From positions 4,588,001-4,652,000 of the forward strand of contig OZ281499.1 in the NCBI GenBank assembly GCA_965637545.1: a DNA stretch of 64,000 nt. Reading direction: 5' to 3'. Of this stretch, positions 1 through 64,000 are shown in pieces. The position numbers and the translations under genes were made by a program. The notes beneath the pieces were generated by a model. It was given only the letters and a program-made list of their open reading frames with translations. It did not search any database and had not been told where the DNA came from. Numbering within the stretch: position 1 is the stretch's first letter; the number at the start of each line of letters is the position of its first letter. This DNA is from Phallusia mammillata. Taxonomy: Eukaryota.

Positions 1-247
1 TCGGTCTTCAAAAATTGTTAAATATAGCATTTTACAATCAAGTGCTTAAATGTATTTAAAAAACAATTAAAATATTGCTTAATATCAAATCGTAGCGGTT
101 GTTGAACGTTGCTATGTTTTTGAACCAAGTGTTGTTTTTGGCCTAAAAACCTACCTAAACACGTTTTTTAGATTCGATAATTTCACGATTCGAATCTCCG
201 CTATGTGTCCCTTTTGTTGGATTTTGACCCGATTATTATATTAACAG

Positions 248-3200
248 GCTGACATTCGTGTTAGTTTGGAAGATCCAACTTATGGCAACATGCCTTACAC
301 CGTTCAATATGGACAATGTGGATCTCCTGGTGAAAACATTCATCTCACAGCTGATTATATAACTGACCCACAGTATACTGACATGTATGGGCCGAAAGGT
401 AATAAATTGAAAAGTGGTGTCAAAGGCTTTCAAATTTACTTGAATAATTGTTGGCAAATTTTAATCATTTGTGGCATCTGTTTTTTGACCAACATCTGCC
501 TTTTTTGTCAGTCCAGTTTAAACGAATCCATTTATCTTTGTTAAGATGTATTTGGGCTAAAGATGCTTTGTTTGCATATTTTAAGGATAGATTTGTCACA
601 ATAACAATAGAAACCTAATAATTGAAACTACTAACATACCCACATTTTTTGAATCCCAATCACTTTCTTTGAACGTCAGACAAAAATATGGTGTAAATAT
701 GTTTTTAGAAGCACATATATTTATTTTTACTGACGCAAGACAGTTTGTTTGCAGACAAAACGCTCATCCACGAGTGGGCGCATTTGAGGTGGGGAATTTT
801 CGATGAGACTCCAACAAGTGGTTACGAAGATTTTTACTACGACGTTAATGGCGTGATACAATACACCAGGTCAGCAATAATATAAGTTAGGTAAAATAAT
901 AAGTTAACATTTTTGTACAACACTTAGGAGTCCATCTACAGTCCTGGGAGAAAACTACGTGGTCGATTTCGAAAGTGGAGAAGTTTCAACTTGTCAGTAT
1001 AAACAAGAAACTAACTGGCTTCCACTGGATGGCTGCATTTTCATTCCATTCGAGAACCAGAAAGATGGAGTTCATTCCTCCATTATGTCCTTTCAATACC
1101 ACAACGATGTAATACCCAATAAACGTTGCTAAAATCCAAAACCTATGATAAAATATAAATCATAAAAGAATACAACGAATTCAATAGTAATACTACAAAT
1201 GGTTTATAGATAAATACAAAATACATGCAAATCAAGGGCTCAAACGTGGTTTTTAGATTTTCACATTTGACCACGACGACGAGTCAGACCCGCAGAACTT
1301 ACACGACAAGGATGCTCCCAATGAACACAACTTGCTCTGCAACCAGCGAAGCGAGTGGGATGTGATTTCATCATCTGAAGATTTCGCTGGTGACATCAAC
1401 CCTGCAAATGATGCCGTTTTGGACGTCACCCCCCATTTTCAAATAGTGCAACAACCCGACTTTCGGATTGTCCTTGCGTTTGATATTTCCAGTAGTATGA
1501 ACGACCAGGTGAATACTTTTCACTTGCTTTCACATTTTTTTGTAATCGACTACAGATTGCTAAAAAATCAAATAAGAGATGAATACTTAATTTCCAAACT
1601 TTTATGGTTGTATAACCTGTGCTGTAATAAAAATTAAAGAATTTGTGGGACCTAACCTTTCTTCTAACCAAATGGGTATCAACCTCAAAGGATACATTTG
1701 ACATCAAGGGATACATTTGACATGCTTTGTGGGTTTATATAGTTATGAACAAACTTGATCAAAAATAAAATTAGGCTGTTAAACACACTTTAGGGGAATT
1801 GTTAATGTGTTTGATAACTTTGGAGGCACATGAAATGGCCATGCTTTAGTTACTTAAGCTGATAAACCTTTTGATTGGCAACGTTTAACAGAAGATCCAT
1901 TCGACTATACACCACAATATATTCGAATTGGCCGAGATATGATTTACGGTGTCTCTATATTTTCAGCAACAATACTTCAATATGAAAAATGCAGCTAGTA
2001 CCTTCGTAAGGGAATTCGTACCTGACGATTCAATCATTGGTCTGGTTCAGTTCGAAATCGAAGGGAGCACGTTAAGTGAAATGACTTGGATTGACAGCGA
2101 CCAAGACCGAGCAGATTTGGTGGCAAATTTTCCGACAGGAACAAAGAGCAAAACTTGTATTGGTTGCGGGTTGCTGCAGGCCCTGGAGGTTGGAATTTTT
2201 TTTATTATTATTGGTTTAATGAAAATCAAATTGTTGTGAAATCATAAAATCATTTATAAAGGTGTTTCTTTCTTTCTCCTTTTTATTGGGAAATATGCTG
2301 CAAAACGCCATATATATTTGTTTTTGACTTCTTGCATTATTCACTTGACAGATTTTGGCTCCAACCAACAAATCAACAAAATAGAATCTTATTTCCCAAG
2401 GCCAAGCATTATTTCAAGGCTGAATTTTTTTTTTGAGTAGGTTCTGAATAATTTTGACGACCCAGCGGGAGGACAGATTATTATTTTAACGGATGGCAGT
2501 GAAAATACAGCTCCTTTTGTGAAGGATGTCAGTGAAGATATTCGAAATGCGGTTTGTACAAGCACATCCACTAAATCGCAGCGCATATTTCAATCAAAAC
2601 TGTTTTTTTATAAGAATGTCATGGTGAATGCTTTGATGTATGGTGAAGCTGCAAATTCCGACCTGGAACAGTTGGTGCAATACACAGGAGGAGCGATGTA
2701 CTTTGTAAATGCGTCAGATCCTTCTTCAATTCTTTCAGCATTCAAACCATTAGCCGAAACTAACGACGGAAATTTAAACACAAAACTATTTCAAGTATGT
2801 CCAGGGTATTTTGCATAGTTTTTTTTTTATTTTTTTATCAAGTCATGAGCGATTACTTAAATGTTTCCATTACTGGCATTTGGAACAAATTTACTCCATA
2901 ATGATTTTTGAGTGGATCTGCCTAAAATATAGTTGCGAGAAAAGAGTAATGTAAATTGCCCTAGCCATAATAAGGCCTATGTCTTGTCACCAGCTGCACT
3001 AATGAAATATTACAGATCGAAACAGTGTTCACTGTCTGCAGCGTACCTATAAATTTAATTTTTTCAGCAAATTTCGAAACATAAATAAAAAAGACCTTTT
3101 GGGATCTGATTTTACGCTAATAACGTTAGAACAAAAAAAATCACACTCACATAAAGTTATCAAATTTTTGATAATGTCCCATTTCTTTTTAGTTGTTTAG

Positions 3201-6200
3201 CGAAAAATACACGATACCTTCGCATGGGGCGAAGAAAGGTGAAGTCGTGATTGATTCAACCATTGGCGAATCGACGACCTTCTCTTTTGTGTGGTCTGAT
3301 TACTGGATTGCTCCAACTATAACCATCACTGATCCAGTCGGAAACTCGTTTGGAAACAATGATGCTGTTATTGATGTCGACCACAAAACTGTCTTCTTTA
3401 AAATACCAGGCACTGCTATGGTAGGTTGCCAGCAAAAGTTTCAAAACGTGCAACTTGGCAAGTTTGGTTGTGTTTTTATTTTTGCGCAAAGTTGACTTTT
3501 CAATCTTTTAGAGCGGAATATGGAAGTTTACGATTGCAACAGGAACTCATTTCGAAAATGTTGCGGTTGTTGCAACTTCAAAAGCAAGTAGCGGTGATCT
3601 TTTGCCGATCAATGTTAGATCGACCATGACACTGGTTGACGACACAAACGAGAGTCCAACAATCTTTTACTCCAAGGTAAAAATTGCACCCCAACAAAGC
3701 AATCAATTTACCCACTTGGGGCAACATCTTTTGTAGGTGTCAAGAGGTTATGAAGCGATATTGGGAGCAAAAGTTCAGGCGACAATCAACCACCCTGATG
3801 GGACTGTCAGCAACGTGGATTTGTTTGACAACGGTGCAGGTATTTGAATATTAGCATAAATATGTATTTAGTTCTGTGTGCAAGAATCTTTTATGAAAAT
3901 CTGCCACCAATAGCTGGACAGTATATCGGTAGTATATTTTCAGCTCCCGACATACGTGCAAACGATGGTGTCTACAGTCGATATTTCAGTGAATACACTG
4001 CATCTGGAAAGTTTAGCGTACAGGTGATCTATCTTGAAATATTTTGTTTTCCTCAATTTGACAGTTGAAAACCTGATGGTGTTTACAGGTCAAGACTTTG
4101 GGTTTGGGCAAAAATTCGGAAACTCTTTCTGTGAAAACAAAACGTCGTGGATCATCTGCAGCTGTTAACTATGGATATGTAAAGGACGATGGTAAATTAC
4201 TTTCTTTGGGCCCAACAAGCTGCATCTTTGGTTTTTATGCACAAAAGGCCTGCCATTAATCATACTTGATTGGTTTCACTTACGCACTTTTGATTGTAAA
4301 GTTGCTTTTACGATTTTACAGGCAGTGTTGTGTTGAACACAAACCTTCCACAAGAAATTCCACCTCTCACAACAAAAGATATTGAACCATTCCAGAGAGT
4401 TACCACGCTAGGAAGCTTCCACCACGACCAGTAAAACTTTTTTAAAAATATTGGCCAAAAGTTTTGTACCCTTTATACAACTAGTCAGGGTTTGTTGAAC
4501 ACAAATCAATTTGGCAATTCAGGTCAGTAAGCAACTTTTACAACGACGTGGTCCCTCCGAATCGAATCATTGACTTGAAAGCTACACAAGTGGACATGTT
4601 ACATGTAGATCAGGGGATTCAGATCACCTTTACAGCTCCTGGGGACGACAACGCCGTTGGCACAGGTGTGTGATGCAAAGCAACAATCATTAACCAGTTG
4701 CTAGTGATGTAATTTTCTTGTAGAACTTGTTTTAAGCTTGTTTTTTTTGTAATTTTATGATTTTTTGCCCATTAAAGCTACGCAATACGAAATCCGTTAC
4801 ACTTACGGGACGACCAGCAAACTTCTGACTTCATTTGATGACGGTGAACTTGTGACTGACGTCATGGTAACCCAGGGCGATATAGAAGATCCGATGAGGG
4901 CTTACCAGTTCGAGTCACTAGTTATCAAGTTGCCTGATATACCTGCAGTGGAAATGGTCACGTATGTAAACCTTGTATTCTGTCAACGTCTTATGTATAT
5001 CAGTATGCGTTCGTTTAGTAAGTAAACAGCGTAAAACGCCAACAAATATAAGTTCACCTATGATAACATCACTCCAAGCCGGGAGTTAAGTAAACTGTTT
5101 TTAAATCTGAAAAGTTAAGTAAACTGTTTTGCGCTATAGATGAACGTTGTTACAAGCTTGCATGCCATATCTTTAGTTTTATACACTATCTCATCAATAC
5201 TGCTTTTTCCAACTTTACTATTTTCTGTACAATGTTTTTATTCAGCTTGTGTCCATAATGTAAACCAGGGGTTCCCAACCTTTTTGCGCTCTCGTACCAC
5301 TGCCACGCGTACCACTTCTTGCAGAACAACTAATTTGATCGAATCATATTTTATTCAGAAGAATAATATTGGCCTGCTAAAATAACACTAAAGCACCACA
5401 ACGAAATTTAATGAGAGTTTTGTTTACTGTTCACCGATTGGTCGATGCGCGGTGTAAACTTGCAGCGCATCGAAAGTCATTTCCGGGCGCACCTAGTCGG
5501 TTACAAATTTTTGACTTGATGATCATCGTGACGGAAAATATCTGCTCACATTCCTATGCATTACTACGAAGCATATGCTACCTCTTCATACGTAACCGTT
5601 ATTGAACATTTTATCCTGATCTATTTTTAGTTTACAACACTAGCATCATTCAACGCTATTTGTAGCTTTCTATATAAAATAGTAGATGATATCTATCAAG
5701 AGCAATCATTTGAAATAATTAATGCCCACTGTCCCACAGCATTCTACAGCTTTTCAAAGTTATATTTTGAAGATCGTAATGATACGAAACAACAGGAATA
5801 GTTACGTAACAATAAGAAGAAGCTTGGAGAATTTTTTTTGTGAACAAAACCAGATAAACAAAATATAAAGTTGTAAATTCAGGTTTTTGTGAAAAAAACG
5901 GAAGCTACTCGCGTACCACCTGAAAAGCCTTCGCGTACCACTAGTGGTACGCGTACCACAGGTTGGGAACCCCGGATGTAAACAGACTCTTGTTTATTTT
6001 CAGAGTTGGAATCGCAATGCGAGCTATCGACGATGCCGGGAACGCGGCTGATGTCTCAAACGTTGCTGTTCTCAATCTCTTCTTGTCTCCTCCAGCAATC
6101 TCATGCACTGATGATGCAGGAAATCCTGCAAGTTCGTATCCATTCGAAAAGAACGGGGATTGTTTGAGATATTTCCAGGTATCGTGTACTTAACATGATA

Positions 6201-6568
6201 AACCAGTTCTACTTAAAGTGCTATGCCTTGCCTAATAGGCAAACAATAAAATCACAGCAAGTTTTCGTACAATATGACTGACCAAAATGTTTTTACCAAG
6301 TAACTCTATGTCTTAAAGAGGAAGACCAAAATAAAAGGGCAAACACGTGACAGGATTGATGGTCACATTTGCAGAGCTCTTCTGGCAATTGTATTTTTGT
6401 ACCAAAGAGTTTTAATAGTCTTTTGTAAATATATTGCTATATGTTTTACAGTGTGCAAGTGGAGAGTTAAAGACAATGGACTGTGCATATGGTGCTGTGT
6501 TTGATCCTACGTACAATGTCTGTGTTCACCCGTCGTTGGTACCAGACTGTGCAGATGCTATCCGATAG
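248..6568 (+). CDS. CLCA: CLCA family secreted zinc metalloprotease (CLCA_N-vWA-beta-FnIII) with C-terminal chitin-binding type-2 domain, copy 1; multi-exon, 5' exons lie upstream of the window
   Basis: GT-AG exons join in frame: 248-398, 755-869 (HEWAHLRWGIFDE, HExxH at 769-783), 928-1108, 1257-1508 (MIDAS AFDISSSM), 1967-2188, 2441-2551 (ILTDG), 2615-2794, 3193-3420, 3512-3676, 3737-3839, 3944-4023 (DGVYSRYF), 4089-4191, 4322-4430, 4523-4665 (FTAPGDD), 4778-4961, 6004-6178, 6452-6568 (TAG). These motifs are CLCA hallmarks. Confidence 0.93.
5266..5975. mobile_element. hAT-type MITE in a CLCA copy-1 intron
   Basis: TIRs CAGGGGTTCCCAACC / GGTTGGGAACCCCGG; perfect 8-bp TSD ATGTAAAC (5258-5265, 5976-5983); internal CGTACC repeats; the paralogous intron of copy 2 (about 12270-12310) shows the empty site. 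Confidence 0.9.
6104..6568 (+). other. Chitin-binding type-2 (peritrophin-A/CBM14) domain, encoded by the last two coding exons of CLCA copy 1
   Basis: CTDDAGNPASSYPFEKNGDCLRYFQ|CASGELKTMDCAYGAVFDPTYNVCVHPSLVPDC: spacing C-x18-C-x5-C-x9-C-x12-C-x8-C with the typical YP, YF and FDP aromatics. Confidence 0.88.
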
Positions 6569-8021
6569 GTAAGTTTGTTGGTTTAACTTTACACAATGCC
6601 TATAAAATTCAGCACATATGGTTTGCATTGAGTTAATTGTACAAAACCTATATTGCAGCCGCATGTAGTAAAAATGCTGCAAAGTTATACAAAACCATGT
6701 TTTAGCGACAAATTTTTTTAGATTTATTATAATTATATAAAAAAAGATAATTATCAATTATGACGGCAAATGATTTCCTATCATAATTATTCATTGTTTG
6801 TTCTAGAGATTTCGTACAACGATGTTCAAAGCAGAAGACGAAAATGTTATGATTCTGCTATAAAATTACAAGAGTAATGGTGTTTTATAAATTGCAAACT
6901 AATAAAAAAGGTGAAAATATTAACTTTGTAATCCATTGAAAAGGAAGTGTAATAGTCTATTGTAAAAAGTCGCCCATTCGAAAAGCCCATTCGTAACATT
7001 AGAATTCGATTTCTTGGGAAAGTTTACAAACAGGATTGAAAAAAATTTCTGGTTTCAACAAATATTTCAATTCATTCCAATTGGTAGAATAAAAAATGTG
7101 TTTGTCAATCACATCCTTTTGCCACAAACAAAAACATCAGGATAAGACAAGCGCTAAATTTTAAAATTCTTTTGAAGCAACTTGAGATGTGGTAAACTGA
7201 CGCCCCATTTCTTATAAGAAGCGTATGAAAACAAATCACAACCTTCGTTAATTTAAATTGTAGTTTATGACAAACAACAAACTGATTAGGAGTTTGTTTA
7301 TACGAATTTGTGTAATTTTAAACAATACCCAAAGTAGTGTTTCTTCTAAACTCGACAGATTCATAACTTGTAGCATTAACCTTTAAACATGATACCGACA
7401 TAATAATTCATTTCGTTTGAGGCTCAGCTTTATTGCAGACCTTTATTAGATTTTTAGTTTAATAATCTTTCATACCTTTGTGTCGTTAAGTAACCATTTG
7501 ATGACATACCGTTCAAAACCGTCGATCGTGTCGTTATGTCCAAAGATTCTTTAGAATCCGAGAGAATCAAAGATCATACGGATTAGCTATGTAAAGTTAC
7601 GAAAATATGACATGCATATTAATCAATGTTGTAGTATCAGATTAACATTGGACACTGTAATATAAACGCAACGCAACTTAGTTTTCATCTTACTGTCCTC
7701 CTCAGCCTTGTCAAGAAGTTAAAAAAACACGTCTGGAAGTTAAGAATACGACTGCAAATTATGAAGTGTAGTGCAGTGCTAAAGTCAGACCGCAGCGTTT
7801 GCTATACATTTTCAAAACGCATGTATTTGCATTTCTCTGGCAAAAGTCACAGAAATATTATAAAATTCCAAAATTACTGTAAAACGAGTTTTATATCCTG
7901 GTTAGTTTGATACAGCATCGTCTTTCACAATTAAAAGGTATTGAAAAACAGCCAACCCGTTGACATAATCCAGTGCTGTAAAAGCTGATTGCAATTACTT
8001 TTGCTTGCTGCAACATCTCGA

Positions 8022-8344
8022 CTGGCATGTTTGCATTTTGCTTAAAATAATCGTGGGGCTGCTGAAAGTCAACAGTCATTGCGACTGTAAACGAATTGCA
8101 GAGCAAACAGCTGCAGAGCTGCATGAGTAATGCAATTTGCTGTCGTTATAACGAAAAGTATGGAACTGTCTTACGAACTTTATGTACAGTACTAAAGTTT
8201 TTAAACTTTGATGTATGGCAATGACAGCTAAAAGTAAAATTCTGGACAGACAAATGCGCTGTTGAAAAAAGTCAAGATCATTCTTAGATTAGGGTGTGCG
8301 CCCGTACGAGTACATGTACTGGCGACCATGCAACGCCAAAAACG
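8022..8344 (+). repeat. Dispersed repeat of about 320 bp; second copy at 43092-43417
   Basis: Colinear high similarity by eye (e.g. GCTGCTGAAAGTCAACAGTCATTGCGACTGTAAACGAA and GTACTAAAGTTTTTAAACTTTGATGTATGGCAATGACAGCTAAAAGTAAAA are shared); termini and TSD not identified. Confidence 0.8.
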
Positions 8345-11300
8345 AGTTTAGAATTCCTTCTCTTCACTTTCATCTTTCAAGTTATGTATTTTGAAATGTT
8401 CCAGGACACAAGCTAAATGCGTTTTGGGGTTCACACATAAATATTAAAGCAAATGCAGATCAACGTATTCGATTTAAACATCAGCGTAAGCATCGCTATT
8501 TCAATTTAATTACACGCTTTAGTACAACATCATACGTCTCATAATTGTCACGACGCCGCACTATACACATGGTTCCGCTTCCGCCTCTTTCCGCATCGTA
8601 ATTGTGGAAATGTACAGCATCAAGATATGAGTAAACATCGATAATTTATAACTGAAATACAGTAGGTTGAAAAAGTTTAGTATTGCAAATATGATAATAA
8701 TGCACGGTTAGGTTTCTACAAATAGCGTGATGTGATCGAAATTTGCAACGTAGTTTCCTTTTGAAAGTAAATTGGTGGGCAAAACATGCAAATGTTACAC
8801 CACATAAGACATAAACAGTTCGTTTTTACTATTCACTCTTAAACAACGGTAAATAGTCTTTCAGTCAAGTAGGTCACTACGATTGCTTTGTCTAAAGTTT
8901 GCAAATTCAAGCCAGCAACTAACAAACTTCACGTGGTCCAAACTAAACTCAATACTAAATGGCCAAAAGCACAGCAGAAAGAAGCTACAAGGGCATTGTT
9001 ACGTCATAGGAGATTCTGGCATTGTGGTGCAATCACACGACAAGACATGTGACGTTGGTATACGGTTGAGTGATTTACAATGTTGCCTAAAAGATAAACT
9101 CTTATTTCTCTACTCTTAGACATTTTAGGGCTTCTTACCTTCTGTTTTAGATGTTGAAATGGTGTTTGTTGGTGCTGTTATACGCACGAACGAATGGTAT
9201 ATTCCTTATTTTTTTAATCAAGCCCAAAGCTTATGTGATTCTTTCTGCCTGTAAAAACCACGCAAAATGACCGCATATGTAAGTTTCACATACTCGACTC
9301 CACAAACAGTGCACCTCGACAGCTCAAGGCACACGTGATCAAATGTTATCATCCTCATTTTTTTCACCAAACCCAAAGCCTCACTGAAAACATCTGTTTT
9401 GCCTGCAACACCTCGCATAATAACCACACATGTGATTTTTAAAAACTTGACTCAAAAACGTTATACCTGGACAGTAATCTGTCAAACTGGAGGCTTTACA
9501 ACAGTAAATGAACTCCCTGCAACGTTTTTCTGCAAACGATGACATCATTCACGTTAATTACCTCAACCCTGATAGTCCCTTCAGGCAGTTGTTGTGTGGC
9601 AAGGCTGGCCGATAAGGCCGATAATTTAACATCAGATAAGTGTACAGAGCGTTACGATTCGGTTAGACTTCAGGTAAGGTTTCATTTTATAGCTTCACCA
9701 TTAGGACACAAATATATCTATCATCCAATGGGTAGCATCGTAATTCTCAGTCTTGCATTGCGCTATGCGAAATTACAGCGTTCCGTCGTTTACGCATCAG
9801 TGTGACGTCACGCACACGAGACGCATTGCTGTGTGGCGACACCAAGCGACGCAAAACCAACTGAGGACTGCCTAACTGGAAGCCATTGGGTCGGAATAGA
9901 TCAGCTTGGATAATTTGCAGTCGAATTACAGGCGATTCTAAACAAATATTCACTGTGACTATGACAAATACAAGGTGAGGTTTTCTTCCGTTTGGGGTCA
10001 TCAAATCAAACAACCCACTTTTCGTTTTAAGAAAATTGATGCAAGGTATAACATAAACAGTTACTTATTACCAAACACGTTAAACGAACAGTTAATAGTT
10101 TGTGATATTGGCAACACTAGATAACATGTTTAATACCCCAATATCAGTTAGTTAATTACGTTACCATACTTGTACATAATACTGTTTATTTCTGTACATG
10201 ACAAGTTACCTTGTATTTCAGATGTAAGAATGGGTTTAATGCTGTCTTTAAGCACTTCTTTAATTTGCCTGTAAAGTCTACTAATGCCTCTAGCAATTGC
10301 AAATAATGCAACGAATTGATAACAAGCGCTGCTTAGATTTGTATGTTAACTCCATACCATACGTATTTGCTTTAAACTATTGGTTAAGCATTCTGCCTTC
10401 ACAGTGACTTGCTAAACTGTGCCACAACAACTCCAATCTCTTGCAACATTTCTTTGCCGAAAATGCAATCGTCCACGGTAATTGCCTTAGGCGCCGCGTC
10501 TCTGTGCCTGTAGATTTTCAGTTCCTTGGAGCAAGATGTCGGCAAGACTTCTCTCCCCACGGCGCTAAGTAGAAAAGCGTGGGTAGAGCATAATGATTCT
10601 TGAAAGGGCTTGGTTTTACAGCAATATCGGTGCTTATGCAACGAAAAATAAAAGTATCACTTTTTAATCACAGCATACCTGTCTTTTTTCTGTAATGCCA
10701 TTTATTAATTCTGTCGCAATAACAGACTGTGACTACCCAAAGATAACTTCTTGATAAATAATATTAATTAAGTTGTGCAACACAAGCAATGTCATACCCC
10801 AACTTTAGCTCTGCCGGCTCAATTGCCATGTTGATTCCCTATTTCTTGGAAATCATTATAGCAACTAACATACAAATTTAATCACCGTGCTTGCTGAGGT
10901 ACAAAGTATGACCGGTCTGGGTAAATACGCTTTGAAAACGATCGCCAATCGCGTCGAAAGGCACTTATATTTTATTGGATTTGTCTCCTGAAGGGCCTTT
11001 TTTGATTTTGACACATAAACTTGTTGAAAATGATTAATAAATTCAATTTATTTAAAGCCAAAGCATGTTTTTATTCTAATAAGTTACAAAAACTGTCAAA
11101 TTCGTCATTATTATTTAACGAATAGTTAACGTAGAATTTTCTCAATTTTGTTGCTAAGAAAACTCTACGCTGCCTTATTCACAAAATCACAAAGTACACA
11201 ATTTTCACCATAATTTATTATGTTGCAAGTCACAGGTTAAAAAGCTATCAATTAATACTTGAGATTTTCTTGCAGAATCGTAATAGTTTCGTCTTTGTTG

Positions 11301-11563
11301 ATGAATGTCGTTGGCTGGTGGCTCTAGAATAGAACAGCAGTTGTTTTATAGATAGCAAAAAACAATCACCTTCATATTTCTTACTACTGTCACATGTAAA
11401 ACTAATTAGTTTACTTCATTTGCAATGTTTATTGTTTAATTAACTTAAAGTGGAAGTTTGTGTAAGAAGTTTACGACTTTTACAGCATTGGACCGTTGTT
11501 GGTGATGTAAATATCACTTATAAGATATTTGTTTGCATATTGACAACCTTTCAAGCTTTCTTA

Positions 11564-11730
11564 CTAAATAGCATCTGCACAAGATGGCATCAATGATGGG
11601 TGAACACAGACATTGTACGTAGGATCAAACAGGAACTTGGCCAAATGGTCCGGCGCGCCTGACCCATATACAGACATAAAAAACCTGATCGGGATTCGTC
11701 CCCGGGAGAGACCTGGGTTCGAACCCCGTG

Positions 11731-11804
<74 letters not shown>

Positions 11805-14800
11805 AAACACAGCACCATATGCACATTCCATTGTCTTCAACTCTCCACTTGCACACTGAAAAACAAAGCAATACATTTTTAAAACAAAAAAGATTTGTAA
11901 TTTTTCGCTTTCCTCTTGTTTTTGAGCGGTTAATGAAAATACCCATGCTTTTTTGTAACTCAATGCAAAAAAAATGGAATGCAGTGGAAAAACTTTCGTC
12001 CGTTTTTCCACAAAAGAACTGTTTCACAGGTGACAAAAATTGCAATACATGATAGTTGTTGGTACATAATCTGCCGCATAACTGAGTACAATACCTGGAA
12101 ATATCTAAGGCAATCCCCGTCCTTTTGGAATGGATACGAACTGGCAGGATTTCCATCATCATCAGTGCATGAAATTGCTGGAGGTGACAAGAAGAGATTG
12201 AGAACAGCAACGTTTGAAACATCAGCCGCGTTTCCTGCATCGTCAATAGCTCGCATTGCGATTCCAACTCTGAAAATAAACAAGAGTCATTTTACATTAT
12301 GGACACAAGCTGCATCAATACATTGTACAAAACTAGTAGAGTTGGAAAAAACAGTAGTGGTGGAATCGTGTGAAAACCTTAAGATTTGGCATAAATGCTT
12401 TCAACAATGTTCATCTATAGCGCAAACCAATTTACTTTCCCCCAGTCCTGCTATAATCACAGTGTGCCAAACTTATTCCATGGTGAGCTCCCGCCACATA
12501 ACTCTTCATACCACGGTGTAGCTGCAGCGCACTTAGTTGTGATCCATCAATTGTGCCATTCACTATTTTGCGCTCCATAACGTTTCAACGTTGCTCAGCT
12601 ATTTCAGACTTTATTTCAGGTGATTATTCAGTGTAATTGTGACGGTATATATGCTTTTATCAGGCCTAATAAAATTAACTCAACTTTCAGGTGAATAACA
12701 TACTTCGTCCCGGCATAGACTGGTGTTGTCATTAGAAAACTATTATTTAATGCCGGTTATCACTGTGTCTCGAAATTGAACAAAACCAACACGTACTGAT
12801 ATGCAAAGAACATTGACGGAATACAATGTTTACATACGTGACCATTTCCACTGCTGGTATATCAGGCAACTTGATAATCAGGGACTCGAACAGATACGCC
12901 CTCATCGGATCATCTATATCGCCCTGCGTCACCATGACGTCAGTCACGAGTTCGCCGTCATCAAATGACGTCAGAAGTTTACTGGTTGACCCGTAAGTAT
13001 ATCGGATTTCATATTGTGCAGCTAATAAAATCAGGGTTATAAAACATTTTGAGAAGATTATAAGCTAGAGATCATCTTGAACTATTGATAATAATAATTA
13101 CTTTGCATCACATACCAGTGCCAACGGCATTGTCGTCCCCAGGAGCGGTAAAGGTAATTTCAATTCCTTGGTTTGCATCCAGCATATCCACTTGGATCGC
13201 TTTCAAATCAATAACTCGATTCGGAGGGACCAAGTCGTTATAAAAGTTGCTTATTGACCTAAATTTACAAGAAAGTTGTTTTTAAGTTACAAATTGTGTG
13301 ATCAAAAATTTTGCTCAATGAGAGAAAATAACTTCAAAATTGCATTACATATTTATGACTATTATTATTTTTTTACTCGTCATGGTGGAAGCTTCCGAGC
13401 GTGGTTACTCTCTGGAATGGTTCAATATCTTTTGTTGTGAGAGGTGGAATTTCTTGTGGAAGATTTGTGTTCAACACAACGCTACCTGGAATTAAATAAA
13501 CACCACATTGAAAAAGAAAATAAGGCCACAACATTAAAGTCGGACTAGAGCAGTCTTTTCCAACCACAAGATGCGTAGGGAAAAGGCAATTTAATTTTAA
13601 AGGGGCTCAATAGAATAATCTGGTTGATTGTTACCATAATGAAACCGCTCTTTGTCTAATTCATGTCTTTGGAGAATCAATTGCACCACAAAATTGACCT
13701 TTTACGTTTTACACAATTTGATTTGTCAGTGAGATATGGACCACCAAAGGTTGGAAAACACTACATCTTATTAATATCCTGCGAACGATAGAATTTTTTC
13801 TAACAAAACAGTCTACCGTCGTCTTTTACATATCCATAGTTGACTGCAGCAGTTGACCCTCTTCGTTTGGTCTTCACCGAAAGCGTTTCCGAATTTTCGC
13901 CCAAACCATAAGCTTTGATCTGAAACAGAGTCAGGTCCCAGAATGTTTAAAAAATAGCCGAAAACACTTGTAGATACTTTACCTGGACACCAAATTTCCC
14001 AGATGCAGTGTATTCGCTGAAATATCGACTGTAGACGCCATCGTTTGCACGTATGTCGGGAGCTGAAAATTAGATACTAGTAAAGTTTACTACCAAAAAC
14101 GTTCATTTTTTTGTTATTGAACCAAATAAGTTTTTCTTATTGCCAATAAAGGTAATCAATTCATTAATGCATGACATTGCGCTTTATATCGGCTGGTCAG
14201 GTCACCACAATGGTGTACAACCACAATGCCGTGTAACATTTCAACAAAAACTTGGCTTTTTAACTTCTAATTTTGAGTCTTTTTATTATTAGTTCTGAAT
14301 TTATATCATTTTTTCATTGTTTTTATTTGGCTTAAGCACGCATAATTTTAAAATATAAACTTTGCAAGGGTCTTTCTGTTTAAGAAATTACCTGCACCGT
14401 TGTCAAACAATTCTAGAGTGCTAACTGTCCCATCTGGATGGTTGATACTGGCTTCAACTTTGGCCCCCAATACTGCTTCGTATCCTCTTGACACCTTCAA
14501 AATTGTTAGAATGAAAAAAAAACAAGTAAAATTTGAGTTGTTTTGAATCATAAACTTAACCTTTGAGTACAGGATTATCGGACTCTCACTGGTGTCGTCA
14601 ACCAATGCCATTTTTGATTTAACATTGATCGGCAAAAGGTCACCACTACTTGCTCTCGAAGTTGCAACAACTGCCACGTTTTCGAAATGAGTTCCTGTTG
14701 CAATTGTAAACTTCCAGACTCCACTCTTAAATTGTAATCCAATTTTCATTAGGGTTGTGTCAAAGTTTTTGTAATGCCACCAGTATTCGGTTTCAACTAT

Positions 14801-17800
14801 AGTTTGTTGAATCCCAATATTGTTAGTCTACTAACCTACCATAGCAGTGCCTGGCATTCTAAAGACCACAGTTTTATGGTCAACATCAATAACAACGTCA
14901 TCGTTTCCGTATAAGTTTCCGACTGGATCAGTAATGGTTATAGTTGGAGCAATCCAGTAATCAGACCACACAAAGGAGAAGGTCGTCGATTCGCCAATGG
15001 TTGAATCAAGCACAAATTCACCGTCTTTTGTTCCGTATATTGGTATTGTGTATTTTTGGTTAAATATCTATAGCAGAAACGTGCGTAATGTTGTAAAGTT
15101 CTGTCCTGACTGTATTTTAACTTTTGACTGCAACAAAAATTCGTTTTCTTCTGTGTCACTTTCATTGGAGATCAGGAACTAGTTTTGTTAATCATATGTG
15201 TGTCGTTATTTTATTAGATTATTTACATATGCATGTTTTAGTTTTTCTATTTGTCCAATTTTTTATTCTGATCATGTCGCTATAGTACATGATGTTCAGT
15301 CATTTTGGAGTAAATACTTTGTATTGTGAACCAACTAACTTAAAGGAGCAAAACAAAATATATTGAAACCTGGTATATATCTGTGTTTAGGTTTCCATCA
15401 TTAGTTTCCGCCAAGGATTTGAAAGCCGAAATCATTGACGAGGGTTCCGAAGCGTTTACAAAGTACATCACCCCTTCTGTGTCTTTCACTAGTTGTTCCA
15501 AATCCGGGTTCGAAGCCTCTCCGTACATAATAGCGTTAACAACAACTCCCTGAAAAAAACAAAACTTGCAAATCTTTCCTAAAGACAAGTAAAGCAACTG
15601 CAGACCTTCGTTTTTATACCACTAGCCACATCTTTGACGAATGGAGCAGTATTTTCCAATCCATCAGTCATTATGATAACTTGTCCACCAGCCGGGGCCA
15701 TAAAGCTTTCAAGCATCTTTAAAAAACACAATAAATGAAGAGCACTCAGCGTATTTTTTGTTTGTAGCAGGGGTGCCCTTTGTCACTGTAAGACTAAATA
15801 CAATTACCATGATTTATTCGTGGGCCGCAACCTATGTATAATACTAGGTGATTTTGTTTTGTTGCATACCAAAGATGCCTATATTGAGGTAACAAGCAAA
15901 ATTCGCATTTGATTCTAACCGCATTATTGTCAGGTTGCAGTAAAATTGCCTTGGGCGTATGTTCAAAAATAGATGGTAATTTAATTCTTTTTCAGTACAT
16001 TAGAAAATCCAAGCGTCTCTGTGCCCCGCCCAATCGTTTGCCAATAGTCCGCATTTGGTCCCCGGGCAGCAGGTTGCACAAGCCTGGTTTATAGTACCTG
16101 GACGGCTTGTAGCAATCCACAACCGACGCACGACTTGCTTTTGGTCCCTGTTGGAAACTGTGCCACAATATCATCTCTCACTTGCTTGTTTTCCAACCAA
16201 ATCATGTTTTCAACCAAATTGCTTGCCTCAATTTCGAATTGAACCATTCCCACATAACTGCCAGTTGGAATGTATTGCGTGACGAAAATGCTTGCTGCAT
16301 TTTTCATGTTAGAAAATTGTTTCTGAAATAAATGCGCCGAGTTAGTGCAAGATTAGTACAGCGTCAAACCTGTCATCAAGTACCTTGTCGTTCATACTGC
16401 TTGAGATATCAAAAGCAAGACTTATCCGGTAGACAGCTTGTTGCACAAAGTTAAATTGTGGAGTCACGTCTAACGCCTCATCATTGTAAGGGTTGATGTC
16501 ACCAGCGAAATCCTCAGATGACAAAATCACATCCCACTCGCTTCGTTGGTTGCAGAGCAAGTTATGTTCATTAGGAGCATCTTTGTCGTGTAAGTTCTGC
16601 GGGTCTGACTCGTCGTCGTGATCAAATGTGAAAATCTGGACAAATGATTGGATGCATTTGGTTAAACCAATTTTGGAAATGCATAAAGAGCCGTTAAACG
16701 ACAGGACTACCAAAGAACCATTCAAGGGCTATCCAGCAAGATGACGTTGCTGGCTAAAATATACTCGTTTGGCAGGACAGTTGCTGATGCGCAAGCCCGG
16801 CAATGCTGTCATAGACGGTTATAATATTTCAATTACGCCTTACCTTAACAAACGTGTTTTTTAAGGCCAATAGTAGACACAACCAACAGCAAACTCTGTG
16901 TATAGCATATTATTAATTCACGAGTCACCAGAGACTCAGTACGAGAGATGGAGACAACAGTCGCATACAATAACAAACAGAAGCTTTTGGAATATTAAAA
17001 TTCTGTATTTGAAAATGATGATACCTATTACTTATTTTATAAACTTAAAAATGGTGGATGACTTCAAACTTGTCAAAGTTTTCAGTCTGCAACAAACAGG
17101 AAATGTTTTGTAAGTTCCACATTCATTATCCAGGATGAATGCTTACATCATTGTGATATTGAAATGACATAATTGAGGAATGCACTCCGTCTTTCTGGTT
17201 CTCGAATGGGATGAAAATGCAGCCATCCAGTGGAAGCCAGTTGGTTTCTTGTTTATACTGACAAGTTGAAACTTCTCCACTCTCGAAATCAACCACGTAG
17301 TTTTCACCCAGAACCGATGCAGGGCTCCTAAACATTGTTTAAAAATAATTAAGCTTACGATCTTTCTGCTGAAATCAATCCTTAAAAAAGCGGATTTTAG
17401 GTTATACCTTTTTTCAGGTGATCTCGAAACCCAGTGTGTAACATTGATCAGCCAAATACATTTGTACGGTAAAGATTGCAAACCCCGGGTAAAATTTCAA
17501 AGAAAGAAAAAATATATGTATATATTCATTGGTTTTAGCTTAGTTTATTTTAAACAGAAAAATGGGCACACTGTTTGCTTCGACTGTTTGGTCCATGTTA
17601 TATGTTGATTAAGTTGGTGTAAGTTACACACCTGGTGTACTGTATCACGCCATTAGCGTCGTAGTAAAAATCTTCGTAACCGCTTGTCGGAGTCTCATCG
17701 AAAATTCCCCACCTCAAGTGCGCCCACTCGTGGACGAGGGTTTTGTCTGCAATAAAAGCAATTTTATTTCAAAAAGAATACTTTTATTAAACTGTCGCGT

Positions 17801-19936
17801 TAAGTGACCACGTTTTCTGTTACATCAATTTCTTTGTTTTTTCTTCCAGCTGTATTTATAATCTGTGTATTGAAAAAAAATCGCTTTGGTTTTAAACAAA
17901 GAAACCTTGAATTTAGTTTTAACAACGAGCGTTAATTTCTTCTAGACTAGGGGTCGGCAACCTTTTTTCTACTGAGGACGTTTTTTGAAACTGAAATTTT
18001 ATCGCGGACCGGCTTTTAAATCATCCCCGGGGTATATGGGCAAAAAAATTTAGAGCATTTAACCTAAAAAAATATACGGCCCAGTAACGAACTCGTTGCG
18101 GACCGGTACCGGGCCGCGGTCTGGCGGTTGCCGACCACTGCTCAAGAAAGTTTGAGAAAAAAACGATAACTTGAATTTTTTTAACAATTTGAGTTTTTCA
18201 ATCAAGTTACTGGAGTTTTGATATTACTAAAATGATTTTTAACAACGCAATTATAAAGTTATATGACAAAGTTTATGTTTTACATTACCTTTCGGTCCAT
18301 ACATGTCAGTATACTGTGGATCAGTAATATAATCGGCTGTAAGATGAATGTTTTCACCGGGAGATCCACATTCCCCGTATTGAACGGTGTAAGGCATGTT
18401 GCCATAAGTTGGATCTTCCAAACTGACACGAATGTCCGCCTGTAAAGATAATAAAAACCAAATATCACCACAAGGTAGCGTGGCGATTAGCGCAACCACC
18501 ATGTGTCCAATAGGCTATGGGTTCTTGCAAAACATGGTCGGATGTTCTGACGCGCCTGACCCATGTACGGTTATAAAAAACTCGATCGGGATTTGTCCCC
18601 GGTAGCATCCTGGGTTCGAACTTTGTAAAAAAAAGGTTGTTGGTTCAAATTTAATCTCAGCCGCTTGTGAACCCGTTGAGTTTAACTAAATTAAACCTCC
18701 AATAAGCACCAACAAAACAGTAAAGGGTTTGAAGCCCCAGCACAAAATTAAAAATTCAAATAAAACTGCCTTTTTAAGTAATAAGAACAATAAATTTCAC
18801 AACAAGATTAAACGTCTTCTACAAATCAAAAATTTTGATGAGACCAAGTTATAAGCCACTTTGTTTATTTTTAGTTGGTTAAACGAAGGTGGTAAACCCC
18901 CTTGCCGCTAAATACATTTGTCTTGTAATACAATAACCGTAATGTGGGTGTTGGTAGACACTACCTTGCTTTTGGGTTTAACAGAAATATACCTTACTAC
19001 ATTTTTTTAACGTGGCGTTTGGTAAATTTCTAACATAAACAAGTCCAAAATAAAAATAACCAAAATGTAAATATTTTTAAACAGGGCAAACTTATGTTCA
19101 GGTAAAATATGACAACAAAAATTCGGGCTTAAATCTGTGCTATTCAAAACAGATCCGTAATTTGTTTTTACAACTTAAAAAACACTCTGGGTTGCCATTA
19201 AATGAATCAAAAATAGTATAAGCAATGTTAACAATCTGACATTGATTATATATTTACACAAAGATGATTAATTGGGGCTTAATCTAACCTTGTCATAGGT
19301 TTGCCTGATAGCAGCGTCGAAGTTGTTTGCACTCCAAGTCTTTGGTATAACGATGGTAACATTACCGAAGTAGGCTCGGTGGTTGGTGGCTTCCCATAAT
19401 GCAAACGATGAACTTGCCAGCAAATTCTGCAAATATTTTTTAGCAAACAACCTATTTCATTCAGTGTCGTTTTGTTTTACGCCGTTTAAACTGACAGAAT
19501 TGGATAGCTAGACACAAAGGAACATGAAATAAGCTATTGCTGCCAGGCATAATGTATGACCAAGTATTTCTCATCCAGCAGTTTTATTGTAAACAATCGA
19601 CGTTTCGACGTCCTATACAATTATGTCATTATCCTGATGAAGGCGTCTTGTATAGGACGTCGAAACGTCGATTGTTTACAAAAAAAACTGCTGGATGAGC
19701 AATTCTTGGTCATACAAAGGAACATGTTTCCTATAAACTTGATTTAAACATGAGGAATAGACTCAAAGCTCACTTACTTGTATTTGTTCTAGCAGCATAG
19801 GATCTTCTGGAACATTTGGGTTGATGGCGACCAAGATACCATCGTATCTGTTGTTAGTAAGCTTCACGTCGGAATACAGGCCCTCTGCACAAAGGCAGAA
19901 CAAGCAAAAGACCTTCAACACAGCTATAATGCGCAT
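11564..19936 (-). CDS. CLCA: CLCA family secreted metalloprotease, copy 2; complete from signal peptide to stop, last exon interrupted by a SINE
   Basis: ATG at 19936 (MRIIAVLKVFCLFCLCAEG, signal peptide), NNRYDGILVAINPNVPED, HEWAH at 17732-17718, AFDISSSM, vWA exon 16322-16098; exon structure parallels copy 1; last exon starts at 11855, original stop at 11564. Confidence 0.9.
11632..11799 (+). mobile_element. Young tRNA-derived SINE with 69-nt poly(A) tail, inserted antisense into the last coding exon of CLCA copy 2
   Basis: A-box TGGCCAAATGG, B-box GGTTCGAACCC, pure A run 11731-11799, TSD AGGATCAAACA at 11621-11631 and 11799-11809; copy 1 has the uninterrupted sequence. Confidence 0.92.
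17948..18140. mobile_element. hAT-type MITE (TIR AGGGGTCGGCAACC / GGTTGCCGACCACTG)
   Basis: Terminal inverted repeats visible, TSD degenerate; same family as 31111-31310. Confidence 0.7.
18533..18634 (+). mobile_element. Older, diverged copy of the SINE at 11632
   Basis: Shares GCGCCTGACCCAT..ATAAAAAAC..GATCGGGATT.GTCCCCGG..CCTGGGTTCGAAC followed by a short A run; intronic in CLCA copy 2. Confidence 0.8.
19555..19714. repeat. Palindromic element with a hammerhead-ribozyme-like core on the + strand
   Basis: Arms of about 65 bp (TATGACCAAG...CGACGTTTCGACGTCCTATACAA / TTGTATAGGACGTCGAAACGTCG...CTTGGTCATA); CTGATGA at 19634-19640 and GAAACGTC at 19662-19669. Confidence 0.75.
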
Positions 19937-19981
19937 GTTGAATTTGTTGGTTATCTAAGGTGGGTGGGTCGTGAACGCCGC

Positions 19982-19988
19982 TTATATA
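19982..19988 (-). promoter_or_regulatory. Probable TATA box of CLCA copy 2
   Basis: TATATAA on the minus strand about 46 nt upstream of the ATG at 19936. Confidence 0.55.
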
Positions 19989-21989
19989 CACCAGTGTGTG
20001 AAAGTTGCCAGCTGTTTGCTTCACGTGTCATCAAGCGGAACTGTCGTTTTACAAGTAAATTGGAAATAGTACATTAGAAAACAAAATTGCAAGTGGAAAT
20101 TGAGAAAGTGTGAAATATTATTTATAATACTTGGAACACATCCAAATACAAGTATTGGGGTAATAGCAACTAACCAGAATTGGTCAAAAATTGAGTACCT
20201 TAATCGTTGGTGATTGACAGGTAGAAGGTGTTTGTTAATTCCTGTGCTATGGTTAGATTGAAACGCAGTCAATTTTGTTGTGCAGTCAATATATCTCAAA
20301 CCAATGATGCCTTGACAATAAGATCTCAGAACTAACTATTTAAAATATAGCAGCAGTGTCAGACTTCCTAAAGTTTAGGACCTAAACGTTCAAATTACGA
20401 CCCTTGATTTATTTTCTCGTCACTTACCGAAAAAAGCAAAATAGATGATTTTTTTTACTAGTTTGTGGCCAATGAACATTTGGAGTTGGTTTTGGCTTAT
20501 TTGCAGATTTACTGAAGGTGCACATCACAGCTAAGTTTCGACTGACGTTTGTTGTGGAGATATGCTACTGCAGAGGTACATTTGTTGCATGTCATACCTG
20601 TGTACGTGACCGTTTCTGGTGTGCGTGACTGAACGATAGGCAGCTATTATTGTCATATTGAATTAACCTGTTGGATTTCAACAGTAGCCGACTTGGTGCG
20701 ACGCTGTTAATTGTACAAAGTGCCCGCCCTTTCATGACACCCCCTCTTTACGAGAACTGTTTGTTAAAATTTTATCATAAAAGTTTGCTCAAATTTCATA
20801 TGCGTTTGTTCTCACTTTGCGGCATTGTTTGGTGTAAGATCTTAACCCTAAGCTTGTTACGCCCCTTTAGTCATTGCATCTGATTGGTTGGGCGGGGTGG
20901 AAGGGGTCAGGTGGAGTGGGTGTTGTAAGGTGGGGTTTGGGCAATTGTCTAACACTGCTTTTTAAACTAGCAAAATTTAACTCATACGTATAAGGCGTTT
21001 TGGTAATGAAACTTTACACAATTCTAAGCACACAATACATATTATAAGCCAATAGTAAAAGGTTTATTAGACCTTGAAAATTTGCCTCCCGGAGTATAGT
21101 TTATCAAAAAACGACCCCAGTCTCTCTTCTTAAGAAAAAAGCAGAAAAAATATTTTATCTTTTATTGTTAATGAAAATGTTCGAATAGTTTCAAGCTAAT
21201 TTTAAAAGATTTATTTAAGCTAGTGCAATGCCACTAAACAGTTTTTGTGTTTAACCCGTTGCAGTACTTTTATACAAAGCAAGGTGTATATAAAAGGTGC
21301 ATTTGGTAACGGTAAAGCTGTGTACGTGACAGTTCCTGGTTCGCGTGACAAGGAAGTAAGTCTTGTAATATTTATTCGTGAGTTGCAACATCAGCAGAAA
21401 TTGGTATAACACATAGACGGTGACGAACGTTGAAACGACGCCCAATGAAAACGGTTCCTCGCAAACCAGTCATGAACCTATTTATCGGAACTGCTTAAGG
21501 TAATTTTACCGTCAACGTTTGCTCCCAGTACATGTGTATTTGCTTCCAGGTTTGCACCACCCCTTAATTTGGGGCACAACCTTATCTCCATTTTTCTTGC
21601 AGCTTATTGGTGGAATGGAATAGATGATGGGGGCGGGTATTGGGCTGCTCCTTCTAAAGTAACTGACCTTAAACCACATGTACAATTATTCTCATGAACG
21701 AGGTCGTTTGTTTGCTATGTTGCAACACCAGGTAATTTAATGCTGACAAAGTTTGGTGGTAGTACGTGACTTCTGTCACTATTTATATACCTATTTTTGA
21801 AATTAGCTGATTAACACAAGTTTTGATGCAGATGTTGTTTCCCAGAGACTAAGGTAGTTTAACTGCATATGTTGCTTCTCAGGGTGACGCACGTACGTTT
21901 CCTCTATATATTCCCAGACATCAGCATTCATTAATGCATTTAGCATTAGCAAAAGAAGTGAATGCGATAAAATACAAACAGTATTCACA

Positions 21990-24900
21990 ATGTATCGGGC
22001 AATCTTGTTTGCCGTCGTTTTCAACTGTTTAACTCAAATGGGAACGACTCAGGTGATTTTAGGTAAGTGTTTCTTACGTGGCTATAACCAAGTTATATAA
22101 AATTGGCAAACCTTTATTCACTTTGTTGCAGAAGGAAGAATTCAGTTCTCGACTTACTATTCAGGCTCATCATACAGAGTCAATTTTGGATCAACATTTC
22201 CGTCTCCACCAACCGTACATGCCTGGGCAAGAGGCTCTTGTCAAAACAAGTAAAAATATTTATATTGGTCGTTGTAAGAATACAAACAGCGTCAAAAGAA
22301 CGTTTTTTTACCTGACCTATTTTTGTTCAGTGTAGGTCCACACCTGAAACGAGATGTTGCGCAGTATTCTTTACTCCTGCGCACAATGTACAAATAAAAA
22401 ACATTGTCAGACATGGTTCTTTAAACACATTTAAACTGTTATACTCGCTGGTTAATTCCAGTAAAATGTATAATTGCTAAGTAGAAGTTTGTGTGTTTTT
22501 CCAAAGAGATTTCGAAATAATTTAACGATTATCATAAAAAAGTGATAAATAAAAAAGCGATATCAGCGATTGGTAAAAGCTTAGGAATTGGCACTTAACT
22601 CATAATACAAAAGATTGTTTTATCTCTTTACCCAGTTACGGAGTCAGCGTTTCGGGTGTTGATGAAAGCGGGTTCACGGCTTATTTGAGCTATTTTTCCG
22701 AAACCATTTATCTTTCCTGGTCGGCAGTTGAAGTTCCACAAGGTTTGCCAAAATTTGCTGCTGTTGTTTGCTTCTTTGTTGGGTTCCTTTTGAACAATTT
22801 ACTTAAACGGAATAATAAAGATCGTTCCAAAGAAAAAAAGTCAATATTTAAATAAGGCCGCGATATAATTAACTACTCTAGTTATAGAGGAGTATTTACT
22901 GTGAGTGTAATTACTCGTATTAAATATATCATAAATTAGACACGAAATCGTTTCGATTATAGACAAACTTACTTACCTGGGAGAAGACACGGTGTCGTAT
23001 ACGTTCAACATTCCGACACCCAACAACATTTCTGTTCCAACTATTACCGAACAAAGCTCCTTTGTTGACGTAATGGGAAGAGAAATTCATTTCTCCCGGC
23101 TCAATCAACTTCTCCACGAGAAAAGGTGAGTTTTGATAAATCTTATTGATAACTTATTGCATTTTGTTAACTTGTCATAAAATGCCGTATTATCTTTCAA
23201 TGATGTTGTATTAGGTTTATTGCATAAGATACCTTTTTTAACGATTTCCTTTCAAAACAAGAGTTCAAAAGATTTTTATTCCTCTTTATGTACTAAGTTA
23301 CATAAATAGACCAAACCACACAAACATCAATTAAAATTGAGACTTTTATCAACTTAAGAGGTCATATTCCTAGAGCTTAAGTGTCCATATACAAACCACA
23401 TGTAAAAATAAGTAAGTTCTTCCCCTCCTTTTGAAATTACTCCCTTTGGAGGAATTCCTTCCCGGTTGGGAACCAGTGCATTAAATGACTTTGCTTAAGT
23501 AAACATCGCGCTTTTATACATTAATATTTGCAGAATTGATCAAATTGCGGCCTCTGCTCAATCAACACTAACGAGAGAACTTTTAATCCGTGGCGACACA
23601 GTTTACGTGGATGACGCCCAGAAAATCCTGAAGGGCTGGAAAAAAGTGACTGTTCTCGCTAGACGTTTGATTTCGAATGGCGGGGTTGTAAACATAAAGG
23701 TAAACGCTTCTACTTTATAACTATTTATCGGAAAACCTTCTCGGTCAAATTTAAAGCCGTTTGTTTTATTTTTTACATATTGGTAATAAAAAGTAGCATT
23801 GCTCCTGTTTAAAAAAACGGTCAACATAAATGTGGTTTGGGAAAAGAAAATGTTCTATTTAAAATAGAAATATTTTAACTTCGTAATCTACTACTTAAAG
23901 AAAAGTTTCTGAGCAGAAAATAAAAAATATTTTTAAATTGTATTACTTCTGGGTTCAGACGCCATATCGGTGCCAGTCATTGTCAAGCTCAGGAACATCA
24001 TGTGGCAGTACTGGGTTCGCATCTATTAACAATATTGGTGCGAATGGCATGGAGGGCTTTCCAAGTCCTGATTTTCATGTCTACGTAGGTGAAATTGACG
24101 GAAACGTAGCCATGAGAAATGAGGTAAAACAACAACCCACAACTGCTCTATTTATTTAAGTTGATTTAGGATCAAACTTCGTTTTATAGCGATACAACTT
24201 TGGGTGCCTAAAAATTATTCAATTTAAAGTTGTCGTTTCTTACAAATAAAAAACAATGCACGTTCTCATTCATGGGAAAAAAGGAATCAATTTAAATGGG
24301 GTAAGAGAAAAATCTTCGATTGGATTTTTCTTGCTTTTCCAGGCCAATCAAGGAAGTGCATCACAAGGTGGCGGGCAAGGGGCAAAAGGAGCCAAAGGAG
24401 CTAAGGGACCATCAATGAATTGTGGTCAATCGTGTGACAGAGATTGTGGCGGTTGGATAACACCCGGAGACACTCATCACAATAAAGGTTGTTTAATTGG
24501 TTGTATTCTAAGATCTTAAAGCTAATTGCCGATGCTACTACATTTTTTTAAAGTTAAATTACATATTGTTCTTTAAAAGACGTGCAGCCTTTAAAATTTA
24601 AACCAAATTAAATAAAGACGTATAGCTAGGCAAATATGTTAATACTTTTCGTACTTTCTGATTTTTATCAGTCAATTTGTTATCCAACCAAAATCTTTTA
24701 GACTAGGTTAAAAAATATTAATCAAACCAACTCAAGATTTTTAGTAATTCGCCTATTTTGAAATTTGATATGTTACCTTAATCTTTTAGCCAGGGGCGGA
24801 TCATTGTTTTGCTTGATAACCCAAACATACGCCAGCGCTTTCTTTTTTTCAAAACGTTAATGAAAGACAAGCACTTCAACTACGGTCTGTTCTAGGCCAA

Positions 24901-27900
24901 CCCGGTGGAAAAGGCGGAACCGGTGGTCCTGGAAGGGAGAGCGGGGTTCCTGGAAAGGGTGGAAGGGTGAGCGATGTGATTGTGTACGCGACAAGTTTGT
25001 CAGGTTATTTGACTCTGTATCAAAAACCTGGCCAAACTGGAGATCCAGCTCCTAATGGATTGGCCGGAGTTGGAGGGTGAGAAACTTTTAGAAAAAACAT
25101 TCGTGTCACGTTTGACGCAAATCCATGATTTTAAGTGGGAGCAATTTTATTTCTGTTCAGACATCCTCCATTTAAACTGTTCTGAAATAGTTATAGTATT
25201 GCTATCTTCTTGTCCTAATGCCTCTGTACAATTGTATTTTAAAACAACGATCATAAATACCGTTTGTCGCTATATATCACATGTGGCCAATGCACCCATT
25301 GAGCGGTCAATCGCATCTAAATTTACACCCAAGTGTATAAGTTTTCGGGTCGGGTTTGATTGGGCCAGGTTCAAGATCATGAGTAAATAAAACGGGTTTG
25401 ATTTGGGCCTGACAACATACTTCAACTTAGATGTTTTTGTATTCTGGTTAAACCAAGTTGTAATAATACAGAGATGGTGGCGATGGCGGATGCTCATGCG
25501 AATGTAACAAGTTTACCTTCTGGTGCAAGGTTTTAGGAGAAGATTGTCATCGTGCTTTAGGAGATCCTGGTCCAAGAGGAAATTGTGGCGAAGATGGATT
25601 TGAAGCAAACAACCCAGTATTGGTTAGTTCAGCAGATTATAATCTCAAATAAGTGGTATAATCTCAAATAAAAAAATATCTTATTGTGACAAAGTTGTAC
25701 CGGATGTGGTTTTAGGTTTTATAAAGCCAAAGCGTTGAAAGAAACACATTAACTTTCTAAACAATAGTGTCATATCAAACCATGAATAATAAATAGGATT
25801 AGGAAATATTGACTTACTCAAGAAAAAGGTATAACGTATAAGTAGAAAGTTGCTCATACACAAATTTTTAATCACCAATACAAACATTTGCACACTGAAA
25901 ATATACAGGGTGGTTATAGTTTAGATCTAGTTAGTTAAGAAGGTCTAAAATTGCGTTATTTGAAGCATGAGGGGGCGAAGTATTGTTAAAAAGTTACTGC
26001 AAATCTTTTGACTTGTTTTTCTCTTTAGATACGTGCACTTTTCTTTTACAGAGCACTTGGGGAGGTGTTGGAAACGCTGACTTGCAAACTATTGAAAGCG
26101 TGAAGCCGTGGTTTGAAAATGACATGGAACTGCTTAACCTGATTCGTCGTAACGGGGAGATGCTCTTCCAGCGAAACGACAACGATGGAGCCAAAGCAGT
26201 TTTTGAGTTTATTCTATCGGTCACTGATGAAAGCTCGGTTATGTATAACGAGGTACGGTATTGTGTTTTGGTTATGATAATGAAAAAATATTAAAAAAAA
26301 AACATTTTATCTATAGCAACATAGTCATTAAGTTTTAAAAATGAAACCTGCCAATGTTAAAAATTCAACACATATTTGTTCTGCATTAGGTTGCCCAACT
26401 TTTAGATTACATCGAAGAGGGATTTGATTTCTATGGCAACACGGAATATTACGCCCCTGATAGAGATTGGACATACTTACAACAAGTTGTTGATGAGCAA
26501 CTTGTAGTTGGTACAGCAATGGAAGACGCGTTTAACGCTGTCTTAGCGAACGTTCGTAGTTTTTGATTTGTTTGCTTTCAAGCCGTATTTATTTCTTTTT
26601 ATAACAACAGATGAACGATATTGCGAGTACATGTATTCAAGTGCAGTCTGTGGTCAATCTTGTTGCCGACACGCGATTGGATCAGCTGTCCTTTGAAGAA
26701 TATGAGCTCACAAGCAAAAAAGAACTTTACCAGGAAGCGTTGGCTTTACTAGAGCAAACAATGGCCGAAGAAATGTCTGAAATTGAAAGGTTGATGATTG
26801 TTGTTGCGGAAGACTTACAAGATGTAAATTGTGATTTTACTTTACTGTGTTACAACCAGTTATTGAACTACAAACACTTGTTACAGGCGCAACAAAAAGG
26901 TTTTTTGGATTATCTTGGAGGAATAACCGCCTGTGCTGTTGGACTCGTGACGCAGGATTACAAAAAAGCTTTAGGAGGAGGCATGGAGGTATGTTCTAAA
27001 AAAAACACAGGAATTAAAGTGTATGATGTTTTGCCTCTTCATTGTTTTTGCGCTCCATAACGTTTTAACGTTGCGCAGCTATGTGTCGCTATGTTCACCA
27101 AGCGAAATAAACTCATCTCATCCCTCTCTCAATTTGTTGTAAAAAAAATTTTGCTTGACCTTTTTTTAGATTGTTTCAGTGCTAAAATCAAAACCTAGCT
27201 GTCCAGCACCCTCAGTGGAAGCGGTGGAAGCCTCAATGGAGGAAAAGTAGGATATTGTGTAACTATTGTACAAATATTTAGTCATTGAAAATTATAACTG
27301 ATAGGTTATTAGCAAACCCTAAAACTTACTACTATTTTGTGGGGATAAAAAATGTAGAAAGGCAAAAGAGTATTTCAACTGATCAGTATCTGACCCTTCA
27401 ACAGGCAGCATGGTTATCGACAATCACCGTGTATGTGATTAAATAAATAAGAATCGAGCGTATTTTCCTAGTAACAAAATCTGACGATGAATATCTTGGA
27501 ATATATATATTTCGCACAATAGCATCTTTAGTTTCTATAAAAACCACAAGTTTTGTGTTCACAAAATATTTGTCTCCAATTCTATTGAGTATTTGCCTTG
27601 ATTTGTTATGTTTGCTATTTCAGCTTGCAATTTGCGTTTGAGTACGAAGCACTGGATCCTGAAGATTTGGACTTTAGTGCAATGGACGCATCAGCTGTTC
27701 CCATCATAATGATGAGCAACTTGCTAAAAGACAGATCTCAACTACTACAAGATTTGCGTTGTCTCTTTACTAGTTCGGAAAATGTAAATACATTGACCCA
27801 CTCAATCTGTGGTGATGCTTGAAAACATTATGTTTTGTTAGGCACTCACTCTGGAAAGACTAATAGACGATTACTTTCGAGACGGTGCGTTCCGTATCAA

Positions 27901-30900
27901 GTTGATTGACATGTTGATTAACATGGATGCCCAACTAAAGGTAATTTATTCTTGGACAATTTAAAAACTTTTTTAAAGCAAGTGTTTTTACCTACCTCAC
28001 TAAAGCTGTAGACTCTGAACGGCCGACCTGCAAGGCTGAGCCTCACAAAGGGGTTTGTCACGTTGAAACACGCCCCGCCCTTTCCCACACAAATCACACT
28101 TCCCGAATCTCGTGTAATAATCCACAGCGGCAACAACCACAACGTCGTGCACAATCAGGAACGGACAGAAACAGGGTTGAGAACGAAACGGGAACGGTTT
28201 TCTAAACAAGAAAACGAAACACATTGACATATGTCAACGCACAAAAATGCCAATGACTAACTTACCAACTATTTTGTGACACAGGTCAACAGGTACAGTA
28301 CACGTATCAACAGTTGCAAGACGATGAAACAATCGCTGCAATCACTATAGGAAAATACAGCATGTCATAAGTCACACATAAAGCCATGAATTAATTTAGG
28401 TCACAAATCGAATTAAACACTCACCGACAATCACGGTAAACAGCCTTCACTTGAAGATTAATTAGTCAGTCGTCAAAATATTTAATTTAGCCTTATTCGT
28501 CTCTAAAAATGAAACACAAACGAATTTACTTAATGCAGTAATAAAGTCACCTCACTCGACCACGTTGTACGGTAAAATGAACCAATCATTGCAACATGCA
28601 GACAAAGTCCTTCCAATTTTACTGTTACGCACATGGCGATTGTAACGTCATAGCAGGGGAACAGTGAGACAAGTTAATCATGCGTAACTGAACTTGGAGA
28701 TGTAACAAAAGCACTAAACAGTATTTTGTACACAATTTTGTTTTTTGCAGCAAATCGGATACAACAAACAACTGATGGAGGAGGCAAAAGCCAAAGTAGA
28801 TGAGGCCGTTCAGGAGACCTTAAATGGTATTTCCATGACGGGAATGTCTACTTTCACCGACACATTGCTTAAGTCAGTTGTATGAGCGTTTGGCCAGTTT
28901 TGGTTAAAATTTCACGAGCAAGTTCTATAGACATTTTCGCAAATCGTAGCAAACAATGAGAAGTACGCAAAAATAAAACATGTTTATGCTGAAACAATTT
29001 ACTAAAGGTTTCGGTTTAAAGGAAGTGTCCAATATATCAAAATTCATTCTAAAATCCCATAAAAGTCATTATATTGTCTTTATATTTATTATGAATTTGA
29101 TACCGGTAACGTAGTAGGTTTAGGTTTTGGTAAAAGGTGACCGTTTTCGTAGCCTAACTCTTGACCTGTTTGAAATTTTGGTTAAATTTCCGGATGATAT
29201 CGTATGGCAAAAACACTTGAATCACTGTCCATAAGCAGTGCTGGATTAAGGGTCTGCTGGCCTGTAGGCACATTTTATAAGTGGCCCGAAAATCAGGGTT
29301 GCCTGCTAAAAAATTATAATTATCAGTGTTGCCAAATCATTGTCACAAAGTCTACTGATTTTAAAGTGGCCTGGATTTTTGACTGGCCTGTAGGCACGTG
29401 CCTACTTTGCCTAATGGTTAATCCGGCACTGTCCATAAGTCGAGATTTACTACAAATGGTCAAAATTCGATAACGCAGAGTTAAGAAATACAAATCGATT
29501 TTCTATTTTTTTCCTGTATCGTTTGATTTAATGCATATTTTAGCAAGGTGTTTCGGGGTGTAATGTTTTTTTTCATCCAATACTTTTCAGTTTGTACCAG
29601 CACCAAGAAAACGCTATCATGGAATCAATTTACGAACTATCGAAAGCTTATCAATTCGAAAGTCTCATGGAATATGATGTTCTTGGCAAATACAACTCTG
29701 CCATCAGCGACCAGGCAAATCTAAGCTCTATGACTTTCCCATATGCTATTATAACATTTCACATTTATAGGGGACTGTTGACAATCTTGGTGCTTTGGTC
29801 GGAATGGTTCAACTTCAGTTGATATATCAAGACCTGGAAACTCAAAGAGACAACTTCTTGGACCTGACTGCATCCTTGGCTGGACCTACATCGCATGTAT
29901 TTACTGCCTATTGGGAATATAACACAGTAAGTCTTGTGAAGTAAACAGAAGCACTTTTTGATTTAGCACTGTAGCGAATATGTGAATTTCTATTCTTTAA
30001 ATTTGCTCAACAATTTCACAGCAAAATCACCCAGAACTTATCAATCAACTGAAGCAGACTGGACAAACCATGATTGACATGCTTGTGGATCCGCTTGATC
30101 CTCGCACGACCGGATGTGAGAGGTGTTACAACGGCCGCTTGGTGGGGCTGTATGTAGAAGTTGACGGATCCCCACAATCCCGATCTGTGCCAACCTAGTA
30201 AGCGCTTATTTCCTGATATCCAAACTTTTACTTTGATACTTATACACAGACTTATAATGGGGCTTGGTCGAAAATAAAAGTAGCTTGGTACCTAATACTT
30301 TTGCGTTTTAATCCGTAAATCCGTAGCAATTGTTGAGACGTCTTTATAATATATATAAGCTCTCATTCAGTTTGATTTTGAGAAACTATTTTGTTATTCG
30401 TGCATTTTATCTGCTGTAACTCGTACCTTGTATGTTTTCATAGCACTTACGTGGTTGTGGCTCACGAAGGGGACTCAAACTTTCTGCAACCCACGGCTGA
30501 CGATGGTACAACTAATGTTGAACTCCAGCAAACTCCCGAAGACATCGATGGTGGCAGAGTTATGACATTTGACTCGGCCAGTTTCGTATCTTCCATCCTC
30601 GACGACAATTTGGCTGATAAGTTTAATGAAGATGTACTGCTTGTTGTATACTTTTTAAAGGAAAACGGTAATTACTGTTGGTGTTGTTTAGGAATACACG
30701 TTTTGCGAATATGACGCAGGCAACTTCTTTGGCTCAAAGCCATGTAAGAGTCCCTATGCAACTTATGTGATAAAAGTTCCGCGAACGGATAGCTATGAAT
30801 GTACGTTGGATCCGAACTACTTCATCTCGGGAACAAACTGCAAGGACTTCGACTTTTCAAAGTATTTTTTGTCAAAAGTACTTACGTATTTTGAATTTAA

Positions 30901-31441
30901 TTCAAACTTATTTTGTTACAGATTAAGTACTATTCGGATTTATGCGAAAATTCAGTCATGGAGTGATTATCCTGTCGATGTTCAAGATGTAAACAGGTAC
31001 ATCTCATAGTTTGTGTAACTTTCGGAAGAGCTTTGCTAAAAAATTAAATATATCCCTGCTAAAAACGTTATCAAGGTCAAATCTGTTTGCAATGTTGTGA
31101 CCCTATAAAACAGTGGTCGGCAACCACTGGTCCATGTGGGGTTTTGTTACCGGGCCGCATAAAACTTGCTCTAGGTTCAGATTAAATCACAGTTGTAATA
31201 ACTGTAATTAGTTTTCAGTGCTGAACATTTGTGATTTTTAAAGGCCGGCCCGTGATAAAAATTTCAGTTTCAAACCGGTCCGTAGTGCAAAAAAATGTTG
31301 CCGACGCCTGCTGCAAAATACTGCTTTAAGGAATTTTAGATTACTTGCCAAGCGTTTAAATACTTGTATTTATGATTTAAACACAGAAGGCTACTTCGAC
31401 TTAAAATGATGGAAGACAACTCCCAAAGCAGCATGGAATAA
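21990..31441 (+). CDS. Secreted lectin-headed, Gly-rich, Tc-toxin(TcA)-like protein, paralogue A (about 20 exons)
   Basis: Signal exon MYRAILFAVVFNCLTQMGTTQ; lectin-like exons 22132-22249 and 22636-22742; LLIRGDTVYVD..VTVLARRL; GAKGAKGAKG and GGKGGTGGPG repeats; GFDFYGNTEYYAP; hydrophobic exon 26887-26988; LINQLKQTG..YNGRLVGLYVEV..SPYATYVIKVP..DFSKLSTIRIYAK; last exon 31387-31441. Exon structure is supported by paralogues B and C; function is inferred. Confidence 0.85.
29236..29431. mobile_element. hAT-type MITE
   Basis: TIRs CAGTGCTGGATTAA / TTAATCCGGCACTG; perfect 8-bp TSD TCCATAAG. Confidence 0.88.
31111..31310. mobile_element. hAT-type MITE in the last intron of paralogue A
   Basis: TIRs CAGTGGTCGGCAAC / GTTGCCGACGCCTG; TSD CTATAAAA / CTGCAAAA (6 of 8 match); absent from the paralogous intron of B. 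Confidence 0.75.
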
Positions 31442-33048
31442 TCGTCAACGTACGGAAGAAATCTGCTAAAATGTTTCAAACTAATTCGTGCAACACGTGT
31501 GTGTGTCATAACAGAAAATAAAATAAACTGGTGTCGGAAAAAACTATTTGTCCGAATAAACAGTATTTTGATTAGGATGTAAGTTACGACCATACGATCA
31601 CAACCGCCTGGCTCACATGTACTGCTGGGTACTGTAAAATGCCAAAAAACACATTGTTTGACATTTGGCTTTAAAAATGATCTAAAATTAATATTTTGGG
31701 CGAAAAAGCTAATGAATTTACACATATTGTAAATAGGTGCGGTAATCCAGTTGTTACATTTTTCATTAAGCTCAGCGGATACCCTGTTGGCTATGTTTGA
31801 AATAAAAAACTGTGCTGCTAACACCGATATTATATGATTTCGGATATGATACTTAATTGCATTTCTGTTCAAATTGATTTTTAAATGCTTTCGTGCTCCA
31901 TCGATGCCAATATCAAAATAATAGAAGGCTAGAATACATAGAAAAAATGTGCTATATTTGTGTATTTGTTATCACACAATATCTTTGGGCAGGGGTCACC
32001 AAACTACGGCCTGTGGGTCGGCTCTGACCCTTGAGGTCATTTTATCCGGCCGATATTTTTGGTTTGCCAAATCGTATTGATAATTTTGTAATATTCAAAA
32101 ATTAATCTACCCCCACAAAAGTTTTTCTGCATTGACGTGTAGAATTAATTTTACCTAGTTTCAAAGGATTATAACGCCCAGGAATAATTCAAAGCTGGTT
32201 TGTTACATCACATACAGGACTACAAGTATTAATTGTGCGTAATCAATTGCCTTCTTTTGTTACTTGTGGCGTAATATAGGAGCATTGCTCGAAAGATTAG
32301 ACTAACTATAATCGTATGGGCTATCGAGTCAAATATCCTGTACGGTTTTAGGGCTTGCAAACTGTGCGGCCCCTTCGAATCATTATTTAAACTTATCCGT
32401 CCCGCTGCCAAAAATTTGGTTAACCCTGACTTAGGTTAACAATCGATAAATGAAATCGAGTTACATTAGTTGAGTATGACGTTGAAGTTTTGTACGTGAC
32501 AGAAACTGGTGACGTGACTCGAAGACAATCAAAAAGTTATATTTACCCAGCCTGTCGGTTTTCAAAACTATCAAACGTTTAGTTGTACAAAGTGACAACC
32601 GTGTACATTACAAACAGCGTATATCCCTTTTCCCATCATGCCACACCTCCTCTGGAATCATTACTGGAATCATCTATTGCAACTTTATCAAGATGTGTTT
32701 GTTCTTTCTCGCAGCTCACGTTTATTACACGAATTTTATCTCACTTCCATAACCGCTGATAAGAGGATGAACTTTGATGTTGGTGCTAACTGTTTACTCT
32801 CACAAAGCCTAAATTGCACGTGTATCAATTCACACGGTTATATACATCATGCATTGACTGGTGACGTAGAGAGGTATACGTGACTTTTGCCATTGGCGCT
32901 TGATCAAAACGAACTAGGTAAATTTAACACTTTCGTTGCAGATGTTGTCTTCCCATGAAAACCATTCGTTCTCGCTATAAATGCGTAGCAATTAAAAAAG
33001 TGCATCCATTTGTACATTGAGAATTAGCAAGACTTTGAAAGAAGTAAA

Positions 33049-36000
33049 ATGAAAACATCCGTGATCTTTCATGCATTTGCTGCCATTGTCAGTTGTTTTG
33101 TTCAACTAGGATACACTCAGATGTCTTTGGGCAAGTGTTATTATTCGGCTATCACAAAGTAATGTGAAACTAGAAAACCTTTTTTCACACTGTTTCAGAA
33201 GGCAAAGTTGAGTTGTCAGCCTCCTATTCGGGCTTACCTTACAGAGTCAGTTTTGGATCAACATTTCCATTACCACCAGACGTAGACGCCTGGGCACGAG
33301 GCTCTTGTCAAAATGGGTAGCGAATTATTTTGTTTTTGTTGGTAATTTCATGGAAGACCGGGGATTATTCGGACACGATACCCCGGAAAAGCATTAGAAT
33401 ATTGTAATATCATAATTACAATCTACTTTACCTCTAATACAGGGGTGTCCAACACGTGGCACGCGTGCCAAATATGGCACGCAGAGCATTTGAATATGGC
33501 ACTCAAGCTTTTGCCAGTATTCAAATGGTAAACTTTATGATTTCTCACCCAACCAACTTTTGTCTATTTTCTGAGTTTCCCAAAAAAGTTTACTTGCATT
33601 TGACATAAGATTTTTCCTCGGCGATTCCATCTAAGGTTCTATATATATTGGCCGAATATTGGGAATTGGCGCGAATCGGCAATAAGTTAGCAAGATTAGA
33701 CAAGCTTTTGTTTCGTCTTGGAAAACGGGAAAGGTTATCAATGGTAGCCTTAGCGTGAACAGCTGGGCTACAATTTGTAATGAAGATTTGAATGCGCAGG
33801 GAAGCGCCTAATATTTGCGCGGTAAAATATCCCGTGTTTACAAAAATACCCAACGTTGTCATGCGAATATATTTAAAAACCAAAATTTGCACGGCAGTGT
33901 TTTCCAGTTGGACAACAAATTTATTTAACTTTTGGACTCACCTCCTCTAAAATAATTTCGCAAGTGTAGTGCATTGTTTGCGAGCACAAACGCTTTTAAA
34001 AAGAAACGAATATTATGATGCAATACCTTATGGCGTAACACAAATTATGAATAATGACATACGTGGCAAAGTTTTTAGTTTGTTTTAGTTTGCAATTTTT
34101 TTAACTGCGGGCCGGATCATTTTAATAATCACGCTCGAGAGTCGCATCGGTTACAAGCCCTGACGCAGCCTTTCCCAAACGGTAGAGCTACTAACACTGT
34201 GCTTCACCTTTGGCTCGACCTGGGAACTTCTGGTAGATGGCGCAAAAGAGCATAGGCGTTTATGGTGCTGTTACAGCAATTTGGGTTTATGGTAAGAATA
34301 ATTGCTGAGTCAGCACCATAAACGCCTATGCTCTTTTGCGACACCTACCAGAAGTTCCCAGGTCGAGCCAAAGGTAAAGCTCAGTGTTAGTAACTCTACC
34401 TTCCCAAACTGGCACACGCGAGGCGATTTTGACGAGACCGCGAAGGGTTCATGTCTTCCCACGATCTTATTTGTATTCAGATTGTGCCGCTGTTTAGTTG
34501 TAAAATTGTGAAAATTATATAAGTGTCACATACCAACTAATGCACGTTTATTCTACCACAAGGAACTAAAAAAGCAATTGTTCGCACACAATTACTATTC
34601 TTTGCTTTTATATGTGACGTAACAACTGCTTTTGGATGATGCTTATGCCTGGTTATCCTGTTAGACGAGGTAAAATTATTACTAAAATGTATTATATGAA
34701 TGTTTACACAATTGCTAACGCCCCGGATCCGTAATTAAGTGATCCCTGGTTTACACCATAGGCAACGGAAACTTTTGGTAGTTTCATTGCTGCATGTGTT
34801 CGAAAAAACTGTCGTTTTTTGCCTGTTTTGGGGGGGCGTGAAGTGCCCGACAAACACCTTAGGGGGGGCGTGGACAAAAAAGGTTAAGAACCGCTGACTT
34901 AAAGAGTCAATTTAATGATACAAATTATAAATTATTAGCTCCACTTTAATTGCCATGTAAAACCTTTAAGCGTTAAGCAATCAGTTGGCCGTATTGCTTA
35001 TATTTATTTGCAACAAGCTATATACGAATATAACCAAAATGTTACCTTGGTTATTGGTAAAAAAAAAACTGAAGCGATTAAGTAAGAATAAAAATACAAC
35101 AAATCTTCCAACTTTTTTCGATATCTACCAACTCTTTTTGACAGTTACCCTGTCAGTGTTTCGGAAGTTGATGAAAACGGATTTACAATTGTAGTACACA
35201 ACTTCCTTGAGACGATTACGGTTTCTTGGTCAGCTACTGAAGTACAAGGTTGGTAAAGTGTAACTGTTAATTTTGCTAATTTTAACATTTTAATTGACAA
35301 ATTGGACGTTATAAAGACAAATAACAACAGAAATTTTCTTTGGACGTCCGAATCGGCGATAAATTAGACGAACAAGTAGTCGCCATACGTTCATTAAAGT
35401 ATGTTGTTGTTCTTGTTCTAGAAAAAATTACTTACCTCGGCGAAGGCAATGTAACCTACACATTCAATATTCCTCCACCCAACAACATTTCCGTTCCAAC
35501 TATTACCGAACAAAACTCCATTGTTGACGTAATGGGAAGAGAAATTCATTTCTCCCGACTCAATCAACTGCTTCACGAGAAAGGGTTTCTGTCCTTAAGA
35601 ATTTTAGTTTAAAACTGATAGTGTTACAATGTTTGCCTAAAACCATTTTCGCCGAAAAAACGGCTGTATCTCTTCAAATTAATTTCACTCATTAAAGAGT
35701 GTTGTTACAAACCTAACATTCTTTAGAATTGAACAAATTGCCGCATCGACTCAGTCGGAAATAACAAGGGAACTTATTATCCGTGCGGATACCGTGTACG
35801 TAGATGACACTGAGAAAGTCTTAAAGGGCTGGAAAAATGTGACCTTTCTTGCAAGACGTTTAGTTTCCAATAGTGGTGTCCTAAATTTGCAGGTAAACGC
35901 CTAATACTAGTGTCGACCGCAAAAGAGAGCTAAACTATCTGGTTCCTAAACTATCTGGAAAATTACATTTTGTTCTGTCTCAGTTGCATAAAAGTAAATT

Positions 36001-39000
36001 TAAACAAGTTGGTTTTTAAATGCGTCCTGGTAACATAAATCGGTAAAAGCAAGACCAAAAAAATTGGCGGGGTCAAACAAAAGTATTTTTAATGCAAAAT
36101 AAATACTTTTCACACACTAGACGCCGTACCGGTGCCAATCGTTGTCAAGTTCGGGAACAACTTGCGCGGGATTTTCAGTTGCAGACATTGACAAAACTGG
36201 TGCAAATGGCACGGATGGCTATTCGAGTCCTGTTTTTCATGTCTATGTCGGCGAATTAGACGGAAACATAGTTATGGTGAACGAGGTAACCCAACAACCG
36301 CCAACTAATAGGATTTATTTTTGCCGATAATAACGGCCACTTATACCATTTTTAACAGTAATTTTTGCGTGAGGCAAACATACGGGTCCAAAATTAAATT
36401 TGCAGGAGCATAAGTTACCTCAAATAGCTTAAATAATTTGGCACAATGTATCATCACATATCTAACCCAAAAACAAAAAAAGAAGAACGAAAGGATGTTT
36501 TAACGTTTCTAAAATTACCTTCTTTTTTAATGTAAACATTAGCACCTAATGTGAACTAGATATCCCACCTTAACAACAACAAAAGGAAGCAGATTTTCGT
36601 AATTGGTGTTGTAAAACATGCTTACGTTTCAGGCAAGTCAAGGAAGCACATCACAAGCTGGCGGGCAAGGAGAGAAAGGAGTTAAAGGAGCCAAGGGTCC
36701 AACAATGGATTGCAATGTGGAGTGTGGAAATAATTGTGTTGTGACGTTGGAATATTATTACGTCAAAGGTTCATTCCTGTTTTTCAGTTAATAATTACGT
36801 CGCTTTTATGTAGCTCCTCAAAAAAACTTTATTGTGAGTTACCTAAATCAATAAGTCAGACAAATTACATTAATTACGACACCCAGCAAATCTTTGTAAA
36901 CCTATTAACATAACGTAAGTAAAATTTCCTTCAATGTACGTGTTTGATAAGTTATTATAAACTTAACTGCTAAGACTTATTCTTAACTGCTAAAATTGAT
37001 TAAATTACTAAATTAAAGATACTGCCAGTTCGATTAAGCCCGAAAATGTGGATGAAATTACAAGCTGCCAGAACCATAACTACATACCTTGTTTGCACCC
37101 TACAACGTTTTCTAAATGTGTACACTGCTCTAGGCCGGCGCGGTGAAAAAGGCGGAACCGGTGAACCTGGAAGGTCGAGCGGGGTTCCCGGAAAGGGTGG
37201 AAGCGCAAGTGATGTTGTGGTATACGCGACAAGTTTATCAGGTTATTTGACTCTGTATCAAAAACCTGGCCAAGGTGGAGGTCCATCTCCTAATGGATTT
37301 GGCGGAGATGGAGGGTGAGAAACTTGTAAAAAACGAAATATTGTGTCTGAGTGTTATTCTCATTTTCAAATGTAGCAGCCTATTTCTAACCACAAATTGA
37401 GTTTCACCTAATTAACGATTTTTTAAGCACATCGACTTAAACAGTTCAAGCAATTTATGTTAAACACCCTCTTGCTGCATTTTTTATGTTTTTTTCAACT
37501 ATTGCTGTCAAAACCGCTTTGTCATGATGCAGAGATGGTGGGGATGGAGGTTGTTCATGTTTATGCTTATCCTACTTTTATTGCTATGCTGTTGATCAGG
37601 ATTGCACTTCACACTTAGGAGATCAAGGACAAACGGGAGATTGTGGAAGCGATGGTTTTGACGTCTGCAGCCCAAACGTGGTGAGTTGTCAATAAAGTAA
37701 AGAAACCGACTAGACAAATTTTATGCAATTACGAAGCATTAGGCAAGTTTTGCGTCAGTTATATCTATTTGTACATTGAGAAGTTAGAGCGTGAAAAACC
37801 AATTAACGTTAAGACCCAATTCTGCTAGTAGAGTAGCTTTTACTTACATCATGTTTTCACAGAACACTGCTGGAACTGTTGGAAACGCTGACTTGCAAAC
37901 TATTGAAAGCGTGAAGCCGTGGTTTGAAAATGACATGGAACTGCTTAGTCTGGTTCGTCGCAACGGGGAGATGCTCTTCCAGCGAAACGACAACGATGGA
38001 GCTAAAGCAGTTTTCGAGTTTATTCTGTCGGTCACTGATGAAAGTTCTGTTATGTACAGTGAGGTACAATAAATTAAATCTAAACATAAATTCGGAAATC
38101 GATTTACCTGGTGTTGGTTTGGTTGGAATAATTTTTATTTTTGCTGCAACAGGTTGCCGAGCTTTTAAGATACATCGAAGAGGGATTTTACTTCTATGGC
38201 CACACCGAATATTACGTCCCAGACCAAGACTGGAGATTCTTAAAAGAAATAGTTGAAGAGCAACTTGACGTTGGGACACAGCTTGAAAATACACTTAACC
38301 TGGTTCTTGCAAACGTAAATTTGTCCTCTTAAATGTTTTTTTTTAATTTTGCAAATTCATATTTAGGCAAATAGGTGATGAAATAGTTTCGGTTACATCA
38401 CAGAAATAGAGAGAATTATTTACATTGAAGCAACGCTATAAACTTTTAGATAAATGATATTAAGGAAACATGTCTTCAAGTGCAGCCTGTTGTCAAACTT
38501 GTCGCCATAGCACGACTAAAGGAATTGTCCTGTGAAGAAACTGAACTGAACAGGAAAAAGAAGCTTTATCAGAAAGCATTGGTTCTGATTGAACAAACTC
38601 TGGATGAACAAATGATTGAAATTAAACAGCGACTACCTGCCGTTTTAGCAGACTTGCAGCAAGTAAGTTATGCTTTAGGGCAGGGGTGTCAAACTCGTGG
38701 GGGTTCGAGGGCCACATTGCAGTTTGGAAAATATGCCAAGGGCCGCATATGATTTTTAATTTATTTTCATACACTCAAATTTAACGCTTATTTTTAGTCA
38801 AACATAGGAGTTTTTATTTATAAATTCAACTTCTGCAAACGTATCTTTAAATCATAGCTTTCACTTTGAAAGGTTAGAATATTTTATTATTTTAAAAAAA
38901 TCTTGCAAAACACTACAATTGTTGTTAAGTGTTTAAACGCCATTAGAGGGTAGAGAGTTGACATCCCTGTGCTAGGGTATATACTTGGCCTTTTTTATAT

Positions 39001-42000
39001 TTTGTTATTCAAAGGCGCAACAAACTGATTTTTTGGATTATTTTGGAGGAATAACTGCTTGTGCAGTTGGTCTTGGAACGAAACGTTACAAAATCGCCTT
39101 AACAGGAGCAATGCAGGTGGGTGCTTACAATTACGTCATGAGCATTCCTAAAAGCATATCTTAAACCTAAATGCTTTGGGGGTTTGTCCATGGTTTTTCA
39201 ATATACTGATTAAAGCTATTTAGATTGGTTTGACAATGAAATCAATGCCTAGCTGTCCAGCAACTTCAGTGGACGATACCATGTCATCAATGGAGAAAAG
39301 GTGTGACACCGTTGAAATATTTGTGCGCAAAAAATTCCGTTAAAATTATTGCAGGATTTTTGTTTGTTATAAAACTTAGTTTGGACCTTTGTAAGAATTT
39401 CATCTTTTCAACTTTGGACCGTGTCGTTACATTTTTTCAGTAAACTAAGCGTTTCCATTTCGCTTGCAATAATAAAATTAGATGTTTGAGTATATTAACT
39501 TACATGTCATCATTTTGAATTACCACATTTTCCTCTTTAGCTTAAAGTTTGCGTTTGAATACGAGAAATTAGATCCTAAAGATTTGGACTTCAGTGCAAT
39601 GGATGCATCGGCTGTTCCTATATTAATGATGAGTGATTTGCTGAAGGACAGATCTCAGCTTTTGCAAGATTTGCAATGTCTTTTCAACGACACCACTTCA
39701 GAAAACGTAAGTGCACATGCATTATATTTTCAAACAAGTTTCAAAAACATGGAATCTAATACGTCATAGGCTCGCAGTCTAGAAAGACTGATGAACGAAT
39801 ATTTTCTGGATGGCTCGTTTCGAATCAAGCTAATTGACACATTGATTACCATTGACGTTCAACTTAAGGTAAGTTGCAATTGGGTGCTCTGTGGATTGTG
39901 GACATATTATGAAACTAAAAAACTAAGTTAAACTGATTTCAAACGGGACTTATGAAACTTCACGAATTGCGCCAGAGCATTTGCTAATGCATATTTTCTT
40001 GAATTGCAGCAAATCATGTACAACAGACAGCTGTTAGTGGATATTGATGCCGAAGTTAGAGAGGCCGTCGAAAAGACCATAAACAATGCTTCCGTGCAGG
40101 GAATGTCAACCTACACTGACATGTTGCTAAAGTGAGTGTCTAAAGTATTTTCTAAGTTTTCTTTTTGTTTCACATGTAACACAAATATGGCGGGAAGGTA
40201 AAATCAAGTCATCATTATCCAATGTGACAACTTTTGTCTAAATAAAAAACACGTTAATGTTATTGAATTTATGAGTTATGTTTTTCATTTATTTTTTTAA
40301 TCCATATGCAATTAAACGGATTGCACTTTTGCTGTTGCTATTATTTTACAGTTTGTACCAACAACAAGAAAACGCCATCATGAAATCAATTTACGAATTA
40401 TCAAAAGCTTATCAATATGAAAGTCTCATAGATTATGATGCGGTTGATAAATATAACTTCCTCTTCAGCGACCAGGTATCCTTAAAACTTTTGATTTTCC
40501 ACAATCTAACTTAATAATTTACTAAGTTTAAAGAGCTCTTCTGGCAAATGTAATTTTATTCTAACGTTTCGACGTCCTCTTTTTTCTTTTGTTTATCGTG
40601 CACTGTACTAGTCGCATTCAGTGTTATTTACCCTGATGAAGACGACCTGTACAGGACATCGAAACGTCGGAATAAAACTACATTTGCCAGAAGAGCTCTT
40701 AAAACTTGATACTATGCCTGGCAGCAATAGCTTATGTATTAATAATTTACTGTTTAACTCAGGCGACGGTTGACATGTACGGGGCCTTGGTTGGAATAAC
40801 TCGACTATCCTGGATATTTCAAGACCTAATAGATCAGCGGAATTACTTCTTGGAAGTCACAGTACCTTCTAACGCTCCTAAGTCACATATTTTTACTGCA
40901 TACTGGGAATTTACCGCAGTAACAACTTTCCACTGAGGTGTAGCAACAAGTTTTACTCAGGTTAAGCTTTAACAAGATTTGTGATTTCGCAGCAAAACCA
41001 CCCAGAAGTAATCAGCGACTTAAAGCAAACTGGACAAACCATGCTTAATGTGAATGTGGATCCACTTGATCCCCGCACAACTGGTTGTGAGAGGTGTTAC
41101 AACGGCCGCTTGGTGGGGTTGTATGTTGAAGTTGACGGAGATCCACAACCCAAATCTGTGCCACCCTAGTAAGCGCTTATTCCCTGACAAACAAATGTTT
41201 ACGAAAAAAGTCTCATACACAAACGTAGCTTGGTCGAAAACTAAACTCCGTGGTATCTATATTCACTATGTCGTTCCTATAGATTCAATATAAACTCTCT
41301 ATCAGTTTGGTTTTAAGTCGACTGCACTGTTATTTGTGCATTTTATCTGCCGTAATTAGTACCTTGTATGTTTTTATAGCACTTACCTGGTTTTGGCTCA
41401 CGAAGGGGATTCAAACGTTTTGCAACCCACGGCTGACGATGGCACAACTATTGTTGAACTCCAACAAACTCCCGAAGATATCGATGGTGGCAGAATAATA
41501 ACCTTTGACTCCGCCAATTTTGTATCTTCGATCCTCGACGAGAATTTGGCTGATAAGTTTAATGAAGATGTACTGCTTGTTGTATACTTTTTAAAGGAAA
41601 ACGGTAATTACTGTTGGTGTTGTTTAGGAATACACGTTTTGCGAATATGACGCAGGCAACTTCTTTGGCTCTAAGCCGTGCAAGAGTCCATATGCAACTT
41701 ATGTGATAAAAGTACCACGAACGGATAGCTATGAATGTACGTTGGATCCAAACTACTTCATCTCGGGAACAAACTGCAAGGACTTCGACTTTTCAAAGTA
41801 ATTTTTGTCCAAAGTACATGTATATTAAGTTTAATTCAAACTTTCTTGTTACAGGTTGGACACTGTTCGGATTTATGCGAAAATTCAGTCGTGGAGTGAT
41901 TATCCTGTTGATGTTCAAGATGTAAACAGGTACACATAATAGTTTGTGTAACTTTCTGAATAGCCTTGCAAAAAAGTATATATAAACCTGCTTATAAACG

Positions 42001-42160
42001 TTATCAACGCCAAATCTGTTTGCAATCTTTTAACTGTATAAAAACTAAGGGAAATTAAGATTTCTTACCAAGCGTGTGTTTATACGAGTACTTGTGATTT
42101 ATACACAGGCGTCTGCTACGACTTAAAATGATGGAAGACAACTCACATAACATGAAATAG
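33049..42160 (+). CDS. Secreted lectin-headed, Gly-rich, Tc-toxin(TcA)-like protein, paralogue B
   Basis: ATG 33049 (MKTSVIFHAFAAIVSCFVQLGYTQ), TATAAA near 32976, GC donor at 33131, lectin-like exons 33199-33316 and 35145-35248, exon-for-exon match to paralogue A, last exon 42109-42160 (RRLLRLKMMEDNSHNMK*). Confidence 0.85.
34181..34400. mobile_element. MULE(Mutator)-type foldback MITE
   Basis: Inverted arms of about 100 bp beginning GGTAGAGCTACTAACAC; perfect 9-bp TSD TTCCCAAAC (34172-34180, 34401-34409). Confidence 0.85.
38681..38969. mobile_element. hAT-type MITE
   Basis: TIRs CAGGGGTGTCAAACTC / GAGTTGACATCCCTG; partial TSD (CTTTAGGG / TGCTAGGG). Confidence 0.75.
40524..40706. repeat. 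Palindromic element with a hammerhead-ribozyme-like core, intronic in paralogue B
   Basis: Arms AAGAGCTCTTCTGGCAAATGTA..ACGTTTCGACGTCCT / AGGACATCGAAACGT..TACATTTGCCAGAAGAGCTCTT; CTGATGA at 40633-40639, GAAACGTC at 40661-40668. Confidence 0.75.
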
Positions 42161-42599
42161 TCGTCAACGTACTGAAGAAACCTGCTTTTAAACTAATTCG
42201 TTTGACTTGTGTGTGTAAATCGAATCATAACATGAAATAAATTGGTGTCGGAAAATAATATGTTTGCACGAATAAACAGCATTTGAAGTTTAACCTACTG
42301 ATTACGATGACACAAAGCAAAATTTTCCACATATAGTGATTGTTGATAGTAGTGTATAGATAAGTAACAAATTAAACTTCTCAAACCACACTCTACTGCA
42401 AAAATATGTAAATAGCATGAAAACAAGAATATAGAGTGAGGTAAAGCGAAAGTTCGAAAAATGATGCTAGTAGTTAAAGTGTCAAGCCGATATAGGACTA
42501 TGGAGCTTACCTGCAAACATAACCACATTGGCTGAGTGAGAAGCCTACGAAAAATCGAATCACAAACACCGTCGCCTACCCAGTATCCTGCATTTTCAT

Positions 42600-42890
42600 T
42601 GTAGGAAATCACCAGACCCACCATAAGTCAGCTAAGATCAACATTCACTTATTAATGAGATTATTCCTGAAACGTTTTTGCAGACCAGCGAGCACGACCC
42701 TCTCACACATATTTTGTAGCAGGCCCAGTTTAGTGAGGGCGTCATTACTAAATCGTCATACCTGGTCAAATAGTTCTCCCAAGCGTTTTTATACGACAAA
42801 CCAAAGAATGTAAGAATGTAGCCTTCAGTGGGATTCGAACCCACGACAGAAGACAGGACTGAATGTCGGGCAACCAGTGTACTGGTTTGT
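42600..42890 (-). mobile_element. Degenerate tRNA-derived SINE-like element
   Basis: B-box GGTTCGAATCC (42841-42831) in a tRNA-3'-like context; body shares GCTAAGAT.AACAT and GCAGACCAGCGA.CACG with 49110-49200. Boundaries approximate. Confidence 0.55.
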
Positions 42891-45706
42891 GGTCAACTGT
42901 TCAAAACAATCGTAGAAACATACTATTCTTTTCAAATGTTAATAAATTAATACTTAATTGCTGTTAAATTACGAACATAATATCATGTGTAGTCTGGCAA
43001 ACCAGTCTCCTCCAAAAAACATTTAAGTTATCAACATAACCCAGTACCTTCAGGGTAATTGCCACGGTTTTTGTTTACTCTAACATTTTGCCTGGTATGT
43101 TTGCATTTTGCTTAAAATAATCGTTGTGCTGCTGAAAGTCAACAGTCATTGCGACTGTAAACGAAGTGCATAGCAAACAGCTGCATTACTGCATGAGTAA
43201 TGCAAGTTGCTGTCGTTGTAAAGGAAAGTATAGAACTGTTTTACGAACCTTACGTAGAGTACTAAAGTTTTTAAACTTTGATGTATGGCAATGACAGCTA
43301 AAAGTAAAACTCTGGGCAGACAAATGCGGTGTTAAAAAAGGTCACGATCATTCTTAGATTAGGGTGATGTGTGACCGTACGACTACATGTACTGGCGACC
43401 ATGCAATGCTAAAAACGTCTTTTTTAGACATTTGGTTTCGAAATTGGTTCAAATAATATATTTTGGCCGAGAAAGATACTGTACTTTGATTGTTCAGCCT
43501 AATGTAAGTAGGTGTGCTAATTCAGCTGCTAGACGTTTTGTTGAAGGTAACAGATTTTTGTCCGAGAAAGATACTGAATTTCAATTGTCCAGCCTATTGT
43601 AAATAGGTGTGCTAGTCCAATTACTAGACTTTTTATTTAAGCTCAGTGTATATGTTGTGGGCTGTAATTGAAATTAAAACATGTGCTGCTACTAGCAATA
43701 ACGGTAGACTAATACGCACCTGGATTAGATTAGCATAAACCGAAGATATAAGCCGAGATTATTTGTTTTCTAACATGATTGCATTTCCGTCACAAATCGA
43801 TTTTTGAAATGTTGTGTTCCATCGCTGCCATTTCCAAAATAATAACAGCTAAGAATACATAAATCTGATTTAAAGTGGGATTATATCTGAAGCCTGCACA
43901 GTCTAAAGAGATGCGAGATCGTGACCATATCGATTATTTGTGTTATTACAACATTGACCGATACGACGCCAAATGAAATTCGGTCGGGATTATTTCATGC
44001 TTAAATGTTAGCACAGAGACGAATTTGAACAGTTACCTAGGGCTGTGAGGACATTTCGTGGCAGTTCCGAAAGCAGGTGAATGTTTAAAAATTGGAAGAC
44101 AGTTAAGGTTTAAAATCATGTCAGTATATAAAAGTCATTTGACATTATGATAACCTCTTAAATCAGATGTATATTTTGCGATAGAGATTACATATTATTC
44201 AAATAGAATACGATTTTCAAAATAACCTTTAAGTTTTTTACGCTTTTTATTGGGTTTACAAGCCAACTAAGCACAGTCAAATGTTACACGTTTACCTAAT
44301 TGACGATTATACACGACTATAATAACAAACAGTAAAAGGCAAAACCTATGTAAATATTTTTTTGGCAGTTTAAGAGTATTATTCTGTTTTATGATTAAAT
44401 TATTTGTAAAGTATGTTTAATCAACAACGGTTTGACAATCCACGTGTACGTCGATCAATGTCACTCTGTATCACGCCGCAATTATATTACGATCCACTAC
44501 ATTTAAGGATGCTCGACCCCATACGAAAAGATCAGGGGCACTTGTAGCTTTACTGCAACACAATCAACAACGAAATTTTCCCCTTTTTTCTTCGAGTGCT
44601 CTTCATATAGCCTGGGCGGCTGACAACCCTATTTGCCTCGCGTTAAGCTGTTGGTGATGTTGGTAAGGAGATGAATGAAACAGGATAGCACTGAAAAGGC
44701 ATTTAAAACTAGTGTATTTTGGTTTGTTAGGAAAGCATTCAGGTATTTTATTGTTTTTGGAATACATAATATAAATAGGTAACAGAGTCAACGTGGCGAG
44801 CTTTGTTACAAACGTGTAATGTTAAGTTATACAAACAGGGAATTAAGTAGCTTGTTTGTTTCTTTCATTTAATTTGACGTAACTTGCCTTTTTTAGATAA
44901 TTTGATGTTTGGTTTGCAACATACATCAACAAAAGGCAATGTTTTCAAAATAACGATCACGTATATTATACCTGTACTGATTAGGATGTTCGATATTAAC
45001 TGCTGTGTTTTAAATAGAAACGCAATCGTTTCACAGCAATCAGAAACAGACAAAAAAAAAGCCTGATACAAACATTAAGTGTTTTTCAAATGTACCTTAC
45101 AGACAGTGGTGAAAATTGAATCTGATTTAGTGGACCGTTTGCAAACGTTTGAAATATATGTTTGTTTCCAAATTTAAACATTTCTAGTGGTGGCGACAGT
45201 GAAGTGTTACGTTAGTGTATTAATTGTTTAGTGCTGAGCAATGTTGTTTGCTGGAAAGAGAAAGTACCGAACAATAAACAAATTCTCACATGATTTCTTC
45301 TTACAAGTTTAACTGATATATATTGAAATATTTGAAAGGACAAAGTTGTCATCAAGTTGAAAACTTACAACCTTTCCTTTTTTAATTTATCCAAATCATG
45401 TTTATTTCAAATTGAAACGTTTGACTACAATCAGTGCTGGTGACTGTTAATGGTTAACCACTGGTGACTGTTAACGTTATCACGTTAGTGTTTTAGCCGT
45501 TTAATGCTGTCTTCCTATGTAAAGTTTTCATTCACCGACGACGGCTATGCAATAGAAAGTATAAACTGTGAAACAAAAGTTTTTTAATGCCAGTTTAATT
45601 TGTACCTTTTAAACATTAAACATTTACGGAAGCAAATTGAACATTTTAATTCTTTTTTGTTTGTTACTCCAAATATTTAGCTGATAATAGAATACATTGA
45701 CTTGGC

Positions 45707-47544
45707 ATGGCCAGCAAAGCTGTTATGACAAACTCTCGGCTTTTGAAGCGAACTACTTTCCGAGATGAAAAACTGGCAGCTGAAAAGAATGGCCAAGATA
45801 CCAACAGTTCCTGCAATAATAACAACAACAGTCATGAAGCGGTTATCAAGTGCGAGGTTTCGACTTTGAGCGGAAAAAGAATTGATCCAATGGCATCTAT
45901 ACCTGATGGAATAAAATTGGGGCTAAATGGGGTTCGTTTTTTTTTCAGTTTTTTAATGGTTCTGATTTTAAAGGAGAGTTTATTTCATTTTTAACGTATA
46001 TTTTGTCCTCGTTTAAACAGGCACCTCTTAGTTTCGATGAAAAAGTAAGATGAAGTGGTTTGCATGGATGGGTTAAATCGGTTTTTAAATGTTTAATTTC
46101 TCTATATTTGGTAAAACTGTCCAACTACTGCTTAAATTTACGCCATACAAAAATACGATAAAAAAAGGCCAAGAAAGTTCGCTTTGGGAATACGCTCGTT
46201 TGCAGAAACTTTGACTTTCAACTGAAATAAAGTTCAACTAACTGTATGAAGCAATATTAAATATTCATAGCGCCTAGTGTACAAGTATCAATGGCAAAGG
46301 GTTGGCTTTAAACAGTTTAAATAATTAACGACCACTTTTTGTGGGTTGCCTTTAAGTCAGCGGCAATCAAGAGCAATTAACTCTAATCAGCATTCAGTTA
46401 CAATTAGACGAGTGACCTTGATACTAATGAGCTCGATAATCTTTTGTTTCAGAAACCCTCGGCTCTTGTGGACAATGAAGTATTCGACGGAATGCCTGAA
46501 ATTATGCCAAGTTCAAACGGTAAATTAAGTACAGTATGTGATTTTGTACACTCAGAAATGTTGTTTAAGTATTTAAGTTTATAATTCCACAGTAATTCCA
46601 AAAATCATAGTAAATGAGATAGGTAAAAAAACAGTTAAATATCTTAGCTGTTGAATATTAGTTAACAATCAATACGTTTCTAAACACTGGTGCCCCTCAA
46701 TAGCAAAAACAGAAAATAAATCAACACACTAAGTTCGATTAGTGATATACCATGACGAGATGTTTCAAGTCAACTGGTTAAAAGCCACAAAAAATGTTTA
46801 CGTGACAAAAAAAATTAGCCTTACTGCAACGCCAATGTGTCAATAAAGTGTCACTGCGATCACCTAAACAGTTTTTTTGCATTTGCAGAAATTAAAAGAA
46901 GCACTTCCCTGCTGAAGTTTGCCTGTGAAAACGAAATGCGCACTCGCACCCCTGTGACCCTTCCTGCCCCCGAAGCGTCACCCCTTCACCCCACACGACC
47001 CTCCAGTACAGGAAGAATGTTACCCCATATTGGGTACCGGGGTTTCAAAAAGTCCCCCAGCGCACCAGGGTTAAAAACCGAAAATTTATTACTGGATGGC
47101 GCCAAATTCGCGCCTCAATCTACTTCGTCGAGGCGTCATCACGTGACCCAGTGCACAATCGACGCAAACAACTTGCAAAATCTGACCGTTGGAGGGCGCC
47201 AAGCAGTTACGCCCCCCTTGAAAGCGAACTCTTTTCCCACGCGAGCCGTGCCCTTACAAAGCGCAGTAAAGCATAACAAAGCACAACATACGCCCCCAAG
47301 TGGCAAAATGGATCCGGTACCTCCTGGTCAGACCCGACTTTTGAGTGTTCACAACCTTGAAATTGACCAACAACCACGACCGCCACCTAGCGATAGAGTG
47401 TCAATGATGAAACACAGATCGAAGACTTTCCACGGAAGGAATACGAACTCTGCAAAGCGCGACGTGAATGTACGTAGCACTCATCCACCGTTTCCCGCCC
47501 GGTCGGGGACAGAGTTAAAAGTTTTGGCCCATGATCAACGATAG
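45707..47544 (+). CDS. Unknown Pro/Ser/Arg-rich, probably disordered protein (about 320 aa)
   Basis: Exons 45707-45931, 46021-46044, 46453-46519 and 46889-47544 join in frame with GT-AG boundaries; last exon is a GC-rich 218-codon open frame; no domain recognised; start codon uncertain. Confidence 0.6.
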
Positions 47545-47737
47545 GGTATTTATGACGCCTCTTAGGAAATACGGAAATAATCTCTTCTTATGTTTCTTGC
47601 ACGGAGAAAAAGTCGTTGTATCCGATATAAGGTGTAATGTAACTTGACTTGCTCTAAGAATATTTTATCAGAAAAAGTTTATTCGATAAACTCTGAACAT
47701 CGATCTGCTTGCATTTGTTTTGAATTAAACACTAGCC

Positions 47738-48069
47738 CAGTGTTTCTTAACCTTTTTTGCGCTCGTGCCCTTTGAGCTTTCATAAAATTTTCTCGTACCC
47801 CCTGTCTACAATGGCCAACGGAAGTACATAAAATTGTAACAATCAAACTCAGTGTATCTATAACTTGGTTGTTGAATGCATGCATGAAAACAGTATTGTA
47901 AGTAGTACAAAACTAACCCGTTCTGGATACTGTATGTAACAAAGTAACTTGTTAGGCATTATTCACAAATATGCCTAAATAGCATATAATTTCACCCTGC
48001 ATGTCGTACCCCCTGCTTTGATGCTTCGTACCCTCAAGGGGTACACGTACCCCTGGTTAAGAACCCCTG
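47738..48069. mobile_element. hAT-type MITE related to 5266-5975
   Basis: TIRs CAGTGTTTCTTAACC / GGTTAAGAACCCCTG; internal CGTACCCC repeats; TSD degenerate. Confidence 0.7.
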
Positions 48070-48166
48070 TACAGCCGTTCAAAACGATAATACCAAAGAT
48101 GGTGGTATCAGTAGTTCCTCAAATAAGCCAACGTTAGCACACATTGCAAATCTCAAACATTTAAAA

Positions 48167-48586
48167 CAGCGGTTCCCAAACTGGGGTCCGCGGTCCTTTA
48201 GGGGTCCGTAAGGCAATTTTGGGGGGACCGCGAAGCGGTTGAAGTAATTCTATAATCTTATTTGGGGCCAGTTTGTGCCACTAAGAAAGTTTAAATCAAA
48301 GGAGAATTGAGAATCGACTGTCTCCATTGCTAAACAATGGCCTTTATTGAATGACAACTATCAAAAATGCAATTGTTCGCGCACAATCGTAATGTTTTTG
48401 TCCTGTTTGTGATGTCACATGCTGTCTTTGGATGATTGTCATGCGCAATTTTGCATAACTAGCTAAAATCCTGCAATCAACTTTCGTTTTTATGAAATAC
48501 ACATTTAGGCTTAAGGACCGCCAGCCCTCGAAATAATGGCAAAGGGACCGTTTTGAAAAAAATATGAAAAAGTTTGGGAACCACTG
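48167..48586. mobile_element. hAT-type MITE
   Basis: TIRs CAGCGGTTCCCAAAC / GTTTGGGAACCACTG; perfect 8-bp TSD ATTTAAAA. Confidence 0.88.
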
Positions 48587-48947
48587 ATTTAAAACAATGT
48601 TTTGCATAAAATCCGGTACGGGTCAAATTTCGATGAAATTTAGTATAAGGGTGGAGTGTATAGAGTTGTTGTAACGTTTCGTATGTTTGCCCACTCAGGA
48701 TTTTTTTCACCTAATCTTTATTTTCGCTCCTTTATTCTTCTATGATTCTGCAACTCTCGCATATATATTTTTTCTGCTGCTTTTCCTTTCTGTTCTTGCC
48801 GTATGAAAATAGATTTAGACAGTATGAGCTGTTTTGTGTCTGTGTCGTATCTTATTTTATGTGACACTGGAAGGACTGTGTTAGTCAATCGTGTTGACCT
48901 GTACTTTAAAAAAAAGTTTGATAAAAGAACGTTTGTGTTGTCGTCTA

Positions 48948-49210
48948 GTCTGCGGTTGGATTCGAACCCACAGCTTTCCGGGACTGGCGCTCTACCAACT
49001 GAGCTAAACGGGTTCAGTGGTGAACCCGTCGAAAGTTGAATCACAAGCACCGTTGCCTGCCTTGTATGCTGCACATGTCAGCATCGGAGTAAGGGACTGC
49101 CAGATTGGCCGTATTAGCTAAGATGAACATAAATTCACAACTGACATCAGCCCTAAAGCGTCTATGCAGACCAGCGATCACGGCACACTCATATAAAAAT
49201 CACAGTAGAT
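48948..49210 (-). mobile_element. tRNA-like Pol III head (49013-48948) adjoining a SINE-body segment (49210-49030)
   Basis: A-box TAGCTCAGTTGG, B-box GGTTCGAATCC; only 16 nt between D and T arms (22 expected); 9-bp hairpin ACGGGTTCA-GTGG-TGAACCCGT at 49008-49029. Confidence 0.6.
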
Positions 49211-50192
49211 GTTGGTTAGTGGTTATTAGGCTACTCAAGGAGCTTGCGCATATGTAGACACATTGTTATTAACACATTCAACACTGTGTCAGCTAAATAA
49301 ATTAGTATACAGTTAGCATAAAGTCTCCAGGTTTCATTTAGTTCTCACAATCCAGTATGTGCTTGAAGTGATTAAACTACTTAACAAGCTATTGTTTAGG
49401 ACATTTCATTCAAAATTAGGGGGTTTCTACGCATAAAAATGACCACCAGGGCTTTGATACATTTCATTTAACACACAAAACAAAATCGTTTATCTTGTCC
49501 TGTTTCCGTATGAAAAAATATCATGATATTTTTTCATGATCATGCATGATTACAGAACCTGCTTCAAGTAAATTGCTGTATCGCAAAGTCAACATTAGTT
49601 AGGAAAGAAGTTTGAATAGCAAGGCAAACATTATGCACCTTTAAAACTTGCAAATTATACAACATATCTCTAACCACACAGAAATTGCTGCTTTTTGAAA
49701 AGAGATTCAATAAATTTGTAACATATAAAAATAATAACAGCTCGATCAACTACTAAAATCAGCCAAGCGTATGAAGAAGCGGTCAGGCGTTAAATCTTTT
49801 TTCTTTTCGTCTAGGTTGCGTCCTTAGATACAGAAAGCGCCAGGCAGGTAATGTATCATTTCAACGGTTTAATTTTCCAGTAGCCCATATTATCAGCAGA
49901 TTGAGTTACACTTACTGGATACATAGTCTTAATCACTTAGGGTTTAATTAGCTGAAGTAAGATAGATTCATTCGTATACTTTCGTGTGGTCGTGGTGATA
50001 AGTTAAATAACTGAAATTCAACAAAATAGTTCTAGATTTCTACACCAAAACAGTTGTAATTAAAACGTTACTGCATGACTTTATATACTGTCAATATTAC
50101 TGATGTAGTAGGATAAGGTATAAAGATAGGTTTAAAAACGCCTAGTAACTGTATGAGCAATTAAAAGTGGTTTTAAAAGAGCATGCACTAGA

Positions 50193-53100
50193 ATGGCTGA
50201 CAGCCTTTCTGTTGAATCAACAAAACTTGAATGGGCTGTCCGGCTATCTGCCTTGCTGCTCAACGACGCGACTGACGTAGTAAGATGGTTTTTGTTGGAA
50301 AATCTTCCTATGAAAGGAGACAGACTGGCTACTTTGTCAGAAGTAAGTATTTGTAAACTTAACACCAAAAAGGTTCTTACATTAGAGTTTGAAATTGTTA
50401 TAACCTAAGCTAAAATATAGGTACTTGTGTTCAGCTAAATGACTTAAAATAATGCAATTTAAATATACAATGATAGTGCTAGTGTCTTTAGATGTTGAAT
50501 TTTTTTGTCTCAAAGGTTTTGAGTGAAAATCGTCCATTGCTTAGCGCCCTTAGAGACGGATCCATAGCAGTGCAGTTCATCAACAATGAGATGTTTGATA
50601 TTTTGTACCGCGAGAATAAAAGAGAAGTGGATCCCGCCGATTTAGAATTAGGTCTCATTTTTGTACTGATCAGGTAAACAAACTATCGACAACCGTTTAC
50701 GACCAACAACTAGTTTATATTGCAACATCCACAAAGTATATGTATATGGTAAAATGAATTCTGCGTTTTTATATTGGTGTCGAATTTGAAATCTTTGCAA
50801 CAAAACGATCTTATTTCATTTGCAGATTTCTTTGCAAAATCCAACATCCCTCGTGGAAGTTTTGGGACGAAGAGCCGGGAAACCACCAGGTGCTTCCCCT
50901 GTTTGACGTCATACGCATTGTACGCTTCAAAGAGAGAATGAAAGGTACCAAATACCATATCAGCAACGAAATAGCAATAAAACGCTTTTTTCGTCAAACG
51001 CGAGCACAGTAGAATAAATAGTCAAACATTTTGCATCCCTAAACAAAATCGTTAAAACCTTCGGTTGAAACTAAATCAGTCAGTTCAGCTGGAACATATA
51101 TTTTGTCAATTCGGCAAGGGAGAGCTACTAACACAAGAACTCACAGGCCAGATAATTTCCAAAAGTGGCGCAACGGAGCATAATCTTTTGCTATTGCAAT
51201 AATTGCTGACCCAATTAATTGTCGACTTAGCAACTATTGCCATAGAAAAAGCTTATGCTCCGTCGCGACACCTTTTGGAAATTAGCAGACCTGACCCGCA
51301 AGTTATTGTGTTAGTAGCTCTACCATTCGGCACCGTGGAATCCTATTCAAGTATAATCCAGCCGTCTATGTTTTTCATACATGGCCAGAAATATTATTTT
51401 TGTGCAATGATGATGTTCCGAAATTATTTACATGCATTTAGACAGCTGACTGTTAGAAGTAATTTTCTGTGGACTTTTTTACTTTAAATTATCTCACAGG
51501 AATTGTTCATTCGTACGAGATCACCCAGGAATCGTTTGCCGCCAGCTGGCGCTATATCACACCGGTTCTTGACCGCTTGCAGTGCTACCGAGTTTCGTCA
51601 CGTAGATGGTTTGATGACGTAATCGGTGAAAAGGAGCCACCGGAAGCGGAAAGCGTCTTCCGGAAGTTTGTCGACGTCATGAGGTGGCAGACAAAGGAAT
51701 TGGGGGAAAGGGATGAGATTTATTTGAATCTCAAAGAAAGCAGAGAGCTAAAACGCAATGAGGTCACCCGTTTAACTAGAAACGACTTTATAATCGCACT
51801 CTTAGTTACAGTTTTAACTAAACCGTTGTATTTTGTTAATTCTGTAAAATTTGTTAAAAGAATCTAGCCAATAAAGGATAATTAAAATATTAGTTCCAAC
51901 AAACTGGTGTACCGTTAACTGGCTATTGAAGCCAATTTGGCCTATCAGTGGTTCTCAAACTTTTTTGTTGTGACGCCTCAGGAAAAGTTTTCTGGACTTG
52001 CGACGCACCAGCAAATAAAAGTTAAAGAGGAATTTAAAACCAAGTTAAAAAAACCAAGCCCGCCAAGCGTCGCCCCAGACACTTGCCGATTACGCAATTA
52101 CTACATGGACTGTTTTGTCCCGACGTACATTAACGAGCAGTCGCATTGTTGATCAAAAACTTCAAAACGCAAAATTACGTCAATCCGCACTTTACGCAAA
52201 ACGTCTTTGGGCGTAGAGTGCGAATTGACGCAAATTTGCAAGATCTTTCCTGAGTCTTCAATGTCTGTCAATCAAACTTTCGGGCCTAAATGGGCTTCTC
52301 AAAAACCATTCGGTTGGAGTTCAACCACTAAACGGAACTATTCTGCGACGCCCTTCAAAAATTGAAACGACGCACCAGGGTGTCGCGACGCACAGTTTGA
52401 GAACTACTGGCCTATGTCTTGTTACCAGCTGCACTGCTGAAACCTTATAGGTTGAAGCAATATACACTGTCTGCAGCTTAATTTATATCTTGTTTGTTTT
52501 TTAGGAAAACAGTGGCGTGCAAACTTGGGACCAGTTTTCATCACGATTCGGGCAACATCGACATCTTAAACTTTCCTCCCTAAACAGACCGAAACTTTCA
52601 ATGACACAACCACTGGGAGTGACTGAGAGCAACCAGAGACCTCTTGCTTCAAGCCCTGCTTTCTTACTTCATTGCAAACATGTAAAAGCCTCTTCCAGTA
52701 AGCCACAAGAATACTGGTGTTCCCAAGATTATAATTTCTGTTTTATTTTTTTCTGTTTATTTTATTTAGTTTCTGTAAGCAACGAAAATCGTTCCAATGT
52801 TCTCCAGAGAAAATCAATGGTCACAAAACCTAAATTCCTTGACGATTTGAAGATGTTAGACAGAATTGACAATCGTGTATACATTGCCGGTAGTAACTTT
52901 TTTAGAACATACACATTAACAAACCTGTGCCAGCATATGTATGGTTGAAAACTTTTAAGGCGGTGGTTTGCATAAGCAAATTACTGATAAAACGAAATAA
53001 CATTCATTTAATCATGTATTCGCGTTTAGCCTATTTTAAAATGGCATTATTTTGCTCAAATTTGTTGCAAATCTTTTCATAAACAAGGAATCGCTATTGT

Positions 53101-56100
53101 TTTTACAGATACATGTCAAGGCGACGATTTCAAAACGGCTTTCTTGAAAAGAATAATCAAGAGACTATACATTCTTAAAAGGGGTCAAATCAGGCCACTA
53201 CCGTCCCAGCCTTTTTACGTCATTAACATGGACAATGTCGTCATCAACTTGTCTCGCATTGACGATTGCGATGAAAAAGAGCTTTGTCGCTCTGACGTCA
53301 TTAAATCTCTCCCACCGATGACGTCCCTAACTGCTTGGACGGAGATGTTGGATTTTTCATTCTGCAAGAGGAAGCTGCTTTTCGGAGACTGGTCTTCGGG
53401 AAAGACGGTCCTTTTGAGGAAGATCGCTTATGATTGGGCCAGCCGAAACCACGTGACCCTGACATCATTCCGATTCGTCTTCAGTTTGGATTTAGCGCTT
53501 GTGAAATTGGAAAGCCCATACACCAGATTGAGTGACGCCATTCTTGAACAGTGTGGTGAGTTTGTGTGACGTAATATTAGATTCAGGTGTCGAAATGTTG
53601 TTATTCTGTGTGTTTGGATTTAAGAATGCTAAAGGTTAAAAAGCATTGCAATGGGAAGTGCTAAACAACTTAGGCCGCGGAACTCTTACATGAACCTCTT
53701 TAAAGGTCAAGTGCTACCAATGGATCCTCCAAAAATCTTTGTCATTTCTATAAATAAAAATTAAGGTTTGAAAATTAAACTGTTAGTTTACAATTGCATC
53801 AGTTGATTGTTTAGTTTACAATAGCATTTATAGTCCCACTCCATTGCTAAAGAGTTTTTTACCAATATGTCATTATTTGATCTAAATAGAAACCAAACTA
53901 AACCGTAATCTATCTTTTGTTGCTACAAACTTGTTTTGTCACAGTTCTTATCAATTGTGACGAACAACCTTGCACTGTGACGTCAGACGACATCGAAGAT
54001 CTCTTCGTTAATTCAAGCGGTTCAGATATTCTTCTGCTTCTCGACAACTTTGATCGAATGCAAGGAATCGAGAACGAGGAGCTCTCCGAATTCTATGACG
54101 TCATAATTGGTCATCTTTGGCCGAAATGCAACGTCATCATGACGTCATCCTACCTGCCGCATCAAACCGAGGAAGAGAAAATGGCCGAAAACCTACTGGT
54201 GCTAAAAGACGTTCCAGTCACGTGGGAGCATTACGTCATAGAAGGATTTACTAAATATGACGTCACAAAGCATTCGAAGAAGTTTTTTGACGTCATGGAA
54301 GAAAAATCTCGAGTTTCCGAGTTCCTTAACTTCATTCAGGTTTACCAACGTGACGTCTACGATGGAGTAGTGACGTCACCCATAATGACGTATCTGTTGT
54401 GTGACGCTCGGAAGGAAATAAGTAGAAGTGAGAAAATTGTGCATCAAAATTTTAAGTTGGTTTTAAATTTTGTATTTGCACAGATTTCAAGCCCAACAAA
54501 CCATGCCCAGGATTGGAAACCACTTACGATATTCTGAAAATATCGTTTAACAGGTGTGTGCAAACTTTTGTTACAAAAGTTGAATGTGTTTATTAGCCGG
54601 TACACAGTTGTGTTTGAATTTAGACTGCTTGTTTATGATAGTTTTGCTTTCCAACATTGTCATAGCGTTTTAATTTCTAATTAAAATCTACCACTGGCAC
54701 CACTTAAACAGGCGATTCTGACTAAACGGGTATCAAATTCGCCAAGTATATCTATGTAATTAACCCTACTCGATAATGGCTAACTCGATAACATTGTCAT
54801 GCAAAAAATGTATTTTACCGAAATTGTCTATATTCTGCACAAAGCTTGCTTAAACGCTTACAGACGTTCATACAGTGTCAATGACTCTATTGACATCCAC
54901 TTTGTCATGTTTTTTAAGGTGCTTGCCTTTACATACGAAACATCAACAAGACCCCGATCTCCAATTTTCACGCGAGGTTCTATCCCGCAAATTGCTTGGC
55001 GATTCATGCAGCGTGTACAGCACATCCAGTTACAACTGTGAACTTATTAAACTTTTCCTAAAACATGGAATTATGATCAGCATCGAGTCCATGGATAGGA
55101 ACACAAATCAAGTGGAAGTTTATGCGAAATTTTCTCACGTCTTGTATGAGGACCTGTTTGCTGCAAGGTAAGATTGTATAGACCACATATGGTTTCGAAA
55201 CCAGTTTTGTACAATCATTGTACAATCAAGTGCCAAACGTATAAATGCATCTGCTTCGTATGGATAATAAGGTTTAAAGCAATTTGATGAAAAATGAGTT
55301 TGATTTAAAAGAAAAAAACTTTGTTACTTGAACATAAAAGGGTTTCTATCAAAACTTTTTACTAAATTCGTAAAACCATTTACACAATTACTCTAGTGGT
55401 CTAAAGCTATACAATTTTGAAATATTTTTATTTTTGGCAGAATCGCGTCTGATAAAACAATCGTATCACGTGATCAACTGGTGTCTCTGCTTCAAGAGCA
55501 TGTAACCACCTTGGGGAAGTCCCACATACTGCGCAATTTCTTTCAGTTGTGTTGCGCCGCAAGTGGCTTAATGGTAGAGACTATCGTTGGATTCCTGACG
55601 GAGTTACTGCATAGGAAAAGTCCCTCACTGAACAGCACAGGTCTGAGAAAAATTACATTTCATTTGTATTGACTTTAATGTCTGGGTTAATAAAGTGAAC
55701 GCTTGGTATCTACCAAACAGTTTTTCAAAATCAGCAATTTTAAAGATTATACTTTTCACACTTTATTTTCATTTTCAGATGCCACTGACTCAAGCTTGCA
55801 CGAAGCTACAAAACTTACAATACTCCATTGTTTCTACGAAGCGAAGTCATCGCCCCAAACCATAGCCAAGTTAATGTCAGTGAAAACCTTTACAGCGACC
55901 GAAATCGAAACCCCGATAAAAGAACTCACTGAGCACTACAACAGCGACCACAAGTGGCCAATAAACTATCGCGGTCACGACTACAGGAAAGACGGAATCG
56001 GATTACAGTTCAAATACGGGGAATTACTATCAAACAAAAGCATGCAAGCATTGGTGTTTTTAAGTGACCGCTGTCGACCGACCCTGACGTCATCAGGTTC

Positions 56101-58805
56101 CGTGAGGTCATCAATGACGTCACCACAGTTTTGGATCCGTCATCTCTATTTAAACGCGCTCGAGGGGAAAAACATGCACCTCGTGGTTCTCGCTTTGGGG
56201 AATCTCCCTTTCATGGAGGAGCTTTTCCTTCCGAACGCGAAACTCGTGACCGATAATCACGTGGCCGAATTGTGTCGCGGTCTTTCGGTGGGCGACCACC
56301 GGGGCAACTGTTTACGCCTTCACACCTTGCTGTTCACTTTGGAGGCAATGACGTCACCGTTTGCGGTGTGTGACGTCACCAACTATTTGGCGATCGGCCG
56401 CGCTGTCAAGAAATTGCCTTTGTTGGAATATTTGCACCTCAGTCTTAATGATTCGCTGTTATTCTTTTCCTTGTTTGACGAGGAATCAAAGTGGGTCGTT
56501 CCATTGGTTGAGCTTGGATTTCCGGCATGTGGATTTGACACGCAACAGTGCGCACGCCTAGCTTCGCTGCTCAAGCGTGTCCCTTTCCTTCAGAGGTTGG
56601 ACCTGTCGGAGAATCAGCTAGAAGGCGGGTTGGCAAATATCTGCGAAAACCTTCATCATCTACAAGACTTGCAGGTGGGTTGAAAAACGAATCATGTCTG
56701 CCAGGTATACTACTTGTAATGTTTAACAAATTTGTCGTGCAACTGGTGTAATGCTAAACAAAGTACTGGTCGTTTTTTAGGGAACTTGTATATTTGCTGA
56801 CGTTTGACCCACCACAACGGTAGGGCTTCTCCAGAGCAATAAAGTGAAATATTCCAAAGTGAAAACGCTCAAGAGCCGATGATATGATAAAATAGTTATA
56901 TTGAAACAAGCTTGTACTGTTTGTTCTTTTCTGGCAAAAGTTTCAAAACATCAACATCCCACACCATACTATGTGATACATGAACACAAGTTTACATAAA
57001 AGGACATTTTAGGGACGAGAAAATGGCATCCACTAGTCTTCAATTTGTTTAAATCTTTGTTTTAATAAAGTTTATGTTTAGGTGCTGTCGCTGCACAACG
57101 CCTGTCTAAACCGAAAATCCTTCCTAGCACTCTCTACTGCCACGTTGCGGACCAATCTCGGTCAAACACTTCGCCACTTGGATGTGCGCGAGAGCTACCT
57201 GCAAGATGAGTCCGCTATTAAGGCACTTGTCCAGAGTTTAACCTCGCTTAAAGTTCTGGAATACTTCGACATTAGCCACAACTTTGTTGGTGACGTAAAC
57301 GCCTGCGTCATTGCCCGAGCATTTCAAGGTCATCCAAGGTTAAGATGTCTGCGCATGTCCTGCGTCCAGATCGGCACAGTTGCTCTCTCCGCTCTAAAGT
57401 ATCATTTGCGGGACTGTCACGCTTTGGAAATTTTGGATTTAGGAGAGAACTACTTTGGAGATTGCGCTTTGGATTTTACGCAAGTTTTTCTTCCAATTGA
57501 AGGCAAGTTCATTTTTATTTCAGTTTCTTTTCGTTCTTGTAATGTTGAGTACAAGTGTTTATGCACTTAGAAGCAGTTACCCTAACAAGGGTTGAATTGA
57601 GTTCATCTAAAAATTGCCTGCAGTTTTAATATTTAGACTGTTTTCATATGCAAAAAAAAACAGGTAAAAAGCATAAAACTTTTCTTTAAATATCAGAAAT
57701 ATATATTTCGCCTTAAATAAACAGGCATCGTCAGTTTCTGTAAAAGCAGATACGTGGTTATATTTTTGCGGCTGATTTCTTAAGCAAAAGTGTTTCAGTC
57801 TGCAGTTTTAATACCCTTTTTTCAGAGTGGTAAAATGTTATTTGTGATTTGACCCCAATTGAGCATAATTTCTTTTTTAGGGTTCAGCAAAGCAATTCCA
57901 CAAGCGACTGCAAATGGAAACGAAGGTGGACTACGAAGTTTAAAGGATCTTGATCTCTCCGGTAAGTGTGAACCAGAGTTGTAAACGGGTCTGAAATTGC
58001 AGCCCGAACCCGAATTGTTTTTGAGAAGCCCTTTTAGGCCAGAAAGTTTGATTGACAGGTTTATACAATGAAGCCCCAGGAAAAACCAAAACAAGAAGCA
58101 CAATAGACAGTTGGTCTCGAACAAGGCATCAATCAGCTACTTAGCTAGTAAAATTTATTCAAAAAATAATATTGACACAGAGTGCCCGAACCCGGCCCGA
58201 AAAGCCCGGCCCGACTTACAACTCTGGTGTGAACATTTTAATTTTAATCTCGTTTAGAGCTTGAGTTTGAGTCGAATTCTTCACAATAATGTTACAATAT
58301 AATGGCAAATTTGATGAATAATTTGTCAGATGATCTTATTTCGTTGTTACAGGGATCGGTGAAACTATGGCGACAAGGTGCTCTCCAGAATCAGTGACGT
58401 CGTTCGTTGCTTGCGTCACAGCGCACAGAAAGTTGAAGACGGTCAGATTGTGTGACGCAAAGTTGGAAATAAAAAGTTTGGTCGAGCTGCTGGAAGCCTG
58501 TGAAAATCATTCCACCATTGAGTCCGTCGTGTAAGTTGTAATTTGATCTTAAAAGTGATTAAAAGCTGTTTTGGTTTTTTGTAAGTTGTAGCAAGTCTGT
58601 TCTGTAAATTGTATTTTAAAACCTGAATTTTAGTTTATTTATGGGAAAGTCGTTCCACATTTAGTAACATTCTACATTCAGTGAAATTGTGAATATACTA
58701 TTCGATACACATTCTTAATCATTCTATAATTTGTTTTTACAAATAACCCTAACCAGCCTGCGTTTTGGAATCACATCCCCTCCCGGTTCAAAAGTCTGCA
58801 TTTAA
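50193..58805 (+). CDS. NLR-like receptor: DZIP3-type HEPN domain - NACHT - LRR
   Basis: Exons 50193-50342, 50516-50673, 50826-50944 and 51500-51762 give DLELGLIFVLIRFLCKIQHPSWKFWDEEP..DVIRIVRFKERMKGIVHSYEITQESFAASWRYITPVLDRL; Walker A GDWSSGKT at 53384-53407; Walker B ILLLLDNFDR at 54028-54057; RI-type LRRs (LQRLDLSENQL, LEYFDISHNFV, LEILDLGENYF). The 3' end is tentative. Confidence 0.88.
51118..51324. mobile_element. MULE-type foldback MITE, same termini as 34181-34400
   Basis: Termini GGGAGAGCTACTAACAC / GTGTTAGTAGCTCTACC; 9-bp TSD ATTCGGCAA / ATTCGGCAC. Confidence 0.8.
51946..52409. mobile_element. hAT-type MITE in an NLR intron
   Basis: TIRs CAGTGGTTCTCAAAC / GTTTGAGAACTACTG; flanking GCCTAT duplicated. 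Confidence 0.8.
57974..58226. mobile_element. hAT-type MITE (CAGAGTTGTAAA family)
   Basis: TIRs CAGAGTTGTAA / TTACAACTCTG; perfect 8-bp TSD GTGTGAAC; internal CCCGAACCCG repeats. Confidence 0.88.
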
Positions 58806-59855
58806 GAACATGCACTTTTTAAGTTGAACGGTTTTATTTTTTAGAATGAGCGAATACCTTAATGTATTAACTAAAGAACGAACCGCCTCTTGGAGATGTC
58901 TGCAGTTGGTTTGAAGCAAAATATTTAAAGCATCGTCGCTTACAGAGCTCTCTGAACAAGCAAGAAATACAAAGGACGACATTCTCTTGGGAGATATCTG
59001 CAATGCAAACAAGTTGCAACAACGTCACGTACTCCCGGTTATGGTCACAACTGAGTTCGAATCAGAAAGTGCTTAAAACTAGTTTTTGTTCCCTGTCATT
59101 TACTTCATCGCCTTAAACATAAAAGCCTATGGTGTAATTATGTCAACATTTTGCAAGTAGAATTGTTTTTGTGTATTACGTACAGCCTTTGTATGGATTG
59201 TATAATTTTATACCGGTTTGGAAACTGCAATTTATTATTTAGTGCTTGATTTTTATAGGAAGGTACCAGGCAGTGATAAGATCATAGATTCATTACCCAT
59301 CAGGCAAAGCAAGCATAAAGGCATTAAAACAAAAAGGGCATTACATAAAAAATTTCATAGCCGAATTTTTAGTAGTGTCTCATATTAATCCACAAAATTT
59401 GTACTGTTTATTCTGCACGTCTTATGCGAAAACAAATATTAATAAAATAGGAATAATTTCAGCTTCCCCACTGCTTCCCAACCATGAGTTTCCACTGAAT
59501 ATGGCACCACCAAAGTCAAGTGCCTAAAACCTCCAAAGGGTTTAATTGAGTCATAGTTAGTATAGCAGGTTTAATTTAAAATAGAAACAAAAGATACACT
59601 TACACATGCAAGTAATAAGACAAACATTGGTTGATCAAGTAGATTTTACATCTTTGATTGTTTTATCACGGTTTCAAATGTTTTTTTCCATACTTTCATG
59701 GTTCTCCAATATATCAGCGCTCAATTCACAAATTCTGTTATTATATCTCTGTAAAGCATGTTTTTTATTAATTCGTTGACGATTCCATACCAAATACATC
59801 AACTTACCTTTTTAACTAACATTTCTTTGATTTTTTTGTTTTGTTTGGACAACAG

Positions 59856-59921
59856 GTGAAGACGTTGCATTTTTCCGGCAACAAATTGGTTGGTCTCGGT
59901 ATTACTGTACTGGAAGGCTGA
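59856..59921 (+). other. Candidate terminal LRR-like exon of the NLR
   Basis: A pyrimidine-rich acceptor is followed by VKTLHFSGNKLVGLGITVLEG* (LxxLxLxxNxL-like), with AATAAA at 59966-59971; the connecting exon was not resolved. Confidence 0.35.
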
Positions 59922-60912
59922 TTACATAGCAATGAAAATCCGGTGCAGTCATGTTGCGACCTTGCAATAAAACTGCTCTGTGGTATGCTAAAAGGAAACT
60001 CGAAAAAACAGTATCAAATTGTTGTTGATCATTAAATAAACAGCACACAGAAGTTCCAACATTAAAGTAACCTTGACTTTTCACTAAAGCAAGTGAACCT
60101 AAAGTAATATCTCGTGAAGCAAAATATTTACAACTAACTTATGAACAAATTTGCATGAAAATTAGACAGAATCAAAAACCTTATAGTTTTGATCATAGCA
60201 TGGTCATTCCGGTTCGGCCACATTAACAAACGAACTAAGTAGGTAGCGCAATGTGGTAAAATAGGTAAAACTGCTCTTTTCATTTACATGCAGCATAGTG
60301 TAAACGAGAAAAATTCACATGCGTTAGAATTCAAACCAAGTTCCGGTTCCTACCAGGGAAAGGTACTAAGACTGGTAAACCCACCACAAGGATAGTCACA
60401 AACCGCGCCAAATATCTAATGCAAGTGTTAACTTGAAAGGCCTGGACCTTTTACCCAACAAAATAAGTTATTTGAGGCGCATCTTCACTGGCTCGACACA
60501 TTCACATTTTTTAGAACATGTAGTTGATAGGATGCGAGTCGGTATATGAAGAACTGAAATTTCTCTACGATTTCGTAATTGAATTAGACTTAGTGGATCT
60601 CCTGAAAACAACACTTTCTCCAAATAAATTCATTACACACTGAAAAACTATCTTGATCAAATGTAAAACTGACTTAGAGCATTTTATTTTGTTGCATATT
60701 CAATAACTGATTTTGGACAGGTGTGGCTCAAATGCTCTGCAGTTTTTTATGCAAGCTGTTTTTTATTCTTATATACTGTAAATAAGCTTAAAACAAGCCT
60801 TCCCAAAACCAGTTTATTTTGTGCGAAAGATGGTTTACTCGATTTTAGCACAAAGAATATGCAGAATTAGAAAGCGAATTCCTTTGCTATGTATTGGTTG
60901 TTAAATGTCATC

Positions 60913-63077
60913 TTAGTCAGAATCTTCCTCCATTTTCAGCTTTCGGATGCGTCTGTGGAAACGACAACAAAATAAATAAATAACAAAACCGCAATTCGAC
61001 TACCTATACAAAAATACTTCGAAATTAACAAATTATCCAAAGGGCAGGTGCAAGAAATAGTTTGAGAACAGTGACTTTGGACTTTAGATCAATGTGATGA
61101 AATTTGACACAAATAATTTTCAATATTTCTTGCTTGACTTAATATGTCATTGGCTCATTGTGAATAAAAATGAACAACCCAATACACAAACATAACAGGC
61201 CTGGTAGCTCAATGGCAGATTCTGGCGTTGTTTCGTTTACGAGGGCTAAATGACATGCTCTTAGTGATTTTACCTAGTAACGTCTTCAGCATCGACAGGA
61301 TAATTGCTCCACGATTGAATCTTCGCATAAACTCGAATTGTGTTTAGCCTGCATCAAAATTTAAAAGTTAAAAACTGCAAAACCTTCCAACTTAAAAAAA
61401 AAATTTTGGTCGAAAAACTCTTGAAAAATGTACCTTGTAAAGTCAAAGTCCTGGCAGTTACTTCCAGAGATTAGGTAATTTGGATCCAAGGTACACACGT
61501 AGCTGTCCGACTTGGGCACTTTGAGCAAGTAAGTGGCATATGGAGACTTGCACGGCTTGGAACCGAAGAAATTACCTGGGTCGTATTCACAAAACGTATA
61601 TTCCTAAAAAACAATACTTTAAAAGTTTAAAATAATTAGTGTATTTTCACACAACGGATTAGACTCTTGTTACTCTGTCATCAACATTGATTTCTGTTTC
61701 AACCGAATATTTAGTAAGTTACAGCACCCAGCTATGTAAAGGGCCTGCACAAAATTACCAGACTGGAAGATTTGGAGTAAAGTTTTTAATTGAGGTTATA
61801 CAATGTTTATATTAGATCAAAGAAACAACCCCTTCTGTTTCATAAATTTTTAATTTTTTTAAAATATAGAATGAATCTATGACGACCTTCAACACTCAAT
61901 GTCTTGTAGATAACAAATTAGGCCATTTCTCCGTTAAAACCGTCAAAATACGAGTAGACCATTGCTTTGAAATAAATGTTTCATAATTACATCTTGAGCA
62001 AACTTAATCTGGAGTTGGGGATCATTGACGGAAGAAACGTAGTTGGAAGAATCGTAGTCCATGATCTTTCCATCATCAATGTCCTCCGGACTTTGTTGAA
62101 GTTGGACTCCAATTGTTCCATCGTCTGATGTTGGTTGCAGGAAAACCGAATCACCCTCGTGCGCAATAATCACGTAAGTTCTAATCAAAAGTAAATGTTA
62201 AAATCTATGAGCAAGACGCAAGTGGCATAACTTTTAATCTTAGCTGCCGATACACGGAAGCAAAAAATGATAAAACCGTCGCTATTGCTTTTACTCGCAA
62301 TCGTGATTATATTTTTAGGTTATAGCAGAAATTTTACACCCAAAACATGACGCAGATTTATTGGGGTGTTGTTTTGTGCCAACAAGGCTTACAGCTTATT
62401 ATAGGGTCCCTTAACTTTAAGTATATTAGTAGTTCAAAGTTGTAAATCGGGCCGGGTTCGGGTTCGGGCCGTAGCCAGTTGCTGGACCTGACCTAATGTC
62501 AAACTGCCCTGAAACGCCTTGTTAATGGCCAATCGTATATTGTGTTTGTTGTTTTAGTCTTTCCTGAGGCTTTAAGTATAGGCCTGTCAATCAAAAACTT
62601 TCTGGCCTAAACGGGCTTCTCAAAAACGATTTAAGTTCAGGTCGGGTCGGGCTTGAAATTTCGGGTTGGGGCTCCAGCTTCAGGCCCGTTTACAACTCTG
62701 TAGTAGTTAATATGTGTTCATAATATCCTGTCTACTGTAATTTGAACTAACGGAAACAAATAACACATTTGTCACATGTTTGTTGATCCCTAAACGTAAG
62801 TAAGTTCCCTCTATGGCCATGTCGACTTACAGACCGGATGCTGGGATTCACAACAAGTGGTGAATATCATAAAAAAGTAACTTTGTACAAAACGCACATA
62901 CGTGGATGGCACCGTAGAGGGTTGTGGGTCTCCGTCGACTTCAACGTACAGCCCCACCAAGCGGCCGTTGTAACACCTCTCACATCCAGTCGTTCGGGGA
63001 TCAAGTGGATCCACATTCACATTTAGCATGGTTTGTCCAGTCTGTTGTAACTCTTTGATCACTCCTGGGTAGTTGTT
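60913..63077 (-). CDS. Tc-toxin(TcA)-like protein, paralogue C; 3' exons only, gene continues beyond the window end
   Basis: Exon 63077-62902 (VIKELQQTG..DPLDPRTTGCERCYNGRLVGLYVEVDG), then TYVIIAHEGDS, EYTFCEYDPGNFFGSKPCKSPYATY, LNTIRVYAKIQSW and last exon RRIRKLKMEEDSD* (stop at 60913). Confidence 0.85.
62435..62700. mobile_element. hAT-type MITE, same family as 57974-58226 in opposite orientation
   Basis: Termini CAAAGTTGTAAA / TTTACAACTCTG; perfect 8-bp TSD TAGTAGTT. Confidence 0.85.
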
Positions 63078-63100
63078 CTATAGAAGCATTGAGATGAAAC

Positions 63101-63280
63101 CAGTGGTGGGATTCAAATTTTTTGTCGGCCGGTTCTATCACGAAAGTCAATTTTTTCAGCCGGTTCTTTTACAAAAAGTCCATTGACAGTCCCTAGTATT
63201 GCTAACCGGTTAGCTGATATCATAAAATGTCGTGAGACGGTTCTATAGAACCTGTGCGAACCGGCTGAATCCCACCACTG
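63101..63280. mobile_element. hAT-type MITE
   Basis: TIRs CAGTGGTGGGATTCA / TGAATCCCACCACTG; perfect 8-bp TSD GATGAAAC. Confidence 0.9.
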
Positions 63281-63714
63281 GATGAAACATAAAACATCAA
63301 TTAGTTCTTAGTTTTAAACAGTGGTTCTTAACCTGTGAGTAATTTCCCCAAAAGTGGTAATTTAAAATTTTTTGTAATTGTTTTTTGTTTAGGCCCTAGG
63401 GAATCATTCATTTTGTATAGTCATGGTTTCTGTGTTTTGTTTTGCAAAGATGAATTTTATCTGGTTGTTGTCAGGGGCAACAGTGATAGAAGAGTAAAAA
63501 CTAGAAGAAGAACTTTGGGTTTAAACGGCAGCGAACCTTTTAAATTCACAAGCAAACAAAACAGTGGTTATTGTCCGTATATTTAAGAATGAGGGTTTCG
63601 ACACAAAATAATGGACACGTTAAGGCAACAGCTCTTGCGAATTTAAACTCAAGTCTCAGTTTGTTAAGTTGAGATACAGTGTCGTAAACATAAGAGGTAA
63701 GGATCGTTTCAGTC

Positions 63715-63919
63715 GCGGGCTTTCTGTTTTTTGTTGCGGGCTTTCTGCTTTTTGTTGCGGGCTTTCTACTTTTTGTTGCGGGCTTTCTGCTTTTTGTTGT
63801 GGGCTTTCTGCTTTTTGTTGGTGGCTTTCTGCTTTTTGTTGCGGGCTTTCTGCTTTTTGTTGCGGGCTTTCTGCTTTTTGTTGCGGGCTTTCTGCTTTTT
63901 GTTGCAGGCTTTCTGCTTT
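63715..63919. repeat. Minisatellite, 21-bp unit GCGGGCTTTCTGCTTTTTGTT, about 10 copies
   Basis: Head-to-tail copies with isolated substitutions and no spacers. Confidence 0.95.
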
Positions 63920-64000
63920 ATCGTTTTTGCCATTGGCTTGACTATACACTTACAGCATAGCAGTGTCACCTATAGCTTAGCAGTGGGGTGTTATAATCCG

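Follow-up and report, generated by a model that had tools for sequence, protein, structure and literature searches.

In mammals, CLCA1 ranks among the major non-mucin proteins of intestinal mucus, where it processes MUC2. The stretch of Phallusia mammillata DNA analysed here, 64,000 nucleotides long and called the window below, holds two CLCA genes, both of which had been read from the letters alone as running from their FnIII domain into a six-cysteine, peritrophin-A-like module and then stopping. The locus raises the question whether this tail belongs to the CLCA genes, whether it is a chitin-binding domain, and what a protease equipped with it would do in the tunicate gut.

Results

The two CLCA genes lie tail to tail, and their exons, domains and insertions are collected in Table 1. 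In copy 1 every intron is bounded by GT-AG, and the 17 window exons give an open frame of 872 amino acids, which is colinear with the P. mammillata protein P0001. The FnIII-like exon and the two exons that follow it join in frame through GT-AG introns: the penultimate exon has the acceptor ...ttttcag/AGT and the donor CAG/gtatcg, and the terminal exon the acceptor ...ttttacag/TGT. Moreover, no GT-AG pairs other than the junctions 4961/6004 and 6178/6452 reproduce the length of P0001. As judged from these signals, the CLCA exons of copy 1 are predicted to be spliced onto the CBM_14 exons. Local BLAST and HMM scans were carried out with window positions 2807-2843 masked.

Table 1. Positions in the window of the two CLCA copies, their motifs and the inserted elements.
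Feature	Position	Strand	Remarks
CLCA copy 1, 3' part	248-6568	+	17 exons within the window; two 5' exons off the window
Copy 1, exons 1-9 of the window	248-398, 755-869, 928-1108, 1257-1508, 1967-2188, 2441-2551, 2615-2794, 3193-3420, 3512-3676	+	
Copy 1, exons 10-17 of the window	3737-3839, 3944-4023, 4089-4191, 4322-4430, 4523-4665, 4778-4961, 6004-6178, 6452-6568	+	
Copy 1, zinc-metalloprotease motif	769-807	+	HEWAHLRWGIFDE (HExxHxxxGxxDE); intact
Copy 1, VWA MIDAS motif	1482-1496	+	DISSS (DxSxS)
Copy 1, FnIII-like domain exon	4778-4961	+	the corresponding P0001 segment, modelled with AlphaFold, matches PDB FnIII domains
Copy 1, MITE-like insert, ~0.7 kb	5261-5980	.	has terminal inverted repeats; lies in the intron that separates the FnIII and CBM_14 exons; absent from copy 2
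Copy 1, penultimate exon	6004-6178	+	last FnIII strand and first half of CBM_14 (Cys1, Cys2)
Copy 1, terminal exon	6452-6568	+	second half of CBM_14 (Cys3-Cys6) and stop TAG 6566-6568
CLCA copy 2, complete	11564-19936	-	19 exons; each boundary corresponds to one in copy 1; all are AG/GT
Copy 2, exons 1-10	19936-19778, 19426-19289, 18439-18289, 17746-17632, 17327-17147, 16635-16384, 16322-16098, 15716-15606, 15549-15370, 15067-14840	-	exon 1: Met and signal peptide
Copy 2, exons 11-19	14725-14561, 14494-14392, 14062-13983, 13919-13817, 13485-13377, 13258-13116, 13021-12838, 12269-12095, 11855 to original stop 11566-11564	-	
Copy 2, zinc-metalloprotease motif	17732-17694	-	HEWAHLRWGIFDE; intact
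tRNA-like SINE, 169 bp	11631-11799	+	long poly(A); antisense insertion in the last exon of copy 2, after Cys4
SINE target duplications, 9 bp	11622-11630, 11800-11808		

In copy 1 the tail is exactly as the sequence-only reading had it: six cysteines are spaced C-x18-C-x5-C-x9-C-x12-C-x8-C (first codon 6104-6106, last 6548-6550), the stop codon follows, and no transmembrane helix or hydrophobic segment was found after the CBM_14 of this copy. For copy 2 the same claim held in part: the exons are there, but a young SINE insertion takes away the last third of the CBM_14 in the assembly. Because the SINE splits the last exon, copy 2 as assembled lacks Cys5 and Cys6, and its frame runs into poly-Phe and ends at 11625. 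Copy 2 is 84.9% identical to copy 1, and dN/dS between the copies is 0.13 over the whole gene and 0.20 within CBM_14; both copies are under purifying selection. No relic of a second CBM_14 exon was found downstream of either copy.

The identity of the module, for which a Pfam scan had been proposed as a check, was borne out by that scan: the 65-residue tail of copy 1 matched Pfam CBM_14 (PF01607) over profile positions 8-53 of 53 with E 1.1e-10 and a score of 41.9 bits, well above the cut-off of 22.1. Its aromatic residues follow the peritrophin-A pattern, with YF between Cys2 and Cys3 and Y, F and Y between Cys4 and Cys5. The PDB matches to an AlphaFold model of the domain (pLDDT 84.7) were, at ranks 1-13, all CBM14-type chitin binders (CHIT1, Der p 23, tachycitin and Avr4; entries 5hbf, 4zce, 6so0, 1dqc, 4z4a, 6bn0 and 2mfk are among them), with E-values of just 0.02-0.8 because the domain is small, and PDB sequence matches were found as well. 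Taken from sequence and model together, the tail is a predicted chitin-binding module.

The remainder of the protein is that of a CLCA. The PF08434 (CLCA_N) profile matched copy 1 exons at profile positions 78-126, 128-154 and 230-260, in profile order, and a copy 2 exon at positions 1-30, with E-values from 5e-9 to 3e-6 and all scores above the 25.6-bit cut-off. The zinc motif differs from HEWAHLRWGVFDE of mammalian CLCA4 (P0151) by one substitution, I for V, and the MIDAS sequence DISSS is kept in both copies. Pfam VWA was found on the 84%-identical P0001 with E 2e-12, individual window exons being below the VWA threshold, and the CLCA, VWA and CBM_14 profiles were all found on this P. mammillata protein, 83-84% identical to the copies. 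For the FnIII-like region, Pfam fn3 gave no match; the best PDB matches to an AlphaFold model of P0001:622-827 (pLDDT 76) were FnIII domains, with E 5e-5 and a target TM of 0.6-0.7.

The sequence-only reading knew of no description of this architecture, yet UniProt and NCBI already hold it for P. mammillata, RefSeq for Ciona, and a supplement of 2018 (PMC6109156) tabulates it. The P. mammillata record CAB3231498.1 (UniProt A0A6F9D9N0) has their domains, a single terminal CBM_14 included, and an identity of 83-84% to each of the two copies; it is identical to neither copy, is truncated at its N-terminus, and is probably a third paralogue. NCBI names this protein 'CLCA regulator 4-like' and UniRef 'chitinase', the latter a misleading name. 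Ci-CLCA1 and Ci-CLCA2 of Ciona (KH.C9.782, KH.C9.291) and the tandem C. intestinalis genes XP_078489082/3 have the order CLCA-VWA-FnIII-CBM_14, the zinc motif and no transmembrane helix, as the window genes do. They also have, in common with the window genes, a 175-nt exon that joins the last FnIII strand to the first CBM_14 and a phase-0 intron before Cys3 of that domain. The two tandem Ciona genes are located at AP043575.1:6,915,628-6,934,669. The two window genes, orthologous to these Ciona genes of the same design, are additional members of a known but barely discussed subfamily.

In a CLCA tree built with FastTree only and without the CBM_14 region, in which the Ciona RefSeq model is chimeric, joining two tandem paralogues, the tunicate CBM-bearing CLCAs, the window genes and Ciona included, form one clade (5 rows, SH-like support 97). 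A C-terminal transmembrane helix is present in the Styela, Clavelina and Branchiostoma paralogues, and CBM_14 appears to take the place of this helix, which ends other tunicate and amphioxus CLCAs. Three sequencing runs also yielded contigs of transcript size that carry the fusion and contain no introns. Scanned with a local CBM HMM, about 195 CLCA relatives showed no additional CBM_14, and the Ciona protein retrieved ordinary CLCA clusters only from the ESM Atlas, where clusters of at least 50 members are visible. A word search of sequencing runs gave two DNA-like matches; candidate RNA runs contained no more than 0.03 of the words, a share that points neither way.

The Ciona chitinous gut membrane was analysed by LC-MS/MS by Nakashima et al. 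(2018; PMC6109156, Suppl. Table 1), whose proteome contains Ci-CLCA1 with 686 and Ci-CLCA2 with 183 peptides, each with "2 chitin-binding domains", beside VCBP-C and Ci-GFM1, a gel-forming mucin that binds chitin; the two CLCAs are tabulated in the supplement and undiscussed in the main text. Literature on CLCA together with chitin-binding, peritrophin, peritrophic or Ciona yielded gene lists only, and chitin and tunicates are nowhere mentioned in a survey of the CLCA family (PMC3650047) or in a 2025 cryo-EM preprint. A chiton shell-proteome paper was set aside, as its VWA and chitin-binding proteins are not CLCAs.

Discussion

The two paralogues of the window, arranged tail to tail, belong to a tunicate CLCA-CBM_14 subfamily, and we consider it probable that their products dock on gut chitin, where they would process matrix proteins. 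In each predicted protein a signal peptide is followed by the CLCA zinc-metalloprotease domain with HEWAHLRWGIFDE, a VWA domain that has the MIDAS motif, a beta-rich region, an FnIII-like domain and one peritrophin-A CBM_14. In Ciona the chitin-framed membrane of the gut lumen carries such proteins, provided that Ci-CLCA1 and Ci-CLCA2 correspond to the two tandem genes with CBM_14. The CBM_14 may dock the secreted enzyme on chitin nanofibres, and the tethered protease domain could process matrix proteins, for instance a chitin-binding gel-forming mucin, by analogy with mammalian CLCA1, which PMC6085540 and PMC6851300 describe as a mucus metalloprotease processing MUC2. We infer that the window CLCAs bind chitin, find their substrate in this matrix and remodel mucus. 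The tethering of a CLCA protease to a gut chitin mesh, as first suggested from the letters, has gained strong indirect support from the clade shared with Ciona, the common CBM_14 intron, the gut-membrane proteome and the intact zinc motif, and orthology of the window genes to the CBM-bearing CLCAs of Ciona supports it.

The CBM_14 might be aimed elsewhere than at the gut chitin membrane, such as at the pharyngeal or endostyle mucus net, the tunic, egg coats, or hyaluronan or N-glycans on mucins. CBM14 domains recognise chitin, hyaluronan and N-glycans, as discussed in PMC6109156, and the window genes carry one CBM_14 against the two per protein in Ciona, both of which would suit another target. 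However, the orthologous subfamily is the sole CLCA type with CBM_14 in Ciona, CLCAs with two chitin-binding domains are abundant in the gut chitin membrane (PMC6109156), and the nearest folds of the modelled domain are bona fide chitin binders, and we regard another target as unlikely.

Clearly less probable still is that the tail has taken over from the hydrophobic C-terminal helix behind CLCA1 oligomers and serves mainly oligomerisation or regulation and not matrix anchoring, the protein being a soluble protease or a channel regulator of the TMEM16A type acting through its VWA domain. The intact MIDAS would agree with this, as would the finding of the 2025 cryo-EM preprint that the extreme C-terminus of CLCA1 drives oligomerisation; yet in sequence and fold the tail is a standard six-cysteine CBM_14, VCBP-C binds chitin beads through the same module, and the Ciona CLCAs co-purify with the chitin membrane (PMC6109156). 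That the terminal exons lie outside CLCA transcripts as an artefact of the gene model, or that the copies are decaying pseudogenes, is very improbable. The SINE in copy 2 would speak for decay, but the frames run unbroken through 17 and 19 exons, whose GT-AG boundaries are conserved, the dN/dS values are those of constrained genes, and the same fusion recurs elsewhere: two Ciona genes have it, as do a protein record of P. mammillata and the intron-less contigs from three runs. A chimeric gene model in the window was likewise rejected, the exon boundaries being kept in both copies and in Ciona.

Tunicate CLCAs with a chitin anchor in place of the membrane helix, found on the chitin membrane beside a gel-forming mucin that binds chitin, would bring a third shared component to the link proposed between gut barriers of the peritrophic and the mucus type. 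The origin of the CLCA1-MUC2 partnership is absent from discussion in the CLCA literature that we searched. Tentatively, and with more doubt than belief, we suggest that a CLCA and a gel-forming mucin, both docked on chitin by CBM_14, worked together in the gut barrier as early as the last ancestor shared by tunicates and vertebrates; vertebrate CLCA1-MUC2 would then be the same pair minus the chitin scaffold and its anchors, tunicate CLCA-CBM_14 a living intermediate, and chitin tethering would have re-arisen independently in myriapods. The tunicate proteins also lend themselves to experiment, as one can delete the CBM_14 or mutate the HExxH motif. The value of the window itself lies mainly in annotation, as it adds two more members to the subfamily, one of them freshly broken by a SINE.

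Among known systems, mammalian CLCA1 has in common with the window genes the metalloprotease of the CLCA type, the VWA domain, the beta-rich region and the FnIII-like domain, and its motif HEWAHLRWGVFDE is near-identical to theirs; it too is secreted without a transmembrane helix and resides in a gut barrier matrix. Unlike them, it has no carbohydrate-binding module but a short tail that drives oligomerisation, and mammalian identity is about 31-32%, as measured on CLCA4 matches. VCBP-C and Ci-GFM1 of Ciona are secreted gut proteins with a C-terminal or internal CBM14 chitin anchor, but their effector parts are Ig-V domains and VWD assemblies, respectively, and neither is a protease. A VCBP-like protein was rejected for the window genes since the domain content differs, and so was a classical peritrophin, as a single CBM_14 stands behind about 900 amino acids of CLCA, VWA and FnIII in place of CBM_14 repeats, accompanied or not by mucin-like PTS stretches, without an enzyme. 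The centipede Eupolybothrus cavernicolus has a full-length CLCA-VWA-FnIII protein (P0136, transcriptome ERR338470) that ends in one CBM_14 without a transmembrane helix; because it groups with arthropod-type CLCAs on the tree, its CBM_14 is an independent gain, and because its zinc motif is substituted (RYWSH against HEWAH in the window genes), it is probably not a protease. The Ciona CLCAs are about 42% identical to the window genes; they lie head to tail where the window copies lie tail to tail, and in both animals the gene is duplicated in tandem.

Two CLCA genes with a terminal chitin-binding module

In the window, which is AT-rich and eukaryotic in composition with short GT-AG introns, Pfam CLCA matches appeared directly on the exons in profile order, and both the plus-strand gene (copy 1) and its minus-strand paralogue (copy 2) were found to carry the zinc motif HEWAHLRWGIFDE and the VWA MIDAS sequence DISSS. 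Every intron of the copy 1 model is GT-AG and its open frame encodes 872 amino acids, two 5' exons lying off the window. Joining its terminal exons yielded a peptide that runs from an FnIII-like segment into C-x18-C-x5-C-x9-C-x12-C-x8-C and stops at the TAG at 6566-6568, which reproduces the in-frame exons, cysteine spacing and stop described for this copy by the sequence-only reading; the 65-residue tail matched Pfam CBM_14, the peritrophin-A module proposed there, with an E value of 1.1e-10 and 41.9 bits (cut-off 22.1). The copy 1 exon boundaries pair one to one with those of copy 2, with AG/GT at each, and copy 2 has two further 5' exons with a Met start at 19936 and a hydrophobic signal peptide. 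As had also been claimed, a C-terminal hydrophobic helix is absent from both copies. We searched the window for a relic of a second CBM_14 in both genes and found none, leaving one module per gene.

The AlphaFold model of the homologous tail of P0001 (CAB3231498.1 / A0A6F9D9N0, from P. mammillata) had a pLDDT of 76 and matched FnIII domains in the PDB, while CBM_14 alone was modelled at pLDDT 84.7, its 13 best PDB matches comprising chitotriosidase CBM14, Der p 23, tachycitin, Avr4 and Blo t 12; a PDB sequence search also matched CBM14-bearing chains (E about 1e-3). The two copies are 84.9% identical, with a dN/dS of 0.13 overall and 0.20 across the 65 CBM_14 codons (10 synonymous and 9 non-synonymous differences). 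By sequence, the window genes code for secretory zincins of the CLCA type; the active-site motif is intact, a VWA MIDAS is present, and the CBM_14 at the end is under purifying selection.

Within copy 1, the 63-nt intron is in frame and stop-free, and its retention would insert 21 residues, which P0001 does not have, within the VWA domain. The insert in the last-but-one intron is probably a MITE, and the matching copy 2 intron has no counterpart of it.

Features of the CLCA genes and their relatives
Feature	Position	Strand	Description
Copy 1 model	248-6568	+	17 exons placed with P0001 as guide
Copy 1 intron	2552-2614	+	63 nt
Copy 1 terminal exons	4778-4961, 6004-6178, 6452-6568	+	single shared frame on joining
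Copy 1 intron insert	5261-5980		~0.7 kb, terminal inverted repeats CAGGGGTTCCCAACCT...
Copy 2 model	19936-11564	-	19 exons
SINE in copy 2 last exon	11631-11799	antisense to gene	169 bp, poly(A), tRNA-like B box
P0001			Phallusia; CLCA + CBM_14
P0009			Ciona intestinalis XP_078489083.1; two CBM_14, E 1e-29
P0027			intron-less 3.6-kb contigs from two sequencing runs; nearest relatives tunicates
P0136			intron-less 2.9-kb contig of ERR338470; CLCA + CBM_14
Centipede CLCA (P0136), transcript contig of ERR338470	L001 32-2881		full-length CLCA-VWA-FnIII-CBM_14; zinc motif replaced: RYWSHYRYGIFDE

A SINE interrupts the module of copy 2

In copy 2, a SINE with a poly(A) of ~70 nt breaks the CBM_14 exon after Cys4 and has a perfect 9-bp target duplication on both sides (11622-11808 in all); the insertion is young. 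As assembled, the frame reads through into a hydrophobic poly-Phe stretch and stops at 11625; without the insert all six cysteines would be present and the stop would be 11566-11564. Therefore, the earlier statement that the module closes both copies is true of copy 1, but for copy 2 only of the DNA before insertion. An intron of copy 2 seems to hold a more divergent member of this SINE family (18432-18605), judged solely by a similar translated ORF.

Relatives and origin of the architecture

A profile-free search of 1.8 billion representatives with exon 1257-1508 matched CLCA proteins, the best being P0001, to which the window proteins are 83-84% identical, and CBM_14 was present in four of the 74 long representatives (P0001, P0009, P0027 and P0136). 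UniRef names P0001 (UniRef100_A0A6F9D9N0) a 'chitinase'; since Pfam finds in it CLCA, VWA and CBM_14 only and no glycosyl-hydrolase domain, this label was probably transferred automatically from CBM_14. ERR338470 is a transcriptome of the centipede Eupolybothrus cavernicolus (PMC8710254), and as P0136 has RYWSH at the HEWAH position, the centipede protein is, by its sequence, probably non-catalytic.

On a FastTree phylogeny of the first ~900 residues, with CBM_14 left out, the tunicate CLCAs formed one clade (support 100) enclosing a single clade of the five CBM-bearing rows (support 97). P0136 grouped with Daphnia-type CLCAs, so that the tree needs two gains of CBM_14, and the chitin-anchored CLCA of this myriapod apparently arose independently. 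A transmembrane or hydrophobic helix forms the C terminus of those tunicate and amphioxus paralogues that lack CBM_14; on the simplest reading, a chitin anchor took the place of a membrane anchor.

The suggestion that the architecture might be undescribed is not supported: the window genes are new members of a subfamily already in databases (P0001 and the Ciona genes) and tabulated in 2018 (Ci-CLCA1 and Ci-CLCA2; PMC6109156), yet never discussed. The survey of the CLCA family by Lenart et al. 2013 (PMC3650047) makes no mention of chitin or of tunicates, nor does a cryo-EM preprint on CLCA1 from 2025, and no discussion of a CLCA + CBM_14 fusion was found in the literature searched.

Comparison with the Ciona gut membrane and mammalian CLCA1

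In the Ciona intestinalis locus L004 (AP043575.1), two genes lie head to tail and both finish with a pair of CBM_14 modules; as in the window, a single exon joins the last FnIII strand to Cys1-2, and a phase-0 intron precedes Cys3. The RefSeq models XP_078489082/3 (L004 8001-27042) look like a chimera of these tandem genes, their first exons matching gene A (8001-17103; 96-100% identity) and later ones gene B (17968-27039; 92-100%). Nakashima et al. 2018 analysed the chitinous gut membrane of Ciona by LC-MS/MS, and their Supplementary Table 1, which has a column 'Number of chitin-binding domain', lists Ci-CLCA1 (KH.C9.782) and Ci-CLCA2 (KH.C9.291), which we assume to be the two L004 genes, each with two such domains, at 686 and 183 peptides, respectively; the main text never names CLCA (PMC6109156). 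CLCAs with two CBM14 are abundant in this membrane beside a chitin-binding gel-forming mucin, and the CBM14 of VCBP-C binds chitin beads, CBM14 also having ligands other than chitin (PMC6109156).

A chitin-tethered protease is a reasonable reading, with indirect support, and by analogy we consider it fairly probable: the window proteins would dock on gut chitin nanofibres and, once docked, would cleave matrix proteins there, as mammalian CLCA1 is reported to do with MUC2 (PMC6085540, PMC6851300).

Follow-up and report, generated by a model that had tools for sequence, protein, structure and literature searches.

The A subunits of the bacterial Tc toxins (TcA) are well-studied membrane-injection machines. 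They carry glycan or receptor-binding modules on the same chain (PMC11435725, PMC6486591), as do the proteins described here, and in YenA2 shell helices are followed by a linker, an extended pair of pore helices and a beta-sandwich TcB-binding domain (PMC6486591). TcA is able to form conducting pores without TcB-TcC (PMC6795518). Tc parts of bacterial origin are also known from eukaryotes, namely the teneurins, mosquito SGS1 (TcB/TcC-like YD shells) and the Metarhizium Tc toxin (PMC6425310, PMC9935623, PMC13236867). In the literature that we searched, reports on relatives of TcA itself were limited to bacteria and, very recently and in canonical form, fungi; no paper dealt with animal TcA-like proteins or with the tunicate family that we report here. 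This family is encoded in a stretch of 64,000 nucleotides of Phallusia mammillata DNA (the window), and its members may combine a lectin head with a compact TcA-like module.

The features of the locus are collected in Table 1. A first-pass annotation had placed three paralogues between 21990 and 42160. Two complete genes, A and B, are indeed found there, while the third proved to be a partial copy, C, which is located on the minus strand and outside this interval. All sequence features that had been listed for the family are present on the plus strand in A, and again in B. Additionally, the heavy intron load, estimated beforehand at about 20, was borne out, with 22 introns counted in each gene. 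All of them are of the GT-AG type apart from one GC donor per copy, which in B is found at intron 1; intron 2 of B spans 1828 nt. The reading phases of A and B agree from the ATG through the stop, and the single uncertain point of the gene models is the 3' end of exon 7 (about 24487 in A).

Table 1. Position and content of the gene copies in the window and of the parts of paralogue A.
Feature	Position	Strand	Description
Paralogue A	21990..31009	+	23 exons, complete; ~1102 codons + stop; modelled from A/B nucleotide alignments and splice sites
Paralogue B	33049..41939	+	23 exons, complete; exon lengths and phases as in A; ~1100 aa
Paralogue C, partial	61270..63077	-	equivalents of exons 20-23: 63077-62902, 62180-61991, 61603-61434, 61348-61270
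A 3' block	30013..31110	+	83% nucleotide identity to B 40984-42043, introns included (blastn)
A exon 1	21990..22062	+	start codon, hydrophobic signal-like peptide (translation)
A exons 2-3	22132-22249, 22636-22742	+	intron-split H-type lectin domain; RVNFGSTFPSPPTVHAW, VSGVDESGFT, LSWSA
A exons 4-6	22963..24123	+	beta-rich region with RGDTVYVDD...ARRL segment
A exons 7-9	24343..25622	+	interrupted Gly-rich stretch, conserved cysteines
A exons 10-12	26052..26823	+	first helical block; TPR-like stretch; GFDFYGN..YAP motif
A exon 13	26887..26988	+	Gly/Ala-rich hydrophobic segment, candidate membrane-inserting tip; carries FLDYLGGITACAVGLVT
A exons 14-19	27170..29926	+	long-helix region; relatives have predicted helices of up to ~60 residues
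A exons 20-23	30022..31009	+	C-terminal beta-rich domain, three conserved Cys pairs, stop

The exons of A and B match each other with values as low as 1e-64, the pooled dN/dS of the two copies is 0.27, and the window exons tile full-length proteins of Ciona and Clavelina in colinear order, with an identity of 40-60%. In the alignment behind this tiling the window exons were added as fragment rows, with some residues scattered, and it was not used for folding. From this data we can conclude that the A/B gene structure is not a product of chance. Both models describe intact genes under purifying selection. The amino-acid identity between A and B ranges from 38 to 100% per exon, the protein encoded by exon 22 being 100% identical, and gene conversion is the likely cause of the 83% identity of the 3' blocks. 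The 22 introns and the eukaryotic neighbours led us to reject bacterial contamination as a source of the genes. In copy C, three of the four exons match A in length (176, 190 and 170 nt), the phases agree and all four are open. We found no upstream exons between the equivalent of exon 20 and the end of the window, and this copy is either truncated or continues beyond the end of the window.

For the characterization of the proteins the exons were searched one by one; the whole-protein searches and the folding used natural full-length relatives in place of the spliced proteins. Apart from two eukaryotic metatranscriptome mRNAs, all full-length relatives that we found are from tunicates (Ciona, Clavelina). 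The proposed expansion of the family in an invertebrate chordate is supported.

In hydrophobicity, the N-terminus ranks second among the stretches of the family alignment. Exon 5 encodes LLIRGDTVYVDD...VLARRL, and in the region of exons 7-9 the conserved Cys positions are kept. The Gly-rich part of this region scores 21.5 bits with the NCBIfam model SclB, whose cut-off is 325, and beyond such far sub-threshold collagen-like or spurious matches NCBIfam returned nothing. A collagen-like reading was rejected, the triplets being short and interrupted and the region being predicted as beta strands and loops in the models. In the phmmer search exon 10 retrieved the family together with many TPR proteins, the latter via residues 28-57. 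We rejected these as relatives, given that the matches are confined to one TPR-like stretch of 30 residues. Exon 11 encodes GFDFYGNTEYYAP, and the GFDYYG motif was also found in a Pedobacter protein that is discussed below.

The segment of exon 13, about 19-22 residues long, has the highest hydropathy of the family outside the signal peptide, although with a mean Kyte-Doolittle value of 1.5 it is moderately hydrophobic only, and it is placed between long helices in the models of relatives. One conserved hydrophobic stretch of this length in the middle of the protein, together with a signal peptide, would also suit a single-pass membrane receptor, in which the segment would cross the membrane as a helix, with the lectin and Gly-rich parts on the outer side of the cell and a cytoplasmic C-terminal half. 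We regard this as extremely improbable. Besides the low hydropathy, the segment is Gly/Ala-rich and contains a charged residue in some members, and the bacterial homologues described below have the same layout. C-terminal to the segment follow eight conserved cysteines, apparently paired, which suggests an oxidising, extracellular location. Because of these conserved cysteine pairs we rejected the receptor reading and argue that the entire chain is extracellular.

The N-terminal module had been taken for an H-type lectin domain. Since the domain is split by an intron and the search was done exon by exon, the two halves appear separately: exon 2 of A matches positions 2-20 of the Pfam profile H_lectin (PF09458) with 13.9 bits (E 0.059), and exon 3 of B matches positions 35-67 with 15.4 bits (E 0.021). 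Both scores are below the cut-off of 24 bits; the matches cover complementary halves of the profile in the right order. Other than these weak H_lectin halves, Pfam gave nothing for all exons of A and for exons 2-3 of B. Among the relatives, P0004 reaches 32.9 bits (cut-off 24), and H_lectin was matched in nine of the twelve full-length proteins at E <= 1. The lectin part of the P0042 model (see below) found 2cgy_A, 4q56_A and 2ccv in Foldseek (TM 0.64-0.66 by target length, rmsd about 3.4 Å, probability 1.0), with a TM of 0.65 by target length for Helix pomatia agglutinin. The assignment as an H-type lectin head is supported by the profile match in relatives, the complementary exon halves and the predicted agglutinin-like fold. 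Overall, the Pfam profile and the solved folds of H-type lectins (Helix pomatia and Helix aspersa agglutinins, coral SLL-2) match the N-terminus of the relatives, the folds with TM values of 0.56-0.66 by target length. The H-type lectins among the matches are small chains of 94-101 residues; in the tunicate family the domain forms the head of a ~1100 aa protein.

H-type lectins are classically agglutinins, and with its likeness to the Helix pomatia protein the head would also fit a structural, agglutinating or matrix protein with a lectin domain. Such a protein would act as a cross-linker of glycans, e.g. in the tunic, in mucus or during clotting, and its C-terminal module would be an oligomerisation scaffold of TcA-like descent that no longer inserts into membranes. 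The many conserved disulfide-type cysteines, the moderate hydrophobicity of the exon 13 segment and the lack of a TcB/TcC partner in the window are in line with this idea, as is a faint compositional likeness of the Gly-rich region to collagen-like adhesins; the collagen-like matches, however, are far below threshold (21 bits against 325) and the triplets are irregular. Also against it are the Gly/Ala-rich hydrophobic segment and the long helices that flank it, which are still conserved in paralogues of the family that are only 33-50% identical. The bacterial proteins described next also bear on this point, and we consider a matrix function unlikely.

A profile search delivered remote bacterial homologues. 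In hhalign, P0052 aligned with a probability of 99.3% (E 1.3e-20, 791 columns), P0053, a hypothetical protein of Pedobacter soli, with 98.8%, and P0051, which shares the region of exons 4-6, with 98%. A Pyrinomonadaceae MAG holds a relative of P0052 that is 74% identical. The three proteins are of similar length (1074-1222 aa) and have the Gly-rich region of exons 7-9 in common. Their homology to the tunicate family spans the Gly-rich and helical regions, and for P0052 it extends also into the C-terminal domain. They differ in having neither the H-type lectin head nor introns, and the identity is about 20-23%. Neither Pfam nor NCBIfam provided an annotation for these uncharacterised proteins, and there are no TcB/TcC genes next to them. 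The existence of such bacterial kin, with hhalign probabilities of 98-99%, is in keeping with the bacterial ancestry that the first-pass annotation had suggested. It shows in addition that the entire module is conserved as far as stand-alone proteins that lack a lectin, which speaks against a glycan-cross-linking matrix protein.

For the structural comparison we used AlphaFold2 models of two relatives, P0042 and P0047, which are 35% identical to each other and stand in for the window proteins. The alignments behind the two models are shallow and overlap, with 12 and 18 sequences, and both models are of low to medium confidence. The P0042 model is poor (pLDDT 53) and was retained solely as a replicate; the P0047 model reaches a pLDDT of 66 and a pTM of 0.50, its best-predicted part being the C-terminal beta domain of ~200 aa (pLDDT 80-90). 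When the models were compared with the PDB in Foldseek, the best 21 matches of P0042 (E 7e-8 to 1e-5) and the best 22 matches of P0047 (E 2e-10 to 2e-7) were all TcA. These chains, namely Photorhabdus TcdA1 and TcdA4, Xenorhabdus XptA1 and XptA2, Yersinia TcaA-TcaB and the YenTc A-subunit chains (YenA2), are the sole strong structural matches of the two models. They align over 520-806 columns with a probability of 1.0, given without residue ranges, so that the matched TcA domains are not localised. The next, unrelated matches follow at E 2.6e-3 and 7.8e-3. Against whole TcA chains the TM is just 0.1-0.2, with an rmsd of > 50 Å and an identity of 9-14%, while the TcdA1 fragment 6l7i_A (179 residues) matches the P0047 model with a TM of 0.40 by target length and a probability of 0.96. 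The TcA-likeness that had been proposed is therefore recovered at the fold level for two family members, and we conclude that the family resembles TcA in its predicted fold.

The helices predicted in the models of the relatives reach 58-62 residues, and the TcA-likeness might be an artefact that stems from the medium quality of the models and their many long helices, in which case the module would be a new fold common to tunicates and some bacteria. The pLDDT, TM and rmsd values given above and the shallow, overlapping alignments would be compatible with this, and indeed every sequence-based test against the Tc families and the PDB sequences was negative. None of the Tc families in Pfam, including PF18276, matched the window exons or the 12 full-length relatives at E <= 1, and the profiles of the TcA neuraminidase-like and ABC-toxin N-terminal domains were likewise without a match at this threshold. 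The TcB-binding-domain motif, with which the first-pass annotation had compared the tail of the proteins, was not borne out at the profile level. With the family profile and two bacterial homologues as queries, no TcA chain was found among the PDB sequences at E <= 10; exon 22 found nothing related there, and no solved structure was related to the module by sequence search. Other long-helix proteins (dynein, Rad50, MukB), however, trail all TcA chains by at least five orders of magnitude in each of the two Foldseek searches. The 520-806 aligned columns moreover exceed what helices alone would give, the better model leads to the better E-value (from 7e-8 to 2e-10), and the short TcdA1 fragment matches too. 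We thus judge an artefact to be quite improbable.

Compared with TcA, the tunicate family may show the same succession of long-helix regions and a C-terminal beta-sandwich-type domain, with a hydrophobic element inside the helical part. The order of parts in YenA2 would be matched by the predicted helices, the hydrophobic segment, long helices and a C-terminal beta domain of ~200 aa. The differences concern mainly size and equipment. Chains of the TcdA1/XptA type comprise 2285-2540 modelled residues, so that the ~1100 aa found here correspond to less than half of a TcA. The large shell and the Ig-like RBDs are missing, and the receptor module is the N-terminal H-type lectin; Pfam recognised no shell, RBD or neuraminidase-like domain in the ~1100 aa protein when 12 relatives were searched. 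The tunicate protein is furthermore eukaryotic, with 22 introns and disulfide-type cysteines, and has no TcB/TcC gene nearby in the window. The Metarhizium TcA, in contrast, has kept both its full size and canonical domains that InterPro recognises. H-type lectins are typically trimeric and TcA is pentameric, which counts against a TcA-like reading.

The gene structure, the purifying selection, the lectin assignment, supported through relatives, the distribution over tunicates and bacteria and the likeness of the predicted folds to TcA are shown here. Based on these data, we lean towards the explanation that the genes, tandemly duplicated in tunicates, encode secreted proteins with a miniaturised, bacterial-derived TcA-like pore module on a lectin head, with pore formation as the presumed activity. 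Our confidence in this reading is moderate, given the medium quality of the models and Foldseek matches that come without residue ranges. The proteins would consist of two parts. The first is the N-terminal H-type lectin domain, which would bind glycan on a target surface. The second is a module of ~900 aa with distant bacterial relatives, composed of the beta- and Gly-rich region, a putative long-helix bundle that carries the single conserved Gly/Ala-rich hydrophobic segment, and the disulfide-bearing C-terminal beta domain. Judged by its predicted structural likeness to the TcA pore apparatus, this module may represent a remnant of the helical shell, the channel helices and the terminal beta-sandwich. 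We envisage that the lectin head would dock the protein on glycans, that the docked protein would oligomerise and that the long helices with the hydrophobic segment would then enter the target membrane as an alpha-helical pore. A TcB/TcC cargo cocoon would not be needed for this, and the likely role would be in immunity or defence. More tentatively, and with somewhat less than even confidence, one may speculate that a chordate lineage captured a compact TcA-type pore device from bacteria by horizontal transfer, fused it to a lectin and expanded it into self-sufficient, glycan-guided immune effectors. That the C-terminal domain still docks an unlinked YD-shell cargo protein appears very unlikely.

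If the proposed explanation is true, these proteins would be a new class of candidate pore-forming proteins in chordate innate immunity and, after the teneurins and SGS1, the second example of Tc-toxin parts domesticated by animals. As the teneurins and SGS1 are counterparts of the B/C cocoon and the tunicate family would be the counterpart of the A subunit, it would add the A-subunit side to the teneurin story. Along with a bacterial family that carries no annotation, the tunicate proteins would represent the TcA channel in a minimal natural form, and they would point to an unrecognised 'mini-TcA' class in Acidobacteriota, Bacteroidota and other bacteria. For genes so far called 'uncharacterized', such as Ciona LOC100176654 and > 10 Clavelina loci, it provides an annotation hypothesis.

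As to the surroundings of the genes, neither a tRNA scan nor an Rfam scan of the window gave a match. Among the other long open pieces of the window no TcB/TcC partner was seen, in agreement with the earlier reading; they match only CLCA, NACHT and LRR. A NACHT-LRR gene is situated downstream within the window, and we count it in favour of a TcA-like pore or defence function.

When the window, which contains no N runs, was compared with itself, conserved blocks formed two colinear sets on the + strand, and a further, incomplete set appeared on the minus strand close to the window end. Splice sites were taken from the aligned A and B blocks plus flanks, and the ends of exons 21 and 22 were set with the help of copy C and the relatives. 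The resulting paralogues A and B have ~1100 codons each, with phases consistent from ATG to stop. All their introns are GT-AG save for one GC donor per copy, and the 3' end of exon 7 is the sole uncertain boundary. The introns of A are short (56-810 nt); intron 2 of B measures 1828 nt. Copy C retains equivalents of exons 20-23, three of the four equal in length to those of A, with no recognisable upstream exons as far as the window end. The first-pass annotation had placed three lectin-headed, Tc-toxin-like paralogues between 21990 and 42160; A and B indeed lie there, while the exons of the third, C, fall beyond this interval. A 21-bp tandem repeat immediately precedes, in the orientation of the gene, the earliest exon of C that can be recognised; one of its frames gives a KAESPQQ-type repeat.

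Positions of the gene models, A/B matching blocks and neighbouring features in the window
Feature	Position	Strand	Remark
Paralogue A, 23 exons	21990-31009	+	A/B alignment and splice sites
A exon 10	26052-26252
A intron 18, GC start	29715-29770	+	same intron in B has normal GT donor
Paralogue B, 23 exons	33049-41939	+	A/B alignment and splice sites
B intron 1, GC start	33131-33198	+	same intron in A has normal GT donor
Copy C, equivalents of exons 20-23	63077-61270	-	open, in phase
A/B terminal 1.1 kb	30013-31110 vs 40984-42043
Further A/B matching block	31330-31568 vs 42050-42284
Further A/B matching block	31694-31820 vs 43556-43691
Tandem duplication, 95 bp	43461-43641
NACHT-LRR (NLR-type) gene	51400-57600	+
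NACHT	53144-53569		Pfam, E 1.2e-7
Second NACHT piece	53917-54537
LRR repeats	55703-56683 and 57082-57570
Tandem repeat, 21 bp	63715-63919		9.8 copies, 95% match
CLCA-like copy	233-6561	+
CLCA-like copy	18454-11568	-
CLCA N-terminal match	1257-1634	+	Pfam
CLCA N-terminal match	16342-16725	-	Pfam
Poly(A) run, 69 bases	11731-11799

The exon models are validated by relatives that are colinear with all window exons at 40-60% identity, a match that also assigns the window to a tunicate. A phmmer search with exon 10 against 1.84 billion representative proteins returned two kinds of match, TPR proteins and single-stretch matches to long proteins. Every long protein that was looked up belongs to the ascidian Clavelina lepadiformis and is labelled 'uncharacterized', and a Clavelina query additionally found Ciona intestinalis LOC100176654 and two 1123-aa proteins on 3.5-kb JGI contigs. 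The one contig that we read has no introns and carries an AATAAA signal at its end, which identifies it as a eukaryotic mRNA recovered in a metatranscriptome. Residues 28-57 of A exon 10 form a 30-residue TPR_12-type-like stretch, which draws multi-repeat bacterial TPR/STAND proteins as top phmmer matches; Pfam calls no TPR in the family itself.

Between A and B, dN/dS is 0.27 (pooled, exon-wise codon alignments). The 3' ends of the two genes, introns included, are far more similar than the remainder: the terminal 1.1 kb are 83% identical and the exon 22 proteins are the same, which suggests that gene conversion took place recently. The duplication itself runs several hundred bases beyond the stop codons, as the further matching blocks show. 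Downstream of B there is also a 95-bp tandem duplication.

For domain assignment, the window sequence was searched exon by exon, and whole-protein searches used natural full-length relatives. In Pfam, H_lectin was the sole match of the window exons. A exon 2 covers profile positions 2-20 (E 0.059) and B exon 3 positions 35-67 (E 0.021), complementary halves as expected of an intron-split lectin domain. Among the full-length relatives, H_lectin was again the only family seen, in 9 of 12 members, with 32.9 bits for P0004 (one of them) against a cut-off of 24. In agreement, the lectin part of the model of P0042, another relative, matches Helix pomatia agglutinin in the PDB (Foldseek, TM 0.65, rmsd 3.4 A). 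These results support the proposed H-type lectin head. The TcB-binding domain, also proposed from motifs, is left without a profile match: no Tc family appeared at E <= 1 in Pfam searches of the 12 relatives. A PDB sequence search with the family profile brought up no related structure at E <= 10, and NCBIfam added nothing.

For structure prediction the natural relatives P0042 and P0047, not the window proteins, were folded. The P0042 model is poor (pLDDT 53, pTM 0.30; 12-sequence alignment). P0047, a Clavelina paralogue lacking the lectin and 35% identical to P0042, gave a better one (pLDDT 66, pTM 0.50; 18 sequences), with pLDDT >= 70 at 422 of 877 residues and 80-90 in the C-terminal beta domain. 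Both models lead from a beta-/Gly-rich N-terminal part through a region of helices, some as long as ~60 residues, to a C-terminal beta domain of ~200 residues. In Foldseek against the PDB, the best 21 matches of P0042 are all TcA (E 7e-8 to 1e-5, 522-806 aligned columns; next unrelated match, a chemoreceptor domain, 2.6e-3), as are the best 22 of P0047 (E 2e-10 to 2e-7, 587-806 columns; next unrelated, dynein, 7.8e-3), with other long coiled-coil proteins behind. The probability is 1.0 for all TcA matches, which comprise TcdA1 (prepore, pore and intermediate states), TcdA4, XptA1, XptA2, TcaA-TcaB and the YenTc A subunit. The Foldseek output carries no residue ranges that would tie the likeness to particular TcA domains. 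Identity in these alignments is just 9-14%. When whole TcA chains are the reference, TM lies at 0.1-0.2 and the rmsd is very large, which would be expected if the domain arrangement of the monomer models differs from that of extended pentameric TcA but is not proof of it. For the 179-residue TcdA1 fragment 6l7i_A, the match to the P0047 model reaches TM 0.40 (by target length). In YenA2, shell helices, a linker, paired extended pore helices and a beta-sandwich TcB-binding domain follow one another (PMC6486591), a layout with which the final 650 residues of the tunicate proteins would agree in order and sizes. An artefactual fold match, for which the pLDDT and TM values might speak, appears unlikely beside the unbroken run of TcA at the top of both lists. 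The reading that we prefer is structural kinship to TcA, which we consider probable.

The Gly/Ala-rich segment of exon 13 is the hydropathy maximum of the family alignment outside the signal peptide (mean Kyte-Doolittle 1.5) and is flanked by long helices in the models. Such a segment could also anchor a single-pass membrane receptor. Eight of the 14 conserved cysteine columns, however, lie C-terminal to it and are apparently paired, which favours a fully extracellular protein and makes a receptor highly improbable; the window copies retain nearly all conserved cysteines. TcA alone makes conducting pores (PMC6795518). Together with the TcA kinship, the lectin head and the conserved hydrophobic segment, this points to glycan-guided pore formation as the putative activity. 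A non-lytic lectin scaffold, which would share the lectin head, seems unlikely to us, given that the hydrophobic segment is conserved.

Searched as a profile, the family alignment gave three prokaryotic proteins. P0052 (1074 aa; Logan contig, with a relative of 74% identity in a Pyrinomonadaceae MAG) aligns from the Gly-rich region to the C-terminal domain (hhalign 99.3%, E 1.3e-20, 791 columns, 22% identity). P0053, a 1222-aa hypothetical protein of Pedobacter soli, aligns over 320 columns including the GFDYYG..Y.P motif (98.8%), and P0051 (1105 aa; on a contig where its neighbours are bacterial genes) over 199 columns, which take in the Gly-rich part as well as the RGD..VY segment (98%). None of the three matched Pfam, and P0052 and P0053 had no related match in a PDB sequence search. 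In Pedobacter soli, the Pyrinomonadaceae MAG and one other bacterium the homologues are stand-alone genes of 1074-1222 codons without family annotation, amid unrelated housekeeping and regulatory genes; no TcB/TcC-like neighbour stands beside any of them. They may constitute an unrecognised bacterial protein family. The non-lectin module is thus of bacterial type and of about equal size, and the earlier suggestion of a possible bacterial ancestry has gained real support.

By Pfam or by architecture, the family does not belong to TcA in the strict sense. Compared with TcA, it has no TcB-binding-domain profile match and no shell, RBD or neuraminidase-like domains, its proteins do not reach half the length, and a B/C partner is not in view. 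For these reasons we do not call it a Tc toxin but a distant TcA-like variant, miniaturised and headed by a lectin. The literature searched holds no report of this family or of animal TcA-like proteins. Of the known eukaryotic Tc-derived proteins, teneurins (PMC6425310) and mosquito SGS1 (PMC9935623) are counterparts of the B/C cocoon, and fungal TcA is canonical and full-size (PMC13236867).

Finally, the neighbourhood includes a gene of innate-immunity type, the NACHT-LRR gene downstream of paralogue B. Two copies of a CLCA-like gene (calcium-activated chloride channel regulator) lie inverted and tail-to-tail, with blocks of 68-94% nucleotide identity and the poly(A) run at the centre of the duplication.
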